From assembly GCA_025453495.1 (NCBI GenBank), contig JALOQM010000001.1, forward strand, positions 155,161 to 219,160: 64,000 nt of DNA, in the 5' to 3' direction. Source of the stretch: Minisyncoccota bacterium. Lineage in GTDB: Bacteria > Patescibacteriota > Minisyncoccia > Phycocordibacterales > UBA9973. Shown piece after piece: positions 1-64,000 of this stretch (positions are counted from its first letter, which is position 1; each line of letters opens with the position of its first letter). The notes under the pieces were generated by a model. It did no database searches. It was not told where the DNA came from and saw nothing but the letters and a program-made list of their open reading frames with translations. The translations under genes were made by a program, and so were the position numbers.

Positions 1-882
1 ACCAAGCTTCTTTCGCAGTATAACACCACCGTCCCTTTTTCGGCACTTTTGTCCTGTTCGACGATACGCCTCATGATGTAGGTGAAACCTACCACGTTCT
101 CCAGTAATAGTGCGATAATCAGACGTTGAATCTCCGGAGAAATCGATACCTTTTTTCAAAACTGTTTTCATTGCTGTAAACATACGTCGCATATTTTGCA
201 CGGGGATGTCTACTACTCGTTGTTCTGGATGTACGCCAGCATACCAGAGTATTTCATCAGAGTAGATATTGCCGATGCCGGCAATAACTGTCTGGTCCAT
301 AAGGGCGACTTTAATTTTTTGGTTTGGTTTTTTTGCAAGCACACTACTAAATTGCGTGAATGTAAACGCACGATCAAGTGGTTCAGGTCCGATTGCGCCA
401 AGATGCGAGGATGTGTCAATTGTGTGAGTATTCGCAAACACCAATTTGCCAAATTTTCTCGTATCAGAGAATGCAAGATGTTTGCCATTTGATAAAGAAA
501 ATAAGACATGAATAAAGCGATTGAAGGGATCTTCAAGTGGTCCTTTCTCATGAGGTTTCCAGGTGCCTGCTTTGAGTGAACTTGAAGGGTTTTTGTATGT
601 GTATTTTCCATAGAGAAGATGTCCTGTCATCTTCATGTGTATGAGCATCGTGACCTTTCCAGATAGATCGATCAAGATATTTTTTGCTCGACGTCTCACC
701 CGAAGCACCTTTTTGCCAATAATCGCATTTTTAAATGCAGCAAAATAGGCAGGATTTTTTATATCTTCATTCTTTTTGTTTGTGTGCGTCTGAAGATCAC
801 TCCAGATATCTATAATCTTGAGACCTGGGAGGACTTTTTGTAGTCCTGAAACTGTTGTGTGTACTTCTGGAAGCTCTGGCAT
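1..882 (-). CDS. mutM: Formamidopyrimidine-DNA glycosylase (Fpg/MutM), 3' end truncated by window edge
   Basis: Minus-strand translation from ATG at ~882 gives MPELPEVHTTVSGLQKVLPGLKIIDIW...HLLYGKY... and, near position 1, ...DYRTITGERGRFHLHHEAYRRTGQKCRKRDGGVILRKKLG (zinc-finger C-terminus). The open frame runs off the window start. Track ORFs 196..492 and 213..611 are out-of-frame artefacts inside this gene. Confidence 0.85.
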   Translation of the reverse strand, partial: MPELPEVHTTVSGLQKVLPGLKIIDIWSDLQTHTNKKNEDIKNPAYFAAFKNAIIGKKVLRVRRRAKNILIDLSGKVTMLIHMKMTGHLLYGKYTYKNPSSSLKAGTWKPHEKGPLEDPFNRFIHVLFSLSNGKHLAFSDTRKFGKLVFANTHTIDTSSHLGAIGPEPLDRAFTFTQFSSVLAKKPNQKIKVALMDQTVIAGIGNIYSDEILWYAGVHPEQRVVDIPVQNMRRMFTAMKTVLKKGIDFSGDSTSDYRTITGERGRFHLHHEAYRRTGQKCRKRDGGVILRKKLG

Positions 883-938
883 TTTTCTATTGTAGCAAAA
901 GCACACGCTCTAAAAGTATTTCTGCTATACTTACACTC

Positions 939-1484
939 ATGATTATTGGCATTACAGGCACTATTGGGGCAGGTAAAGGGACTGTCGCAAGGTATTTAGA
1001 AGAAAAAGGGTTCAAGAATTTTTCGGTACGGGAATTTCTTCTTGAGGAGCTTTCTAAACGCGGTCTCCCACACGATCGTGAACACATGACACCTCTTGCC
1101 AATGAACTCCGAAGGACGTACGGTCCAGCACACATTATCCAAACGTTGTATGCAAAAGCAGGGCAGTACACAGGCAACAGCATCATTGAGTCAATCCGCA
1201 ATGAAGGTGAGATACTATTCCTGAAAACAAAACCCGACTTTCATTTACTAGCTGTTGATGCTGATCAAAAAGTGCGCTACAACCGGATTGTACTCCGCGG
1301 AAGTACGACGGATGCCGTCACCTTTGAAACATTCCAGGCACAAGAAGAGAAGGAATCGAAAGGAGTAAATCCCTGGGAGCAGAACCTCAGTGTATGTATC
1401 GCCAATGCAGATGCCATTTTTGTGAATAATGGAACGTTTGATGAACTCAAATTGCAAGTAGAAAAGTACCTAGATATGCAGTGA
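939..1484 (+). CDS. P-loop kinase (dephospho-CoA kinase / nucleotide kinase-like)
   Basis: Internal start MIIGITGTIGAGKGTVARYL has a Walker A GxxxxGKGT; about 180 aa; the upstream part of track ORF 855..1484 overlaps the mutM start and is probably not translated. Confidence 0.5.
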   Translation: MIIGITGTIGAGKGTVARYLEEKGFKNFSVREFLLEELSKRGLPHDREHMTPLANELRRTYGPAHIIQTLYAKAGQYTGNSIIESIRNEGEILFLKTKPDFHLLAVDADQKVRYNRIVLRGSTTDAVTFETFQAQEEKESKGVNPWEQNLSVCIANADAIFVNNGTFDELKLQVEKYLDMQ

Positions 1485-1620
1485 CAAAAAAATTTTCAAA
1501 GTCACTTTAATTTAAAAAAGCTCTGCATTGGTCGAGAATTGAGCTAAAGGTATGTATTGTATTACGTTCTATTGTTAATTTCATAAAATAAGTAATCGCA
1601 TATTTTTGTGAAAAAAACGA

Positions 1621-2193
1621 TCATGCTTTACCTAGAATTTTGAGCGCCTCTTTTACTCGCGCACTTGTATCAGTAATTTCTGATGAAACTTCTTTGAGCG
1701 CATCGCGCGCTTCTTGTTGGGAGTAGCCGAGAGAACGGAGTGCTTCAAGTGCGTCTGTCTCTGTGCGTGTTATGACACCACTTGCGTCTTTGTGCTCAGT
1801 AAGTTTGTCACGAAGTTCAATGATTATCTTCTCGGCAGTTTTTTTGCCGATACCAGACACTTTTGTCAGGTATGAGGTGTCGCCCGAGGCAATAGCTTTT
1901 TTGAGGCTGGCAACAGAACCGACAGCGACGATGCCAAGTGCACCCTTTGGGCCGATACCCGAAACATCAAGAAGCATTTCAAAAAAAGAAAGTTCTTCAA
2001 GTGAATCAAAGCCATAGAGCTCCATGGCATTTTCTCGGACAGCAAGATAAGTGAAGAATGTTCCGCGGTCATTGTTCTTTGATCGAGTGAGTGTCTCTGG
2101 TATGGTGTACACTTTGTACCCAATACCACCGACATCAATAATAAGATATTTATCGGTACGCAAGCGTATAGTGCCGTCTAGGTAGGAAATCAT
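1621..2193 (-). CDS. ruvA: Holliday junction DNA helicase RuvA
   Basis: 190 aa; the ...LLDVSGIGPKGALGIV...VSGIGKKTAEKII... helix-hairpin-helix pair and overall RuvA layout. Confidence 0.9.
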   Translation of the reverse strand: MISYLDGTIRLRTDKYLIIDVGGIGYKVYTIPETLTRSKNNDRGTFFTYLAVRENAMELYGFDSLEELSFFEMLLDVSGIGPKGALGIVAVGSVASLKKAIASGDTSYLTKVSGIGKKTAEKIIIELRDKLTEHKDASGVITRTETDALEALRSLGYSQQEARDALKEVSSEITDTSARVKEALKILGKA

Positions 2194-2293
2194 GTATCTT
2201 AGTATATATGAAATACAGACAGTTTCCCATGGCGGTATTGATTGCGCTTTTGTCTAGTATTTGGTATGCTACTGTGCATTAATCAATTCAATT

Positions 2294-2545
2294 ATGCCAA
2301 TCACCAAATCAGCAAAAAAGGCGCTCCGTTCATCCCTTAAGAAAAAGATGGTCAATGATCGTGTCAAAAGAGCGATGAAAGATTCTATAAAGAAAGTCGC
2401 GAAGCTTGTCAAAGAAAAAAAGGCGGAGGCAAAAGAATTTGTCCCAGCTGCGTATAAAGCGATCGACAAGGCACTCAAAAAAGGTGTCATCAAGAAGAAC
2501 AACGCCGCACGGAAGAAGTCATCTGTTTCGAGGATGACTAAATAA
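2294..2545 (+). CDS. rpsT: 30S ribosomal protein S20
   Basis: MPITKSAKKALRSSLKKKMVNDRVKRAMKD... is a lysine-rich S20 signature; 83 aa from an internal ATG of track ORF 2261..2545. Confidence 0.9.
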   Translation: MPITKSAKKALRSSLKKKMVNDRVKRAMKDSIKKVAKLVKEKKAEAKEFVPAAYKAIDKALKKGVIKKNNAARKKSSVSRMTK

Positions 2546-2548
2546 CAA

Positions 2549-2579
2549 AAAGTCCCGCTTTATGCGGATTTTTTGTATG
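2549..2579 (+). terminator. Rho-independent terminator after rpsT
   Basis: Hairpin TCCCGC-TTTAT-GCGGA followed by a T-run. Confidence 0.5.
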
Positions 2580-2790
2580 ACTCCTCCACTCGTTCCTGCT
2601 TCAGCAACACTACTCACTACGAAAGAAAGCCGGTGTGGCATGAGTATTTGAATACACCAAATGGCGTATATCCGTGTTTCACAAAGACGGTCGGGCAAAA
2701 AAGAACACTGAACCGTAAAATGAGTACAGTCATAACAATAAGCGGAGCAAGATACTACAGCTTCTTTTTTGAAAATGATATACTTTTTCT

Positions 2791-3054
2791 ATGAGACACT
2801 TGTATGAATTTTATGGTACCGAATGCCCGCACTGCATCGACATGCGAACACTTGTTGAGAAACTAAAGAAAGAAGAAAAGATCGAAATTGAAAGTCTTGA
2901 GGTTTGGCACAATGATGAGAATATGAAAAAGCTCGAATCAATGGATAAAGATATGTGCGGTGGGGTGCCTTTCTTTATCAATACACAGACAAACAAATTC
3001 ATCTGTGGTGAAGCAAGTTACGAAGAGTTAAAAGCCTGGGCAAAAGGAGAATAA
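2791..3054 (+). CDS. Thioredoxin/glutaredoxin-like small redox protein
   Basis: 87 aa with a CPHC (CxxC) motif near the N-terminus; thioredoxin-fold-like length. Confidence 0.6.
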   Translation: MRHLYEFYGTECPHCIDMRTLVEKLKKEEKIEIESLEVWHNDENMKKLESMDKDMCGGVPFFINTQTNKFICGEASYEELKAWAKGE

Positions 3055-3088
3055 GACTTTTTAAAATATACAAAGTAGGCAGAAATTG

Positions 3089-3664
3089 TTAGACACTCTT
3101 TGCTGATCTCTTTTTTCTTTTTACATACCAAAGAATCATGACAAATGAGATAGTTGCTGTCGCGACCATAATACCAATGAGCGCAGTGAAACCAAATATC
3201 CCAGCGACAAAACCTCCGATAAATGCTGCGACACCTTGAAAGATGTCTTTGAGTGCTTCAAACTGCCCCCATTGATATGTCTCGACTGCATCTATTGTAT
3301 TGTCTTCAAGTTCAGCATCAAAAGCAGGGTCAGCAATTGCATTGCCAAGTGCAGCCAATACTTGCGCGATAAAGAGCGTTGTGATATTTGAGATAATAAA
3401 GTACGCTCCAATACCCACAAGCCAAATAAACCATCCGAAGGTAAGTAGCAAGAATCTATTTTTTTGACTCCATTGTAGTCGATGAATGAGCAGGGTTGAG
3501 ATACCTGAAATGATATAAAAGACCGCGACTGCGCCTGAAGCTTCAAGGATATCACCACCGATTTTTTGTACGAAGATGGCGTAAATTGGGATAATGATAC
3601 CTTCAGAGAAAGTTGATAGACCGTACGAGGAAATAAGAAGACGGAAAAAAAATTTTGATTTCAT
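3089..3664 (-). CDS. Polytopic membrane protein (MFS half-transporter-like, about 6 TM)
   Basis: 191 aa with several hydrophobic segments and a C-terminal KRKKRSAKS tail. Confidence 0.4.
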   Translation of the reverse strand: MKSKFFFRLLISSYGLSTFSEGIIIPIYAIFVQKIGGDILEASGAVAVFYIISGISTLLIHRLQWSQKNRFLLLTFGWFIWLVGIGAYFIISNITTLFIAQVLAALGNAIADPAFDAELEDNTIDAVETYQWGQFEALKDIFQGVAAFIGGFVAGIFGFTALIGIMVATATISFVMILWYVKRKKRSAKSV

Positions 3665-3825
3665 ATAAGTAGTATATATTACTTTTGCATGAGATATAAG
3701 ACATGAAATAAGATGTATAGATGCATTTTTTCATATTTTCAAATTAATACAAGTATGTTGTTGTAACGTATAGATTTTAGAATCACAAACAGTATATATT
3801 CGCAAATAAAAAAAGGAGGACAATA

Positions 3826-5076
3826 ATGCATGACCCGTATGCGGAATTTACTAAGCATGTTCTGAAAAATGGACTTGAAGTCCATTTTCAATCCTTGAAT
3901 TGTCCATGGATCAGAATAGAAATCGTCGTTCACAGTGGTGGACGAGAAGATCCAGTAGCGATACCTGGACTTGCTCACTTCGTAGAACACCTCGTTAGTC
4001 AAAATATTCCTAACAGAGAATTTAATCATGTAAGAGAGTTTTTTGAAAACTGCGGCGGTTCGGCTCATTTTGGTACCATAGACTATCTATCGACTCAATA
4101 TGGTTTCTTTATTCCAGCTGATCTCGCTATTCTCCGTGAGGTGCTCGAAATTTTTGGTTCAATGCTACTCCAAGCAAGAATTGAAAAGGACATTGAACGC
4201 GAGAGAGAAGTAATCTCACGTCAATTTAATGAAAAATATCCAATTGCCGAAATACTAGAGCTTCAAATAGATATGTACAGAACTCTCTTCAAAGGACATC
4301 GACTTGAAACATGGAATGCACCAATTGGTCGCCCGGAAGGATTTCTTTCGGCAACACAAGGTGACTTACAAAATTTCTACGATACACACTATGTTCCAGC
4401 AAATATGAGCCTAGTTATTATCAGTGGTATCAAAATTGCAGAGATGATAGCTGAACTTGAAAAGAGTCCGCTTGGAATCAAGAAAGATGGTAATCGGAAT
4501 CCAATTTCTAAGGGATGTAATAAGCCTTTAATTTCCGAGCAAAAAACAAGAACCCTAAAGTTTTCTGATTTTTCTAACCTTACGGTTAACCAAATAACAT
4601 ATAGAGTAACATGGGCTCTTCCACCTTCCTTTCACGGACAAGTCTGTAGAATTTTTAGTTTGGTTCTTGATGAGATTTTGTTTAGTGAAATTCGTGAAAA
4701 ACGAAGTCTTACCTACGATATCCATACTTCATATACGTCTTTTCAAGATATATACGAGTATACGATTGTTGGAAGAATTAATCCTGATGCCTCATCATAC
4801 ATTGAAGAACTTGTATATGAATGTATCTCGTTGGTTTCATCAAGACGTGAGTTATTTGATCGAAAATGTAAGTCACTCAAGCAGAGATGTTTTATGGTTG
4901 ATCTTGTTGGGTGGGAATTAGCTCGATTCGCAGCTGAAGATTTAATTGTCCGTCATCGAATTCTTCTAATACAGGAAGGTTTAGATGAATTGAATGGAGT
5001 GACATTTGACATGATTGTTGCATTTGCAACATTTCTTGCTTCTGCACCAAAGTACACATTTATCACGGTTCCATAA
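3826..5076 (+). CDS. M16 (pitrilysin/insulinase) family zinc peptidase
   Basis: HFVEHL inverted zinc-binding motif (HxxEH) near the N-terminus; 416 aa. Confidence 0.7.
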   Translation: MHDPYAEFTKHVLKNGLEVHFQSLNCPWIRIEIVVHSGGREDPVAIPGLAHFVEHLVSQNIPNREFNHVREFFENCGGSAHFGTIDYLSTQYGFFIPADLAILREVLEIFGSMLLQARIEKDIEREREVISRQFNEKYPIAEILELQIDMYRTLFKGHRLETWNAPIGRPEGFLSATQGDLQNFYDTHYVPANMSLVIISGIKIAEMIAELEKSPLGIKKDGNRNPISKGCNKPLISEQKTRTLKFSDFSNLTVNQITYRVTWALPPSFHGQVCRIFSLVLDEILFSEIREKRSLTYDIHTSYTSFQDIYEYTIVGRINPDASSYIEELVYECISLVSSRRELFDRKCKSLKQRCFMVDLVGWELARFAAEDLIVRHRILLIQEGLDELNGVTFDMIVAFATFLASAPKYTFITVP

Positions 5077-5095
5077 AAAAGTAATGATACAACAA

Positions 5096-5133
5096 AGACC
5101 GCCGAGGTTAAACACTCGACGGTCTCTTTTATT
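5096..5133 (+). terminator. Rho-independent terminator after the M16 peptidase gene
   Basis: GACCGCCGAG...CTCGACGGTC hairpin (one mismatch) followed by TTTTATT. Confidence 0.5.
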
Positions 5134-5134
5134 G

Positions 5135-5206
5135 TGCCCTCGCCAGGAATCGAACCTGGATCGCAAGCTCCGCAAGCTAGCATTCTATCCATTAAACTAC
5201 GAGGAC
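5135..5206 (-). tRNA. tRNA-Arg (anticodon read as GCG; one U-U mismatch in the anticodon stem)
   Basis: Minus-strand sequence GTCCTCGTAGTTTAATGGATAGAATGCTAGCTTGCGGAGCTTGCGATCCAGGTTCGATTCCTGGCGAGGGCA. Acceptor 7 bp, D-loop with GG, T-loop TTCGATT, anticodon loop TTGCGGA. CCA is not encoded. Confidence 0.7.
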
Positions 5207-5253
5207 GATTTTTTCTCGAACGGAGTTATATTAGCACAGCCTTGATTTTGAGG

Positions 5254-5805
5254 CTAGAAGCCAAGGTAGTCCATAATTTTGTGAGCTGTTGGCTCATCCC
5301 TATGCTCTTCTGGGAGATACACAGAGAGTACTTCACGTACACGAACTGGATCAGTGTCACCAAGCGGCACACTGATGAGCGGCACTACTGAACGGTTTGA
5401 CATAACAAAGAGAATACTCTCAGCTTCTTTCTCTAGAATAAAAAATGATTTCAATCTTGCGTAGGGATATTTTTCTCGTCCAAGCTCGACATCTTTTGCA
5501 GTAATTTTAAATAGGATCGTTTCAGGTGAGCGGACAGCAAGAAATCCCAAAACCAAGGCAGCAAGTATGATGAATATTGCGAAAAGATAATTTTTATAGA
5601 TGATCGCGGTAACTGCGCTTGCGACAGCAATGACACCAAGCGCCCAAAACCAGTCGACTGATCGATTTTTCTCACGATATTCTGGAGCTGACCATTCGAG
5701 TGTTGGTTTTTCTTCCATACATACTAACTGTAGCAAATCGTTTTCCGAAAGACTAGGTACTATACAAAACAAAAAGCCCGTAAGGGCTTTTTGTTTTAGT
5801 GCCAT
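5254..5805 (-). CDS. Hypothetical membrane protein
   Basis: 183-aa ORF with two adjacent TM helices (WFWALGVIAVASAVTAIIY..LFAIFIILAALVLGFLAV); the true start may be internal (MEEKPTLEW). Confidence 0.4.
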   Translation of the reverse strand: MALKQKALTGFLFCIVPSLSENDLLQLVCMEEKPTLEWSAPEYREKNRSVDWFWALGVIAVASAVTAIIYKNYLFAIFIILAALVLGFLAVRSPETILFKITAKDVELGREKYPYARLKSFFILEKEAESILFVMSNRSVVPLISVPLGDTDPVRVREVLSVYLPEEHRDEPTAHKIMDYLGF

Positions 5806-5832
5806 GTCGATAGCAACGGTCTGTAGTATACA

Positions 5833-6606
5833 CTATTCTGTTTTTTCAGGGAAGGCTAGTTTGAGATCTTCCTTTGCTTTTTCAAGAGTTATTTTGAAAT
5901 CTTGTGCTGCTTGTCTAAAACTCTCATTACGGACTTCAATGAGTGGCTTTAGTACTTCGCCACGTTTTTCGAGTGCTTTTCTATCAGCTTGTAGCTTCTC
6001 TTTTGCGGTTTTGGCGCTCGTCATGAGAACCTCCTTTACTGTTTTTGGGTCGACGCCAGCTTGACAATCAGCAACTGCCTTATCCTGTGCTGCCTGCATT
6101 GCCACTTTGAACTCACTAATCATAGTGTCTACTTCTGTTCTTTGTGATACGACAGCACTGTCGACGCTGTCACGATAGAGTGCAATCGCACTGTCGATCG
6201 CACTCTTGCGAGTTGCGAGAGCGGATGCAAATGTAGATTTAAATGTCGAAACTGCTGCTTTTTGCTCGTCAGTTGTCGCACGAGCTTCAAGCTTTGCAAA
6301 ATGCTCGTTTATATTTTCATCTCTTTCGAGACGTTTTTCTGCAAGTTTCGCATCGCGCTCTTTCCATCTGTCTTCTATTTTTATTTCATTTTGATCACGG
6401 CGTGCTTTGAGCTGTGTCTCTTGCGCATACATGCGCTCTTTTGAGTTTACGCCAAATGTTGTGACGCGTGCACAAATATTTTTTCCTTCAGGGCGTGCGC
6501 CTCCACGCGGTGGCAGTTCATTTGCAAAAGCGAGTGCTGGAGCGAGGAACTGGACTGCGACGAGGAGTGCAATAGTTTTTTTAAACATATTAGATACTAT
6601 TTTCAT
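5833..6606 (-). CDS. Secreted coiled-coil protein (signal peptide plus charged alpha-helical repeats)
   Basis: N-terminal MKIVSNMFKKTIALLVAVQFLAPALAFA signal peptide followed by a K/E/A-rich coiled-coil-like sequence. Confidence 0.5.
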   Translation of the reverse strand: MKIVSNMFKKTIALLVAVQFLAPALAFANELPPRGGARPEGKNICARVTTFGVNSKERMYAQETQLKARRDQNEIKIEDRWKERDAKLAEKRLERDENINEHFAKLEARATTDEQKAAVSTFKSTFASALATRKSAIDSAIALYRDSVDSAVVSQRTEVDTMISEFKVAMQAAQDKAVADCQAGVDPKTVKEVLMTSAKTAKEKLQADRKALEKRGEVLKPLIEVRNESFRQAAQDFKITLEKAKEDLKLAFPEKTE

Positions 6607-6904
6607 TTATCGATTGATCAAATCCAGTAGTGTCATCCGCTGGAATTTGATCCGTTTCGGATGCTGCATATTGATCTTCATTGCCGGTCGATCGGTCGAT
6701 TGCTTCAAAGAGATCGTTGACACTTCCTGTGGCTCTTGGAAGTTCTGCGTGTATTGTTGAAGTATTGTTTTCAGCCTGCCCTGTTTGTGTATCGCTACGA
6801 TTTACGGTGCCACGCGGCCCTCTGTGTATGAGGACTACAATGATGACGATAGCTATAGCAGCGATAAGAGTAAGAAGTATTTTAAATTTTGATGTCATAT
6901 GCAC
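6590..6904 (-). CDS. Small N-terminally membrane-anchored protein
   Basis: MHMTSKFKILLTLIAAIAIVIIVVLI TM anchor followed by a polar tail; overlaps the previous gene by 17 nt. Confidence 0.35.
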   Translation of the reverse strand: MHMTSKFKILLTLIAAIAIVIIVVLIHRGPRGTVNRSDTQTGQAENNTSTIHAELPRATGSVNDLFEAIDRSTGNEDQYAASETDQIPADDTTGFDQSINENSI

Positions 6905-7032
6905 ACTATTTTATAATTTGATCGATCACATTATTTCTAATAATCAGAGGTCCGACCAAGGCCCTCTTCTCTTACTGACGATTGTACCCTACACTTTATG
7001 ACAATACAAAGTTTTATTTCTGTGGTCTAATT

Positions 7033-7185
7033 TTATTGGACCTCAATGCCATTATCACGCATGCCGGCGTCACTATCAGTTTTGGTTTGTGGGACAAAAG
7101 TATTTTTCTTCTGGTTACTTTTGACCATGACAACAGCGATAGCAAAGATGATAAAGAGTATAACAATGATTATTTTTTTGATCAT
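7033..7185 (-). CDS. Small membrane protein (about 50 aa), similar N-terminal anchor to 6590..6904
   Basis: Hand translation MIKKIIIVILFIIFAIAVVMVKSNQKKNTFVPQTKTDSDAGMRDNGIEVQ*; absent from the ORF track (too short). Confidence 0.25.
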   Translation of the reverse strand: MIKKIIIVILFIIFAIAVVMVKSNQKKNTFVPQTKTDSDAGMRDNGIEVQ

Positions 7186-7214
7186 GGTTTGATTATAGTC
7201 CTCTGGTATACTAT

Positions 7215-8363
7215 GTGTCTATGCAATCTGATATATATACTGCATCTGTAGAGCTGCATGCAAAACATGGCGGCAAGCTCGAAACAAAGAGCAAAATTCC
7301 GCTTACGACAAAAGAAGCACTTTCTTTGGCATATACGCCAGGTGTGGCGGAGGTATCACGACGAATCGCGACCGATCCGTCACTCGCTCGAAGCCTTACA
7401 CTAAAAGGCAATACAATTGCGGTGGTAACTGATGGCTCAGCGATTCTCGGACTTGGTGATCTCGGACCACTTGCTGCACTACCGGTCATGGAAGGGAAGG
7501 CTGCGATTTTCAAGGAATTTGGTGGCGTAGACGCATTTCCGATTTGTCTTACTACACAAGATCCCGAAGAGATTATTGCAATAGTTAAAAATATCGCGCC
7601 GACATTTGGTGGTATCAACCTCGAAGACATTTCCGCGCCAAAATGCTTCATGATTGAGGAGCGTCTACGTGCCGAACTTCCGATCCCTGTGATGCACGAT
7701 GATCAGTGGGGAGCAGCGACAGTCACACTTTCGGCACTTATTAATGCACTTTCGCTTCGCGGACTTACCAAAGAAGAAGCACGAGTGGTTGTAAATGGTG
7801 TCGGCGCTGCTGGTGTGGCTATTGGAAGACTCCTGCATGTGTACGGTATAGTGAATACTATTTTTTGTGACAGTAAAGGGATTATTCACGCTGGTCGTAG
7901 TGATCTCACAAAAGAAAAGAAAGAATTGCTAGATGGCAGCGCTCTTTTGCTAAGTGAAGGATCGCTTGCTGATGCACTAGCTGGTGCGCATGTATTCATC
8001 GGTGTTTCAAAGGCCGGTGCTCTTACTCAGGCTATGGTTCGCACAATGGCGCTGCACCCAATCATTTTCGGTCTTGCAAATCCGACGCCCGAGATCATGC
8101 CTGATGAGGCAAAGGCAGCTGGAGCATTTATTGTTGCGACTGGGCGATCTGATTTTCCAAACCAGATTAACAATTCGCTTGTATTTCCTGGGGCATTTCA
8201 AGGTATGCTTCGGGCTGGTATTCCTCAATTTTCAAATGCTGTCTTTATCAGAATTGCAGAAGCACTCGCGCGGTCTGTCAATACTCCTTCACCAGAAAAA
8301 ATTCTGCCATCAATGTTTGATGAAGGAGTCGTTGCGTTGGTGTCTGAGACAGTACAGGGATAG
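7215..8363 (+). CDS. NAD(P)-dependent malic enzyme (short bacterial form)
   Basis: 382 aa; ...LSLAYTPGVA...VVTDGSAILGLGDLG...FGGINLEDI... motifs; an NAD-binding GVGAAG is present. Confidence 0.9.
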   Translation: MSMQSDIYTASVELHAKHGGKLETKSKIPLTTKEALSLAYTPGVAEVSRRIATDPSLARSLTLKGNTIAVVTDGSAILGLGDLGPLAALPVMEGKAAIFKEFGGVDAFPICLTTQDPEEIIAIVKNIAPTFGGINLEDISAPKCFMIEERLRAELPIPVMHDDQWGAATVTLSALINALSLRGLTKEEARVVVNGVGAAGVAIGRLLHVYGIVNTIFCDSKGIIHAGRSDLTKEKKELLDGSALLLSEGSLADALAGAHVFIGVSKAGALTQAMVRTMALHPIIFGLANPTPEIMPDEAKAAGAFIVATGRSDFPNQINNSLVFPGAFQGMLRAGIPQFSNAVFIRIAEALARSVNTPSPEKILPSMFDEGVVALVSETVQG

Positions 8364-8416
8364 TGCATTACCATAGCACTGTTGACACATATAATCTCAA
8401 ATAGCACAATATAATT

Positions 8417-9290
8417 ATGAATCAAGAAGTTGCGCCGTATAGCACAGGAGTGCTGACCGCTACGCCGGAGGTACCTGAATCTCATACACAAGAAGCGTCA
8501 CTTATGCCGCAGCTGTGCTTACGACTCTTGCCTCAAAAGTAGTGAATATGACTCACGACTCGATACTCTTATAAGAAGCAGAGATGACACAGCAGCAAAA
8601 TTGGCTAGTGTTTGGCAAATGCTCAACCTGCCACCACTCACGGAGATACCACCGAGTCTCAAGCATATTGAAGGTAAGATACATGAGATCAACGAGGAAA
8701 AAGCAACATCGAGAAACGCACTCGTGAAATTATGGCACAAGAAGAGAAACAGGCGCTCGTTAGTATGGAAGAGACACGTCTTATCAATGAGGAGATCGCC
8801 CGATTAAGAAAAAAATTTCTTTCGCTTGATAGAGAGAGGTAGTCACTCATTCTTGCTACCGGACGTATCCCATCTGGTGTCGAGCTGATTCTCCCGCGGG
8901 AAATACAGATGTCTCAGACCGAACAGGTTAAGATGTTTATCACTTGCGTACTAGAAGAGGAGCCCATCACGGAAAAAGACATTGCGGATGAGTCGGAAAC
9001 ATTTCGAGCCATGGAAGTATCTGTACGGAAAACCACCGAAGAGAATGTCGATACTGTGGTTTCACGCCTTGAAGCAGGGTCATCGGATATATTGACGGAT
9101 ATCGCCGCGCGGTGCTTTGTGAAGTTGACGAACTGCTTATAGGCTGTGAAGGAGGAAGTTGTGCTCCCGAATCGTTTTTGCAGCGTATAGAAGAACAAAA
9201 TCAAGAAACAGAAAAAGCACAGTCTGCTACAGAACAAATTGTGCAGACGTATACTCCGAACACACAATCAAATTAATTTTTTTTTCAGCA
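8417..9290 (+). pseudogene. Degraded coding region: several short mutually out-of-frame ORFs
   Basis: Only 35-80-aa ORFs in three frames (e.g. 8601..8807, 8909..9142, and a 37-aa coiled-coil ORF at ~8731). Adjacent frames continue sensible peptide across stops. No intact gene in about 0.9 kb. Confidence 0.25.
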
Positions 9291-9302
9291 CTCAACGTGC
9301 TA

Positions 9303-9755
9303 TTAGTGTGGACGTGATGTACCAAGGAGTGTCGTAAATGGGTCAATGGAGATGCCACCGGAGAAATCCCCGAAGCGTGCCCACTTCGGCGTGATCTTGA
9401 TGAATCGGATGTTTGAGTGGAGTGTTTCAATCGGCGCGGTTTTCCCTTTGAGTGTTTGTTCGAGGAGTTTGATGTATATATCCTTAGCGCCGTTCAATTC
9501 TTCTATTTCCTCCGCTATGCCGGTCATCTGAAGCGTCTGGGCAGGCTCTGTCGAATATACGACAAAGGTTACTTCAGGCTGTTCTTTTATGTTTTCGAAT
9601 TTTGTGCTATTGGTGCGGGTATTGAAGTACAGGTGCAAACCATCGTCAAATGTATAATACACAGCCGCTGACTCCATGCCGTGTGAACCGCGCGTCGATA
9701 TGACGCCGATAGTATTTTTTTTGAGAAAGTCGCGTACGTCTTCCGGGATATCCAT
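9303..9755 (-). CDS. Pyridoxamine 5'-phosphate oxidase-like FMN-binding protein (general stress protein 26-like)
   Basis: 150 aa; N-terminal ...FLKKNTIGVISTRGSHGMESAAVYYTFDDGLHLYFNT... is typical of the PNPOx-like split-barrel fold. Confidence 0.65.
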   Translation of the reverse strand: MDIPEDVRDFLKKNTIGVISTRGSHGMESAAVYYTFDDGLHLYFNTRTNSTKFENIKEQPEVTFVVYSTEPAQTLQMTGIAEEIEELNGAKDIYIKLLEQTLKGKTAPIETLHSNIRFIKITPKWARFGDFSGGISIDPFTTLLGTSRPH

Positions 9756-9906
9756 ATAGGCACATTGTACGGATCTCTATGTCAGTTGTCGAGCATACTG
9801 GTTGTTTTCGGCAAAAGTAGAGAGTATTGAGAATATGTGGTTTTCTCGTATGTGGTAATTATTGGCACGATATATACAATCTTTTTATAGTAAGCCCAGG
9901 TGTTCC

Positions 9907-10317
9907 TTAGAGCATATACTGCACATACTCTACTTCAATCTCTTTATCTTCCGCATATTGTATTTCCGATCTGACACCGAGTGAGTGCTCAAAACCAGGA
10001 AGGACGTAGAGTTTGGTGATGAGTCCAGATTGTATGACGCCTTTGTAGAAGATTTCAAATTTTGCCGCATACTCACGCGGCGCGTTATCATGATAGATAT
10101 CAAGATACGGTGTCTGATCAAATACCTGGTGGCCATCCGCTTCAAGTTCGGCAATCATATTTTTCATCACAGAGAGATTGTGCTCAAACTCATCAGTGTC
10201 GACACCAAGTACGCCCGATACCATCACAAAAGAGCCACCAAGAGCGTGCATGTTGGCAAGTGCAGTATCATGCAGGCGAGTGTAATAGTATGTGGAATTT
10301 GTATCGTATGTTTCCAT
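9907..10317 (-). CDS. Hypothetical protein, possibly nucleoside 2-deoxyribosyltransferase-like (DUF4406-like)
   Basis: 136 aa; C-terminal ...LYVLPGFEHSLGVRSEIQYA... resembles the NDT-family Glu-containing motif; lies in an AT-rich block. Confidence 0.35.
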   Translation of the reverse strand: METYDTNSTYYYTRLHDTALANMHALGGSFVMVSGVLGVDTDEFEHNLSVMKNMIAELEADGHQVFDQTPYLDIYHDNAPREYAAKFEIFYKGVIQSGLITKLYVLPGFEHSLGVRSEIQYAEDKEIEVEYVQYML

Positions 10318-10536
10318 TATGTATAAGTGTAAATAAAGTATCGAAAAATTAATTTCTTGTATGCACTAAACACATACTTACTGTATTAATTTACAAGTAA
10401 TATTGGGCATAGCAAAGTTACAACACTGTACACTAAGCATTTCTTTAAATATATTTAGTAATCACAGTATAGTGCTTTTCTATATTTAAATTATCTATTT
10501 GTCTGTCTGGAGTTTTGACTATGCTATCATGTCAAT

Positions 10537-11571
10537 ATGAAACCAATTATATTTAAAGGTAAAGATAGTTTTGCAATCGGTACACAGTTCGGCAAGATAT
10601 ACAAAAAGAATGGGTTTTCAGTTGATTGGATAACTATCAATAAAACTATCTATAGTCAGCAGTTGAAAATATATAAAAAATACTTCCCTAGTTTCTTGGA
10701 CGAACTAAGAGGTATTGCCATCGCTGGTGGATATGACCTTGATATGTTGCAGTATTCGTTCATTGGTAATTCTGTTGAATGGATGATGAGCACAAACAGA
10801 TATACGGCAACAGCATGTTCAGTCTTTGGACTAAAAAAGGGTACTGACTTGTTTGTCGGCAGAAATTATGACTGGTTGCCTGAAACAGAGAAAGTATTCT
10901 GTGTATACAAGACATACAATCCCAAGAATTATGCGCATATTTCTGTTTCAGATATGAATATCTATAAAAAAAGAATAGCGCTTACTGATCAATCATATCT
11001 CCCTGTTGATGCACTCAATGAACATGGACTATATATTGGACTGACGGCTTCAATAAATAATGATTGGGCATATGGTCTATCAAGTATGCATATGATTAAA
11101 TTAGTCGCTGAAACTTGTAAGAACGTAGCGGAGGCAGTGAGATTGTTTAAAAAAGTACCACTAAATTGTGCAAAGAACTTTTTTATTGCTGATGCTCAAG
11201 GAAATATGGTTGTTGTTGAACATTTTTCTGGGCTTAATTTAAAAATAGTAAAGCCAAAAGACGACCTCTTGATACAAACAAACCACTACAATGATCCGGA
11301 GTTTTCCAAACAAGATAAAATACTTTTGTATAGGCCGACAAATACTACATTTCTTCGCTATTATGAAATCTTGCGCGAAGTAAATTTAAGAAAAAAGACC
11401 TTCAAGCAAAAACACATCCTTGAGATTTTAAATAAAGAGGGGTCACTTCTTTTGCAAAACACACCAACGGCGCGTTCGATATGGACATTGTCATTTAATA
11501 TGACAAAAAAACAGTATGTTTTACACTATGATCTGTTTGGTAAAAAAAAGTCACTAAGATTGAAGATTTAA
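10537..11571 (+). CDS. Ntn-hydrolase family protein (peptidase C45 / acyl-CoA:6-APA acyltransferase / choloylglycine hydrolase-like)
   Basis: 344 aa; candidate nucleophile Cys in ...TATACSVFGL...; ...VGRNYDW... segment; about 30% GC. Confidence 0.5.
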   Translation: MKPIIFKGKDSFAIGTQFGKIYKKNGFSVDWITINKTIYSQQLKIYKKYFPSFLDELRGIAIAGGYDLDMLQYSFIGNSVEWMMSTNRYTATACSVFGLKKGTDLFVGRNYDWLPETEKVFCVYKTYNPKNYAHISVSDMNIYKKRIALTDQSYLPVDALNEHGLYIGLTASINNDWAYGLSSMHMIKLVAETCKNVAEAVRLFKKVPLNCAKNFFIADAQGNMVVVEHFSGLNLKIVKPKDDLLIQTNHYNDPEFSKQDKILLYRPTNTTFLRYYEILREVNLRKKTFKQKHILEILNKEGSLLLQNTPTARSIWTLSFNMTKKQYVLHYDLFGKKKSLRLKI

Positions 11572-11850
11572 AATTAGTATATTTCTCGTTTCTTTCCAAG
11601 AACGAAGAAATAGATTACTTAATGTGCGATCTGGCATCTCTTTATCATTCTCGAGAGTTCTTCAATAAGTTTTTGATACCCAAAGCTATTTAAATGTTGC
11701 CTATCTTCAACGTGGTAATTGTCTTTGTTTTTCAATACTTTCCATAGACAGATTCAGAATCTATAACAGCTACATTCATTATTTTGCAATATCTTTAATA
11801 GCATTATTGTGCTCTGTAGGATATATAAAAAATATTTTTTTATATATCAA

Positions 11851-11886
11851 AATAAAAAAAGCGCAACTCCACAAGGAGAAGCGCTT
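11851..11886 (-). terminator. Rho-independent terminator downstream of the SemiSWEET gene
   Basis: Minus strand: GCGC-TTCTCCTTGTGGAGTT-GCGC followed by T7. Confidence 0.5.
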
Positions 11887-11988
11887 TAGATCACTTTTTG
11901 CCATTGGATAGTCCAGTGAATTCAAGTTTGGCATTAATTACAGTACCCACTAAGCCAATATACCTTTGCGGAAGACAGTATGTATTAG

Positions 11989-12312
11989 CTACAGAAGTTT
12001 GACCAGTTTTTGCTTTTTGTCCTTTATGTTGTGGCTTCTTTTTACGATTTTTTTTTGGTAGTGGAAAAACTGAAAAATAATAATGAGTGATAGCACAGAG
12101 CCAGGGGTCTGTGCTATCACTAGTAACAAATCTGGTTTAGTCCAGCCATAAATACTCCAAAAACTGTAGCTGCAAAACACAGTGCAAATGAGTGGTAGAG
12201 AAAGTCCATCGCAGTTTTTTCTACGATTATTTTTGACAATCTGTGCTGGAAGACCAAGCAGAGCGATTGCTAGCGACGCAGTAGTCGCAAGAATTCCGAT
12301 TACTGTAGACAT
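11989..12312 (-). CDS. SemiSWEET / PQ-loop family small sugar transporter (3-TM)
   Basis: 107 aa with three hydrophobic helices and an LPAQIVKNNRRKNCDGLSLPL segment matching the PQ-loop consensus. Confidence 0.55.
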   Translation of the reverse strand: MSTVIGILATTASLAIALLGLPAQIVKNNRRKNCDGLSLPLICTVFCSYSFWSIYGWTKPDLLLVIAQTPGSVLSLIIIFQFFHYQKKIVKRSHNIKDKKQKLVKLL

Positions 12313-12440
12313 TAAATCCTCCTTAATTTTGATTTAGAAAGTACTACTTGACTACAAAGAAGAGTAACATAATAAGTAACAAAATTGAAGAAGCAGTTTT
12401 GACTCGTTGCTGTATTTACTGAAATATAAATTCGTTACTT

Positions 12441-12544
12441 CTTTTGATTGGATATAGTGGGTTCAGTGCCAGAGTGGTGAGGTGCTGTAAGGGTATTTCA
12501 GGGAGTTTTTGTAAGTTGAAATGAGGTACATGGGTCGGGCTCCT
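12441..12544. repeat. Intergenic repeat, family A, copy 1
   Basis: ...GGGTTCAGTGCCAGAGTGGTGAGGTGCTGTAAGGGTATTTCAGGGAGTTTTTGTAAGTTGAAATGAGGTACATGGGTCGGG...; about 80% identical to the copies at 14236, 15590 and 16150. Confidence 0.7.
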
Positions 12545-12796
12545 TTATTTAGGAAACCAACGACACACGATATCAACAACCTCGATCAATTGAATTGCTG
12601 CAATTCCGACCCCGACCACTGTTAGCCAGAAAACTTTGTTTTGAAGCTTATCGTTCTTTTCGTTTGCTTCAGATATTGTCTGATTTAGTTTTCTTATGTC
12701 TGTTACAAGCAACTCAAGACGGTTGTTTGTTGTTGCTGCAAGGTCGCGATCTATTCCATTACCAGTATTTATGATGGGAAATTCATTATCAGCCAT
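12545..12796 (-). CDS. Hypothetical protein with C-terminal TM segment
   Basis: 83-aa ORF immediately followed by repeat A1. Confidence 0.35.
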   Translation of the reverse strand: MADNEFPIINTGNGIDRDLAATTNNRLELLVTDIRKLNQTISEANEKNDKLQNKVFWLTVVGVGIAAIQLIEVVDIVCRWFPK

Positions 12797-12799
12797 ATC

Positions 12800-13186
12800 C
12801 TATTCGGTGTCAGGAAATGTTCCTGTGTATTGGTTCCCAAAATCATCCATACAAGAAACTTTCCAATCATAGTAATCATAAGAGTAAATCGTATGCTTTT
12901 CCGAAGCACTTCTTGCATACGTAGTTTCACTACCGGGGATAGCTGCGTTACCGCCTATGTATGTCCAGATACATGTTGAAGAATTACCACTCGGGATGGA
13001 GAGCGAGTATCCCTCTTTGCCGTCATAAAAAGTACCCACCAGCACACCTGTTGCCTTAATGGTGGTATTGGTTTTTACATCAATAGTCGGATTTTTGCTC
13101 TGAGAATTTCCAAGCCAATAAGCTCCACCGCCAATAATTGCGATAACGATGAGTATTATCCAAATTTGTGAACCTCGATTTTCCAT
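12800..13186 (-). CDS. Hypothetical membrane-anchored protein
   Basis: 128 aa with an N-terminal TM (IWIILIVIAIIGGGAYWL); 3-nt gap to the downstream gene. Confidence 0.4.
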   Translation of the reverse strand: MENRGSQIWIILIVIAIIGGGAYWLGNSQSKNPTIDVKTNTTIKATGVLVGTFYDGKEGYSLSIPSGNSSTCIWTYIGGNAAIPGSETTYARSASEKHTIYSYDYYDWKVSCMDDFGNQYTGTFPDTE

Positions 13187-13189
13187 TGC

Positions 13190-13343
13190 CTAATTATAAC
13201 TTAAACCTACAAACTTAGGTACTCGGGGCATGCCGATAACAGATTCTTAGTGCGGAGAGCGTCGTGTTAGAACTAACCCCCGACAAGCCCAGTAAGGTCA
13301 TTTTAGCACTATTTCAGAATCTTAATCGACGCGTCTCGTGCGG
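13190..13343. repeat. Intergenic repeat, modules B plus C
   Basis: ACTCGGGGCATGCCGATAACAGATTCTTAGTGCGG matches module B at 15545. CCCCGACAAGCCCAGTAAGGTCATTTTAGCAC...GAATCTTAATCGAC matches module C at 17128. Confidence 0.6.
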
Positions 13344-14195
13344 CTAAGATACATCCTCAAAAGAATCGTAACAACTGCGACACAGCCGAGCAATGAGATC
13401 GGAAGCAACATATTTCCCTGGCATGTTTTCAATCATCTCCGGCACTTCAAATGTATAAACTGCAAGAATGAATAAAGGATGCTCACCTTTATAAACAATT
13501 CCAACATCATTGTATGCATTACTTCTTGTTCCTGTTTTGTGAGCAACTCTGGCTTCCACGGGCAGATGAAATGGTAACCGGTAATTGATTTGTTGCATAA
13601 GTAGAATTTTAAGTGCAAGATTGCACAATTCTGAATCAAGCCCTATATGAACCGCTTCCTTCTCGTCGATTGATCCTTTTAAGAACCAATGTATCATTGC
13701 TGCCGCTTCATTCGGGGTAGTGACATTGGTCGTTTCAACTCTTGCGGGAGTATGTGCGGATGCAGAAAGATTTCCATATCTTAACAAGGTCTGATTAAAA
13801 CCAAGAGATGTAATGTATTTATTCAGCCGATCTAATCCAATCATTTCAACAATCCCACCAGTACATGCATTATCGCTAATAGCTACCATGGCGACTAGCG
13901 CATCATGCAAAGATATGACGCATGCATTAGGATCGAAATAATGAAAAATTCCTGAATTGTTATCCTGGTATTTTTTCTGAATAAAGAAATGATCGGTCAG
14001 GTTCAGTTTTCCTGCTTTAATATCAGCAAGAACGCAGGCGAGTATGAAAATCTTTCTGGTGCTTGCGGAAGGCACAATCTCATCACCAAATCTATTGAAG
14101 AATCCTCCTGTCTGAAGATTAATAAACGAGAATCCTATATGGAACGGCTGTTCGTCACACAAGTCTTTCAGTCTCTGCTCAAGGGGTTTTTCCAT
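13344..14195 (-). CDS. Class A beta-lactamase-like serine hydrolase (PBP/beta-lactamase fold)
   Basis: 283 aa with STRKIF (SxxK), AISDNAC (SDN) and AHKTGT (KTG) motifs in the canonical order and spacing. Confidence 0.65.
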   Translation of the reverse strand: MEKPLEQRLKDLCDEQPFHIGFSFINLQTGGFFNRFGDEIVPSASTRKIFILACVLADIKAGKLNLTDHFFIQKKYQDNNSGIFHYFDPNACVISLHDALVAMVAISDNACTGGIVEMIGLDRLNKYITSLGFNQTLLRYGNLSASAHTPARVETTNVTTPNEAAAMIHWFLKGSIDEKEAVHIGLDSELCNLALKILLMQQINYRLPFHLPVEARVAHKTGTRSNAYNDVGIVYKGEHPLFILAVYTFEVPEMIENMPGKYVASDLIARLCRSCYDSFEDVS

Positions 14196-14235
14196 AGTGC
14201 TAATTATATCAGAGAAGCCTTGTTATAAGGACTTC

Positions 14236-14352
14236 GTGCTAGATGTTAGATGCGGGACACTCGGGTTAAGTACCAGAGTAGCGAGACACCGTAAGGGTAT
14301 TCTGGCAGAGTTTTGAGAACTGAAACGAGGTACATGGGTCGGGGTCTACTTT
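14236..14352. repeat. Intergenic repeat, family A, copy 2
   Basis: ACTCGGGTTAAGTACCAGAGTAGCGAGACACCGTAAGGGTATTCTGGCAGAGTTTTGAGAACTGAAACGAGGTACATGGGTCGGGG. Confidence 0.7.
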
Positions 14353-15486
14353 TCAATCTTGGTATATATCTGGAATGTTTTCACCCAAAAATGATTCTAC
14401 TAATAGTTTACCGATCATAATGCCATTAGTTAGCCCATTGCCACCATTTCCGAACAATTCATAATAGCCGTTTTGTTGCGTAATAAAAGGTCTGTTACGA
14501 GTTGGATATAGCAACAGCCCTGTCCATCGGTGCGAAACGGCAAGGTTCTCTTTAGAAGGATTTTGCACAAAAGCAAGGAATCGCTCTATTATTTTTTCTT
14601 CAGCATTCAGCAGGTCTTTTTCAGAAGGATTCAAGTTGATGCTTCCATTTAAGAATAAGCGGTTTCCAATCTTGCGGACAGCAATATAATTATTCCCCGT
14701 ATTCCAAAACATTCCACCTTTATCCCATGATAAGGCAGAAATATCTTCATCTGAAAGTGGCTCCGTAACAAGCGCAAGCTCTCTTTTAATGATTCCATAA
14801 TTTTCTGTAAGATCAGTTTTATTGCTTTCAATTGCAACAACTACTTTCTTTGCATGGATGATTCCATGAGGAGTTGTTACTGTGTGTACATCAAACGATA
14901 GTGCGGGAGTTTGCTCATATACCGAAAGACCTGCTTTTTCGGCAATTTCTGCAAGTCCCCGAACAAATTTGACCGGGTGTAAAGAACAGTCGTTTGCAAC
15001 AAGAAGAGTATCTTTTTTTGGTTCAAATTGAGGTATGATTTCTCCTATAAAATTCGCATGATGTCTTGCCTGTAGTTCGTCTTGCAGCGTTGATATATCC
15101 TGTGACTCCGAAGCAACATATAAACTTCCTGATCGAGAAAAATCACAAGCGATATTATTACTCTCTATTAAAGAAACAACATACTCTCTTGCATCTATAG
15201 TTCGCTGCCATGCTTCTATGGCTTGCTCTTTTCCGAACTGCTTTTCCGCTTCAACAAAATCAATCGCGAGACCTTCAACCACCATACCGCCATTTTTTCC
15301 TGCTGATCCCGATGCGATAACATCTCTTTCGATAAGTACGGTCTTGAATCCTGCTTTTACAGAATGATATGCGGCAGAAACCCCAGTTATTCCAGCACCG
15401 ATAACAACCACGTCTGTTTCTCTATCTTGTTTGAGAGATGGACGAGAAGTGTATGGGATATCAAGCCAATAGGAGATATTTTTCAT
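14353..15486 (-). CDS. FAD-dependent oxidoreductase (DAO/glycine oxidase-like)
   Basis: 377 aa; N-terminal VVVIGAGITGVSAAY Rossmann GxGxxG. Confidence 0.7.
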   Translation of the reverse strand: MKNISYWLDIPYTSRPSLKQDRETDVVVIGAGITGVSAAYHSVKAGFKTVLIERDVIASGSAGKNGGMVVEGLAIDFVEAEKQFGKEQAIEAWQRTIDAREYVVSLIESNNIACDFSRSGSLYVASESQDISTLQDELQARHHANFIGEIIPQFEPKKDTLLVANDCSLHPVKFVRGLAEIAEKAGLSVYEQTPALSFDVHTVTTPHGIIHAKKVVVAIESNKTDLTENYGIIKRELALVTEPLSDEDISALSWDKGGMFWNTGNNYIAVRKIGNRLFLNGSINLNPSEKDLLNAEEKIIERFLAFVQNPSKENLAVSHRWTGLLLYPTRNRPFITQQNGYYELFGNGGNGLTNGIMIGKLLVESFLGENIPDIYQD

Positions 15487-15499
15487 AAATTCATTTTAG

Positions 15500-15679
15500 C
15501 TTAAATCTCGATGTTTAGTAATCGGGTCGCCCCATCCACCTAACCACTCGGGTCATGCCGATAACAGGTTTTTAGTGCGGGCGACTCGGGTTCAGTACCA
15601 GAATGGTGAGGTGTTGTAAGGGTATTTTAGCGGAGTTTTGGAGATTAGAATGAGGTGTGTGGGTCGCTAATCGATTTCT
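15500..15679. repeat. Intergenic repeat, module B fused to family A copy 3
   Basis: AATCGGGTCGCC...CCACTCGGGTCATGCCGATAACAGGTTTTTAGTGCGGGCG (module B) then ACTCGGGTTCAGTACCAGAATGGTGAGGTGTTGTAAGGGTATTTTAGCGGAGTTTTGGAGATTAGAATGAGGTGTGTGGGTCGCTAATCG (module A). Confidence 0.7.
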
Positions 15680-16096
15680 TTAAAATTCGCGATATCTTGC
15701 GTTTCCCGGATGTCCGTACAGATGGATCAGTAATTCCTTATCTGAACCAAAATGTCCTTCAGTTAAGCTAACTTCTGACGTCTTTAAATCTGCTATGATC
15801 TTCTCTAGAACGATATGCGCATCTTTCGATACAGCAAGATTATTTGAGAGGTGAGCAAATGGACAAAGGAACACATTGTTATGTTTGGTGTCTTTACAGA
15901 ATTTAAGGATTTCCTGAGCAAGTTTAGAGGCCTTTTCAGGAGTATCACCCTTCTCAACCGTGATGAATACTAGAATACAATCATGAGAGGACTGCTTCTC
16001 ATCTAAAATATCTCCATACACAATATCTTTAGGACGAGTCGAGAGACCCGTGATAACGGCACCAAAATCTTTACAGTGAAACAAAATTGATCTCAT
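15680..16096 (-). CDS. Hypothetical protein (138 aa)
   Basis: An ORF between two repeats; no motif I can assign with confidence. Confidence 0.35.
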   Translation of the reverse strand: MRSILFHCKDFGAVITGLSTRPKDIVYGDILDEKQSSHDCILVFITVEKGDTPEKASKLAQEILKFCKDTKHNNVFLCPFAHLSNNLAVSKDAHIVLEKIIADLKTSEVSLTEGHFGSDKELLIHLYGHPGNARYREF

Positions 16097-16099
16097 TGG

Positions 16100-16253
16100 T
16101 TATTTACTGCCTAATCTTATTGCTTTAGGTATGTGGGTCTGCCCCACTTGGCGGGCCATGTGGGTTAAGTACCAGGGTGGTGAGTCCGCGTAAGGGTATT
16201 TGGAAAGGGTTTTGAGAATTGAAATGAGGTATGTGGGTCGGGGCACCTTTTAT
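16100..16253. repeat. Intergenic repeat, family A, copy 4 (with GGTATGTGGGTC at both ends)
   Basis: AGGTATGTGGGTCTGCCCCACTTGGCGGGCCATGTGGGTTAAGTACCAGGGTGGTGAGTCCGCGTAAGGGTATTTGGAAAGGGTTTTGAGAATTGAAATGAGGTATGTGGGTCGGGG. Confidence 0.7.
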
Positions 16254-17015
16254 TTATTGCATAAAATCACCAAACTTCACGATATCAGCTTTTGAGCCAA
16301 GAATATGAATCTTTTCTGGTGCTACTGTTAATTGACCGAAGGGTATATTTTCTACTCCAAATTTATTTACATAATTTTCAAGAAAAAAATCTCTTTCAGT
16401 TTCATTTTCCAGCTTAGCAATAACTTCTTCCTTAGAGAGTTTAGTATTTTTTAAGATTTCATTCAGACCTTGATTTTCAATATTTTCCCTCATTTTTTCT
16501 AATTGTTCAAATGAAAGTTTCTTGCCATCTTTATAACTATTTACATCGTAAAGTATTTGCAATAAAGCATCCTTGCCTTCCTTATACACTGATGATATAT
16601 CACTATGATTAATGCTTCCATCTTCAACAATTTGAATATTTCTCGTATTAACTAATACTGGAATTAATACTTTACCGTCTGATTCATAAGCATCATTCCC
16701 ATATGCGTTATATTTTCTTGCAAAAAATACAGCATTTCTTATAGAACAACCTTCTTTTTCTTTTGAGAAGCCATTAATTAATATGTTTTGAAGATTTTTA
16801 GCATCTGTTCCATGATATACAATATCTTTTATCTTGCTTTCAGGAAAAACAGTATCTAAGTATTCAGAATATTGTTCTTTAGTACCAATCTCAGCAAGTT
16901 CAGGATGTTGTTCAAATACGAAATCAACACCTTCTTTAATTTGAAGTTTCTCGATTTTGTTTTCGCCTGAATGCACATTTTCTATTTTTGGAATATTTTG
17001 AGGGAATCCTTCCAT
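16254..17015 (-). CDS. Hypothetical protein (253 aa)
   Basis: ORF with a Glu/Lys-rich C-terminal half; first gene of the same-strand array. Confidence 0.4.
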   Translation of the reverse strand: MEGFPQNIPKIENVHSGENKIEKLQIKEGVDFVFEQHPELAEIGTKEQYSEYLDTVFPESKIKDIVYHGTDAKNLQNILINGFSKEKEGCSIRNAVFFARKYNAYGNDAYESDGKVLIPVLVNTRNIQIVEDGSINHSDISSVYKEGKDALLQILYDVNSYKDGKKLSFEQLEKMRENIENQGLNEILKNTKLSKEEVIAKLENETERDFFLENYVNKFGVENIPFGQLTVAPEKIHILGSKADIVKFGDFMQ

Positions 17016-17039
17016 GCTTCTATTTTAACTTAAATATCT

Positions 17040-17205
17040 TTTTCTAAGTAATCGGGTCGATCTACTCTCATAAGCCTATGAATCACTCCGATACTTAGTT
17101 CTTTTGGCGGGCTACTCGGGTATGGTACCCCGACCGTCAACCCCAGTAAAGCTTTTCTGACGTTTCCGAATCGACCCGGGCGATGTTTGCGGGTCGGGGT
17201 CACCT
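17040..17205. repeat. Intergenic repeat, A-type start plus module C with an 8-bp inverted repeat
   Basis: AATCGGGTCGATC...GGCGGGCTACTCGGGTATGGTACCCCGACCGTCAACCCCAGTAAAGCTTTTCTGAC...GAATCGACCCGGGCGATGTTTGCGGGTCGGGGTC; CCCCGACC and GGTCGGGG flank about 45 nt. Confidence 0.6.
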
Positions 17206-17266
17206 TTTTGAAAATGAGACTTAGGCACAGATTTTCCCCGGATCAAATGCCAACAAATGCCAATTT

Positions 17267-18016
17267 TTGAGATATAATCAGGGCATGACAGTTGGCGAAT
17301 TGGTATATCTGGAAGCACTTAAGAATGGATACAAACCCAAACTTCCCGAGGGCGTTATTTCAACGTTACAAAAGACATTGGAATCATTTCAGAGGGTCTC
17401 CGAAGATATGCGCGGACCAATACAGATGGCAGCTCAAATGGCTGAGCGCATGCAACCGCAGATAGAAACCACGAGAAAGATGGCGTTTCCTAGAATGGCT
17501 GAGTTTAGTGAATCCATTTCTAGAATCTCTTCCCTCTATGACAAAGAGGAAGAATTCGTCATCCCCGCATTTACACGACCGATTCAAGAAGTACGAATCG
17601 TGAACCCCGAGGATATCGCTATAACATCGACCAAGAGTGAGAGAGATTTTGTAATTGCCTCATATCCTCTTCCGAAGAACGCGGTATGGGAATCCCTCGA
17701 CATCCAGTTCATCGATGGGCATTTCGTTAAGGTTTCGTATCCGAACTTGGAATCAAAGAAGTTCAATTATAAGGATATGGGCTTCGTGAACATGAAGACG
17801 ACGAACCCCGATCTGAAATGGAGACTCCTCTACGCAATTGCAGAAAACGACGGAGCTTTAACTACCACGAAATGGGATAGAGGGTTCGGAAGGAACGTAA
17901 AATACGAACTCAACGAGGGACTCAAGCGATTCTTCGGTATGGCGACGAACCCCATTCCTCACTACACCAAGAGAGATGGCTACAAGCCGCTATTTTCTAT
18001 CAGACGCGAAAGATAG
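17267..18016 (+). CDS. Hypothetical protein (249 aa)
   Basis: ORF with a TATAAT-like -10 just upstream (GAGATATAATCAGGGC ATG). Confidence 0.4.
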   Translation: MRYNQGMTVGELVYLEALKNGYKPKLPEGVISTLQKTLESFQRVSEDMRGPIQMAAQMAERMQPQIETTRKMAFPRMAEFSESISRISSLYDKEEEFVIPAFTRPIQEVRIVNPEDIAITSTKSERDFVIASYPLPKNAVWESLDIQFIDGHFVKVSYPNLESKKFNYKDMGFVNMKTTNPDLKWRLLYAIAENDGALTTTKWDRGFGRNVKYELNEGLKRFFGMATNPIPHYTKRDGYKPLFSIRRER

Positions 18017-18024
18017 TCATTTGA

Positions 18025-18160
18025 TTTGCAATGACGAATAAAAGACTTTCTGTCCATACAGGCAGAAGGTCTTTTATTTTATGGCCTATTCCGTCATTCA
18101 CACTCGCTCAATGAAAATAAATTGTCATTTTGTCATTCAATGACGAGTAGATATAGGAGA
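18025..18160. promoter_or_regulatory. Cluster of AATGACG / CGTCATT repeats including a GTCATTCAATGAC palindrome (candidate operator) upstream of the ParB-methyltransferase operon
   Basis: gcAATGACGaat, cCGTCATTcac, tGTCATTttGTCATTcAATGACgag within about 130 bp. Confidence 0.4.
18041..18080 (+). terminator. Rho-independent terminator after 17267..18016
   Basis: AAAGACTTTCTG-TCCATACAGG-CAGAAGGTCTTT followed by TATTTT. Confidence 0.55.
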
Positions 18161-18190
18161 GTTTAATAAAACCCTCTCCTCAATCAACAC

Positions 18191-19486
18191 ATGGCAAAAG
18201 ACAAGATCACATGGTCGCCCGCCACTCGCAGGCTGGTAGACCTCACCAAGAACGGATACAATCCACGCAAGCTAAGCGAGAACGAACGCAGGGATTTGGA
18301 GAAGTCCGTACAAGAATTCGGCACGGTCGTCCCGATAATCCTCAACATCGGCACGCGCGCCAACACCATCATTGGCGGCGAGCAACGCGTTAAAGTATAC
18401 GCCAATCTTGGCATCGACGAAGTCGAGTGCATGGTGCCATCCCGCGAGCTGACGCTCGACGAGGAGCGCGAACTCAATCTCCGCCTTAACAAGAATACCG
18501 GCTCGTGGGACGAGGAACTCCTCAAGGACTTCGACATGAGCGTGCTTCTTGGTGTCGGCTTCGGTGACGACGAGCTTCAGAACCTCTTTGACGATGTCGA
18601 CGTAGTCGATGACGACTACAATCTCGAGAAAGCACTCAAGGAGACGATCACACCGAAAGTGAAATCGGGAGAAATCTGGGAACTCGGCAAACACCGGTTG
18701 CTTGTCGGCGACTCGACCGACGGCGAATCGGTACAGAAGCTCATGGCGGGAGACTTGGCAGACGTCGTCTACTGCGATAGCCCGTACAACATCGGCCTCG
18801 ACTACTCCAAGGGAGTCAGCAATAAAGAAAAATACCAAGGTTCATATTCCAGCAAGGACGACTCCAAGAAAGACAGCGACTTCATGACCTTCTTGGACAA
18901 GAGCATGGATGTCGCGAAATCGGTCAGCAAGAAAGATGCCCACTTCTTCTACTGGTGCGATTCTTCATACGTCGGAATGGTGCAGAGCTTGTATGGCAAG
19001 CACAAGATAGATGCGAAGCGCGTCTGTCTCTGGATCAAGAACAACCAAAACCCGACGCACAAGATCGCCTTCAACAAAGTGTACGAGCCATGCGTGTATG
19101 GCACGATCGGCAAGCCGTACCTGAACACAGGAATGCACAATGCCAACGAGATACTTAATCAGGAAGTGACGACTGGCAATCAAGTCCATGACGAGATACT
19201 CGACATGATCGATATCTGGATCGAGAAGCGCGACAGTGCCCAGTCATATCAGCACCCGACACAGAAACCCGTAACCCTCAACGAGAAGCCACTCAAGCGA
19301 TGCAGCGCACCGCTCCACATTGTCTTTTCCGGATTTGCCGGAAGCGGCAGTGACCTGATCGCCTGCGAGGAACTCGGTCGTGCGTGGCGCGGAGTCGAGA
19401 AGGATCTCATATTCGCAACCATTGTGATCGACCGATGGGAGAAATTTACCAACCAGAAAGCAGTGAAAATCCATGAAGGTAACTAA
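18191..19486 (+). CDS. ParB-like nuclease N-terminal domain fused to an N4/N6 DNA methyltransferase (beta-class)
   Basis: 431 aa; N-terminal ParB/Srx-like segment (...GYNPRKLSENERRDLEKSVQEFG...); methyltransferase motif IV DSPYN, HPTQKP, and motif I FAGSGS; 55% GC versus about 40% in flanking DNA. Confidence 0.75.
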   Translation: MAKDKITWSPATRRLVDLTKNGYNPRKLSENERRDLEKSVQEFGTVVPIILNIGTRANTIIGGEQRVKVYANLGIDEVECMVPSRELTLDEERELNLRLNKNTGSWDEELLKDFDMSVLLGVGFGDDELQNLFDDVDVVDDDYNLEKALKETITPKVKSGEIWELGKHRLLVGDSTDGESVQKLMAGDLADVVYCDSPYNIGLDYSKGVSNKEKYQGSYSSKDDSKKDSDFMTFLDKSMDVAKSVSKKDAHFFYWCDSSYVGMVQSLYGKHKIDAKRVCLWIKNNQNPTHKIAFNKVYEPCVYGTIGKPYLNTGMHNANEILNQEVTTGNQVHDEILDMIDIWIEKRDSAQSYQHPTQKPVTLNEKPLKRCSAPLHIVFSGFAGSGSDLIACEELGRAWRGVEKDLIFATIVIDRWEKFTNQKAVKIHEGN

Positions 19487-20222
19487 CGGAGACATCTTCA
19501 AAGTCGGCGACCACATCATCGCCTGCGGCGACTCGCTCGACAGAGCATTCGTCGGCAAGGTCATCGGTCATAACAAGGTGCGAGCGGTCGTCAGTGATCC
19601 TCCCTATGGGATTGCGTATGTCGAGAACAAGCAGGGATTGGCGAAGATCAGCGCGGATGAAACGAAGGTAATCGCCAACGACCATCTCCAGAGTGAGGAG
19701 GAATACGAGAACTTCACGCGCGGATATCTCGGCGCGGTCATTCCGTACCTTACGGAATACAACGCCGTGTATATCTTCAATGCTGATGCAATGTTCCCGA
19801 GTCTTCGCGCAGGCATGAAAGTGGCGGGCTTCTACTACAGCCAGATGATCATCTGGCTCAAGAACCAGCCCGTCATGAGTCGCAAGGACTACTTGGCAAT
19901 GTACGAACTCATCGCCTACGGCTGGTTCGGCAAGCACAAGATGGAGCGATCAAAGGCGCGGAATGTGATCTACCATCCAAGACCGACAAAATCGAGACTG
20001 CACCCGACGCAAAAGCCGGTGGGACTTCTGCGGAAGATCATTCCGAACTCCACGAAAGTCGGCGACGTCGTCTACGATCCCTTCCTCGGAAGCGGATCAA
20101 CTGCCGTTGCCTGTGAGCACTTAGGTCGAAAGTGCATCGGCATCGAACTTGATGAGGCGTATGTGGCAATTGCGCTCAAGCGGCTCGAGAAGCTCACTGG
20201 CGAAAAGGCTGTGAAGGTATAA
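19473..20222 (+). CDS. DNA methyltransferase (N6-adenine/N4-cytosine, beta-class)
   Basis: 249 aa; SDPPYG (motif IV), HPTQKP, FLGSGST (motif I); overlaps the upstream gene by 14 nt. Confidence 0.8.
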   Translation: MKVTNGDIFKVGDHIIACGDSLDRAFVGKVIGHNKVRAVVSDPPYGIAYVENKQGLAKISADETKVIANDHLQSEEEYENFTRGYLGAVIPYLTEYNAVYIFNADAMFPSLRAGMKVAGFYYSQMIIWLKNQPVMSRKDYLAMYELIAYGWFGKHKMERSKARNVIYHPRPTKSRLHPTQKPVGLLRKIIPNSTKVGDVVYDPFLGSGSTAVACEHLGRKCIGIELDEAYVAIALKRLEKLTGEKAVKV

Positions 20223-20226
20223 CCGT

Positions 20227-20601
20227 ATGCAGGGAGACGATTTTTCCAAGGATCCGTACAAGAAGCAGGTCTACGAAACCTACGCTCTTTGGAAGTCCCT
20301 CCCGTCATTTCTCAAAGGACAGCCGAGAGTCGCGCTTGAGAAGTTTGGCATTGAAGAAGAAGCGGTGTTTGAGCTGCTCTCGATAAAGACACAGCTTGAT
20401 TTCTCAAAGCGATACAACGTCGATACGGGCACGCTCAGTGACTGGAACAAGCGACTTGAAAAAGACGGACTTTCCAAAGACCTGAATGCATGGGCGCGCA
20501 AGCTCACGCCGAACGTCATCTTCGCTCTCTACAAGAACATCATCAAAGGCGGCCGGGCGCATGAAGTGCGAGCGTGGTTTGAGATCGTAGAACATCACTA
20601 A
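20227..20601 (+). CDS. Hypothetical protein (124 aa), translationally coupled
   Basis: Starts 5 nt after the methyltransferase stop; no recognisable motif. Confidence 0.4.
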   Translation: MQGDDFSKDPYKKQVYETYALWKSLPSFLKGQPRVALEKFGIEEEAVFELLSIKTQLDFSKRYNVDTGTLSDWNKRLEKDGLSKDLNAWARKLTPNVIFALYKNIIKGGRAHEVRAWFEIVEHH

Positions 20602-20602
20602 C

Positions 20603-20800
20603 ATGGAACCAATACAACTTGAAGAAATAAATACCATTCTCTCGGACACCCTCCGCAAGGTCGTGAACCGGGAGATATCGCTCAAGCAAGCATCCATGAT
20701 TGCCAAGCTTGCGATGACGCTCTCGAGAAACATCGCCAATACCGAGCTGAAGGATCGGGTCGAATTCCTCGAAAGCATGCTGCAAAAAACACGCATATGA
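20603..20800 (+). CDS. Hypothetical small protein (65 aa)
   Basis: Coupled start/stop with both neighbours. Confidence 0.35.
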   Translation: MEPIQLEEINTILSDTLRKVVNREISLKQASMIAKLAMTLSRNIANTELKDRVEFLESMLQKTRI

Positions 20801-22284
20801 AAAATCTGAATAACATTATTAAGAGATCGAACCTGACGCCGCTTGAGCGAGTTACCATGCTTGTCCATAACGGAGAGCATAGGCAGAAAACGGGTAAAGA
20901 TATGCTCTCGGAAGCAGAACTCAACACCCTCACCCAAGGATGGGCGGCTCGGCTCGGGCAAGCGAATGAATACAATAAATACTTGGAGATTGCTAAGCTT
21001 GAGAACTCGATGCGGATCGATGCGACGATGTTCTCATACCGCGCGGAGCTATCCTTGGTCAGGCATCAGCGATTGCTTTCGTACTGCCTGACCGAGCCGG
21101 AGCGAATGAAAAAATTGATCAATGACGACATAATGGATGGACTCGAGGAAGAAGAGTGTTTGCGGTTCGCGCTCGCTCACACATATCTCGAGTACGGCTC
21201 TGTGTTGCACCTTTTCACTTTCTTCAATCTCCCGAGAGAGATACGAGAGGATCTCGCTCTTTTGGATGACTCTGTTGCGTACAGCAATCAATATCTAGGT
21301 GATGAAGTACAGCTTTATGAAATGTTCAATGCCAGAAAGGTCAATAATGAAGACAAAGATACACTCGTCGACATCATCTTCTCGCGCATATACTACGAAG
21401 GCATCAACAAAATGCGCGGTGAAGGCACTGAGCGGGACGCTTTTATCCTTGGTGGCTACTTTGCGGAATTTCCGCTGAGCGAAGCGATATACAAAACTGC
21501 TCGTGATCTAGGTATCAAGTGTAAGAACCGGGATGAGGAGGAAATATTGGATGATATTGAGTCGTATGCCAAGGAAAAAGCCGTGACTATGGAGCATCTG
21601 ATCAAGGAATCACTGCGCTCGTGGCTTGATGATGGACTATTCACTAAGCAGTTTGCGCCAATCTTCATGAATGGTGGTTTCGATACAGTAAACGGCATTA
21701 CCAGGAAGAACCACAAAAAACTGTTTGAGATTTGGTATGCGGAGCTAGAAAAATCCAAGAGATATTTCAATACTCTTTTCCGTATGCAGAAACTTAAACG
21801 AGAAGAAGCAGAAATAACCGTCCTTGGAGAAACAAAAACTGTAGAGAAACTCACTGGGGAAAGTTTGTATACATGCCAAGAGGATTTGGAATTTGTACGA
21901 GAATACAAAAAGCAAGTCTATATGATTCTGCCGTTTTCAAATCTCGCTTTGTTTATTGAGAAGCATACCAAGCCAATCCAGAAGTACACGACGCTCTGTC
22001 AGTTTAGGAAGCTCGGGAAGAGAGCATCGGATACCTTTGATGCTAATTTCACGGAAGAATATGACAAGCTTATTGAGTCGTATCGGGAAGAAATGACGCT
22101 TCTCAATCACGAACTTGCGAAGTTGACCGATGTGGCAACTGAACATCTATCTGCAAAAGCCGAGGAAGATTTCAGATGCGCTATTCAGATCTGGAACGGC
22201 AGTTTTCGTTTTGATCTCAGAGAAGCCGACGACAAAGCCGACATTATTGAGAAGTATGAGAGGGATTTCAGGAAGGTTATGTAG
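20797..22284 (+). CDS. Hypothetical protein (495 aa), last gene of the methyltransferase operon
   Basis: ATGA overlap with the upstream ORF; no Walker A or other motif identified. Confidence 0.45.
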   Translation: MKNLNNIIKRSNLTPLERVTMLVHNGEHRQKTGKDMLSEAELNTLTQGWAARLGQANEYNKYLEIAKLENSMRIDATMFSYRAELSLVRHQRLLSYCLTEPERMKKLINDDIMDGLEEEECLRFALAHTYLEYGSVLHLFTFFNLPREIREDLALLDDSVAYSNQYLGDEVQLYEMFNARKVNNEDKDTLVDIIFSRIYYEGINKMRGEGTERDAFILGGYFAEFPLSEAIYKTARDLGIKCKNRDEEEILDDIESYAKEKAVTMEHLIKESLRSWLDDGLFTKQFAPIFMNGGFDTVNGITRKNHKKLFEIWYAELEKSKRYFNTLFRMQKLKREEAEITVLGETKTVEKLTGESLYTCQEDLEFVREYKKQVYMILPFSNLALFIEKHTKPIQKYTTLCQFRKLGKRASDTFDANFTEEYDKLIESYREEMTLLNHELAKLTDVATEHLSAKAEEDFRCAIQIWNGSFRFDLREADDKADIIEKYERDFRKVM

Positions 22285-22295
22285 AATCCAGATTC

Positions 22296-22715
22296 TTATC
22301 CAATTACAATATTTTCTCCATTACCAAATTCCATTTCTTTATACATAATCTCGCCTGATTCATTCTTCTTATAAGGAAGTGTGGCGGAAATTACTTTATT
22401 TTCAGCATCCTCCAGATGAATAGAAATTGCACCATCAGTATTTCCTGCATATAGATTCGCATTAAAAGCAATACCGAAAGCATGTAAATCATGTTCTTGC
22501 TTTTTTACTTGGAAACTCTGCATGAGAGAATCAATGACTTCTTTTGGGGTGGGATGTTTTTCTAAAAAATCATTTTCAACGGCAACTATTTCATCTTTTG
22601 AGTTTAAATACATACCGAACGGATAAAATTCACCATGTTGGATTAGCATTTTCTGAGCAAAAGGAACTAGAGCGTTTAGTAACTTATCAAGTTGTGTGCG
22701 TTCTTTTTCATTCAT
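22296..22715 (-). CDS. Candidate immunity protein for the RHS toxin
   Basis: 139-aa ORF overlapping the stop of the 2042-aa toxin gene by 4 nt, the typical toxin/immunity arrangement. Confidence 0.45.
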   Translation of the reverse strand: MNEKERTQLDKLLNALVPFAQKMLIQHGEFYPFGMYLNSKDEIVAVENDFLEKHPTPKEVIDSLMQSFQVKKQEHDLHAFGIAFNANLYAGNTDGAISIHLEDAENKVISATLPYKKNESGEIMYKEMEFGNGENIVIG

Positions 22716-22718
22716 GTT

Positions 22719-25700
22719 TTATTCACTTGTGCCAGAAAGGGCATTACCAATATTTTTCAATGTCGACTTTACACCTCCTAATGCGTTTTGCAAAGGGCCT
22801 GAGAGACGAGTATCCGGGCGAACGTGTAAATCAAGACTATAGTTTGCGTCTTTCGCATAACTTACAAAATCTTTCATTTGGTTTGTGTAATTCAGACGTG
22901 CAACATTTTTAACTTCCATGAGAGATTTTTTTGAGTGATCCAATCCATCGGGTATACGATAGCTAGCAGTTCCAGTAGCGGATTCTATTCTTTCAGTATT
23001 TTTTACAATACCGCTGGCAAGTTCGCCCGCTCTTCCTTTCGCTGCATTTTCGGCAATATCACCTAATACTTTACCTTTTGGCACTTCTCCTGCGGTAACA
23101 GCGCCAAGTATTGCCATAGGATAGTTTCCTTGCTTTGCATCAGTAATAGCTTGAGAAAGTCCGTATTGGCCAACAGGCGTTGTAAGTGATTGCAAGAATG
23201 ATGTAATTTGTGGAGCATTCATTGCGATATACGCCGCAGCAAAAATAAGTTCTCCTGCAAATTTACCACTTGCATCGCTCATCGTAATCGGATTATTCCT
23301 TCCGTATGAATAGCTGTTCAGTGACTGCGGATCGCTCAGGATACTCGTCATATCCCTGCCCGACAGTGCTTTTGTCGGTTTTTCGTCACCAATAGTTAAA
23401 AATACCGGATCCTGAGAAATAAACTTCCCAACATTCCCCTTGTAGTAACGCGCATTCAAGTAATCGAGTCCTGTATCGTTGTCATGAATCTGCCCCACAT
23501 ACTTTCTCTGTTCATTATACGCCCCAGACGAGATGCGGGATTCGCCGAATGGGTAATAATCGAGTTGCTGAGAAATTGCACCTGAGGCGTCAGTGACGGC
23601 GGTAGTTGAACCGAGGTGATCGGTATGGATATAATACGGCGTCACTGTGACCGTCGGATTAGTAACAGTTTCGATCGTGGCGACAAGGGTGCTTCCTGCA
23701 TAGACTTGCTTGGTCTTCTTCGTACCGTCATCGTTGTAATACTTGTTCGGGTATGAGATGTCAGTCGTGCCTGTAACATAGCGGACGCGGTTACCTTCGT
23801 GGTCGTACCAGTAGTTTGCGGTCACTGAGCCGTCAGTACTCGAAACAAGCTGATCGCGGTAGTTCCAGGTATGCGTGAACGTGCCGTCTGACGTCAGATT
23901 GCCGTCATTGTCGTACGTGCGAGTAATACTGTTAATTTTTGTCGCAGCATGCGGATTCGCATACCCGGTGCCGGCATAGACGTATGCGCCCGCTGGACCA
24001 GAGAGCAGATTGCCGAGCGCATCGTAAGCGAATGAATGCGTGTAGTCACCGCCGCTTGCCGTGCCGGTAATGACAGCGTCAGTCAGACGATAGAGTGCGT
24101 CATATGAATACGTAGCGGTCTTTGCAGTATCAGTATCGGATGCATCATCAAGTTCGGTGATATTGCCGACCGGATCATACACATATGCGAAATCCTGCAC
24201 ATGACGGGTCGAATTCGTCGTCAAACGATTGGTTAGGCGGTAGAGCGCTGAAGCAGCATAGGTGTTCATCGTCGTCACGCCGTTCGCATCATTCTGCGTC
24301 TGGACCTGATCCGTCGGACTGTAGTCGAAGTTAGTAATGAGCGCAGTGAACGTGCGCGCAGACGGTTCCCTACGATCAACTGATTCGAGCAAACCGGCAG
24401 TATTGTAGGTGTAGCGAATCTCGGACATATCGGGATAGACGACTGAGGATATATTCCCCTGTCGATCGTAGAACGTGGACGTCGTATAGGTGTTTCCGTT
24501 GATGACCTTGATTTCGTTGACGACCGTGCCTCTCGAATTGTAGAGGTAGGATGTGTCCGCTCCGAGAAGCATGGTCACTGAGCAGAGTTTGCCCGTACCA
24601 TTCGTGCAGCTTGAGTACGAATACGCAATATCCGTGTCGGTGGTTGCAGTGTTGTCTTCCGAAGTGACCTGATTGACGTCGTTATAGGCGTAGTTTGTCG
24701 TCAGTGCGTTCGGACTTACTGTCTGAATAATGTTTCCTGCATCGTCATACGTATATGTCCATATGCCATAGGTTGCATCAGACACAGCGTGCGTGTCTTG
24801 CGCAGTCAGACGACGATCGAGGCCGTCATACGTGAAATTGCGGACGTTCCCGAGCGCATCGGTTATCTTCGTAAGTTTGCCGTTCAAATTCCATTCGTAG
24901 TTCGTGGTATAAGCGCTTGCAGTCGCATAGAATTCGTCGACAGCGGACAAGTTCTCATATGCGTCGTGATAATAACGCTTCATGTTTCCTGCTGGATCAG
25001 TGACAGTGGTCATCCAGTCGTCGTAGGCATTCGTCGTCGTACCAACTGCGTTCGTCGATGTGAGTACGCGACCAATTGGGTCATATGCGTACGTAGTGTA
25101 GAGCGCCGTAGTGGTTGTCGGTGATGTACGAGCAGTACCCGTGCTTGTATAGCGGAGTGATTCTTTCAAGGTCTTGCCGCGAGCATCATATGCCTTATCG
25201 CTCACGTTGAAAGTATTTGATGCTTCCGCTTCTTTGCGCTCCTGGATCAGGCGACCGAGGCCGTCGAAGTACTGATAGGTATCTGCCGTTGTCGAGGTGT
25301 CGAGATAGTCGGTGCGCTGTACTTTTACCGCACCGGAAGTGTCGGTATATGCATATGCCGTTTTTGCAACTGGAGAATACGGTGAAGTACTATCGGGAAT
25401 TTTTTCAGTGAGCACGCGATCAAGGCCGTCATAAACAGTTTGGTAGACGAAGCTGTTCTGATCGGTCACCTGCTTCGGCTTGCCGAGCGAGTAGTCATAG
25501 ACATACTGCGTCGTATGTGAGAGCGGGTCGGTAACAGTTGTTGGGTAGAGATTATAGGTATCGTATGAATACGAGGTTACCTTTCCACGCGGATCGGTAT
25601 CAGAAGTGACAAGACCATATGAGTTATACGCTTTCTGACTATTAATGTAGGTTGTCGACGCTTTCCAATCTTCAACCTTAGTCTGATTACCTTTGTTTAC

Positions 25701-28700
25701 CGATCCATATGAAAGCGTATCGTAATAGTATTTCGACTCTTTGACGGTGGTGGAAGATGCGTCAGTCACTGTGCTGATCTTTGGCACCACCACTCGGGTC
25801 GTCGTGTTTGCCGCATACACATTTGTCGTGGTGCGCTTGTCGGAACCGGTATCAGTGAATGAGCCGTCTGATGCCACTGCATTTACCCTACCCCATTCGG
25901 TCTTCGTCAGGAGCGAGCCGTCCGTGTTGTCATAGGTATATTCGGTCGCAGTATCGGCATGATCTGAATCGCCATCATACGTCAGCACAGTCTGGCGCGC
26001 GAGCTTCACGAAATCGTGGTCAGTGCCGATGTTGTAGTGATCCCACTTATTGACCGTCAGGCGATAGAGATTGTTCGAGCTGTCACGTTCTTCGACACGG
26101 TACGGCTGACCTATTTTTGCAGGGATATCGTTGTATTCACCGTTTGATGTATCAGTGCCATTACCCTGGTGGTAAAAGGTCTTCGTGACATTGCCGACTT
26201 CATCGGTTGTCGTGACGATATTGAAGCCAGCGAGCGTTCTATGTCCGTCTGAGTAGTACTGATACTTGCCGTCCTGATACGAGTACTGTCTCGTTCCGGT
26301 CGTGCCGAATGCGTCGTTCGTCGTGATGTCTTTGACGACTGTTATGGACTGGGACGGACTTCGGGTTATCGGATTCTTGTCATTAATAGGCTGTTCCTTA
26401 TATGTAATGGACATCGAGCCGCCCGCAGGAGCAGTAATGGTTGAAAGATAATCGGATTTTGAACCGGTATTGAGCCAGACGGCATTTGGGTTCGTGATGT
26501 TTGTACTGTTGTTATAGGCAAATATCCAGTCTGGTAGTCCGTCGTTATTTAGATCAGAAAGTCTTGTGTCATAATCAAATCCTACCTGATTTCCATTTGG
26601 ATAGGTTGGCATGGTCCAGCTTGCAAGTAGCCAACCTGTCCCAGTACTAAGCCAAACCTTGTTAGGATTGATAGTGTTTGTGTTGTTGTTATAAGCATTT
26701 ATCCAATCTGGCAGATTATCTCCATTAATATCTGTAAGCTGGGTATCGTAGGCAAATCCGACATGATTACCATTTGTGTATGTAGGCATGGTCCAAGAAA
26801 CTGCTGTCCACCCAATTCCTGTATTCAGCCAGACAGTATTTGGACTGGCTGCTGTTGGGGAATTGTTGTCATATCCATGAATAAAGTCAACAAGACCATC
26901 GGCGTTTACGTCAATAAGTTTGTTCGTATAATGAAATCCAACCTGATTGCCTGTTAGATAAGTCGGCATCGTCCAACTTGCTGATGTCCAGCCAGAGCCG
27001 GTATTCAACCATACTGCATTCGGATTCGTGGTACTCGTATTATTATTAAAGGCATAAATAAAATCTGGAAGAATATCTCCGTTTATATCCACGAGTTGCG
27101 TGTTTGTATGAAACCCGACCTGATTGCCGCTTGGATATAGCGGCATGTTCCACGATGCGTTCGACCAGCCCGATCCAGTGTTAAGCCAGACCGTATTTGG
27201 GTTTACTGTGCTTGTATTGTTGTTGTAAGCATAGATCCAGTCAGGTAAACCATCTCCATTGAGATCGATCAACTGCGTATTTACTGTATGAAAACCTACC
27301 TGGTTACCACTTGGATAAGTCGGTATAGTCCATGATGCTGATGACCAACCCGATCCATTATTGAGCCAGACCGCATTCGGATTCGCGGTGCTTGTATTGT
27401 TATTATAAGCATAGATCCAATCGGGTAGACCATCGCCATTGAGATCAATCAACTGGGTATTCAAAGTATGAAAGCCCACTTGCCCGCCAGTTGGAAATGT
27501 CGGAAACGTCCATGACGCGAGCGACCAGCCAGATCCGGTATTAAGCCACACAGCGTTTGGATTCGTGGTGCTCGTATTGTTATTGAGCGCATACACGAAG
27601 TCCGGCAAATTATCACCGTTTACATCCACAAGCTGCGTTGCGGAAGCGAACCCTACTTGTCGGAGGTCCGGATAGACAGGCATCGTCCATGACGCGAGCG
27701 ACCATTCATCATCCACAGTCTGATAATCGAATGACATCGCCGGGAGTACCGTCGGCGTGCCGCTTTCGTCATAACCCGTTTCGGTAATTGAAGAAAGGAG
27801 CGAACGATTCTGGTTGTGTCCAGGTAGGTATACAAGGTCGTACTTGCGAGTATTTGTACCGTTAATTTTTGCAACAATGCTCGTAACAAGCGAAGCCGGA
27901 GCGACTGAGAAAGCAGGATTATAGACAGTCACGACATCGGGGCGCGAGCCTAACGTAAAGTCGATTTCGAAAATTCCGTCAGTGGTTCCAAAACCAGTGT
28001 AAAAAATCTTCGATGGATAAATCTGCCCTGCGCTTTTGGTATATTCATAGCGGACGAAGTTATCATTCGTATCGCGCGTCTCTTCAAGCATCCACTTATA
28101 GATATTTCCCGAGTTGTCTTGGCGAGCTTGGGCGTTTGCACCGAAGGTATATTTCACACCCTTTTTATCGGTTACCACCCATCCGTTGGAGACGCGTTCG
28201 TATCGCAAGAAATCTCCCTTTTCAGAACGAGGTGCGTAAAGATTTGATCCGAGCGGAACAAGCTCCCCAGAGAGAGATGACGAAAACACATCGCCTGTCG
28301 TATAGAGGTCTTCCGTACCGGTGCGATTGACGCGCTCGATGTATGGAATATTGACGGACCAGCCGTAGCCGACGACAGAGTCGTTAACTTGATTCTCGCT
28401 ATTGTACATAAGCGAGAGATCAGGCGTCATGTCATTTCTGCCTGGTGGAACCTGAATCTTGTAGGTATGGACGAATGCCCCTGTCAGGTTGTCGATTTCA
28501 GGAGAAAGCAATCCTTTTGAATCCTGCGGCGGAAGCGGATCAGGATCTACTTCTGGCGCTTGAGGGGCTGGCGGCTCTATCGGCGGAGCTGCTTGCTGGT
28601 TTTCTTCAGAAACCTGAGTTTCAGTTTCTTCGCTAACGGTTGGCGTCTCAGTCTGTACTTCTGGCTCAGGAGTTATAACAGTTTCCTGAGTTGCTTCCGT

Positions 28701-28847
28701 ATTCGCTGTTTCTTCAGCGAATACGGTCAGGACAGGAGAAAAAAAGATTGAAAATACAAGAACGCATACCGCCAGCTTCCTAAAAAGACCGGATGCTGAT
28801 AATGGGTTTTTTGCGATATGCATATATTGTTTTTCTTGTTTTAACAA
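22719..28847 (-). CDS. Giant secreted SpvB-domain / FG-GAP beta-propeller / RHS (YD-repeat) polymorphic toxin (Tc-toxin TcB-TcC-like fusion) with a variable C-terminal tip
   Basis: 2042 aa. Signal peptide, then a Pro/Glu-rich linker, then an SpvB-like region (...GYGWSVNIPYIERVNRTGTEDLYTTGDVF...). About eight repeats of VDxNGDxLPDxxYAYNNNTSTxNPNAVWLNTGSGW (FG-GAP-like). Many YD repeats (YTYDALGN, YAYDPIGR, FTYDGLDRR, YTYDDAGN...). An RHS-core-like DYYPFGESR...YYKGNVGKFISQDP...NNPITMSDASGKF. A C-terminal domain of about 200 aa containing IPDGLDH...EVKNV, a possible PD-(D/E)xK motif. Confidence 0.85.
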   Translation of the reverse strand: MLKQEKQYMHIAKNPLSASGLFRKLAVCVLVFSIFFSPVLTVFAEETANTEATQETVITPEPEVQTETPTVSEETETQVSEENQQAAPPIEPPAPQAPEVDPDPLPPQDSKGLLSPEIDNLTGAFVHTYKIQVPPGRNDMTPDLSLMYNSENQVNDSVVGYGWSVNIPYIERVNRTGTEDLYTTGDVFSSSLSGELVPLGSNLYAPRSEKGDFLRYERVSNGWVVTDKKGVKYTFGANAQARQDNSGNIYKWMLEETRDTNDNFVRYEYTKSAGQIYPSKIFYTGFGTTDGIFEIDFTLGSRPDVVTVYNPAFSVAPASLVTSIVAKINGTNTRKYDLVYLPGHNQNRSLLSSITETGYDESGTPTVLPAMSFDYQTVDDEWSLASWTMPVYPDLRQVGFASATQLVDVNGDNLPDFVYALNNNTSTTNPNAVWLNTGSGWSLASWTFPTFPTGGQVGFHTLNTQLIDLNGDGLPDWIYAYNNNTSTANPNAVWLNNGSGWSSASWTIPTYPSGNQVGFHTVNTQLIDLNGDGLPDWIYAYNNNTSTVNPNTVWLNTGSGWSNASWNMPLYPSGNQVGFHTNTQLVDINGDILPDFIYAFNNNTSTTNPNAVWLNTGSGWTSASWTMPTYLTGNQVGFHYTNKLIDVNADGLVDFIHGYDNNSPTAASPNTVWLNTGIGWTAVSWTMPTYTNGNHVGFAYDTQLTDINGDNLPDWINAYNNNTNTINPNKVWLSTGTGWLLASWTMPTYPNGNQVGFDYDTRLSDLNNDGLPDWIFAYNNSTNITNPNAVWLNTGSKSDYLSTITAPAGGSMSITYKEQPINDKNPITRSPSQSITVVKDITTNDAFGTTGTRQYSYQDGKYQYYSDGHRTLAGFNIVTTTDEVGNVTKTFYHQGNGTDTSNGEYNDIPAKIGQPYRVEERDSSNNLYRLTVNKWDHYNIGTDHDFVKLARQTVLTYDGDSDHADTATEYTYDNTDGSLLTKTEWGRVNAVASDGSFTDTGSDKRTTTNVYAANTTTRVVVPKISTVTDASSTTVKESKYYYDTLSYGSVNKGNQTKVEDWKASTTYINSQKAYNSYGLVTSDTDPRGKVTSYSYDTYNLYPTTVTDPLSHTTQYVYDYSLGKPKQVTDQNSFVYQTVYDGLDRVLTEKIPDSTSPYSPVAKTAYAYTDTSGAVKVQRTDYLDTSTTADTYQYFDGLGRLIQERKEAEASNTFNVSDKAYDARGKTLKESLRYTSTGTARTSPTTTTALYTTYAYDPIGRVLTSTNAVGTTTNAYDDWMTTVTDPAGNMKRYYHDAYENLSAVDEFYATASAYTTNYEWNLNGKLTKITDALGNVRNFTYDGLDRRLTAQDTHAVSDATYGIWTYTYDDAGNIIQTVSPNALTTNYAYNDVNQVTSEDNTATTDTDIAYSYSSCTNGTGKLCSVTMLLGADTSYLYNSRGTVVNEIKVINGNTYTTSTFYDRQGNISSVVYPDMSEIRYTYNTAGLLESVDRREPSARTFTALITNFDYSPTDQVQTQNDANGVTTMNTYAASALYRLTNRLTTNSTRHVQDFAYVYDPVGNITELDDASDTDTAKTATYSYDALYRLTDAVITGTASGGDYTHSFAYDALGNLLSGPAGAYVYAGTGYANPHAATKINSITRTYDNDGNLTSDGTFTHTWNYRDQLVSSTDGSVTANYWYDHEGNRVRYVTGTTDISYPNKYYNDDGTKKTKQVYAGSTLVATIETVTNPTVTVTPYYIHTDHLGSTTAVTDASGAISQQLDYYPFGESRISSGAYNEQRKYVGQIHDNDTGLDYLNARYYKGNVGKFISQDPVFLTIGDEKPTKALSGRDMTSILSDPQSLNSYSYGRNNPITMSDASGKFAGELIFAAAYIAMNAPQITSFLQSLTTPVGQYGLSQAITDAKQGNYPMAILGAVTAGEVPKGKVLGDIAENAAKGRAGELASGIVKNTERIESATGTASYRIPDGLDHSKKSLMEVKNVARLNYTNQMKDFVSYAKDANYSLDLHVRPDTRLSGPLQNALGGVKSTLKNIGNALSGTSE

Positions 28848-28961
28848 TCTTAATAATATGACTTGATTCTATATGTTAGACGCCAAAAGTAAACTGATCA
28901 GTCGACTCGAGTATATACATAAGTTCTAAAGGAAAACTAAAGTTTATGTGAAGTCCGACTC

Positions 28962-29765
28962 TTATTTTTCCTCTGCCTTATTGAGTATCAGGGAAATCAT
29001 CGCGAGCGGAACCTCATAATCACGAAGTTCAAGAATATATGGCGTCTCCTTTCCATCCTTGAAAATATGGAGGCCGTCTGAGCGAAGCTCAAGCGAACCG
29101 ATCTTCTTAAACGGGAATGAGAACTGCTTGCGATAACCAAGATAGCCGACGCGCTGATTCGTGATATAGAACACGCCAGAATCCTCCTTGTCCATGATCT
29201 CCTTGGAGACGCTTTGTACGCCTATCGATCCGACGCGGTATCGCACGCCTTTCATGATCTTTATCGAACCAGTAAAGCCGCCGTAGTTCACGCGCGTGGT
29301 GACTTTCTTGCGCTTCATCATGTCTGCGGCAATAGCCCAATGAAGTACCTCGTCTTCTTTGAACACGACATTCAGTTCAGCTTGCGCGTTTTCGATTGTC
29401 GGCAATATGCCCTTGTCTACGAGCGCAAGCGTATAATACTTGTTGAAATTGTCTTGGTTGAAGGCGATGTCGCTTTTCGTGAGACTGAAATGGTTGAGCA
29501 ATTTCTCAAGCGCATTCTTTTCGTCATCAGTGATCCGCTTGTCTGAACCCATAGCGGTAAAAACAGAAGCGACCGAGGTCTTATGGATTGCTTTCACATC
29601 GTCATCAGACAAACCAAACTCCTTTTGCATTTCCATGAGTTTCTCGCTTTCATCGAAGGTCAGTTCACTATCGGCAAGGAACGCTGTCATTGACTCTTGA
29701 TACTTCTTGAGTCCATCCCGTTTCTTTAGGTACCGTTTAACAAATCCGGGTAGATGTAGTTTCAT
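28962..29765 (-). CDS. Hypothetical protein (267 aa) upstream of the RHS toxin gene on the same strand
   Basis: ORF; 3-nt gap to the upstream membrane protein gene. Confidence 0.4.
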   Translation of the reverse strand: MKLHLPGFVKRYLKKRDGLKKYQESMTAFLADSELTFDESEKLMEMQKEFGLSDDDVKAIHKTSVASVFTAMGSDKRITDDEKNALEKLLNHFSLTKSDIAFNQDNFNKYYTLALVDKGILPTIENAQAELNVVFKEDEVLHWAIAADMMKRKKVTTRVNYGGFTGSIKIMKGVRYRVGSIGVQSVSKEIMDKEDSGVFYITNQRVGYLGYRKQFSFPFKKIGSLELRSDGLHIFKDGKETPYILELRDYEVPLAMISLILNKAEEK

Positions 29766-29767
29766 GG

Positions 29768-30385
29768 CTAGTTTATCTCTTCAACCTTAACCTCCCAATT
29801 TATTCCGCTGATAACCCGGATGTAATAACGGCCCGGAGCGATATTGCGGTATGTTGTCTGTCCTTCTCCTTGTTCGGATCCTTCGGTTGAGATGGAAAGA
29901 CCAGGTCCAATATAGCCGCCGTTTTCCTTTTCTAGGCTTATGCTCGAGAAACTGCCGACTGTTGAACCGGTAGTCGTTGCAGTAACGCGTACTTTCTTGC
30001 CCGTGATATTGAAAGACTCGGAATCTTGATTGCCTTTGCCTTTGAGTGAATACACTTCCGTGAAGACTTCCTCTTGAGGTGCGGATTTTTCGCTCGTTCC
30101 AGATTGAGAATCAATTACTTGGCGGGCTTCATCTATTGAACCTGATACGATTAGGCCTCCAATGATGAGAATGGCCGCGATGACGAATCGCGCCATGCCG
30201 GAGAAATTGATCTTGAGATATTTCTTGGTGAGCGTGTTGACGATTGGCAATAAAATGACTCCGGCGATGACGACGGCGACATGACCACTCGCAAGACCTG
30301 CGATGATAGTAAGTACGCCAAGGACCCAGAGAACAATTGAACCTGCTGAGACTGATTTAACGGTCTCGTTGTTTTCGTTATGCAT
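29768..30385 (-). CDS. Hypothetical membrane protein (205 aa)
   Basis: Two to three N-terminal TM helices, then an S/T/G-rich extracellular segment. Confidence 0.4.
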   Translation of the reverse strand: MHNENNETVKSVSAGSIVLWVLGVLTIIAGLASGHVAVVIAGVILLPIVNTLTKKYLKINFSGMARFVIAAILIIGGLIVSGSIDEARQVIDSQSGTSEKSAPQEEVFTEVYSLKGKGNQDSESFNITGKKVRVTATTTGSTVGSFSSISLEKENGGYIGPGLSISTEGSEQGEGQTTYRNIAPGRYYIRVISGINWEVKVEEIN

Positions 30386-30708
30386 ATTTTTCTAGCGGGT
30401 TTTTAATTTGGCGGGAATAACAAAAGACTCCCCGCCATCGCGATGGAAACCTTTCGGCCCCACCCGTACCCGTTTCCAGGTACGACCCGCTAGAGTGACT
30501 CTGACGAGGAGTCTTTTATTCTCTAGCGGGATTTTCGACCATATCCTTGGCGCAAACCAAGGGGTTAGGTCTCCTATTAAGTTGTAAAGCGATTATACCC
30601 TTTTTATAGGGTCGTCGCATCCTAGCTCGGATTAGGGAGTTTGTGTAGCGTACTTACCAACAAAGTGGATTAAGCGGACTGGACTTCGTAGGCCTTCTGA
30701 GTCATCCA
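30386..30708. ncRNA. GC-rich highly structured intergenic region (candidate cis-regulatory RNA or ncRNA)
   Basis: Three copies of TCTAGCGGG (two direct, one inverted as ACCCGCTAGAG), giving two mutually exclusive 10-bp pairings, one followed by ATTTT. A further 10-bp pairing AAAAGACTCC/GGAGTCTTTT. Local hairpins GGCGGG..CCCGCC, GTACC..GGTAC, CCTTGG..CCAAGG. Much higher GC than the flanks. Confidence 0.4.
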
Positions 30709-31035
30709 TTGGGTGTGGATGATATCGAGGCGATCATAGACGCCGCCAAGCATTTCAAATACGAGGAAACCGAAACTGCCTATGCCTTTAATCGAATCTC
30801 GCAACTTGCTGACTCGAAATCAAATCTGAAACGAGCGATCAAAGAGCGCGTTCGGCTTTTGTATGCCGCGTATATCTCTTTGGCTTCCTTTATTCCCGAC
30901 GAGGATGTCGACTACATGCTTGGGTTATACGGAAGGCGTACACAAAAGCGATCCGCTAGAATTGTGGCGCGGGTGATGAAAGAGATGGAGGTGCTTGAAA
31001 AAGAAATTCGGAAGTTTAATCCTTTATCTAATTAA
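30709..31035 (+). CDS. Hypothetical protein (108 aa)
   Basis: ORF downstream of the structured region. Confidence 0.35.
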   Translation: MGVDDIEAIIDAAKHFKYEETETAYAFNRISQLADSKSNLKRAIKERVRLLYAAYISLASFIPDEDVDYMLGLYGRRTQKRSARIVARVMKEMEVLEKEIRKFNPLSN

Positions 31036-31060
31036 AATTTGAAATTAATACTCCTTCATT

Positions 31061-31945
31061 TTATATTCCCAAATCACCAAGGGCATCCTCCAGTAAAGGA
31101 ATGATGTCTTTGAAATACACCCTTAACTTTTTTAGGTCGTTAGCGCCATTTGCTCTTCTTTTAATATTTTCCCATTCTTTACGTAGTAAGTACTCATCTC
31201 CAGATAGATTGGTGAGGTTAAAAGACATCTTATCTATGATGTAACTTTTTTCTATTTTCTTATTTAGAAATATTACAGGATAATTTGAATCATCCCAGAA
31301 AAGGAGTTCGTAGGCTGTCGCCACCCCTTTCGAGCCGTTTACTCCCATAACAACTTCAGACCCCTGCGCAAAAAATCTATGTTCAAAATCCTCCCACATT
31401 GCTGGGGTAAATGATTTTGAATCCATTTCTTGCAAGAGTACATTTTCTATAAAGGATGAGAGAGTTTGATAAGCAAAAGTCACTAGTTTTTCGTCTCTTT
31501 TATCATCGGGATTTTTATCTGCGTGAAATAGATTATTTCTGACTTCATACCAGAACTCCACAACATTCATAAAGTCATTCTCGTCAGCAATTTTACCTTG
31601 ATTATCTAGACCGGCTCTGTGATGATAACTCGCATTATTCCACCAACCATTTCCAGTTGTCATCGGTTCTCTTTGTAGGTAGTTGATGAGGTCTATCAAT
31701 CTTTCTTTGTAATCTGGCTCACCATTTATAAAAGCAGTCCATCTTGCTTGATATGTCTCATCGTTTTTGAAATGTTGTATATACGAGCGTTCTTTTGTAT
31801 TCCCAGAAGCTACCTCGATGTCTTGTTTGGAATATTTATATTTTTTCAAAAAAGCTTCAAAGGCGAGATACTCAAAAACATATCGAGAAAAATAATCTTC
31901 TTTCGCCTTTTCGTGCCAATTTCTTATAAGGGAGATATCTGTCAT
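31061..31945 (-). CDS. HEPN-like (Rx4H) domain protein, possible Abi-type defence protein
   Basis: Probable start MTDISLIRNWHEK; ...EVRNNLFHADKN... matches the HEPN R-x4-H motif; AT-rich. Confidence 0.4.
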   Translation of the reverse strand: MTDISLIRNWHEKAKEDYFSRYVFEYLAFEAFLKKYKYSKQDIEVASGNTKERSYIQHFKNDETYQARWTAFINGEPDYKERLIDLINYLQREPMTTGNGWWNNASYHHRAGLDNQGKIADENDFMNVVEFWYEVRNNLFHADKNPDDKRDEKLVTFAYQTLSSFIENVLLQEMDSKSFTPAMWEDFEHRFFAQGSEVVMGVNGSKGVATAYELLFWDDSNYPVIFLNKKIEKSYIIDKMSFNLTNLSGDEYLLRKEWENIKRRANGANDLKKLRVYFKDIIPLLEDALGDLGI

Positions 31946-32169
31946 GTAAGTTGATCGCTTTAAGCATTCGCAAGGCAACTATATCATGCGTAGACAGGAC
32001 TAAAAAGACGATGGAATTTCTTGATTTTTAGGCATTTCGGTTACCAACAGCTACCACTCGGGACGCTCTGGACTCCTAAAAGGCATTGCGTCATTCATGT
32101 AGGTGTATGAACTATACACAAACACAAGCGCCATTAGGGACGACGGCCAAAGTAGTCGTTCCAATCAAA

Positions 32170-33438
32170 ATGAAATACTGCCTTTATGCGAGAAAGTCGA
32201 CAGAGTCGGAAGAGCGGCAGGTACTCAGTATCGACAGTCAAATCAAGGAGATGCTCCAATTAGCAGAGCGCGAAGGACTTGAGATCGTGACGATGAAGCG
32301 CGAAAGCCACTCTGCCAAGGAAACAGGCCAGCGGCCGGTCTTCAACGAGATAATACAGGAACTACATCAAGGAAAGTTCAACGGTATCCTGACATGGGCA
32401 CCAGATCGCATAAGCAGAAATGCTGGCGACCTGGGCAAGATCGTCGACCTCATGGATGCAGGAAAATTACACCAGATACGCACCTTCGGACAGACGTTCG
32501 GCAACAATCCAAATGAGAAATTCCTGCTCATGATTTTAGGCTCGCAGGCCAAGCTCGAAAACGACAACCGAGGCATTAATGTCAAACGTGGGCTGCGAAC
32601 CCGGGTAGAGATGGGCTTATGGCCGGGCATGGCACCGCTCGGCTACCTAAATCAGAAGATGCTCGACAGGAAGTGCCAGATCGCCGTCGATCCCGACCGC
32701 GCCCCGATCGTTCGCAAAATGTTCGAAAAAGTAGCATATGAAGGATGGAGTGGACGGAAGGTCTACAACTGGCTTAGATTTGATCTGAACTTCCATACCA
32801 GAGGCAACAGGCCGCTGACGCTCTCGGGAGTGTATCGAATATTCAATATGCCAATCTATTACGGACCATTTGAATACCCGAGAGACTCCGGCAATTGGTA
32901 CGACGGCAAGCATGAGCCGATCATAACTAAGGAGTTATATGAAAAAGCGCAGGAACAGCTCAAACGTGACAAGATCGTCCGAGAGAATCGAGAGTTTGCA
33001 TTCACTAAGCTATTTACCTGCGGTATGTGTGGCTCAGGCATATCGGCACAGGAGAAATACAAGGAACTGAAAGATGGCACGAATGCCAAGTACGTCTACT
33101 ACTCATGCTCGAAAGCGCGAGACCGAAACTGCAAAAACAAGTATATTCGTGAGGAAGAACTGATCGAGGAGCTACTTAAGATCATCGACAAACTAAACAT
33201 TAATGAATTAGGGATGAGAATGAAGCTTGAGGAGGAAATCAAGCGATTCAATAGACTTCAGAGGCTTGCAACGAAAGGAACGCCCAAGTACAACATCAAC
33301 GAAGATGACGTGAATACAAGAGAGTATGCCAAGTATGTGCTACGAGAAGGAACGCCACTTGAGAAGCGAGAGTTGATGGGTCATCTGAGGAGTAGACTGT
33401 TGCTGAAGGACAAGAAGATTACGCTACTTGATCAATAA
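32170..33438 (+). CDS. Large serine recombinase (resolvase/invertase N-domain, recombinase domain and zinc ribbon)
   Basis: Internal start MKYCLYARKSTESEERQ (catalytic Ser region); ...RISRN...; GINVKRGLRTRVEMG; Cys cluster CGMCGS...YYSCSK; C-terminal coiled coil. Upstream 32050-32075 carries TACCACTCGGGACGC. Confidence 0.85.
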   Translation: MKYCLYARKSTESEERQVLSIDSQIKEMLQLAEREGLEIVTMKRESHSAKETGQRPVFNEIIQELHQGKFNGILTWAPDRISRNAGDLGKIVDLMDAGKLHQIRTFGQTFGNNPNEKFLLMILGSQAKLENDNRGINVKRGLRTRVEMGLWPGMAPLGYLNQKMLDRKCQIAVDPDRAPIVRKMFEKVAYEGWSGRKVYNWLRFDLNFHTRGNRPLTLSGVYRIFNMPIYYGPFEYPRDSGNWYDGKHEPIITKELYEKAQEQLKRDKIVRENREFAFTKLFTCGMCGSGISAQEKYKELKDGTNAKYVYYSCSKARDRNCKNKYIREEELIEELLKIIDKLNINELGMRMKLEEEIKRFNRLQRLATKGTPKYNINEDDVNTREYAKYVLREGTPLEKRELMGHLRSRLLLKDKKITLLDQ

Positions 33439-34420
33439 AATAAGCTTTAAACTCATCCGAGTAGAAGGTAAATTCATTGTAGCTCTCAGCAAACTTTTTA
33501 TTTGTAACATACACGTCCATTGGTTGAGCGTTTGTGTCTATAACAACACAATTAGCTTGATTATTTGTAATAAATGGGAGCTTTCTGCTGTTCCATGCAT
33601 CATATGCAAGGTGTTCTGAATCCGCATTACCAAAGAGTGTAAGCTTGGGCTTAAGCACATCAAGAAAATCATATGACCTGTCTGATTTTCGTCCATGGTG
33701 AGGAGCGATAAGTACGTCAATATCTTTTACATCATCACTATGGTTTTTGAGAATATGATCCCATGTTTTATCGTGGGAATCTCCAGCAAGAAGAATTTTG
33801 CCACCCTTTGAACGGTACAAGATGACATAGGAAGAATCATTATAATCCTCTGCGTCATTTCCTTCTTCAACCAACTTCTTAGTCGGAGATAGGATATATA
33901 ATCCGTCGCCACCACCTTTGCCATTCTCATCATGATTATAATGATGACCTCTTGACCCAGAATAAAGAACGAGTCGTCGAGGGTCACTTTGCGGGTTTTC
34001 ATCACGCATCTTCTTGTAAAACTCCCAATCTTCTGGATCATAAGGGCTACCTTCTTCAAATTCCTTTTCGCATGTATTGTCTGTATCCCAAAAGTTCTGA
34101 GGTTTAAAAATATCAAATAAGACCTTGATCCCTGACATATGATCCATGTCGGGGTGTGTCAAAATAAATCTAAAAACTTTATCCACGCCAAATTCCTTTA
34201 AGTATCTTATTGGATTTACGGGCAATGACTTCTGATTGAAATTACCAGAAACACTTAGTGTTTCAACAACTGCCTCTCTAACGATTTTTTTGAGCTCGTA
34301 GTTCTTTTCATCAGCAATTGCGCTACCGTTACAGATATCGAAAACACTTACATGTCCTGAGGGGTGTTGAATAATCGAGCAATCACCATTCTTAACATTT
34401 AAAAAGTGAAATACTCCCAT
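33419..34420 (-). CDS. Metallo-beta-lactamase-fold protein of the ComEC/Rec2 C-terminal-domain type
   Basis: 333 aa; N-terminal ...FLNVKNGDCSIIQHPSG...; THPDMDHMSG (HxHxDH-like) and LIAPHHGRKSD are typical of ComEC-type metallo-beta-lactamase domains. Confidence 0.6.
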   Translation of the reverse strand: MGVFHFLNVKNGDCSIIQHPSGHVSVFDICNGSAIADEKNYELKKIVREAVVETLSVSGNFNQKSLPVNPIRYLKEFGVDKVFRFILTHPDMDHMSGIKVLFDIFKPQNFWDTDNTCEKEFEEGSPYDPEDWEFYKKMRDENPQSDPRRLVLYSGSRGHHYNHDENGKGGGDGLYILSPTKKLVEEGNDAEDYNDSSYVILYRSKGGKILLAGDSHDKTWDHILKNHSDDVKDIDVLIAPHHGRKSDRSYDFLDVLKPKLTLFGNADSEHLAYDAWNSRKLPFITNNQANCVVIDTNAQPMDVYVTNKKFAESYNEFTFYSDEFKAYFIDQVA

Positions 34421-34425
34421 AGTTT

Positions 34426-35121
34426 TTATTTACCTACATATTCTTGAAAAAGAGAGCGAGCGTATCTCTTTCCGTGATTATGAATTAGTTTTTTATTCAA
34501 AAGCATCAGGAACAGATACGCCAGTGCCATGGCAAGTGAAAGATAGTATGCCGCATGGATGTCTTTAACTAGAGAGAATACAAACATGTTTATAATAGAG
34601 ACAAATACAGAAATAACCGAACATCCGATCAAGTTTCTTATAAACCCGTATTCAATATTTCTCGACAGCAATAGTCGACCATCTTTCAGCGAATGACGAA
34701 TAAGCGTTACTGCTTCAGCAATCGCTTTTCTTGCCTCGGTTTCGTTTCGGATCTCTTCATCGGGAATAAAAATTTGGATGTTATAGTCAACCTTTATTTT
34801 GTCATGAATTTTTTGCTTGAATTGTAGCGTGTACTCACTGTTAGAATGTAAGAGAAAATCTGTTGTGGGCATTCTAGTCTCATCTCGACTAAACCAAGTT
34901 GACTCATAGAGGTCTTTACCTATAGATCTTCCAATAAATGAAAGTAGTATTAGAAAGACAACGGGGGTGGATATGTCGCCGACCCAGCTCACTCCAAAAA
35001 TTAGTTTGAAGAAACCAGACAAATGGTCGTTGAGGAAAAAGAAATAAAGAACTAGAAAAGGAAAGGATGCGAGTATTGCAGGAAGGATTCTTGCCTGAAT
35101 TGTATATTGGTTGAGTTTCAT
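34426..35121 (-). CDS. Hypothetical polytopic membrane protein (231 aa)
   Basis: Two N-terminal and two C-terminal TM segments; lies between the two metallo-beta-lactamase-fold genes with 3-5-nt gaps. Confidence 0.4.
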   Translation of the reverse strand: MKLNQYTIQARILPAILASFPFLVLYFFFLNDHLSGFFKLIFGVSWVGDISTPVVFLILLSFIGRSIGKDLYESTWFSRDETRMPTTDFLLHSNSEYTLQFKQKIHDKIKVDYNIQIFIPDEEIRNETEARKAIAEAVTLIRHSLKDGRLLLSRNIEYGFIRNLIGCSVISVFVSIINMFVFSLVKDIHAAYYLSLAMALAYLFLMLLNKKLIHNHGKRYARSLFQEYVGK

Positions 35122-35123
35122 AT

Positions 35124-36179
35124 TTATTCTTCTACATAATCATGGAATGGCTCCTGTACTGCAGGACCCCATCCTTGTCGGGTGGGAGCGAGATGTGGAT
35201 GACAAAGCGTCATATTTTTAGTTACATATACAAGTGCGCCATACTTTTTGAGTCCGTTGATGACCTTCTTCGATGGGTGTTTATCTGAGTTTTGAGGCGC
35301 AGAAATCGAAGCTATTACTCCGTTTATCCTTTTGAGAACTTTACTACTCATATTTCGCTTACTGCCATGATGAGGAACATCGAGCAGATTTAGTCCTGTG
35401 AGAACTATACCCTTGGTGTCTGCGTAGTCTGCAGCCAGATGGAGTGCCGTTTTACCTGCATCTCCAGTGAAAAGGATCTTATGTCCGTCTATGTTCAAAA
35501 AGACAATTGCACTTGAATTATTTTCTGCGGAGGTTGAATCCGTGTCATCATCAAGAAGATCGATGTGGATAAAATCCTGAATTTTCTTTGCAACGGTCTC
35601 GATCGCTCTTACAGCGGGCGCTAAAAATCCCAAGGCGGCAACAGGCTCTGGGGTAGAACGGAAATGAGCAAGAAGACCCTGATAATATTCCTTCGATGGA
35701 CCAAGTACGTGCAGTGCATCATTGAATCCAGTAACACCCTGAAACGGTTCAACGATTTGGACACCTTTCTTCTTTGCAATTGCCTCAAGATCACTCGCAT
35801 GTTGCAGAGCTTTTTCCAATTTATCACTCAAGCCAGAGGATGTGATACGCCCGTTAACGAAATGCTTTTTAATATCTTCTGCATGTTCCCATGGCCTGTG
35901 CATAGCTAGAGTAGTTACATTGAGTTTTTCTAGGACAACAGTGAGTCCAGACGCGTGATCGGCATCAGGATGGGTACAGAATACAACGTCGACAATTTCT
36001 GTGCCGTAGTATGTTTTGATGTGATTAACAAGTGTCTCTCCAGACTCTTTTGTTCCTCCGTCGATTACGATAACAGTTTGCTCTGTTCTTGGGCCTGTCA
36101 GGTTTCCGAAGCGAAGTGCGATAGCGTCGCCTCCTTTTTCTCCTTCTCCTACAGGAATGTAGTCAATTTCATAAGCCAT
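35124..36179 (-). CDS. Metallo-beta-lactamase-fold protein of the ComEC/Rec2 C-terminal-domain type (paralogue of 33419..34420)
   Basis: 351 aa; VIDGGTKESGE...VDVVFCTHPDADHASGL...LLDVPHHGSKRNMSS. Confidence 0.6.
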   Translation of the reverse strand: MAYEIDYIPVGEGEKGGDAIALRFGNLTGPRTEQTVIVIDGGTKESGETLVNHIKTYYGTEIVDVVFCTHPDADHASGLTVVLEKLNVTTLAMHRPWEHAEDIKKHFVNGRITSSGLSDKLEKALQHASDLEAIAKKKGVQIVEPFQGVTGFNDALHVLGPSKEYYQGLLAHFRSTPEPVAALGFLAPAVRAIETVAKKIQDFIHIDLLDDDTDSTSAENNSSAIVFLNIDGHKILFTGDAGKTALHLAADYADTKGIVLTGLNLLDVPHHGSKRNMSSKVLKRINGVIASISAPQNSDKHPSKKVINGLKKYGALVYVTKNMTLCHPHLAPTRQGWGPAVQEPFHDYVEE

Positions 36180-36191
36180 ATAAAGTTAGTG

Positions 36192-36812
36192 CTAAAATTT
36201 TGGTAATACTGACACGACAACTCCTTGGATATGAAAATCATCCGTAAGAATTATTGGCTGATGAGTGGGGTTTGTCGATTTTGGCTTCAGCATTACAAAA
36301 TCACCTTGAGGATGATACTCCTTAACGGTAGCGTCATCATCTATAAGAGCTACGACTTTTTGACCAGGATCAGCTGAGGACTGTTGCTTCACCAGAAGCA
36401 AGTCTCCGTCGTTGATGCCAGCTTTATTCATAGAGTCGCCATTTGCACGAAGTAGGAAGTACTTTGATCCTGGCTTCACCATACTTACAGAAACTGGGAT
36501 CATAGCTTCGACATTTTCTTCGGCAAGCATAGGCGCGCCACAGGATACACTTCCAATCAAGGGAAGCGAGATGGTTCGGGCCACGATACCTTCTCTTAGG
36601 TCTTTAATGAACTGAAGGGTGCCGTCGGTCTTTTTCTTTAGAAATCCTCCAGACTCAAGTTCTTCGAGAAGCAACATCGCTGATCGAGGAGACTTATAAT
36701 CCAAAGCATCCATCAGCTTTCTGACAGAGGGAACCTTTCCGAAATGCATCACGTTGTTGCGGATGAACTTCAGGGCTTCACGTGCTTTTTGGCTTAACTC
36801 TTTGTCACTCAT
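36192..36812 (-). CDS. lexA: LexA-type repressor (wHTH plus S24 peptidase)
   Basis: 206 aa; C-terminal GDSM (Ser nucleophile) and a downstream Lys (VKEYHP); N-terminal HTH. Confidence 0.8.
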   Translation of the reverse strand: MSDKELSQKAREALKFIRNNVMHFGKVPSVRKLMDALDYKSPRSAMLLLEELESGGFLKKKTDGTLQFIKDLREGIVARTISLPLIGSVSCGAPMLAEENVEAMIPVSVSMVKPGSKYFLLRANGDSMNKAGINDGDLLLVKQQSSADPGQKVVALIDDDATVKEYHPQGDFVMLKPKSTNPTHQPIILTDDFHIQGVVVSVLPKF

Positions 36813-36830
36813 GATACAAAGTGTATCATA
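36811..36830. promoter_or_regulatory. Perfect 7-3-7 palindrome TGATACA-AAG-TGTATCA overlapping the lexA start codon (candidate LexA box)
   Basis: Seen directly; TTGACT (-35-like) about 35 nt upstream on the coding strand. Confidence 0.4.
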
Positions 36831-36960
36831 CTGTATACTTAAAAGTCAATAACGTAAAAGAGCGACACTGATCGCTCTTTTTGCTACAACCATGAAGCCT
36901 TGTGGGTCGCGCTACCTCCTTAGGCAGTCGGGATACAAAACTAACAGGTTGTCAATGCGG

Positions 36961-37048
36961 AGGAGGTGAGATTCGAACTCACGGACCACGTAAATGGTCT
37001 CCTGTTTTCAAGACAGGTGCCTTCAACCACTCAGCCACTCCTCCGTAT
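36961..37048 (-). tRNA. tRNA-Ser (anticodon TGA), class II with long variable arm
   Basis: Minus strand GGAGGAGTGGCTGAGTGGTTGAAGGCACCTGTCTTGAAAACAGGAGACCATTTACGTGGTCCGTGAGTTCGAATCTCACCTCCTCCG. Confidence 0.85.
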
Positions 37049-37113
37049 AGGCAGAGCTTAACAGAAAACCCCCTTGAAATCAAAGCTGATTTCAAGGGGG
37101 TTTTCTTAGGGGT

Positions 37114-37377
37114 TTATTTTGTCACTTTTTCGACGTCATGTTCAAGCTTCTTTGCAGTGCCTTTCAGATCATGTTTTATATCTTTGATCTGCTTTTTTGC
37201 AATGTAAAAGAGGTAAAAAATATCAAGAATCGCAAATGTATTTAGTATAAGAAGTGCGATAAACCAGACTTTATGTGAACGCTTTGCTGCTGTCCAGAGG
37301 GCATAGCCTTTCCATGGGAGTACCCACAAAATGATGAGCAAGGAAATAAGGGGACCGTATTGCATTAATGTATTCAT
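37114..37377 (-). CDS. Small membrane protein (87 aa)
   Basis: Internal start MNTLMQYGPLISLLIILWVLPWKGYALW... The upstream part of track ORF 37114..37815 lies antisense to ruvX and is likely spurious. Confidence 0.45.
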   Translation of the reverse strand: MNTLMQYGPLISLLIILWVLPWKGYALWTAAKRSHKVWFIALLILNTFAILDIFYLFYIAKKQIKDIKHDLKGTAKKLEHDVEKVTK

Positions 37378-37435
37378 GTCGACATGATAACAAAGGTAAG
37401 CACATAAGACAATAAAAGAAAACCTATGGTATTGT

Positions 37436-37867
37436 TTGTATATGCGACACCTCGGTATCGATTTTGGCTCAAAGCGGGTAGGTCTTGCGCTCTCAGATGA
37501 GAACGGTATGCTCGCATTTCCGCAGTCTATTTTGCAAAATGATCTGACACTTGTAGAACATATCACTACTTTGTGTAGAGATGCACATGTCGGTGAAATT
37601 GTCATTGGCGAATCTCTTGATAGTTCCGGTAGACCAAATCCGATCATGCAGGACGTGAAAGCATTTGCTGTAAAGATCGGGAAGGCGACTGGACTACCTA
37701 TAGTCTTCCAAAAAGAATACATGACCTCACTTGAGGCAAGGCGGCCGATCGATGGCAAAAAGGCATTGGTCGCGCGCAAGGAAAAGATCGAGCAGACACT
37801 GGCCGCTGACGCCAAAGCCGCCGCATTGATCCTGCAAAGGTATCTAGATAAAGTACATTTTGACTAA
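37436..37867 (+). CDS. ruvX: RuvC-like Holliday junction resolvase-like protein YqgF/RuvX (pre-16S rRNA nuclease)
   Basis: LGIDFGSKRVGLALSDENGMLAFP... N-terminus and overall size of about 140 aa. Confidence 0.8.
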   Translation: MYMRHLGIDFGSKRVGLALSDENGMLAFPQSILQNDLTLVEHITTLCRDAHVGEIVIGESLDSSGRPNPIMQDVKAFAVKIGKATGLPIVFQKEYMTSLEARRPIDGKKALVARKEKIEQTLAADAKAAALILQRYLDKVHFD

Positions 37868-37885
37868 TCGCTAACACCTATTTCA

Positions 37886-38209
37886 ATGATCACCATAGAT
37901 GACTTCGCAAAAATAGAAATAAAGCTCGGGACAATTATCGAAGCTGATTTTGTGCCTGATGCAGATAAATTGCTTCGACTTAAGATAGATTTCGGTACTG
38001 AAGTACGCCAGATTGTCTCTGGTATCCGTGAGTATTATCCTGACCCATCGGCACTCATCGGCAAACAGATTCCGGTGCTTACCAATCTCGAACCGCGGAT
38101 GATCAAAGGACTTGAATCAAACGGCATGATTGTCGCCGCAGGTGATGAAGATGATTTCACACTGCTCGAATCGACGAAGAAGGTGACGAACGGCACTGCC
38201 GTCAGATAA
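37886..38209 (+). CDS. tRNA-binding protein (CsaA/Trbp111, EMAP-like OB fold)
   Basis: 107 aa; IEIKLGTIIEADFVPDADKLLRLKIDFG...GMIVAAG. Confidence 0.75.
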   Translation: MITIDDFAKIEIKLGTIIEADFVPDADKLLRLKIDFGTEVRQIVSGIREYYPDPSALIGKQIPVLTNLEPRMIKGLESNGMIVAAGDEDDFTLLESTKKVTNGTAVR

Positions 38210-38213
38210 TCCA

Positions 38214-38810
38214 ATGAAAGAATTTCTCAACAAGAGAAAAGAGGCGCTCTTCAGGTGGAGCGAGCGGCATGTCCAAGGGCCGCATGGCAAGTGGTGGCTT
38301 GCCGGCATTTCATTCGCGGAATCTTCTTTCTTTCCGATTCCACCCGACCTATTTTTGATCGGGATGCTCATGGGCAAAGACCGTTCGCGCTGGGCGCGGT
38401 ATGCACTCATCACTACTATCGCTTCAGTCGCCGGCGGACTCTTTGGCTATCTAATCGGCTATCTTTTTTTCTCGCTTATTGGTGCGAAAATTGTTGCATT
38501 GTATGGACTTGAATCTGCTGTGGCGCATGTGCGCACGCTCTATGCCGACAATGCGTTTTTTGCCATTCTTGTTGCAGGTTTTACTCCCATACCGTATAAG
38601 GTATTTACTATTGCAGCGGGACTGTTTCATATACATCTCCCGATATTCATTATTGCTTCGCTCCTTGGGCGTGGTGGGAGATTTTTTATTGTCAGTTTCC
38701 TTATGCGGCGTTATGGTGGCAAGCTCGGTGAGCTTGTCTATCGGTATTTCAACTTATTCTCGCTTATAGTTGTCGCACTCATTGTCCTTGGTTTCTACTT
38801 TCTTGTCTGA
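38214..38810 (+). CDS. DedA/YqaA-family membrane protein
   Basis: FAESSFFPIPPDLFLIGM matches the DedA signature; several TM segments. Confidence 0.55.
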   Translation: MKEFLNKRKEALFRWSERHVQGPHGKWWLAGISFAESSFFPIPPDLFLIGMLMGKDRSRWARYALITTIASVAGGLFGYLIGYLFFSLIGAKIVALYGLESAVAHVRTLYADNAFFAILVAGFTPIPYKVFTIAAGLFHIHLPIFIIASLLGRGGRFFIVSFLMRRYGGKLGELVYRYFNLFSLIVVALIVLGFYFLV

Positions 38811-38843
38811 CGCAAGACTTTCTGTGGTGTATACTTAGAACAT

Positions 38844-39788
38844 ATGCGCCATATGTTGTACACAAAAGAATTTATCGCACGGAAACTCTCCCGCGCTTCG
38901 ACACTTGGTCTTGATCTTTCTGATGGGGCGATACACTACCTCTCGCTCAAAAAGGCAAAGCATGGCTTAGCTATACGTACGTACGGCACGACCGCTCTCT
39001 CTGACGCTGTATATGCACATGGCTTCATCAAAGATGCGCCCAAACTCCTCTCAATACTCAAACTAATCAAGAAGAAAACCACTATCCGTTATGTCCGCGC
39101 GTCTATTCCAGAAGAACAAGTCTATGTAGTTGATATGACACTCCCGATTGCGGACAAGAAAAAAGTCATCGAAAAGATTACTGCACGTCTTATCGACATA
39201 TTGCCAGCATTCTTTGATGACATGCTTATTAATTATGAGATTCTCTCTGAAGATAAGGAATCATTTCATCTAAACGTCGCGATTGCCAAGAAAACATTTG
39301 TGCATGAGTATCTCAAGCTCCTTTCCGATGCAGGATTTTCTGTCGTCTCACTTGCATTTCGCACAGCAGCGACTACGCATGCACTCATTGGCAAAAAAGA
39401 TACTGAGTCAAAACTCATTGTTTCGCTTGAGCAGACAAAGCTTTGTGTTTTTGGAGTAGTAAGTGGAATTGTGTTTGCAAGCATTGTCTCTGAACTCGAT
39501 TCGCCAAGAAACTTCCATCTTATCAAAGAGAAAATTGATCGTGTCTATGTCGAGTGGACCCGTGCGCAGCCTGGTCAGCAGTTTGGCCCAGTATTGCTTG
39601 TGGGTCAGACTGCGCACGAAGGAGGACTTCTAGAGTATCTTTCGGTATCACTCAAGCTTCCGATAGTGCTTGCAAACGTCTGGGAGAATGTCAGTACATT
39701 TGATCACTACATTCCTGAGATTCCGCGTAATCTTTCGCTTGGCTATCATGCGGCGATTGGTCTTGCGCTTGCTGATTTTGAGAAATAA
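38844..39788 (+). CDS. Actin-like ATPase, type IV pilus PilM-like (or FtsA-like)
   Basis: 314 aa; ...LGLDLSDGAIHYLSLKK... N-terminus; PilM-like size. Confidence 0.4.
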   Translation: MRHMLYTKEFIARKLSRASTLGLDLSDGAIHYLSLKKAKHGLAIRTYGTTALSDAVYAHGFIKDAPKLLSILKLIKKKTTIRYVRASIPEEQVYVVDMTLPIADKKKVIEKITARLIDILPAFFDDMLINYEILSEDKESFHLNVAIAKKTFVHEYLKLLSDAGFSVVSLAFRTAATTHALIGKKDTESKLIVSLEQTKLCVFGVVSGIVFASIVSELDSPRNFHLIKEKIDRVYVEWTRAQPGQQFGPVLLVGQTAHEGGLLEYLSVSLKLPIVLANVWENVSTFDHYIPEIPRNLSLGYHAAIGLALADFEK

Positions 39789-39828
39789 GCACTGCGTGTT
39801 ACTATTTTTGCGTTCTTAGAGAACGACT

Positions 39829-39900
39829 GTCCTCGTAGTTCAATGGATAGAACGAGGGACTTCTAATCCCTAAATCTAGGTTCGATTCCTAGCGAGGGCA
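39829..39900 (+). tRNA. tRNA-Arg (anticodon TCT)
   Basis: GTCCTCGTAGTTCAATGGATAGAACGAGGGACTTCTAATCCCTAAATCTAGGTTCGATTCCTAGCGAGGGCA; anticodon stem AGGGA/TCCCT, loop CTTCTAA. Confidence 0.85.
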
Positions 39901-40017
39901 CAGAGGTGCAAAAAGCAAGATAGTTTTGCTTGCAGGCACCAGTGTGAGCCAAGGCAATGATTTTGTTTTAGTAGGCTTACAGAAATGATACAGTACAGTA
40001 GTTTGCAAAAATAATAT

Positions 40018-40090
40018 GCGCGATTAGCTCAGTTGGTAGAGCAATCCGTTTACACCGGAAAGGTCGGGGGTTCAAGTCCCTCATCGCGCA
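40018..40090 (+). tRNA. tRNA-Val (anticodon TAC)
   Basis: GCGCGATTAGCTCAGTTGGTAGAGCAATCCGTTTACACCGGAAAGGTCGGGGGTTCAAGTCCCTCATCGCGCA. Confidence 0.85.
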
Positions 40091-40094
40091 CACT

Positions 40095-40628
40095 ATGAGT
40101 TTTTTGTATCATTATATTCCCAAAAAAGTTGAGGGTACTATTTTATATCCCCTGAACCTACTCAAGGAGAAGTATCCAGAATTGTCTGTCATGTATGTAA
40201 AGAAATATGTCGGACGTGAAGAAATTATGGAGCAGCGTTTACTAATCCTTGATTGCCTGTGGAACGATGTATTGCACTTTACCGCAGTGCATCCAAAAGA
40301 TTTAAAACAGGCACTGGTAGAAGCAGGACAGCCAGAGACGTTCATGATGTCATTTTATCAGATTGATCCAATGGTACTCGATCCAAAAAATACTATTATC
40401 TATTTGAATACACAGACACGAAAAGAAGACAGCATGCTTGAGCAAAATTTCGTTTCGTATACTCCAAAAGAACTTGCTCAGTACTCCTTTTTGCCAGAAA
40501 GAACAAAAGCATACTATGTTTATATGTATCAACATGAACATGCATTACCGCTTATGTATAAATGGGTTCCGCATATTCTATACAAAGGTACTTTAGATAT
40601 TTCAAATGCAGTAGTTGTCACTGTATAA
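40095..40628 (+). CDS. Hypothetical protein (177 aa)
   Basis: ORF starting 5 nt after tRNA-Val. Confidence 0.4.
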   Translation: MSFLYHYIPKKVEGTILYPLNLLKEKYPELSVMYVKKYVGREEIMEQRLLILDCLWNDVLHFTAVHPKDLKQALVEAGQPETFMMSFYQIDPMVLDPKNTIIYLNTQTRKEDSMLEQNFVSYTPKELAQYSFLPERTKAYYVYMYQHEHALPLMYKWVPHILYKGTLDISNAVVVTV

Positions 40629-40629
40629 C

Positions 40630-41364
40630 ATGCAAACAATCTCTATCCTCTACGAAAATGAACACCTCCTCGTCATCGACAAACCGAGTGGGCTTGTGGT
40701 GCATGCCGACGGCAAGACGGACGAGCTGACGCTTGTCGATTGGTTACTTCAGAAATATCCAGAGATAAAAGATATTGGTGAGCCAATGGAAACTACCAAT
40801 CAGAAGACAGGCGAGAAGGTTACTATTGTCCGCCCCGGGATTGTGCATCGTATCGATCGAGATACATCAGGTTGTCTGGTGATCGCAAAAAACCAGGAGA
40901 TGTACTTGTTCTTGAAAAGACAATTTCAAGAAAGAAAGATAGATAAGACGTACAAGGCTATTGTCTGGGGATGTGTGAAGAATGACACCGGTAAGATCAC
41001 CGCACCGATCGGCAGGAGTGGATCTGATTTCCGCAAGTGGACCGCCCAGCGTGGCGCGCGTGGAGAGCTTCGGGAAGCAGTGACTGAGTACAAAGTGCTC
41101 GATCGCTTCGAGCGAGGTAGTCATGCATTCTCTTTTGTCGAGGTCTGTCCAAAGACCGGACGCACACACCAGATCCGCGTGCATTTCAAATATCTCAATC
41201 ATCCGATACTTTGCGATACGCTCTATGCAGAGAAACTACCATGCGTACTTGGTATTGGGAGACTTGCCCTACATGCAGCAATGATTTCTTTTACGAATCT
41301 ACAAGGAGAGAATATCACTGTTGAAGCGCCGCTGCCAGATGATTTTGTCCGTGCGTTGAAATAG
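40630..41364 (+). CDS. RluA-family pseudouridine synthase
   Basis: ...VHRIDRDTSGCLVIAKN... (catalytic Asp motif); likely start MQTISILYENEHLLVIDKP. Confidence 0.8.
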   Translation: MQTISILYENEHLLVIDKPSGLVVHADGKTDELTLVDWLLQKYPEIKDIGEPMETTNQKTGEKVTIVRPGIVHRIDRDTSGCLVIAKNQEMYLFLKRQFQERKIDKTYKAIVWGCVKNDTGKITAPIGRSGSDFRKWTAQRGARGELREAVTEYKVLDRFERGSHAFSFVEVCPKTGRTHQIRVHFKYLNHPILCDTLYAEKLPCVLGIGRLALHAAMISFTNLQGENITVEAPLPDDFVRALK

Positions 41365-41774
41365 TGCACGACGATACACATATTTTTTCTCATTACTTCT
41401 TTATTTATTTTTTTACCATTGCTTGTATTTGATCTTGCTACGTTCTACATAGATAGTTCATCAAAAGTTTTACAAAATCAAAACTCATGAAAACGACACA
41501 GTGAGGCGACTTCTCTGGGTTGCTCTTGGTGGAGGGAAGAGGAATTGATGGGACGAGAGCACATTGTCTTGTCCTATCTGAAATCTAATCTATGTATGTG
41601 TACTTGGATACTTTTCTGATACGGTACTATTTCTTCACAACGATTCAGTGTGGACGATTTCGATCCTGCAAAGTAGAGGTGAAACAGATTACTTTAAAGT
41701 AATATTTGATATGATAACTGGACTTGCAGTAGCTCTTGAATATACTTCTATACCCGATTGGTGATTTTCCTTGA

Positions 41775-41806
41775 CCGGAGTTCTGTAGCAAGACTTCGGT
41801 TTTTTA
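41775..41806 (+). terminator. Orphan rho-independent terminator in a 500-nt intergenic spacer (possible 3' end of an sRNA)
   Basis: CCGGAGT-TCTGTAGCAAG-ACTTCGG followed by TTTTTT; there is no + strand gene for about 430 nt upstream. Confidence 0.35.
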
Positions 41807-41877
41807 TATTGACTTCTTGTTTTTGTACTGCATAATAGTTTCAGTTTAACCAACACTGCTCTTGGAGGGGCAACATC

Positions 41878-42558
41878 ATGAAACAGTTCTTTTTTATTAC
41901 AGTTTTCGTAATCACGCCATTTTTCGTTCTCACGACAGAAGCACAAAATGTAAAAAAATCGGGGAAAGAAAAAAAGCCGAAGTATGAAATTGTCGGCAAG
42001 GTTGTTGGATACAGCAATCAAGCATATGCACATTTTTTTTCCGGCACTATCATCGTGCAAACGACGCATGGCAATGACACAGTAGAAAGTTGTGGTGATC
42101 GTGATATTTTAATTCTTTGCCGCAACAGCAACGGTGACATTACCAGTTATTTCACCATCGGCGGCCCTGGGAAAGATACCGTCTGCTGTATGACTAGCAG
42201 TCACACAGATACCCTTCTCATAGCTGGCGGATACTCTGATACTGCCAAGATTGCTGATTCTCAGTGTATTGCGAGAAGCGGTATGGATGCATTCCTTGTT
42301 CGCGTGACGAAATCGGGAAAGGTGCTCTGGATGCAGACATGGGGTGCGAGCGGCGATGATTGTTGTACCTGGGTGTGGCGTCCTGGAAAAGACGTAGAGA
42401 CACGTGTACGCTACGAAGCGAAAGAAAACGAGGATATTCACGTTGTCAGCTCGGTTTTCTACACTGCTCCGTCTGACGGGGTGTACATTTTCACCCTGCG
42501 GTTCAATCATGTCGGTCGCCTGATTTCTGATACTGACAGGATTTTTCCCACATTCTAA
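41878..42558 (+). CDS. Secreted hypothetical protein (signal peptide; Cys-rich)
   Basis: MKQFFFITVFVITPFFVLTTEAQ signal peptide; preceded by TTGACT-18-TAATAG promoter-like elements. Confidence 0.45.
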   Translation: MKQFFFITVFVITPFFVLTTEAQNVKKSGKEKKPKYEIVGKVVGYSNQAYAHFFSGTIIVQTTHGNDTVESCGDRDILILCRNSNGDITSYFTIGGPGKDTVCCMTSSHTDTLLIAGGYSDTAKIADSQCIARSGMDAFLVRVTKSGKVLWMQTWGASGDDCCTWVWRPGKDVETRVRYEAKENEDIHVVSSVFYTAPSDGVYIFTLRFNHVGRLISDTDRIFPTF

Positions 42559-42653
42559 TACAACGCTCGGGTGCAGAAACAATGCCAGGCTTCATTATAG
42601 GAGCCTGGCATTTTCGTTGCATGGGCAAAAATTGTGTGGTAGTATCGTCGCGT

Positions 42654-43055
42654 ATGACAAAGACAGCAATGAAACTCACTCCAGTCGAAATGGATGCACG
42701 CAAGAATCTCGGCTTCCGCTCGGGCGATACCGTCCGTGTCTGGTCAAAGATTCTCGAAAAGGGCAAGACTCGCCTACAGGCATTTGAAGGTCTCGTCCTT
42801 TCTCGCAAGCATGGTACGACTGGTACCAATGCGATGTTTACCATCCGCAAGGTATCAAACGCAGTCGGTGTTGAGCGTATTTTTCCACTCTACTCTCCAA
42901 ATATCGATAAGATTGAGATCGTAAAGAAGTCCAAGGCTCGTCGCTCTAAGCTCTACTACATAAGGACAAAGGCGACAAAAGACATCCGTCGCAAGATCAA
43001 GAAAGCATCATTCGACACTGGAGAACCAAAAGAAAAAATAGAAACAGAAGCATAA
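42654..43055 (+). CDS. rplS: 50S ribosomal protein L19
   Basis: Internal start MTKTAMKLTPVEMDARKNLGFRSGDTVRVWSKILEKGKTRLQAFEGLVL... Confidence 0.85.
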   Translation: MTKTAMKLTPVEMDARKNLGFRSGDTVRVWSKILEKGKTRLQAFEGLVLSRKHGTTGTNAMFTIRKVSNAVGVERIFPLYSPNIDKIEIVKKSKARRSKLYYIRTKATKDIRRKIKKASFDTGEPKEKIETEA

Positions 43056-43060
43056 AAAAC

Positions 43061-43090
43061 AAATCCCGCCTTTTGGTGGGATTTGTTTTT
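43061..43090 (+). terminator. Rho-independent terminator after rplS
   Basis: AAATCCCGCC-TTTT-GGTGGGATTT followed by GTTTTT. Confidence 0.5.
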
Positions 43091-43104
43091 GATATACTTT
43101 TTGT

Positions 43105-43473
43105 ATGGATATAGAACTTACAAAGAAAAAATGCCAGCCGTGTGAAAAGAAGGGGAGTAAGCCATTTGATCAAGTAGAAGCCGAGCGATATGTCGCCGAA
43201 GTCCCTGGATGGGAACTCTCTCAAGTGCATTCAGAAGGACAGGCTACACCTGTCTTGAAAATTTCTCGGACATTCGAATTCAAAGATTTCATTGGCTCGA
43301 TGGATTTTATAAATGCAGTTGCTGATATTGCTGAAGCCGAAGGACACCATCCAGATATATACATTTTTTATAACAAAGTGCGACTTGAATTATATACACA
43401 TGCGATCGACGGATTGTCGGAGAATGATTTCATTGTTGCGGCAAAGATACATAGGATCATGCAGTTTCACTAG
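43105..43473 (+). CDS. Pterin-4a-carbinolamine dehydratase (PCD/DCoH)-like protein
   Basis: ...EAEGHHPDIYIFYNKVRLELYTHAIDGLS... matches the PCD signature (E-x3-HHP...Y...H-x3-GLS). Confidence 0.65.
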   Translation: MDIELTKKKCQPCEKKGSKPFDQVEAERYVAEVPGWELSQVHSEGQATPVLKISRTFEFKDFIGSMDFINAVADIAEAEGHHPDIYIFYNKVRLELYTHAIDGLSENDFIVAAKIHRIMQFH

Positions 43474-43522
43474 ACTTTACTTGCGTATTTGCTATAACTA
43501 AAACGTCTTTTTAAGACGATAT

Positions 43523-43595
43523 GGTGCCTATAGTGTAATGGTTAGCACTGGAGTCTGTGGATCTCCCAGTTCGGGTTCAAATCCCGATAGGCACC
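43523..43595 (+). tRNA. tRNA-His (anticodon GTG) with encoded G-1
   Basis: G-GTGCCTATAGTGTAATGGTTAGCACTGGAGTCTGTGGATCTCCCAGTTCGGGTTCAAATCCCGATAGGCAC-C; G-1 opposite discriminator C. Confidence 0.8.
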
Positions 43596-43679
43596 CACGA
43601 GTCAGCAGCCGGTTTTGCGACCGACACGGCTGAAATAGGTAGAGTTTTGGTTCTCGACCGCTTAGGGTAATTTATCAAA

Positions 43680-44318
43680 ATGGAACAATCAATCATCGAG
43701 TATCTTAAAGAAAAATATTCGCCTAGAGCCATTATTCTTGCTGGATCACGTGCAATAGGAAAGGAAACAGAAGACAGTGATTGGGATATATTTGTTTTTG
43801 CTGAAAAAGATTATCCCGACGGTTATTTTGTTTGGAATAATCAGCTGCTCGACATAACAATTCATAGCTGGCCGAAACCCGACAATTGGGTTTTTACGAT
43901 TCCGTTTGGTCCGCTTTGGCCAGTTAAAGTTCTGTATGACGATACTCAAGGAGTATTTGATCAGATACTCAAACGCACTAAAGATGTGTATGAACTTGGT
44001 CCACTTGTAACCTATTCTAATGGGTGTCGAGAACGTCTTGATAAGTTAGAGCGTTGGAAAGGCAAAATTGGAAAATACAAAACTAATTCCGAAGTTCAAT
44101 TTTATTACGCCGGGATTATTTTTGAGTTTGCTATCCGTGTATGGTTCGAACAGCAGAATATATGGCCACTTACTCCTTCGCTTGCAGTTCCGTACATCCG
44201 GGAGAAAGACTCTAAATTTGCTGACATGATCAGTTCTTTTGTAAATCAGAAAGGCGAGAGTCTGGTTCTTCTCACTAATGAAATTGTGAACCATCTGCGG
44301 TCTCTCAGAAAAGAATAA
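43680..44318 (+). CDS. Nucleotidyltransferase (KNTase / minimal nucleotidyltransferase-like) protein
   Basis: ...LAGSRAIGKETEDSDWDIFVF... matches the GS-x9-13-DxD signature of pol-beta-type nucleotidyltransferases; 212 aa with a helical C-terminal domain. Confidence 0.55.
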   Translation: MEQSIIEYLKEKYSPRAIILAGSRAIGKETEDSDWDIFVFAEKDYPDGYFVWNNQLLDITIHSWPKPDNWVFTIPFGPLWPVKVLYDDTQGVFDQILKRTKDVYELGPLVTYSNGCRERLDKLERWKGKIGKYKTNSEVQFYYAGIIFEFAIRVWFEQQNIWPLTPSLAVPYIREKDSKFADMISSFVNQKGESLVLLTNEIVNHLRSLRKE

Positions 44319-44320
44319 CC

Positions 44321-44728
44321 ATGAATTCGATTGCCCATGTAGAAATCAATGTCAGAAATCTAAGAATATCGACTTCATTCTGGTCTGATTTTCTCGCTAC
44401 TCTTGGTTGGAAACAGTTCGATGTCGGCCATTCTTCGGTTTCCGGTTTTGAAGCCCCTGATGGAACACATTTGTTTCTTGTTCAAACAGAGGAGCGTTTC
44501 TTAAGCTCAGGTTTTCATCGAAAGAATATTGGCCTGAATCATGTCGCGTTCAGAGTAGACGCTCCAGAAAAAGTGGATGCATTTGCTGATTTCTTAAAAG
44601 AGAAAAGTATCCCGGTTCTGTATGGAGGTCCAAAAGAGTATTCGTCTGAATACAGCAGGGAACACTACTACGCAGTTTTCTTTGAAGATCCGGATCGGAT
44701 TAAAGTCGAGGTTGTTTTCTATAAGTAA
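44321..44728 (+). CDS. Glyoxalase/bleomycin-resistance/VOC family protein
   Basis: 135 aa; MNSIAHVEINVRNL...GLNHVAFRVD...YAVFFEDPDRIKVEVVF are paired beta-alpha-beta-beta-beta modules. Confidence 0.6.
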   Translation: MNSIAHVEINVRNLRISTSFWSDFLATLGWKQFDVGHSSVSGFEAPDGTHLFLVQTEERFLSSGFHRKNIGLNHVAFRVDAPEKVDAFADFLKEKSIPVLYGGPKEYSSEYSREHYYAVFFEDPDRIKVEVVFYK

Positions 44729-44729
44729 A

Positions 44730-45005
44730 TTAATCTGCCAAGGTAATTTTCTTTTCGGTCACCAATAATTTGTTTCTTAAGTTTTCCAAAAGTTCTCGCT
44801 TCTCGTGGATTGTGCCTTCTTTCAGTAGGTACTTCGCATACATCCGAATATCAACTTCTTTCTCCTTCAGTTTCTTCTCGTCTTTGATTCTAAACACGCT
44901 TGATCGTAATTTATTGTGTCTTGCCCCAAGTTGATTAAAATGTAACGTGCTCTCCTTTAAGGGCCAGAAAAGCCTGTATTTACAGGATGGTTTATTTGTA
45001 TCCAA
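44730..45005 (-). pseudogene. Remnant of a serine recombinase gene (C-terminal about 40 aa retained)
   Basis: C-terminus [38 protein letters not shown] aligns with the C-terminus of the 32170..33438 recombinase ([39 protein letters not shown]); no catalytic domain upstream. Confidence 0.5.
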
Positions 45006-45095
45006 GGTTTAACCTTAGAATGTATGCTTTTTAAGTAATGTAATTATTTATTAATAAACACTGATCTTTATCTTCAGTACGTTATACTTATCTTT

Positions 45096-46595
45096 ATGAA
45101 ACCGATTGATGAACTAAAAAGGCGTTTGCTTGAGATAGCGCATCTCTCTTCTGCACTTGCACTCTTACACTGGGATCAGGAAGTCCATATGCCAAAAAAG
45201 GGTGGTGCGTCCCGAGCACTCGTGATTGCAGAGCTGACTGGTCTTATCCATCAGAAGCTTGTCGCGCTTGATGTTGATCGCGTGCTGACTAAGCTCCAGC
45301 TAGCAGTAAAAAAGGGAACACTCAAAGGAAAAGACAAAGTCATTGTCCTTGAGACGGCACGTACTTTTGAACGAGAGCGGAAACTCCCTGAGGCTTTTGT
45401 GCGCGACATGGCAGAAACAATATCCAAAGCACAATCGGTATGGGCTACCGCTCGAGCACAAAACAATTTCACCTTGTTCCGTCCATGGCTTGAAAAGATA
45501 GTTGCGCTCAAGCGAAAAGAAGCGACATACGTTGGCTACCGTGCATCACCGTATGATGCACTGCTTGATGCATTTGAACCCGACATGACCACACAAGAGG
45601 CAGCACGTATACTGCATGATCTCAAAGATTTTCTCGTGTCATTTCTCAAAGAACTTCAGAGTCGTCCTCAAGCTGCGAAACAACGTCTTTCTCTAAAAGC
45701 TACATTTCCAATTGCAGAGCAAAAAAAGTTCAATGCAGTGCTCGCAAGTGAAATCGGATTTGATCTTGCTGCTGGTGTGATTGAGGAGAGTACGCATCCG
45801 TTTACGACAAATTTCCATCCGCATGATGTGCGTTTCACGACGCGGTATCGTACCGACGATATTATACACGCCATTGGTTCGACTATACATGAGGCGGGAC
45901 ACGGTCTCTATGAGCAAGGTCTTCCAGCGGAGCATTTTGGTACACCACTTGCAGAGGCGGTATCGCTCGGTGTTCATGAATCACAGTCACGTATGTGGGA
46001 AAATATGATTGGCAAGAGTAAGCCATTCTGGAGGTATTTTTATCCGAAGCTCAAAAAGCAATTTCCAGAAGCATTTGGGAAGATTACACTAGAAGATTTT
46101 TATCATGCGATCAACCGCGTCACGCCATCACTTATCCGCACTGAAGCAGATGAAGTCACGTACAACTTGCACATTATCATCCGCTTTGAAATCGAAAAGG
46201 AGCTTATCGAAGGGAGTATTGCTGTCCGTGACGTTCCTCTGATCTGGCAATCAAAAGTCAAAGAATATCTCGGAATCTCCGTGAAGGACGACGCGCATGG
46301 AGCGCTTCAGGACGTCCACTGGTCTGCGGGGCTCTTTGGGTATTTCCCGACGTATACATTTGGCAATCTCTATGCAGCACAGTTCTTTGCGGCTATGGAG
46401 CGAGAGCTTCCTGTAACAGCGCTTCTTGCAAAGGGTACATTTGGTCCAGTGCGCGAGTGGCTTAGGAAGCATATCCATTCACATGGAAAGCGCTATACCG
46501 CCGGAGCACTTGTGAAAAAAGTGACAGGTGAACCTCTCAATAGTCGTTACTTTGCTGACTATTTAAAGAAAAAATATAGAGACATTAAAAAGTAA
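45096..46595 (+). CDS. M32 family carboxypeptidase (Taq carboxypeptidase-like)
   Basis: 499 aa; HEAGHGLYEQG (HExxH) and a downstream HESQS; M32 layout. Confidence 0.8.
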   Translation: MKPIDELKRRLLEIAHLSSALALLHWDQEVHMPKKGGASRALVIAELTGLIHQKLVALDVDRVLTKLQLAVKKGTLKGKDKVIVLETARTFERERKLPEAFVRDMAETISKAQSVWATARAQNNFTLFRPWLEKIVALKRKEATYVGYRASPYDALLDAFEPDMTTQEAARILHDLKDFLVSFLKELQSRPQAAKQRLSLKATFPIAEQKKFNAVLASEIGFDLAAGVIEESTHPFTTNFHPHDVRFTTRYRTDDIIHAIGSTIHEAGHGLYEQGLPAEHFGTPLAEAVSLGVHESQSRMWENMIGKSKPFWRYFYPKLKKQFPEAFGKITLEDFYHAINRVTPSLIRTEADEVTYNLHIIIRFEIEKELIEGSIAVRDVPLIWQSKVKEYLGISVKDDAHGALQDVHWSAGLFGYFPTYTFGNLYAAQFFAAMERELPVTALLAKGTFGPVREWLRKHIHSHGKRYTAGALVKKVTGEPLNSRYFADYLKKKYRDIKK

Positions 46596-46635
46596 CTATC
46601 TTAGTAAGATTGTTAGATTGTCTCATGAGAAAACA

Positions 46636-46664
46636 AAAACGCCACATAGGCGTTTTTGTTTTCT
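46636..46664 (+). terminator. Rho-independent terminator after the carboxypeptidase gene
   Basis: AAAACGCC-ACATAG-GCGTTTTTGTTTT. Confidence 0.55.
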
Positions 46665-46717
46665 AGACCCCGTGGTATAGTGTGACCGGCTAAAAACTTC
46701 ATTCACTAACTAAACAA

Positions 46718-47449
46718 ATGCTCATGATAGCACTGTATTTTTTGCTGGCGCACTGGTTTTTATCATTGTTCTGCCAGACATTTTTTCTGCACCGGTATGC
46801 ATCACACAAGATGTTTACTATGAAGAGAGGGACAGAGCGATTCTTCTATTTCCTCACTTTTCTTTTTCAAGGATCATCATTTCTCAATCCTCGAGCATAC
46901 GCACTCATGCATCGCATGCATCACGAGTATAGTGATACAGAAAAAGATCCACATCCGCCACATTTAGTAAAAGATATTTGGCGACTTATGCTTCGGACAC
47001 GAGATATCTATAGTGATTTTGTGTCCCGTCGAGTACTTCCAGAAAACCAGTTTGATGGGGACTATCCAGAATGGCCCGCGCTTGATTCTTTTGGGAATCG
47101 CTGGAGCGTCCGGATCGGTTTTGGGGTATTGTACATTGTGCTGTATTGCTTTTTTGTAGAAGAATGGTGGCTCTTTTTTCTTTTGCCTATCCATTTTCTC
47201 ATGGGTCCTATCCATGGAGCAATCGTTAATTGGTGCGGACATAAATACGGCTACGCCAATTACAACAATGAAGATAAGTCAAAGAATACTTTTCCTATTG
47301 AACTGTTTCTGATGGGGGAACTTTTCCAAAACAACCACCATAAGTTTCCCAAAAAAGGAAATTTCGCAGTTCGTTGGTTTGAATTTGATCCAACATGGCC
47401 AATAATCAAGTTACTGGATTGGTGTGGAGTAATTAGGTTGAAAACATAA
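46718..47449 (+). CDS. Membrane fatty-acid (acyl-lipid/acyl-CoA) desaturase family protein
   Basis: His boxes HRYASH, HRMHHEY and a C-terminal QNNHH; several TM segments. Confidence 0.65.
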   Translation: MLMIALYFLLAHWFLSLFCQTFFLHRYASHKMFTMKRGTERFFYFLTFLFQGSSFLNPRAYALMHRMHHEYSDTEKDPHPPHLVKDIWRLMLRTRDIYSDFVSRRVLPENQFDGDYPEWPALDSFGNRWSVRIGFGVLYIVLYCFFVEEWWLFFLLPIHFLMGPIHGAIVNWCGHKYGYANYNNEDKSKNTFPIELFLMGELFQNNHHKFPKKGNFAVRWFEFDPTWPIIKLLDWCGVIRLKT

Positions 47450-47460
47450 AAGATAATAAA

Positions 47461-47489
47461 AACACTATGGCAGTGCCCTAGTGTTTTTT
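47461..47489 (+). terminator. Rho-independent terminator after the desaturase gene
   Basis: AACACTA-TGGCAGTGCCC-TAGTGTT followed by TTTTTC. Confidence 0.5.
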
Positions 47490-47540
47490 CTTGAGTGAAG
47501 AATGTAACAAGTGTTTGCAGCAGATAGTTTGGTATACTAT

Positions 47541-48101
47541 ATGTCTATGTTATATACAGGAAAAGGCGACAGTGGTACAACAAAACTCTTCAACACTCCT
47601 TCAGGCGAGCGGTTGCCAAAAACACATCCAGTTTTTGAAGCGCTTGGCACTGTAGATGAACTTGTGGCGCAACTCGGTCTTCTAAAAGTCGGCTTGCGCT
47701 CTACTGATCTTATGATCGGAGAAGTCAGAGCAGATATCGTGACGCATAACGTACAAGAAGCATTGTTTACTCTGCAGGCGGAGCTTGCAGGAGCAGGTAT
47801 GTCGATTGCCGAAGAGCGTGTAACTGAGCTTGGAGCGCTTGTTGATGAGATTGAGAACTTACTACCCCCTATAAAGACTTTTTTTATCGCTGGCGCTACC
47901 GAGCTTTCGGCACAAGCAGATGTTTGTCGTACTATTTCTCGACGCATGGAGCGCACAGTACTGCATGCTGTTTCGGCTGGAATCAAAGTATCTCCAGCCT
48001 CACTTGCGTATGCAAATCGTCTTTCAAGTCTCCTCTATGCCATTGCGCGCTTCTCTAGCTATAGTGCTGGTGTCGATGAAGCTCCGCCATCATATACGTA
48101 G
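47541..48101 (+). CDS. ATP:cob(I)alamin adenosyltransferase, PduO/MMAB type
   Basis: N-terminal YTGKGDSGTT motif; about 185 aa; internal start of track ORF 47511..48101. Confidence 0.7.
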   Translation: MSMLYTGKGDSGTTKLFNTPSGERLPKTHPVFEALGTVDELVAQLGLLKVGLRSTDLMIGEVRADIVTHNVQEALFTLQAELAGAGMSIAEERVTELGALVDEIENLLPPIKTFFIAGATELSAQADVCRTISRRMERTVLHAVSAGIKVSPASLAYANRLSSLLYAIARFSSYSAGVDEAPPSYT

Positions 48102-48110
48102 CCTTCTACT

Positions 48111-48602
48111 ATGTTTAAGGAAGACTTACTCGCAGTCAAGAAACTTCATACTGACGGTCATCTGCATTGGCGGATTGTCTGGCGTGTATCTATCCTCCTT
48201 CTTTACTCCATTGTCTTTCTTGGTATTGCGTCTTACCACTTTTTTGCTGATACTCTCAATTTCTTTATAGCGTCTGGTCTCTACTCTATTGGCTTCTTGC
48301 TCGGCTTTTTTTTGGTTTCAAAAATGTTTCGTATTCACTGGGACAAAGAACGTGCACTCGTTATCGCAAGTGGCATGAATTTTTTTGGGTTCTTCATACT
48401 TCTCCTATATGCGGCACTTCGCTATTGGTCAAATAATGTTGTTGATTATCTCTTGCATCCTGATGCTGCAAGAGTTCCAGGTCTGACATTTTGTTTTGTT
48501 GCAGGAATCATGCTCGGGAGATTTTTCTATACAGTGATAGCAATTAGAAGGGTACACAGTGATAGTTGGGTTACACACAAGTATAAAATTGACAATATTT
48601 GA
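48111..48602 (+). CDS. Hypothetical membrane protein (4 TM)
   Basis: 163-aa hydrophobic ORF. Confidence 0.35.
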   Translation: MFKEDLLAVKKLHTDGHLHWRIVWRVSILLLYSIVFLGIASYHFFADTLNFFIASGLYSIGFLLGFFLVSKMFRIHWDKERALVIASGMNFFGFFILLLYAALRYWSNNVVDYLLHPDAARVPGLTFCFVAGIMLGRFFYTVIAIRRVHSDSWVTHKYKIDNI

Positions 48603-48665
48603 TATACATGTTATTTATAAATTTATGATCTTTTAAACTAAATATTCACCATAAAACGACAGAAC

Positions 48666-49187
48666 ATGTTAAAACTCGCAATAATTGCCACAGGCGGTCA
48701 AATGGTTATTCCTGGTAGAGATATGGTTGCACCGCCTGATCTCATTACAGACCAAAGTTTCAAATCACGACTCAATGACTATATTTTGAGAGCCGATTAC
48801 ATGCCAGCTGCTCGTCCTGAAGCAGGCATACTCAAGCGCCCATCAATTATTGAAGTGTTTGAAAAAGGTGTTACTCTCGAAGACATCTTTGATTTAGCAC
48901 GAACTAAAACTGGTGTAGCGTTGTATGATGTACTTGGTCTTTGTCTTGTGCTCGAAGCTGAGATTGAGTTCCTGTTTGCCAATATACCTGAAAAAGGCAA
49001 TAAGCTGATTGCTCTCAAAGAACATAGGAAAAAATCTAAGAATTCTGAAATTCTCATATCGCCTTCTCTGTGCTGGTTTGAACTCAACAATGATGAAAAA
49101 AAGATTAATGCTATTGTTTTCAACTATAGCCACCTTACACAAGAATTATTCAAGCCCGGTAGTCGTCTTATCTTTTTTCACGATTGA
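48666..49187 (+). CDS. Hypothetical protein (173 aa)
   Basis: ORF with a downstream terminator. Confidence 0.35.
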   Translation: MLKLAIIATGGQMVIPGRDMVAPPDLITDQSFKSRLNDYILRADYMPAARPEAGILKRPSIIEVFEKGVTLEDIFDLARTKTGVALYDVLGLCLVLEAEIEFLFANIPEKGNKLIALKEHRKKSKNSEILISPSLCWFELNNDEKKINAIVFNYSHLTQELFKPGSRLIFFHD

Positions 49188-49210
49188 ATAGATAGATGTT
49201 ATTTTTTTTA

Positions 49211-49245
49211 GAACGCGCCCTCTGATTCAGGCGCGTTCTTTTATT
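49211..49245 (+). terminator. Rho-independent terminator
   Basis: GAACGCGCC-CTCTGATTCA-GGCGCGTTC followed by TTTTATTTC. Confidence 0.55.
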
Positions 49246-49281
49246 TCTTTTTCTATTCTTTCTATCTATAATACGAATGTC

Positions 49282-50160
49282 ATGATGACACTAAAGCAGA
49301 TACTAATTACTGAACCTTCTCCGGAGTATGAGCTGATTGACTCAGGCGACGGCAAAAAACTCGAGCGGTACGGACGTTTTGTTTTTTCGCGTCCTGATCC
49401 ACAAGTACTCTGGTCAAGATGTCTTCCAGTCTCTGTGTGGCGCAACGCCGATCTTGAATTTGTCCGGAAAGGAAAAGAAACGAAGTGGAATGTCGCAGCG
49501 CACGTCCCGAAAGAGTGGCCAATACATTTTTGTGGAGTCACTATGCTTATCCGCCCCACAAGCTTCAAGCACACCGGAGTATTCCCTGAGCAGGAGGGGA
49601 ACTGGCAGTGGATTCGTGAGTGTATCAGAGCAGTGAAGCAACCAGTGCGAGTCTTGAATCTCTTTGGTTACACTGGTGGAGCGACGCTTGTCGCAGCTTT
49701 GGCTGGTGCTGAAGTGACGCATGTAGACGGCTCTAAAGCTGCAATTGCTTGGGCACGCGAAAATGCCGCTCTGTCTGGTCTTTCTGAAGCCCCGATTCGT
49801 TGGATGCTTGATGATGTCAAAGTATTTCTCAAAAAAGAACTAAAGCGTGGTAAACGCTACGACGGCATCATTATGGATCCACCGACTTTTGGCTATGGAC
49901 CAAAAAAGGAACTCTGGAAGATTGAAGAAGATTTCATGGAGCTTCTCGCGCTTACTCGCCAGATACTTACCGATACTCCACTTTTTGTGCTTGCAAGTGG
50001 CTATGCTTCTGGCTATTCTCCAGTGACGTATGGTAATTGTTTTGAAATAACTTTTTCTGATCTTGGTGGCAGTATCACAGCTGGAGAGCTTGCACTGCGA
50101 GAATCGTCTTCCGGACGATTGCTCCCGGCGGGTATTTTTGCAAGGTGGTCTCGTGAGTAA
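49282..50160 (+). CDS. Class I SAM-dependent rRNA methyltransferase (RlmI/RlmK/YccW-like)
   Basis: ...LNLFGYTGGATL... (motif I-like) and ...IIMDPPTFGYG... (DPPxF motif IV); 292 aa. Confidence 0.65.
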   Translation: MMTLKQILITEPSPEYELIDSGDGKKLERYGRFVFSRPDPQVLWSRCLPVSVWRNADLEFVRKGKETKWNVAAHVPKEWPIHFCGVTMLIRPTSFKHTGVFPEQEGNWQWIRECIRAVKQPVRVLNLFGYTGGATLVAALAGAEVTHVDGSKAAIAWARENAALSGLSEAPIRWMLDDVKVFLKKELKRGKRYDGIIMDPPTFGYGPKKELWKIEEDFMELLALTRQILTDTPLFVLASGYASGYSPVTYGNCFEITFSDLGGSITAGELALRESSSGRLLPAGIFARWSRE

Positions 50161-50161
50161 T

Positions 50162-50662
50162 ATGCTATACTTTCCCCGTATGAAGAAAGAAAAAAAGAAA
50201 AGCGCTCAAACAGCGCGGTCAATTATTTATATAATTCTTATCGTTGTCCTTATCGGTGGCCTTGCATATCTTGGCTTTCGGTCAAAGGAGAACGGTGCTA
50301 TGCAAGGTATGGTAACGCTTGAAAATGGTTTGCAGTATGAGATCACAAAAGAAGGTAGTGGTCCTGGGATTAAAAGTGGTGAAGTTGCGGTAGTGAACTA
50401 TACTGGTCGTCTTGAAGACGGTACAGTATTTGATTCAAATGTTGACCCAGCATTTGGACACACAGTTGTGTTTGAATTCGTCATCGACGAGGGTGCGGTT
50501 ATCAAGGGTTGGGATATCGGTGTCAAAGGTATGAAAGTTGGTGAGAAGCGCACACTTGTACTTCCTCCAGAGCTTGGCTACGGTTCTAGCTCGATTGGTC
50601 TAATTCCTCCGAATGCAACACTTATTTTTGATGTCGAACTTCTTGAGATCAAACAAGATTAA
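50162..50662 (+). CDS. FKBP-type peptidyl-prolyl cis-trans isomerase with N-terminal membrane anchor
   Basis: Internal start MLYFPRMKKEKKK; TM segment; FKBP domain ...GVKSGEVAVVNYTGRLEDGTVFDS...IKGWDIGVKGMKVGEKRTLVLPPELGYG...LIFDVELLEI. Confidence 0.8.
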   Translation: MLYFPRMKKEKKKSAQTARSIIYIILIVVLIGGLAYLGFRSKENGAMQGMVTLENGLQYEITKEGSGPGIKSGEVAVVNYTGRLEDGTVFDSNVDPAFGHTVVFEFVIDEGAVIKGWDIGVKGMKVGEKRTLVLPPELGYGSSSIGLIPPNATLIFDVELLEIKQD

Positions 50663-50689
50663 TAATAACAGATAGACTCTACATACTAT

Positions 50690-51484
50690 ATGGAACAATT
50701 TTTTGGAGGAAAAAAATTTGCAAAGTCACTCATCATACTCGCAAGTGTGATCTCAGTGTTCTTTGTAGTAAAAATAGTCTCGACTATCAGAGAATACAAA
50801 TATATCGGCCAAGACGTACTTTCAAATCGTACTATTACAGTCGAGGGTAAAGGTGAAGAATTTGCAATTCCAGATATCGCGACGATTTCGTTTGGTGCGC
50901 AGCAAGACGGTGCTACTGTAGTTGAAGCACAGAAAGAAGTAACTAGAAAAATTGATGCAGCGCTCGCTGTTATCACTGCTGCAAATATTGCAGAAAAAGA
51001 TATCAAGACTGTTGAGTATAGTGCAGTGCCGAGATATGAAATACAGCCGCCATGTCTTAACTATTTCTGCCCAAGTCGTGACCAGAAGATTATCGGCTAT
51101 ACAGTTAATCAGACTATTTCCGTAAAGGTTCGTGATACAGAGAAAGTCAGTGCTCTTCTTGATGGTCTTGCTAAGGCAGAAGTGACAAATATCTCTGGTC
51201 CGGATTTTAGTGTTGATGATGAAGATGCTATGCGCGCAAAAGCCCGTGCGAAGGCTATCGATGACGCAAAAGCGAAAGCAACGGTGCTTTCTAAGCAGCT
51301 TGGCGTTAAACTAGTTCGCATTGCGAATTTCAGTGAGTCTGGCAACTATCCAATATACTATGCAAAATCAGCGGTTGGTATGGGTGCGAGTATGGAAGTT
51401 GCGACAGCAATGCCAACACCAGCACTTCCAGTGGGAGAGAACAAGATTACTTCAAACGTGACTATTACCTACGAGATCAGATAA
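50690..51484 (+). CDS. SIMPL-domain (DUF541) protein, N-terminal TM anchor
   Basis: 264 aa; ...ITVEGKGEEFAIPDIATISFGAQ... at the N-terminus and ...ITSNVTITYEI at the C-terminus are typical of SIMPL/BP26-like proteins. Confidence 0.5.
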   Translation: MEQFFGGKKFAKSLIILASVISVFFVVKIVSTIREYKYIGQDVLSNRTITVEGKGEEFAIPDIATISFGAQQDGATVVEAQKEVTRKIDAALAVITAANIAEKDIKTVEYSAVPRYEIQPPCLNYFCPSRDQKIIGYTVNQTISVKVRDTEKVSALLDGLAKAEVTNISGPDFSVDDEDAMRAKARAKAIDDAKAKATVLSKQLGVKLVRIANFSESGNYPIYYAKSAVGMGASMEVATAMPTPALPVGENKITSNVTITYEIR

Positions 51485-51496
51485 CGGAGTATATAT

Positions 51497-51524
51497 AAAA
51501 AAGCCCCACTTATGGGGCTTTTTT
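51497..51524 (+). terminator. Rho-independent terminator after the SIMPL gene
   Basis: AAAAAGCCCCACTTATGGGGCTTTTTT. Confidence 0.65.
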
Positions 51525-51622
51525 ATATATACATTGACTTCACTACATTGAAATGATACTCTGCAAGCAAGCCCCGCGGGGTGTTTTTTAATAAGAGTAG
51601 TATTTCCGCGGCGATTAACATC

Positions 51623-51805
51623 ATGAAAATCACTGAATACATAAAAGATACAAAAGGAGAACTTAAGCATGTCAATTGGCCGACACGGTCGCAAACAGTG
51701 ATCTTCACTGTTGTCGTCATTATTCTTTCGCTTGTATTAGCCTATGCGCTTGGGCTTTTTGACTTTGCATTTGCGCAAATTTGGCAGAAGATAATTGGCT
51801 ACTAA
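51623..51805 (+). CDS. secE: Preprotein translocase subunit SecE
   Basis: 60 aa: MKITEYIKDTKGELKHVNWPTRSQTVIFTVVVIILSLVLAYALGLFD...; immediately upstream of nusG. A second hairpin (CCCCGCGGGG followed by Ts) lies in the leader at ~51568. Confidence 0.8.
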   Translation: MKITEYIKDTKGELKHVNWPTRSQTVIFTVVVIILSLVLAYALGLFDFAFAQIWQKIIGY

Positions 51806-51813
51806 TCACATAT

Positions 51814-52359
51814 ATGTCAAAACAAGAAACTACAGGAGCACGTAATTGGTACGCGATTCATACCTATGCAGGATATGAAAATGCTGTTCTTCGTAATCTC
51901 AAGCAGCGTATCGATTCTCTTGGTATGAATGACAAGATTTTTAATGTCGTTGTACCAACAGAAAAGAAGATCAAGATCAAAGGCGGCAAGCGCACTGAAT
52001 CAGAAGAAAAAATCTATCCTGGCTACGTGCTTGTCGATATGGTTGTCACCGATGATTCTTGGTACGTCGTTCGTAATACACCGCGCGTCACGGGATTCGT
52101 CGGCGCAGGAGTCAATCCTGTCCCGCTTGCTAAAGAAGAAGTAGATTTCCTTTTCAAGCGCATGGAGCATGATACTGCCAAGCACAATATCGAGCTTGAA
52201 GTTGGAGAGACAATCATCATTAACGATGGTCCATTCAAAGATCTTGAAGGGAAGGTAGACGAAGTTGATTCTGATCGTGGTAAGGTTAAAGTGCTTGTGT
52301 CGATGTTTGGACGCGAGACACCAGTGGAGCTCGACTTCCTCCAAGTCAGAAAACTCTAA
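51814..52359 (+). CDS. nusG: Transcription termination/antitermination factor NusG
   Basis: Internal start MSKQETTGARNWYAIHTYAGYEN (NGN domain); C-terminal KOW ...GETIIINDGPFKDLEGKVDEVD... Confidence 0.85.
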   Translation: MSKQETTGARNWYAIHTYAGYENAVLRNLKQRIDSLGMNDKIFNVVVPTEKKIKIKGGKRTESEEKIYPGYVLVDMVVTDDSWYVVRNTPRVTGFVGAGVNPVPLAKEEVDFLFKRMEHDTAKHNIELEVGETIIINDGPFKDLEGKVDEVDSDRGKVKVLVSMFGRETPVELDFLQVRKL

Positions 52360-52465
52360 AAGACATAATTGCGTACTTTGGGTTTATTTGGTAATCTGTC
52401 GACACTGTTACTAGTTTCTGGCTTCTACTTAAACCCTAACAGCAAAAAGCTAAAAGCAAATTTAT

Positions 52466-52891
52466 ATGGCAGCTAAAAAAATAACAAAAAAGATCAAATT
52501 ACAGATCGCAGCCGGTAAGGCGACACCTGCTCCACCACTTGGTCCTGCACTCGGTCAGGCTGGTATCAATATCGGCGAGTTCGTTACCAAATTCAACGCC
52601 GCGACATCGAGCATGATGGGAGATACCGTTTCTGTAGTCATCTCTGTGTTTGAAGACAGAACATATGATTTCCAGATCAAGACACCACCGACAACTGGTC
52701 TCATCCTCAAAGCAGCAGGTGTTGAGAAAGGTTCTGGTAAGGTGCCAGCAAAGGCTGGCTCGATCACTAAAGGTAAGCTCAAGGAAATCGCTGAAAAGAA
52801 AATGCCTGATTTGAATGCTAACGATATCGAAGCAGCCATGAAGATTGTCGCAGGATCTGCTAAATCAATGGGAATCGAAATCAAAGACTAA
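52466..52891 (+). CDS. rplK: 50S ribosomal protein L11
   Basis: [45 protein letters not shown]... Confidence 0.9.
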
Positions 52892-52903
52892 TCACTAATA
52901 CAA

Positions 52904-52927
52904 AAACCGCCATACGGCGGTTTTTGT
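52904..52927 (+). terminator. Rho-independent terminator after rplK
   Basis: AAAACCGCC-ATAC-GGCGGTTTTTG. Confidence 0.6.
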
Positions 52928-52988
52928 ATTGCTCGACGGATGCGTCCTCCCGTGGTAATCTCTGAGCAGAAACCAATCAAAACTGAAA

Positions 52989-53807
52989 ATGAAAGCAGCC
53001 AGTACCACCAACAGCCAGATCAAGTCGCTTGTCAGCACTGGTCGTGCAATGTTCGATATGCCGGTCACCGACATGGTTGAGCAAGCAATCCCATACTTCC
53101 TGCAATTAACACAGGAAGATGAAGCAAGGAGGATGCAATGGCTTGTTGACCTTTCAGGCGACAGGCATGATCCTGATGACGGTCTCGTCGAAAAGAACGG
53201 CGAGGGGACTGATGACCGAAAATTCTTTTTCCATTACCGACCCCACATCGAGCACATAATCCACGCAAACGGCGGGAATACTGTAAAGTACGGAAAGTAC
53301 ATCAGTCTTCTTTCGGAAATTTACCGGCAGTGTGAACACACGTTCCAGGGAATTATTGGCGGTATCGATGAAGCATTACCCGGCTATCGATTGCTGGAAA
53401 AGTACATGAAGCTGAAGCCAGGAGAGCGCGGAGTGCTCCGTTTGCTTTTTTACAAACCGGGCAACCGCATCCTTGCCAAGGCGCATACCGACCGCAATTT
53501 CGGCACACTGCATATCCATGAATCATATCCGGGATTGTATCTTGATGATGACAAGGAGTGCTTTAAGGTAGAGCGGGACAAGTCACTCGTCTTTTTCGGG
53601 GAAAAAGCGAGCATTGAAACAGATGGGGCACTCAAGCCTTCCATTCATTATGTGGAAGCCACAACATCGGAGTGGCGCTGGTCGGTGGTGTATTTTGCGC
53701 ATATCGAGTGCCGGCTTAGCCAGCACGAGATCGAAGCTATCGTGAAAAAGAAAAAAACCGAGTTTTCATACCCAAATCACGGTAACGAGACGCATTGCCC
53801 AAGGTAA
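52989..53807 (+). CDS. Hypothetical protein, possibly 2OG-Fe(II) oxygenase-like
   Basis: 272 aa; candidate HxD...H triad (AHTDRN ... SIHYVEA); about 50% GC, well above neighbouring genes; sits where rplA would be expected. Confidence 0.3.
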   Translation: MKAASTTNSQIKSLVSTGRAMFDMPVTDMVEQAIPYFLQLTQEDEARRMQWLVDLSGDRHDPDDGLVEKNGEGTDDRKFFFHYRPHIEHIIHANGGNTVKYGKYISLLSEIYRQCEHTFQGIIGGIDEALPGYRLLEKYMKLKPGERGVLRLLFYKPGNRILAKAHTDRNFGTLHIHESYPGLYLDDDKECFKVERDKSLVFFGEKASIETDGALKPSIHYVEATTSEWRWSVVYFAHIECRLSQHEIEAIVKKKKTEFSYPNHGNETHCPR

Positions 53808-53882
53808 CTGCCATCGGCATTAGCCGAAGTTGCTCTATGGGTTGGGCGGTAAAAAGGATTTTTTGAAAAAGAAATCCTTTTT

Positions 53883-54365
53883 TTATTTCTCCAAAACAAC
53901 ATACGAATACGGTACGCCTGTTTTTTCGTCTATTAGTTTTTCTTCAGAAATCACTTTTTTGAAATCACTGTAGTCAGGGAAAAATACATCAGCCTCTTTG
54001 TGATCATCTATGATCGTAAGATAGAGACGATCAGCTATATTGATCGACTGGCGGTATATTTCCGCGCCACCGATGATGAAAATAGCAGTGCCGGATTCTC
54101 TTGCTTTTGCGAGCGCTTCATCGAGTGAATGCGCCACGATGACACCTTCTGGCGGAGTAAAATCGCTATTTCTTGTGATCACGATATTGTGGCGGTCGGG
54201 GAGTGTCCGTCCGATTGATTCAAATGTTTTTCGCCCCACGATGATCACATTGCCGGTCGTGAGCGCGCGAAAGCGCTTCAAATCAGCACTGATGCGATAG
54301 AGAAGCTCATTCTTAGAGCCAAGCCCGCGATCACTCTTTTGTATGGCGGCGATTAGCGCGATCAT
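53883..54365 (-). CDS. folA: Dihydrofolate reductase
   Basis: 160 aa; [52 protein letters not shown]... Confidence 0.9.
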   Translation of the reverse strand: MIALIAAIQKSDRGLGSKNELLYRISADLKRFRALTTGNVIIVGRKTFESIGRTLPDRHNIVITRNSDFTPPEGVIVAHSLDEALAKARESGTAIFIIGGAEIYRQSINIADRLYLTIIDDHKEADVFFPDYSDFKKVISEEKLIDEKTGVPYSYVVLEK

Positions 54366-55330
54366 CAGACGGCGATCGGTGCTTTGATGGCATCGTGCGG
54401 ATTGTAGTCGACCAGTTCGAAATCATCGATCGTGAAATCTTCGATGTTCTTGATAGCAGGATTGATCTTCATTGTTGGCATCGGACGGATGTCATTTTCG
54501 CGGGCAAGCTGCGTTGCTACCTGATCGAGATGATTGAGGTACAGGTGCACGTCGCCGCCGGTCCAGACGAACTCTCCCGGCACAAGTCCGGTCACTTGCG
54601 CGATCATCATGGTCAAGAGGGCATACGAAGCGATATTAAATGGAACACCGAGAAATGTATCGCATGAGCGTTGATAGAGTTGGCAAGATAATTTCCCATC
54701 TGCGACATAAAATTGGAAGAGACAGTGGCATGGCGGAAGTCCTGCTTTTGCCATCTCATCTATATCAGCAACATTCCATGCAGAGACGATTATGCGACGA
54801 GAGTCAGGAGACTTCTTGATCTGTTCGATGACCTGCGCGAGCTGATCGATATGCGCGCCGTTTGGCGCGGGCCAGTTGCGCCACTGGTAGCCATAGATGG
54901 GACCAAGGTTCCCATACTCTTTTGCGAAGACAGCATCTGATACTATTTTTTCTACGAATTCTTTGATACCAGACTGCCATTCTGGAGAATCAGATTTTGG
55001 CACAGGTATATTGTTTTTGACCAGATACGCTTTGTATGGCCACTCGTCCCAGATATGCACATTATTGTCGGCAAGATACTTGAGATTGCTATCACCACGG
55101 ACAAACCAGATAAGCTCATGGATGATTGCTTTGATCGGTACTTTTTTTGTAGTGAGAAGTGGGAAGCCGTCGGCGAGATTAAACCGCATCTGGTAACCAA
55201 AGACGCTTTTTGTTCCGGTACCTGTACGATCAGTTTTGGTTGCGCCTTCACTCATGATGTGTTTGAGGAGTGCGAGATAGGTTGTATCAACGTGTGTTTT
55301 TTGCATACTTTTATTATATGTCCTTTTCAT
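54365..55330 (-). CDS. thyA: Thymidylate synthase (ThyA)
   Basis: ...[20 protein letters not shown]... and ...[42 protein letters not shown]... (catalytic Cys); overlaps folA by 1 nt. Confidence 0.9.
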
Positions 55331-55485
55331 TCAATACCCAACATATAGCATCTGTATGCGATCGTGCATAAATAGTTATATTTTGGATGTTGCTGTAATG
55401 TGCTACAATAGCACTATAGCAATCCATACTACTCTCATGATTTAACTTTCTTCCGCCACATTTTTATTACTCATCTAACCCGGCA

Positions 55486-56679
55486 ATGCCGTCTACTTAC
55501 ATGAAAGATACACAGATACAAAAACTCATCAAGGCGGAAGCAAAAAGACAAAAAAACGTTATCAATCTCATCGCATCTGAGAACTACGTTTCCAAAGATG
55601 TACTGACCGCACTTGGCTCAGAACTTACAAATAAATACGCCGAAGGCTATCCTGGTCGCAGATACTATGGCGGTAATGAAATCGTCGACAAGGTAGAACT
55701 CCTCTGTATTTCGCGCGCGCTCAAACTATTTAAATTAAAACCAACCGAGTGGCACGTGAACGCACAACTTCTCTCTGGTTCGCCAGCGAACTTCGCACTT
55801 TACTCTGCGCTCGTGCCAATCGGTGGGAAAATTATGGGCATGAAGCTCTCCTCCGGCGGCCACCTTACACATGGCCACCCATTGTCGATGACTGGAAAAC
55901 TGTGGAAACCAATACAGTTTGAACTTGATTCGCAGAGAGAAATTATTGATTACGATGCACTTTTAAAAATTGCGATAAAAGAAAAGCCAGATATGATTGT
56001 CGCAGGATTTACTGCGTATCCGCGTATCGTTGATTTCAAAAAGTTTCGTAAGATAGCAGATGCATGTGGTGCATTGCTCCATGTCGATATGGCACACTTT
56101 TCTGGGCTTGTTGCGGGTGGACAGTATCCATCGCCATTTCCATATGCTGATACTGTCATGACAACGACACACAAGAGCCTCCGCGGTCCACGTCAAGCAC
56201 TTGTCTTTGTCCGCAAAGATGCGCGAGAATTTGATAAGAAACTCGACAAGATGGTTATCCCAGGCCTCTTTGGTGGACCACATGAGAATAATATTGCTGC
56301 TGTCGCTGTTGCACTCAAAGAAGCTGATTCACCAGTATTCAAGAAATATGCAAAACAAGTCATCCAGAACGCTAAGACACTCGCCAAAGAATTACAGAAA
56401 CGTGGCTGGCGCATTATCTCTGGTGGTACAGATTCTCATCTCATTCTTGTGGATACTTGGATGCAAGGTGCTGGTGTTTCTGGTAAAGAGGCGAGTATAA
56501 GACTCGAAAAAGCCGGTATTATCGTGAATATGAATACAATTCCTGGTGATACACGTTCAGTTATGGATCCGTCGGGTATTCGTCTTGGTACCTGTGCAGA
56601 GACGACTCGTGGCAAGAAAGAGAAGGATATGCTAAAGATTGCCGAGAAAATAGATACGGCACTCCGCGCGAAAAAATAA
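55486..56679 (+). CDS. glyA: Serine hydroxymethyltransferase
   Basis: ...GGHLTHGHPLS... and ...TTTHKSLRGPR... (PLP lysine); 397 aa. Confidence 0.9.
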   Translation: MPSTYMKDTQIQKLIKAEAKRQKNVINLIASENYVSKDVLTALGSELTNKYAEGYPGRRYYGGNEIVDKVELLCISRALKLFKLKPTEWHVNAQLLSGSPANFALYSALVPIGGKIMGMKLSSGGHLTHGHPLSMTGKLWKPIQFELDSQREIIDYDALLKIAIKEKPDMIVAGFTAYPRIVDFKKFRKIADACGALLHVDMAHFSGLVAGGQYPSPFPYADTVMTTTHKSLRGPRQALVFVRKDAREFDKKLDKMVIPGLFGGPHENNIAAVAVALKEADSPVFKKYAKQVIQNAKTLAKELQKRGWRIISGGTDSHLILVDTWMQGAGVSGKEASIRLEKAGIIVNMNTIPGDTRSVMDPSGIRLGTCAETTRGKKEKDMLKIAEKIDTALRAKK

Positions 56680-57089
56680 TGAAAATTTTTATCTGTTCTA
56701 GTAAACATTTCTACCCACATGTCGCTCCTATTAAGGAGGCGCTTGAGAAAGCAGATCACGTTATCACACTTCCCAACAGTTACGATAATCCTACGAAAGA
56801 ATTTGAAATGAAAGATAGTGGACAAGAAGTGCATAGTGTCTGGAAGGGTGAAATGCTCAAGCTTCAGAGCATGAAAGTTGCAGCCAATGACGCGATTCTT
56901 GTTTTAAATATGGAAAAAAATGGTCAGCAGAATTACATTGGTGGAGCCACCTTTCTTGAAATTTTCAAAGCGTTTGAGCTTGGTAAAAAAATCTTTTTGT
57001 ATAATCCGATTCCCGAAAATATACTAAAAGATGAATTATGCGGCATGAACCCTACTGTTATTAATGGTAATTTAGAGCTGATACTATGA
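56679..57089 (+). CDS. Nucleoside 2-deoxyribosyltransferase-like protein
   Basis: 136 aa; MKIFICSS... N-terminus and ...YIGGATFLEIFKAFELGKKIFLY... Rossmann-like NDT layout; overlaps the next gene by 4 nt. Confidence 0.45.
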   Translation: MKIFICSSKHFYPHVAPIKEALEKADHVITLPNSYDNPTKEFEMKDSGQEVHSVWKGEMLKLQSMKVAANDAILVLNMEKNGQQNYIGGATFLEIFKAFELGKKIFLYNPIPENILKDELCGMNPTVINGNLELIL

Positions 57090-57496
57090 AAATCTATTTT
57101 GCAGGGTCGATACGAGGAGGTAGAGATGATGCAGCACTGTATGCAGAGATTATCAAGCTACTTGCTAATTATGGTGAGGTGTTGACGGAACACATTGGTC
57201 TTAAGGATCTTTCATCTTTGGGTGAAGAGCGAACTCCTCAAGACATTTACGAACGCGATATGGATTGGTTGCTTGGTGCCGATGTCCTCGTCGCTGAAGT
57301 GACGACGACGAGTCTCGGTGTAGGGTATGAAATCGGAGAAGCAGTTGCAGTCGGTAAGCGTATTATGTGTTTGTATCGCGAGCAGGAAGGTAAAAAATTG
57401 TCAGCGATGATCGATGGTAATCCAGAGCTCAAAGTCGTGCGCTACGAAGAAGTAAAAGAGCTCAAGAATGTCTTTGATTCATTTTTTAATAAATAA
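57086..57496 (+). CDS. 2'-deoxynucleoside 5'-phosphate N-hydrolase (DNPH1/Rcl)-like N-deoxyribosyltransferase-family protein
   Basis: MKIYFAGSIRGGRDD... N-terminus and ...VLVAEVTTTSLGVGYEIGEA... match the Rcl/DNPH1 signature. Confidence 0.65.
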   Translation: MKIYFAGSIRGGRDDAALYAEIIKLLANYGEVLTEHIGLKDLSSLGEERTPQDIYERDMDWLLGADVLVAEVTTTSLGVGYEIGEAVAVGKRIMCLYREQEGKKLSAMIDGNPELKVVRYEEVKELKNVFDSFFNK

Positions 57497-57501
57497 TTTT
57501 T

Positions 57502-58191
57502 ATGAAAAAAGGGAAACTCATAGTCATCGACGGGACAGACGGATGCGGTAAGGCGACACAAGCTGCGCTTTTAGTCAGTCTTCTTAAAAAAGAAGGATAT
57601 AAAGTAAAAACAATAGATTTTCCTCGTTACTATGATAATTTTTTTGGAAAATTAATTGGTGAATGTCTGGCGGGTAAGCATGGTAATTTTCTTGCCGTCG
57701 ATTCGCATATTGCATCTGTATTATATGCAGCCGACCGATTTGAATCAGGTGCAATCATAAAGAAGTGGGTCGAACAAGGATATATAGTTGTTACTGATCG
57801 ATACGTCAGCTCAAGTCAAATTCATCAAGCAGCAAAAATTAAGAATAAAAAAGAAAGAAAAAAGTTTCTTGATTGGCTAGACCAAATGGAATATGAAGTA
57901 TTTAAGATTCCTAAGCCAGATATGGTTATGTACCTTGATGTCTCAGTAGAGCTGAGTCAAAAGTTAATGAGAAACAAGGATCAGGCCTACAAGAAGAGAT
58001 ATCTCGAGGGGTCTTTTGATCAGGCAGAAAATGATATAAAGCACCTAACTGATTCAAAGAAAAATTCACGCGATTTGATTCGTGAGTATGGCTGGGTGCA
58101 GATTGATTGCACAAGTAGAGGCAAGATGTTATCAAGAGAAGATATTGCGGAGAAAATCTACGCAAAAATAAAGCCGCTAGTGAAGAAATAA
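57502..58191 (+). CDS. tmk: Thymidylate kinase
   Basis: MKKGKLIVIDGTDGCGKATQ (P-loop) ...VVTDRY... LID region. Confidence 0.9.
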   Translation: MKKGKLIVIDGTDGCGKATQAALLVSLLKKEGYKVKTIDFPRYYDNFFGKLIGECLAGKHGNFLAVDSHIASVLYAADRFESGAIIKKWVEQGYIVVTDRYVSSSQIHQAAKIKNKKERKKFLDWLDQMEYEVFKIPKPDMVMYLDVSVELSQKLMRNKDQAYKKRYLEGSFDQAENDIKHLTDSKKNSRDLIREYGWVQIDCTSRGKMLSREDIAEKIYAKIKPLVKK

Positions 58192-59879
58192 TGTCAATTA
58201 CCAACCAACTCAAAACAATAATCATAGAACTTTTGACCGAACTCGGGATTGAAAATCCGAGCGTATCCTTTGAGCATCCGACCGAGCTTGTGCATGGTGA
58301 CTATTCGACGAATGTCGCGATGGTATATGCCAAAGAACTCAAGAAAAATCCTCGTGTACTTGCAGAAGAGGTCAAGAAATACATACAGAATCAGAAACCA
58401 GATACGATTGAGAATATAGAAATCGCTGGTCCAGGGTTTATTAATTTCTTTCTCTCAAAGCAGTTTTTTGTCGATAGTTTGAAGCACATTATTCGCGAAG
58501 GTGATCAGTTTGGTAGCAATCAAGATGGCGCTGGGAAGAAAGTACTAGTCGAGTATTCGTCACCAAATATCGCAAAACCCTTTACCGTTGGCCATTTACG
58601 CTCGACGATTATCGGTGACGCGGTCGCGAATTTGCTTGCTTTTAGCGGCTATACGGTTATTCGTGACAATCATCTTGGCGATTGGGGGACACAGTTTGGC
58701 AAACTGATTGTCGCGATCAAGAAGTGGGGAGATTTTGAGGCAATCAAAAAAAGCCAAACACCGATCAAAGAGCTCGTCGATTTGTATGTGAAATTCCATG
58801 ATGAGGCAGAAAAAGACGCTTCACTTGAGGATGAAGGACGCGCATGGTTTACCAAGCTCGAACAAGGCGACAGTGACGCGCGTGCGCTGTGGCAGATGTG
58901 TGTCGCACTTTCGATGCAAGAATTTGATCGTATCTATGCACGGCTTCGTGTGAGTGCATTTGATACTGCTCTTGGTGAGAGTTTTTTTGAAGATAAGATG
59001 GCTGCGGTGCTTGTTGATGTAAAAGCAACAAATATTGCCAAAGAATCCGAAGGCGCATATCTTATCTTTTTTGACGAAGAAAAGACGAAATTACCACCAC
59101 TTATGCTCACTAAGAAAGACGGTTCATCGCTCTACGCCCTTCGCGATCTTGCCGCTGATCGCTATCGCAGAGAGACATATGGTACTGATATCACAATCAT
59201 CAATGAAGTCGGTGCTGAGCAGTCGCAGTATTTCCGTCAGATATTTGAAGCAGAAGAACTGCTCGGGTATTTCCCGAAGTCACAGCGCGTGCATATCGGA
59301 CATGGGCTCTATCGCTTTGCGGAAGGGAAGATGTCGACACGCAAAGGCAATGTCATTTGGCTTGATGATATATTGAACGAAGCAGAAAAGCGCGCTGGTG
59401 AACTCAATGAAGCAACAAAGACTGATGTCGCACTCGCGGCGATTAAGTTCAATGATCTCAAACGTGAAGCAATCAAAGATATTGTCTTTGATTGGGATGA
59501 AATACTCAACCTCCATGGCGACACTGGACCGTATCTGCAGTATGCGCATGCACGTTGTGTATCAGTGCTTGAGAAAGCACGTGAGTCGCTTATTGAGCCG
59601 GTTGCAACAGATACACTACAGCAAGCAGGGTCAGTAGAGAAACTTGTCTATCGTTTTCCGGAAATAGTCTCTCGTGCGACTAGTGAGTATGCACCGCATT
59701 ACATTGCGACGTATCTCATCGAGCTTGCGCATGCGTTTTCTACTTACTATGCTGAGACAAAAATTGTTGATCCTGAAGATCATCTTTCTCCGTATAAAGT
59801 CGGTCTCACAAAGGCAGTCAAAATAGTTTTAAAAAATGGGCTGTCTCTCCTTGGTATTCCGACACCAGAGAAGATGTAA
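58191..59879 (+). CDS. argS: Arginyl-tRNA synthetase
   Basis: 562 aa; ...SSPNIAKPFTVGHLRSTIIGDAV... (HIGH-type motif) and C-terminal DALR anticodon-binding region. Confidence 0.9.
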   Translation: MSITNQLKTIIIELLTELGIENPSVSFEHPTELVHGDYSTNVAMVYAKELKKNPRVLAEEVKKYIQNQKPDTIENIEIAGPGFINFFLSKQFFVDSLKHIIREGDQFGSNQDGAGKKVLVEYSSPNIAKPFTVGHLRSTIIGDAVANLLAFSGYTVIRDNHLGDWGTQFGKLIVAIKKWGDFEAIKKSQTPIKELVDLYVKFHDEAEKDASLEDEGRAWFTKLEQGDSDARALWQMCVALSMQEFDRIYARLRVSAFDTALGESFFEDKMAAVLVDVKATNIAKESEGAYLIFFDEEKTKLPPLMLTKKDGSSLYALRDLAADRYRRETYGTDITIINEVGAEQSQYFRQIFEAEELLGYFPKSQRVHIGHGLYRFAEGKMSTRKGNVIWLDDILNEAEKRAGELNEATKTDVALAAIKFNDLKREAIKDIVFDWDEILNLHGDTGPYLQYAHARCVSVLEKARESLIEPVATDTLQQAGSVEKLVYRFPEIVSRATSEYAPHYIATYLIELAHAFSTYYAETKIVDPEDHLSPYKVGLTKAVKIVLKNGLSLLGIPTPEKM

Positions 59880-60533
59880 ATGAAAAAAAAGAAAGTAATA
59901 ATTTTTGATATGGATGGAGTGCTTTTTGACTCTATACCATTTGCGGAGAAATATTTCCTTGAGAGGCACCCCGGGGTTACATCGAAAATGTATAGAGAGC
60001 TTTCCTCTGGAAATTATCTTGAAGAAGTTAAAAAATATTCTAATTTCAAAAAAAACTACACGCCGGAAGATGAAAAAAAATCAGCTGAATGGTATACGGA
60101 ACAGAAAAAAAGAACTCCTTTATTTAAAGGTATTGAAGAGTTATTAGCAGACTTGCATGCCAAAAGTTACATACTTGCACTAAATACGAGTGCGTATAAA
60201 GAGAAGTGTCTCCCACTCCTTATTCATTCAAGAATTGAGCAAATGTTTGATTTTATTGGAACTGCAGAAGTCGCCAAAACAAAGGTTGAAAAATTCAATT
60301 TAATTCTACGTAAATATAAAGTTGGGAAAGAGGATATCGTTTTTGTAACTGATTCCTTAGGAGATCTTAAGGAGGCGTATATATCACATATTCCCACAAT
60401 TGCTGTTACCTGGGGTGTTCATGACAGAAAGCATTTTCTTGATCCACAATATTCAAATTTGATCAAAATTGTGGATACGGTTGAAGATTTGAGAGATACT
60501 ATCTTTGGTGTTTTTGCGTTAGAAAAAATATAG
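59880..60533 (+). CDS. HAD-superfamily hydrolase (beta-phosphoglucomutase-like)
   Basis: VIIFDMDGVLFDS (DxDG motif I); 217 aa. Confidence 0.8.
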   Translation: MKKKKVIIFDMDGVLFDSIPFAEKYFLERHPGVTSKMYRELSSGNYLEEVKKYSNFKKNYTPEDEKKSAEWYTEQKKRTPLFKGIEELLADLHAKSYILALNTSAYKEKCLPLLIHSRIEQMFDFIGTAEVAKTKVEKFNLILRKYKVGKEDIVFVTDSLGDLKEAYISHIPTIAVTWGVHDRKHFLDPQYSNLIKIVDTVEDLRDTIFGVFALEKI

Positions 60534-60544
60534 CTTGCAAATTC

Positions 60545-60820
60545 TCTCATGCACGCTAGTATGAGGGTACAAGCGACGACGAGGGTATCACCTCGTCTGC
60601 CCGCGCCAAAAGCGGGTAAAGCTTCGGGAAGAACTGTCCGCCGACGCCAAAGCTTCGGCGAGACACAATAGACCCCGACGGGTAAGCCCGTTAGCGCTGT
60701 AAATAAGCATCCGCCTATGCGAAAGCTACAGCGTGATAAAACAAGGTGGTACCGCGGGATGAAACTCGCCCTTGGATTATGATGGTTATCGTAATTCGTG
60801 GGCGATTTTTATTTTTTTTA
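60545..60820 (+). promoter_or_regulatory. T-box riboswitch leader (Ile-specific, specifier AUC) with intrinsic terminator, upstream of ileS
   Basis: Hairpin GACGAGG-GTATCAC-CCTCGTC with AUC followed by a purine in the loop (~60578-60598). Conserved T-box sequence AAGGTGGTACCGCGG at ~60743-60757. Terminator CTCGCCC...GGGCGA followed by T10 (~60765-60820). Confidence 0.6.
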
Positions 60821-60823
60821 TAT

Positions 60824-63800
60824 ATGGAAAACAAACAAAATCAAACAGACAAATCAACAACAGCACTTCGTTCCGCTGACGCAAAATCCGCTATGGCTGA
60901 CAGGGAGGAAGCAATATTGAAGCTTTGGGAGGAAAAAGATATTTTTACAAAGACTCTTGAAAAAGAATCACCAAAAGGAGAATTCGTTTTCTACGAAGGA
61001 CCACCAACTGCAAATGGCAAGCCAGGCATTCATCATCTCGAAGGTCGTGCCTTTAAAGATGCGATCCCGCGCTACAAGACAATGCAAGGGTATCACGTGC
61101 GTCGCAAAGGTGGCTGGGATACGCATGGTCTACCAGTGGAACTTCAAGTCGAAAAGAAGCTCGGATTGAAATCGAAAAAAGAGATTGAAGCCTATGGTAT
61201 TGCGAAGTTTAACCAGGAATGTAAAGAGAGCGTTTGGGAATATCGCGACATCTGGGAGAAATTTACGACTCGTATCGGGTATTGGGTGGATCAGAAAGAT
61301 CCATATGTAACCTATGACAATGGATATATTGAATCCTTGTGGAGTGTGCTTGCGCATGTCGAGAAAAAAGAACTTCTCTATAAGGATTACAAAGTGGTGC
61401 CGTGGTGTCCTCGCTGTGGCACTGCGCTTTCTTCACACGAGCTCGCGCAGGGTTATGAAGATGTGAAGGATTTGTCTGTGTATGTGAAGTTTAAAGTCGC
61501 TGGACAAGAGAATACCTATTTGCTTGCATGGACGACGACACCATGGACATTGCCTGGCAACGTCGCGCTTGCGGTGGGTAAGGATGTTGAATATGTTGTT
61601 GTTCAGCATATTGGCACAACTGTTTTTACTACCGATGATGGAAATTACAAACCTCCTACTTTAGAGAAACTAATTTTATCAAAAGATGTCTTTGTAAAAG
61701 AAGATAAAAAGGTTAATCCTACCGACCCACAAAGTAAAAAGTATTTTTTTGGTGATCTCAATAATATTTATGAAATTGTTGGTGAACATAAAGGAAGTGA
61801 TCTCATAGGTTTCTCATATATACCACTCTATCCATTTCTCAAAGACAATCTGCCTGAAAGCGAAAAAGCCAAGCTCGATCGCGCATTCAAAATCTATACT
61901 GCTGATTTTGTCACGACGACGGACGGCACTGGTATTGTGCATATTGCGCCAATGTACGGCAATGACGACTTCGATCTTGGGACAAAAGAAGGGCTCCCGA
62001 AATACCACATCGTAAACGAAGATGGCACATTTAAGTCGGAGACGGGATTTCTTACTGGACAATTTGTAAAGGAAGAAACTGTTGCAGTTTCTGTAATCAA
62101 AGATCTTGCGTCACGTGATCTCCTTTTCAAAAAAGAAAAATACGAGCACAGCTATCCGCATTGCTGGCGTTGTAAGACACCGCTTATCTACTACGCTCGT
62201 GATTCGTGGTATATTCGCATGTCATCACTCAAGAATACGCTTGTAGAAGAAAACAAGTCGATCAATTGGGAGCCTGCGCATATACAAGACGGTCGTTTCG
62301 GTGAGTGGTTGAAGGACATAAAAGATTGGGCTATTTCACGTGAACGCTACTGGGGTACACCGCTTCCGATTTGGGAAACTCTAGATCGAAGTGAGCGTAT
62401 TGTTGTCGATTCGCTCGAGACACTTAAAAAGTATGTCAAAAAATCAGGTAATACCTACTTTGTCATGCGGCACGGTGAATCTGAGAACAATCTCACACGG
62501 ACGATTTCTGTCGTTGCTGATGCGCCCGATCATCTGACTGAGAATGGAAGAGTGCAAGTGCGTACATCAGCAAAGCAGTTGCAGCAAGAAGGATTTGATC
62601 TTATTATCGCATCACCATTTGTACGCACGAGAGAAACAGCAGCAATTATGGCAGAAGTACTTGGTATTCCAAATGAATCAGTTGTCATTGATGAACGTCT
62701 CAGCGAAATGAATCCAGGTGACTTTGGTGGTACAACATGGAAGGAATATCACGAACGTATCCCAAAGACAGTAGAGAATTTCAAAACAGCGCTTCCTGGT
62801 GGTGAATCATATCAACAAGTAAAACAGCGTATTGGTGAAATGTTGTATGGTCTTGAAGAAAAATATCAAAATAAAAAGATACTGTTGGTTACCCATGGAA
62901 GTCCTTTTTGGACACTGTCTGCAGTGATCAATGGACATACTCCACAACAAGTTATTGACATGCTTGCAATGGATGATGAATTGCGTTTTATTAAAAATGC
63001 AGAACATAGAAAACTAGATTTTGCTCCATTGCCACACAATGCGGAGTATGAGCTTGATCTGCATCGTCCTTTCATTGATGACATCGTGCTTGTAAAAGAT
63101 GGTAAAGAGTATCACCGTGTAAAGGAGGTAATGGATGTGTGGTTTGATTCAGGTGCTATGCCGTTTGCACAAGACCATTATCCTTTTGCAAATAAAGAAT
63201 GGGTAGAAGGTCCAGGGTATCCAGCAGACTTTATATCTGAAGGTGTTGATCAGACACGTGGATGGTTTTATACACTGCACGCTGTCGGTATCCTTATGGG
63301 CAGAGGATATGCGTATAAAAATGTCATCTGTCTCGGACATATTCTCGATGCAGAAGGCAAGAAAATGTCTAAGTCACTCGGAAATGTTGTCGATCCGTGG
63401 ATTATGATGGACAAATACGGTGTCGATACACTGCGTCTGTGGATGTACTCAGTCAATCAACCAGGTGATTCAAAGAATTTCGATGAGCGGACAGTTGCGG
63501 AACTCCACAACAAAATTTTTAACCTGCTATATAATGTCGTTTCATTTTATGAGCTCTATCGTGATACATCTCTTGAGGATACGGCCTTGTCGACATCAGT
63601 GCATGTGCTTGATAGATGGATCACGGCACGTCTTGATGAGCTCACCGAAAAAGTAACAAAAAATCTTGACGCATTTAAACTCCTTGAACCAGTGCGCGAA
63701 ATCCGCACGTTCATCGATGATCTTTCAACATGGTATGTCCGCCGTTCACGTGATCGTATGAAAGATGGCGATACGGCAGCAAAGCAGACACTGTATGCTG

Positions 63801-64000
63801 TGCTCAAAAAACTCATCATGATTATGGCGCCGTTTGCCCCATTTGCCACAGAAGACCTCTGGCAGAAACTAAAGACTACAAACGACGTCGAAAGTGTGCA
63901 TTTGGCAAAGTGGCCTGATACAACTGAGTTTTCTCAAGAAGAGATAGCTCGTATGCAAGAAGTCCGTATGGTTGTCTCAAGTGGTCTTGAAGCACGACAA
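60824..64000 (+). CDS. ileS: Isoleucyl-tRNA synthetase, 3' end beyond window; carries an in-frame inserted domain of about 190 aa resembling a histidine phosphatase (PGAM superfamily)
   Basis: MENKQNQ...PPTANGKPGIHHLEGRA (HIGH)...WAISRERYWGTPLPIWE ... [..NTYFVMRHGESENNLTRTI...LLVTHGSPFW...] ...DLHRPFIDDI...DVWFDSG...GKKMSKSLGN (KMSKS). Single open frame with no stops; start is approximate to within 1 nt. Confidence 0.85.
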   Translation, partial: MENKQNQTDKSTTALRSADAKSAMADREEAILKLWEEKDIFTKTLEKESPKGEFVFYEGPPTANGKPGIHHLEGRAFKDAIPRYKTMQGYHVRRKGGWDTHGLPVELQVEKKLGLKSKKEIEAYGIAKFNQECKESVWEYRDIWEKFTTRIGYWVDQKDPYVTYDNGYIESLWSVLAHVEKKELLYKDYKVVPWCPRCGTALSSHELAQGYEDVKDLSVYVKFKVAGQENTYLLAWTTTPWTLPGNVALAVGKDVEYVVVQHIGTTVFTTDDGNYKPPTLEKLILSKDVFVKEDKKVNPTDPQSKKYFFGDLNNIYEIVGEHKGSDLIGFSYIPLYPFLKDNLPESEKAKLDRAFKIYTADFVTTTDGTGIVHIAPMYGNDDFDLGTKEGLPKYHIVNEDGTFKSETGFLTGQFVKEETVAVSVIKDLASRDLLFKKEKYEHSYPHCWRCKTPLIYYARDSWYIRMSSLKNTLVEENKSINWEPAHIQDGRFGEWLKDIKDWAISRERYWGTPLPIWETLDRSERIVVDSLETLKKYVKKSGNTYFVMRHGESENNLTRTISVVADAPDHLTENGRVQVRTSAKQLQQEGFDLIIASPFVRTRETAAIMAEVLGIPNESVVIDERLSEMNPGDFGGTTWKEYHERIPKTVENFKTALPGGESYQQVKQRIGEMLYGLEEKYQNKKILLVTHGSPFWTLSAVINGHTPQQVIDMLAMDDELRFIKNAEHRKLDFAPLPHNAEYELDLHRPFIDDIVLVKDGKEYHRVKEVMDVWFDSGAMPFAQDHYPFANKEWVEGPGYPADFISEGVDQTRGWFYTLHAVGILMGRGYAYKNVICLGHILDAEGKKMSKSLGNVVDPWIMMDKYGVDTLRLWMYSVNQPGDSKNFDERTVAELHNKIFNLLYNVVSFYELYRDTSLEDTALSTSVHVLDRWITARLDELTEKVTKNLDAFKLLEPVREIRTFIDDLSTWYVRRSRDRMKDGDTAAKQTLYAVLKKLIMIMAPFAPFATEDLWQKLKTTNDVESVHLAKWPDTTEFSQEEIARMQEVRMVVSSGLEARQ

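Follow-up and report, generated by a model that had tools for sequence, protein, structure and literature searches.

A histidine phosphatase domain nested in the isoleucyl-tRNA synthetase of a Patescibacterium, and its relatives at other synthetase genes

The ileS gene in the window, the 64-kb stretch of Paceibacteria (Patescibacteria/CPR) DNA analysed here, encodes a complete type-2 isoleucyl-tRNA synthetase (IleRS) with a whole branch-1 histidine phosphatase domain nested in its CP3 subdomain. The first-pass annotation had proposed such an in-frame domain, and the proposal is borne out by a Pfam PF00300 match (E = 9.1e-36), a TIGR00392 ileS score of 860 bits and a predicted His_Phos fold. 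The gene lies on the forward strand at 60,824–64,000 and its open reading frame runs past the end of the window; the translation within the window comprises 1,059 codons without a stop, so the frame is indeed uninterrupted, as had been claimed. The full protein is deposited at NCBI as MCU0660217.1 (1,196 aa, on a 251-kb contig) and is 100% identical to the window's IleRS. The TIGR00392 score exceeds its cut-off of 621.4 despite the insert and a C-terminus that is missing from the window. In a profile search the best-matching solved structure was P. megaterium IleRS2 (8c8w, E = 2.4e-224), and a CP1 editing domain is present, with matches to 1wk8 and 1wny.

The enzyme shares family and domain order with the bacterial type-2 IleRSs (8c8w; T. 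thermophilus 1ile), namely Rossmann fold, CP core, CP1 editing, CP2, CP3, anticodon-binding and DUF5915 C-terminal domains, but has ~199 additional residues in CP3, which constitute the histidine phosphatase domain. Its class I signature motif is the non-canonical GIHH (aa 68–71; 61,025–61,036, +), whose H70 and H71 do not vary within the family. G/AXHH is a documented functional variant of the signature in IleRS (PMC10485003), and PGIHH has Gly at the first position and His at the third within an IleRS2 body, which by sequence assigns the enzyme to the type-2 G/AXHH (mupirocin hyper-resistant) class. The CP2-3 linker (DWAISRERYWG) and the first half of CP3 (TPLPIWETLDRSERIVVDSLETLKKYVKK) occupy 62,324–62,443 (+), and the second half of CP3 (HNAEYELDLHRPFIDDIVLVKDGKEYHRVKEVM) runs into the DVWFDSG strand at 63,035–63,154 (+), as assigned from the sequence and the 8c8w alignment with domain names from PMC7191050 and PMC7955072. 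It had been stated that other IleRSs have only a short linker between ...WGTPLPIW and LHRPFID; this is incorrect, since that segment is the CP3 subdomain (PMC7191050). CP3 is a zinc knuckle in T. thermophilus IleRS, and its fold varies among IleRSs (PMC7191050). The zinc-knuckle cysteines are lost in the window's IleRS; the consensus of its relatives is IWxCxDCGK and is kept in most of them. An IleRS bearing an extra enzymatic domain has a precedent in ileS_w_GNAT (NCBIfam NF040702), but there the added domain is a GNAT, and the window's IleRS, at 341 bits against a cut-off of 1999, is not a member.

The nested His_Phos_1 domain covers aa 541–737 (~197 aa; 62,444–63,034, +) according to profile matches, AlphaFold and Foldseek. 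It sits within CP3 in the second half of the Rossmann fold, ~30 residues downstream of the CP2-3 linker. When the protein is aligned with 8c8w, aa 538 of the query falls opposite residue 478 of the chain and aa 738 opposite residue 480, so that ~199 residues (nt ~62,438–63,034) have no counterpart there; by this alignment the insert boundaries first given, 62,440–63,020, were right to within ~15 nt. An HMM search of the insert, one of the checks proposed at the outset, returned His_Phos_1 on aa 546–710 (62,459–62,953) with 123.8 bits against a gathering threshold of 21.7, and the insert also matches the solved histidine phosphatases 4ij5 (E = 1.9e-11) and 1h2e (E = 3.3e-11). Structure prediction, proposed for the full-length enzyme and run on the insert, gave an alpha/beta fold of the superfamily with a pLDDT of 94.3 and a pTM of 0.90, and Foldseek related the model to PspA, PhoE, GpgP and CobC with probability 1.0 and TM scores of 0.67–0.75. 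The strength of the Pfam match (E = 9e-36) and the predicted fold rule out an ordinary CP3/zinc subdomain with chance RHG and THG motifs. A conserved Ser at the start of the insert and an 'HN' past its end prompted us to consider an intein-like element, which was rejected: the entire insert folds as His_Phos and not as Hint, and the 'PLPHN' after it belongs to native CP3 and continues with A or E, so that a +1 nucleophile is lacking. We found no second His_Phos gene in the 64-kb window.

Among characterised relatives, PhoE (1h2e), PspA (4ij5), GpgP Rv2419c (4qih), CobC (6e4b) and the riboflavin-pathway HFP (9mmh) have the same fold, a similar length of ~200 aa and the same catalytic residues as the insert, but share only 22–30% identity with it. 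Those enzymes are free-standing and act on small molecules, whereas the window's domain lies inside a synthetase, and those of its orthologues that stand alone share operons with argS and ileS. The NCBIfam equivalog models all score well under their cut-offs: the archaeal dPGM model dPGM_arch (NF038349) 75.5 versus 225, pgm_1 (TIGR01258) 25.6 versus 81.7, CobC (TIGR03162) 84.1 versus 162.9, PspA (NF045917) 65.5 versus 350 and SixA (TIGR00249) 41.3 versus 74.5. The top-scoring NCBIfam model for the insert, at 101 bits, is the Rv2228c-type RNase HI/CobC-like acid phosphatase (PRK07238), in which a His_Phos domain is likewise joined to a nucleic-acid enzyme, a precedent of sorts; however, the insert is far under the cut-off of 326, and the fusion there is terminal and to RNase H, with no insertion into an aaRS.

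The insert has the catalytic core of the PF00300 superfamily: the RHG nucleophile motif, a second Arg, an acid/base Glu and a second His. The RHG motif (aa 549–551; 62,468–62,476, +) contains R549, the nucleophile H550 and G551, and does not vary among 56 full-length and 38 divergent sequences of the domain. The other phosphate-binding arginine, R601 (in SPFVRTRET; 62,624–62,626, +), and H691, the second catalytic histidine (in LLVTHG; 62,894–62,896, +), are likewise invariant, and E628, the presumed general acid/base (62,705–62,707, +), is invariant in close homologues and present in at least 90% of the divergent set. Thus R549, H550, R601 and H691 are retained without exception across the more than 90 IleRS inserts sampled. 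The RHG motif, the second His and the downstream KMSKS loop (aa 847–851; 63,362–63,376, +; identified by sequence and family alignment) all agree with the description in the first-pass annotation. RHG is kept in free-standing orthologues too, and RHG or RHA is present in all the tandem copies checked, which come from IleRS and from the ValRS fragment P0131; in some ValRS copies the RHG arginine is lost (VHS/AHG). The dN/dS ratio is 0.04–0.25 for the insert and 0.04–0.16 for the IleRS body, which from sequence places the insert under purifying selection about as strong as that on the synthetase body; at 38–55% identity versus 50–75% for the body, the insert nonetheless changes faster. These residues suggest that the domain is an active phosphomonoesterase working through a phospho-His550 intermediate. 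Two of the substrates suggested earlier, an aminoacyl-adenylate and Ap4A, have no terminal phosphomonoester and are therefore chemically unlikely substrates for the phospho-histidine superfamily.

The insertion is shared with relatives. It had been suggested that related genomes and other aaRS genes be searched for it, and PF00300 occurs at the same place in 120/120 closest homologues, with further occurrences in ValRS, in a second IleRS clade and in an ArgRS fusion. GTDB species genomes with relatives of the insert region number 387; the 80 best-matching ones are all Patescibacteria, and all 80 span both junctions at the same site. That an IleRS gene and a phosphatase gene were joined artificially in assembly is vanishingly improbable. 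Such a chimera could account for the lower GC3 of the insert (0.28 versus 0.39 in flanking ileS), but it would have two in-frame junctions, and overall GC is alike (0.41 versus 0.43–0.44). Misassembly is effectively refuted by the identical, independently deposited protein MCU0660217.1 together with the same-site insert in all 120 best homologues and in the best 80 of the 387 species genomes.

By sequence comparison, the insert belongs to one Patescibacteria-specific phosphatase family tied to ArgRS, IleRS and ValRS, which occurs in three forms. The domain can have a gene of its own, of ~190 aa, located between argS and an ileS that lacks the insert, and the stop and start codons there often overlap; each of the six free-standing relatives whose loci were looked up immediately follows argS, immediately precedes an ileS without the insert, or both. 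It can also stand at the C-terminus of ArgRS, as seen on 70-kb contigs in two assemblies. Finally, it can be inserted in the second Rossmann half of IleRS or ValRS, in CP3, after WFDSG/LGWP or after KMSKS, and some of these synthetases carry tandem arrays of 2–4 copies. In ValRS the domain is present in 37 of the 119 closest sequences, at two sites, one of them homologous to the IleRS CP3 site. The second IleRS clade has three insertion sites, all around KMSKS, on contigs of up to 1.06 Mb. The nested domain is thus not peculiar to a single gene: its family is associated with ArgRS, IleRS and ValRS across the Patescibacteria. A neighbour-joining tree of 75 domains is star-like, and the number and direction of fusion and insertion events are not separable in it. 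The two best 'free-standing' matches in the representative search (P0121 and P0122) are only pieces of genes on contigs of less than 1 kb and were replaced by complete ~190-aa proteins on longer contigs. Several free-standing forms are very basic (net charge +28 and +23), as would be expected of a protein that has to bind RNA unaided, and embedded forms are mildly acidic (mean −5). Acidic and basic free-standing forms both lie beside argS/ileS, so charge does not predict genomic context.

Comparison of neighbourhoods shows argS (58,191–59,879, +) to be a conserved partner upstream of ileS. The gap between the two genes holds the free-standing phosphatase gene in other Patescibacteria; in the window it holds a HAD-IA family hydrolase gene (59,880–60,533, +), which starts directly past the argS stop codon. 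This hydrolase has weak similarity to HAD-type pyrophosphatases (PpaX, 30 bits; BT2127-like, 27.5 bits), far under the cut-offs. None of the 80 loci with the phosphatase inside ileS has a second His_Phos within ~6 kb, and argS remains upstream.

The recruitment of this phosphatase again and again to class Ia synthetases could be explained if its substrate were presented or produced at their synthetic site. The reading we prefer, with somewhat less than even confidence, is that the domain is an extra active site that removes a phosphate-bearing block or product at the synthetase, either from a blocked tRNA 3′ end or as PPi or AMP. The phosphatase would be added next to the synthetic and CP1 editing sites. 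Its likeliest target would be a 2′/3′-phosphate, cyclic phosphate or pyrophosphate on the tRNA acceptor end, whose removal would make the tRNA chargeable; alternatively, it could act on PPi or AMP released beside the KMSKS loop. In the more specific version of this mechanism, which taken by itself we consider rather unlikely, the nested phosphatase would serve the tRNA acceptor end as a third active site, so that the tRNA is repaired and then charged. The flexible CCA end already moves back and forth between synthesis and CP1 editing; the phosphatase pocket would be a further stop, at which it would lose a 2′/3′-phosphate, 2′,3′-cyclic phosphate or 3′-pyrophosphate. Blocked ends of this kind are left by ribotoxins or by toxSAS-type tRNA pyrophosphokinases, and ultra-small CPR bacteria would then have a built-in tRNA end-healing or anti-toxin function.

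The YbaK/ProRS INS, AlaX and DTD-like proteins are free-standing, fused and inserted aaRS modules, and all act on the tRNA 3′ end. The phosphatase family follows the same pattern of one catalytic module that is free-standing, terminally fused or inserted in the core, but those modules are aminoacyl-ester hydrolases acting on aa-tRNA, and the window's is a predicted phosphatase. The tRNA CCA pocket is lined by the CP2-3 linker, and CP3 comes after it (PMC7955072, PMC7191050); this order, which places the insert behind the linker of the CCA pocket, counts in favour of the clearance of phosphate at the synthetase. Against it, the nearest solved structures are all small-molecule phosphatases at 22–30% identity, the embedded domains have a slight negative net charge (−5 on average), and the RHG arginine is lost in some ValRS copies. 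The known RNA end-healing phosphatases retrieved in a literature search are of the DxDxT/HAD and metallophosphoesterase superfamilies, with no histidine phosphatase among them. The points of attachment are also varied, and one, the ArgRS C-terminus, belongs to the anticodon-binding domain; this speaks against any strict constraint of geometry.

The main rival, which we regard as unlikely, is a hitch-hiking metabolic enzyme. In this view a small-molecule phosphatase or mutase with a housekeeping function was by chance first co-transcribed with strongly expressed synthetase genes and later fused into them, and it has no role in aminoacylation. A possible identity is the phosphoglycerate mutase that some Parcubacteria clades are reported to lack. 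An activity of this sort would escape notice, since gene callers annotate the whole protein as a tRNA ligase, and if it were real, a 'missing' central-metabolic enzyme would be located inside a synthetase gene and CPR metabolic reconstructions would change. The partial matches to archaeal-type dPGM (75–102 bits), CobC and PspA models and the small-molecule phosphatases that make up all the close structural neighbours are consistent with this, but every equivalog model (dPGM_arch, pgm_1, CobC, PspA) stays far under its cut-off, and E628-MNPGDFGG... shows no evident counterpart of R90/Y92/R116/R117 (E. coli numbering), the dPGM-specific substrate residues that come after the catalytic Glu. Co-expression by itself also leaves unexplained the repeated internal insertion at several sites around KMSKS in three class Ia synthetases and the tandem arrays, and RHG is degenerate in some copies. 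If instead the tethered phosphatase hydrolysed PPi (or AMP) at the KMSKS loop, it would pull activation forward in cells with minimal metabolism. The internal insertion sites all fall in the second half of the Rossmann fold and closely surround the KMSKS loop, which speaks for such product clearance, as does the HAD-IA hydrolase with its weak pyrophosphatase similarity in the argS–ileS neighbourhood. Taken as the whole explanation it is nevertheless improbable: inorganic pyrophosphatase activity is not known to us from any branch-1 histidine phosphatase, the HAD matches fall well short of their cut-offs, and PPi diffuses freely, so that tethering would bring little advantage.

The histidine phosphatase superfamily includes the protein phosphatases SixA, PGAM5 and Sts-1, and a regulatory domain that dephosphorylates the synthetase or a partner, for example to reverse inhibition by a HipA-like kinase, would sensibly be tethered to its target. 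We consider this very improbable, as the SixA match is weak and short of its cut-off (41 bits versus 74.5), no kinase partner occurs in any neighbourhood inspected, and the known HipA/HipT targets are, to our knowledge, GluRS, TrpRS and LysRS, none of them class Ia. We give least credence among these functions to a largely non-catalytic passenger, that is, a structural or tRNA-binding appendage in the insertion-tolerant CP3 and neighbouring loops. The variable CP3 fold (PMC7191050), the loss of the catalytic arginine in some ValRS copies and the faster evolution of the insert than of the body (38–55% versus 50–75% identity) would suit a passenger, but the invariance of R549, H550, R601 and H691 in more than 90 IleRS inserts, with E628 in at least 90%, the dN/dS of 0.04–0.25 and the retention of RHG in free-standing orthologues would not.

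Aminoacyl-tRNA synthetases are among the best-studied enzymes, and their known accessory catalytic modules are editing hydrolases. We found no description of an aaRS–histidine phosphatase architecture in the literature, and two recent papers on IleRS evolution say nothing of a phosphatase or of Patescibacteria. Here a phosphatase that appears catalytically intact by sequence is repeatedly built into the core of IleRS or ValRS, fused to ArgRS, or encoded in one operon with argS and ileS. Repeated over hundreds of Patescibacteria species, the arrangement points to a step connected with tRNA charging that has gone unrecognised in these minimal-genome organisms, and the annotation 'class I tRNA ligase family protein' conceals an additional, predicted enzymatic activity.

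Upstream of ileS lies a T-box-like leader (60,606–60,815, +), with a GGUGGUACCGCG box at 60,745–60,756 and a terminator hairpin followed by a U-run. At the gathering threshold, Rfam gave no matches in 56–64 kb; the sole match in a search by E-value is the T-box model RF00230, which reaches 35.2 bits (E = 2.9e-6) against a gathering score of 93, and the Stem I region is much shortened. For the leader, ΔG is −29.3 and the z-score −4.6, and the same 12-mer, GGUGGUACCGCG, also precedes ileS in nine related loci.

From an ATG at 60824 (+), the ileS frame runs without a stop for 1059 codons to the end of the window, and its product is 100% identical along its entire visible part to MCU0660217.1 (NCBI, 1196 aa), a 'class I tRNA ligase family protein' by annotation, from a 251-kb contig of a Candidatus Pacebacteria/Paceibacterota MAG. 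The protein scores 860 bits against TIGR00392 (cut-off 621.4), is by its sequence an isoleucyl-tRNA synthetase, and has as its closest solved structure the type-2 IleRS of Priestia megaterium (8c8w, E=2.4e-224). Its class I signature motif (61025-61036 +, aa 68-71) reads GIHH instead of HxGH and is recognizable as the G/AXHH variant, which in IleRS2 is tied to mupirocin hyper-resistance (PMC10485003); H70 and H71 are invariant throughout the insert-bearing IleRS clade. The full-length AlphaFold model has a mean pLDDT of 81.7 and a pTM of 0.69, with the insert part at roughly 85-95. In the CP1 editing region, a ~45-residue stretch (~61607-61762 +, aa ~262-313) is unmatched in 8c8w, has a low-confidence model (pLDDT <50 in places), and is for the most part missing from the family consensus.

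The alignment to 8c8w pairs query residues 313-538 with chain 265-478 and query 738-1054 with chain 480-802, and this jump from 538 to 738 against 478 to 480 leaves ~199 query residues without a counterpart. The unpaired segment is Pfam His_Phos_1 at aa 546-710 (E=9.1e-36, 123.8 bits, gathering score 21.7), and it directly matches the solved histidine phosphatases PspA (4ij5, 1.9e-11) and PhoE (1h2e, 3.3e-11). Modelled by itself, the insert reaches a pLDDT of 94.3 and a pTM of 0.90, and Foldseek groups the model with small branch-1 phosphatases (TM 0.67-0.75, identity 22-30%): the riboflavin-pathway HFP 9mmh, PspA 4ij5/4ij6, mycobacterial hydrolases 6s2q, PhoE 1h2e, GpgP 4qih and CobC 6e4b. 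The first-pass annotation had proposed a histidine-phosphatase domain here, and its coordinates for the insert, its RHG and THG motifs and the KMSKS downstream are all borne out, as is its fold assignment by the profile matches and the predicted structure. None of the NCBIfam equivalog models reaches its cut-off with the insert; the scores are 101 bits for PRK07238 (cut-off 326), 84 for CobC (163), 75.5 for dPGM_arch (225), 65.5 for PspA (350), 41 for SixA (74.5) and 25.6 for pgm_1 (81.7).

PF00300 is present in all 120 of the best homologues (60-75% identity, 1118-1270 aa), and the distance from WGTP..W to DVWFDSG is 257-285 residues in the 86 of these with both motifs identifiable. When one genome per GTDB species was scanned, the insert region had relatives in 387 species genomes; each of the best 80 of the 387 spans the insert and belongs to Patescibacteria (labelled Nomurabacteria, Paceibacteria, Parcubacteria or Minisyncoccia). 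S541, N543, Y545, R549, H550, G551, L571, T572, G575, S597, R601, E628 and H691 are invariant across 56 full-length sequences, and 38 divergent domains (36-47% identity) still keep the R, H, G, second R and second H without exception and the Glu in at least 90%; the conserved residues correspond to the complete catalytic set of the histidine phosphatase superfamily. Among the least diverged locus pairs, dN/dS is 0.04-0.25 for the insert and 0.04-0.16 for the IleRS body, which is the same range, and GC is 0.41 in the insert and 0.43-0.44 in the remaining ileS. Together, the conservation, distribution, dN/dS and GC data therefore exclude both a misassembly and a decaying passenger. The insert reported at first pass is genuine and not an assembly chimera, being found in the identical MCU0660217.1 and alike in all 120 best homologues.

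The domain sits in the CP3 subdomain, in the nomenclature for yeast and Candida IleRS, flanked by DWAISRERYWGTPLPIW... on the N side and ...LHRPFIDD...DVWFDSG on the C side. The CP2-3 linker just before CP3 (ARDWNVSRNRYWG in yeast) is part of the reveromycin A pocket, and reveromycin A is said to mimic partly the binding of the tRNA CCA end (PMC7955072). Most relatives retain the CP3 cysteines on either side of the insert (consensus IWxCxDCGK ... LVCxCGG); the window protein lacks them, having ETLDRSE (62375-62395 +) and LVKDGKE (63089-63109 +) instead, and the CP3 zinc site appears to have been lost in the source species.

At first pass it was proposed to check other aaRS genes and related genomes for the insertion, and the same phosphatase family does occur in IleRS, ValRS and ArgRS relatives. 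Searched exhaustively with only the insert as query, a set of 1.84 billion representative proteins gave 38 matches at E<1e-30 and 1148 at E<1e-10. Sorted by IleRS-body and Pfam matches, the best 150 fall into five groups: many divergent IleRS with the insert (body identity as low as ~35%); IleRS bearing two phosphatase domains; ValRS with one domain, or four in one fragment; an ArgRS with a C-terminal domain (P0254; 70-kb contigs in two assemblies); and free-standing proteins of ~190 aa. The top two 'free-standing' matches were mere fragments on contigs <1 kb and were set aside.

The domain is found in 37 of the 119 closest ValRS homologues, each of ~1050-1100 aa, on contigs of up to 913 kb with Moranbacteria and Magasanikbacteria labels. 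It is placed either straight after STLGWP or within the CP3 zinc knuckle, a site homologous to that in IleRS. Three sites (CP3; between WFDSG and DQxRGWF; just after KMSKS) are used in another IleRS clade, whose signature motif is the canonical PHYGH, and one of its members occurs in six assemblies on contigs of up to 1.06 Mb. Thus, every internal site maps near the KMSKS loop in the second half of the Rossmann fold. Close ValRS relatives without the domain are ~84% identical over the N-terminal part. Some ValRS CP3-site copies have a degenerate RHG (VHS, VHA, AHG), and two low-coverage ValRS contigs contain an in-frame TAA: in L094 it falls inside phosphatase copy four, and in L096 it separates the phosphatase domain from the remaining ValRS. 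These stops may reflect sequencing errors, split genes or pseudogenes.

All six complete free-standing relatives looked up lie directly 3' of argS and/or directly 5' of an insert-less ileS (938-984 aa), often with overlapping or abutting stop and start codons; in locus L089, the phosphatase gene at 5001-5582 follows the argS end at 4996 and overlaps the ileS start at 5573. At least 387 clusters make up this free-standing family, whose named members are all labelled Patescibacteria or plain 'bacterium' and whose annotation goes no further than 'histidine phosphatase family protein' or 'PhoE'. Most of the 80 embedded-domain loci retain argS upstream of ileS, and no second His_Phos gene was found within ~6 kb of them or in the 64-kb window. 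In the ArgRS fusion (L081/L082, 8001-10070) the junction falls ~5 residues past the conserved C-terminal Met; the gene order there, smpB / argS::hp / recO / DUF7619, is that of loci with a free-standing phosphatase. Four free-standing members (P0185, P0164, P0264, P0246) have a net charge of +10 to +28 in ~190 aa (pI 9.5-10.2), others that share this genomic context are acidic, and the embedded domains average -5. In a neighbour-joining tree of 75 domains, which is star-like, free-standing and ArgRS-fused forms lie among the IleRS inserts; this fits a single family and does not settle the direction of events. At L100, the IleRS beside a free-standing phosphatase consists of two successive ORFs (2682-5609 -), one of 412 aa ended by the contig edge and one of 554 aa beginning at Pfam tRNA-synt_1 position 187, and is possibly an ileS that has been split or frameshifted; its orientation is convergent to that of argS-hp.

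Models and alignments together show a complete predicted histidine-phosphatase fold whose catalytic centre is intact and under selection. Gene neighbourhood, fusion at a terminus and recurrent insertion within the chain couple it, physically or genetically, to three class Ia synthetases. We infer that the insert is an active phosphomonoesterase working through a phospho-His550 intermediate and, with modest confidence, that the synthetic site of these synthetases is where its substrate is either presented or produced. Our preferred reading is that it would take a phosphate block (2'/3'-phosphate, cyclic phosphate or 3'-pyrophosphate) off the tRNA acceptor end, the flexible CCA end reaching the phosphatase as a third site, as it does the CP1 editing site; alternatively, PPi or AMP released at KMSKS might be hydrolysed.

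The clustering of insertion sites around KMSKS and the CCA pocket favours this mechanism, as do the strongly basic charges of some free-standing forms (+28, +23), which embedded ones do not share. The known trans- and cis-editing modules of aaRS all act on the tRNA 3' end, and the likeness of the free, fused and inserted phosphatases to the pattern of those modules argues in the same direction. Against it stand the close structural neighbours, which all act on small molecules, the ArgRS fusion at the anticodon-binding end, the loss of the RHG arginine in some ValRS copies, and a literature search on RNA end-healing phosphatases that found other superfamilies and no histidine-phosphatase example. 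The main rival is a dPGM-like metabolic activity concealed within ileS, valS or argS, which would fit the phosphoglycerate mutase gap reported for some Parcubacteria clades and be overlooked by gene-level annotation. However, the domain is far under the dPGM model cut-offs, and a purely metabolic role leaves unexplained both the tandem arrays and the recurrence of insertions in one region of three different synthetases. Three further alternatives to acceptor-end repair carry less weight: product clearance, a role as a protein phosphatase, and a passenger that is non-catalytic.

The architecture itself is visible in databases, in precomputed Pfam strings of a protein collection and in one JGI name, 'valyl-tRNA synthetase/broad specificity phosphatase PhoE'. 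In the full text of about 8 million papers, no description came up of an IleRS or other aaRS with a histidine phosphatase or phosphoglycerate mutase domain, CPR/Parcubacteria included, and two recent papers on IleRS evolution mention neither phosphatase nor Patescibacteria. We rate the window IleRS as a synthetase whose catalytic accessory domain is of a class not described before.

Upstream of ileS, a T-box-like leader (60606-60815 +) reaches 35.2 bits, where the Rfam gathering score is 93. Its Stem I region is much shortened, and it retains a GGUGGUACCGCG box (60745-60756), a 12-mer that 9 related loci also have 5' of ileS. After the box come a strong terminator hairpin and a U-run (dG -29.3 kcal/mol, z -4.6); these features identify a putative reduced T-box in a CPR bacterium, missed at standard Rfam thresholds. 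The argS-ileS gap is occupied by a HAD-IA family hydrolase gene (59880-60533 +) that starts at the base directly after the argS stop codon and weakly resembles phosphoglycolate phosphatase as well as two pyrophosphatases, PpaX and BT2127. In ~10 of the 80 related loci a homologue (24-32% identity) is found just 3' of ileS, so a second, unrelated phosphatase family occurs in the same neighbourhood. The GC3 of the HAD gene is 0.28, as is that of the insert (62444-63034), against 0.39 in flanking ileS. Elsewhere in the window, a very long ORF (22722-28868 -) encodes 2049 aa.
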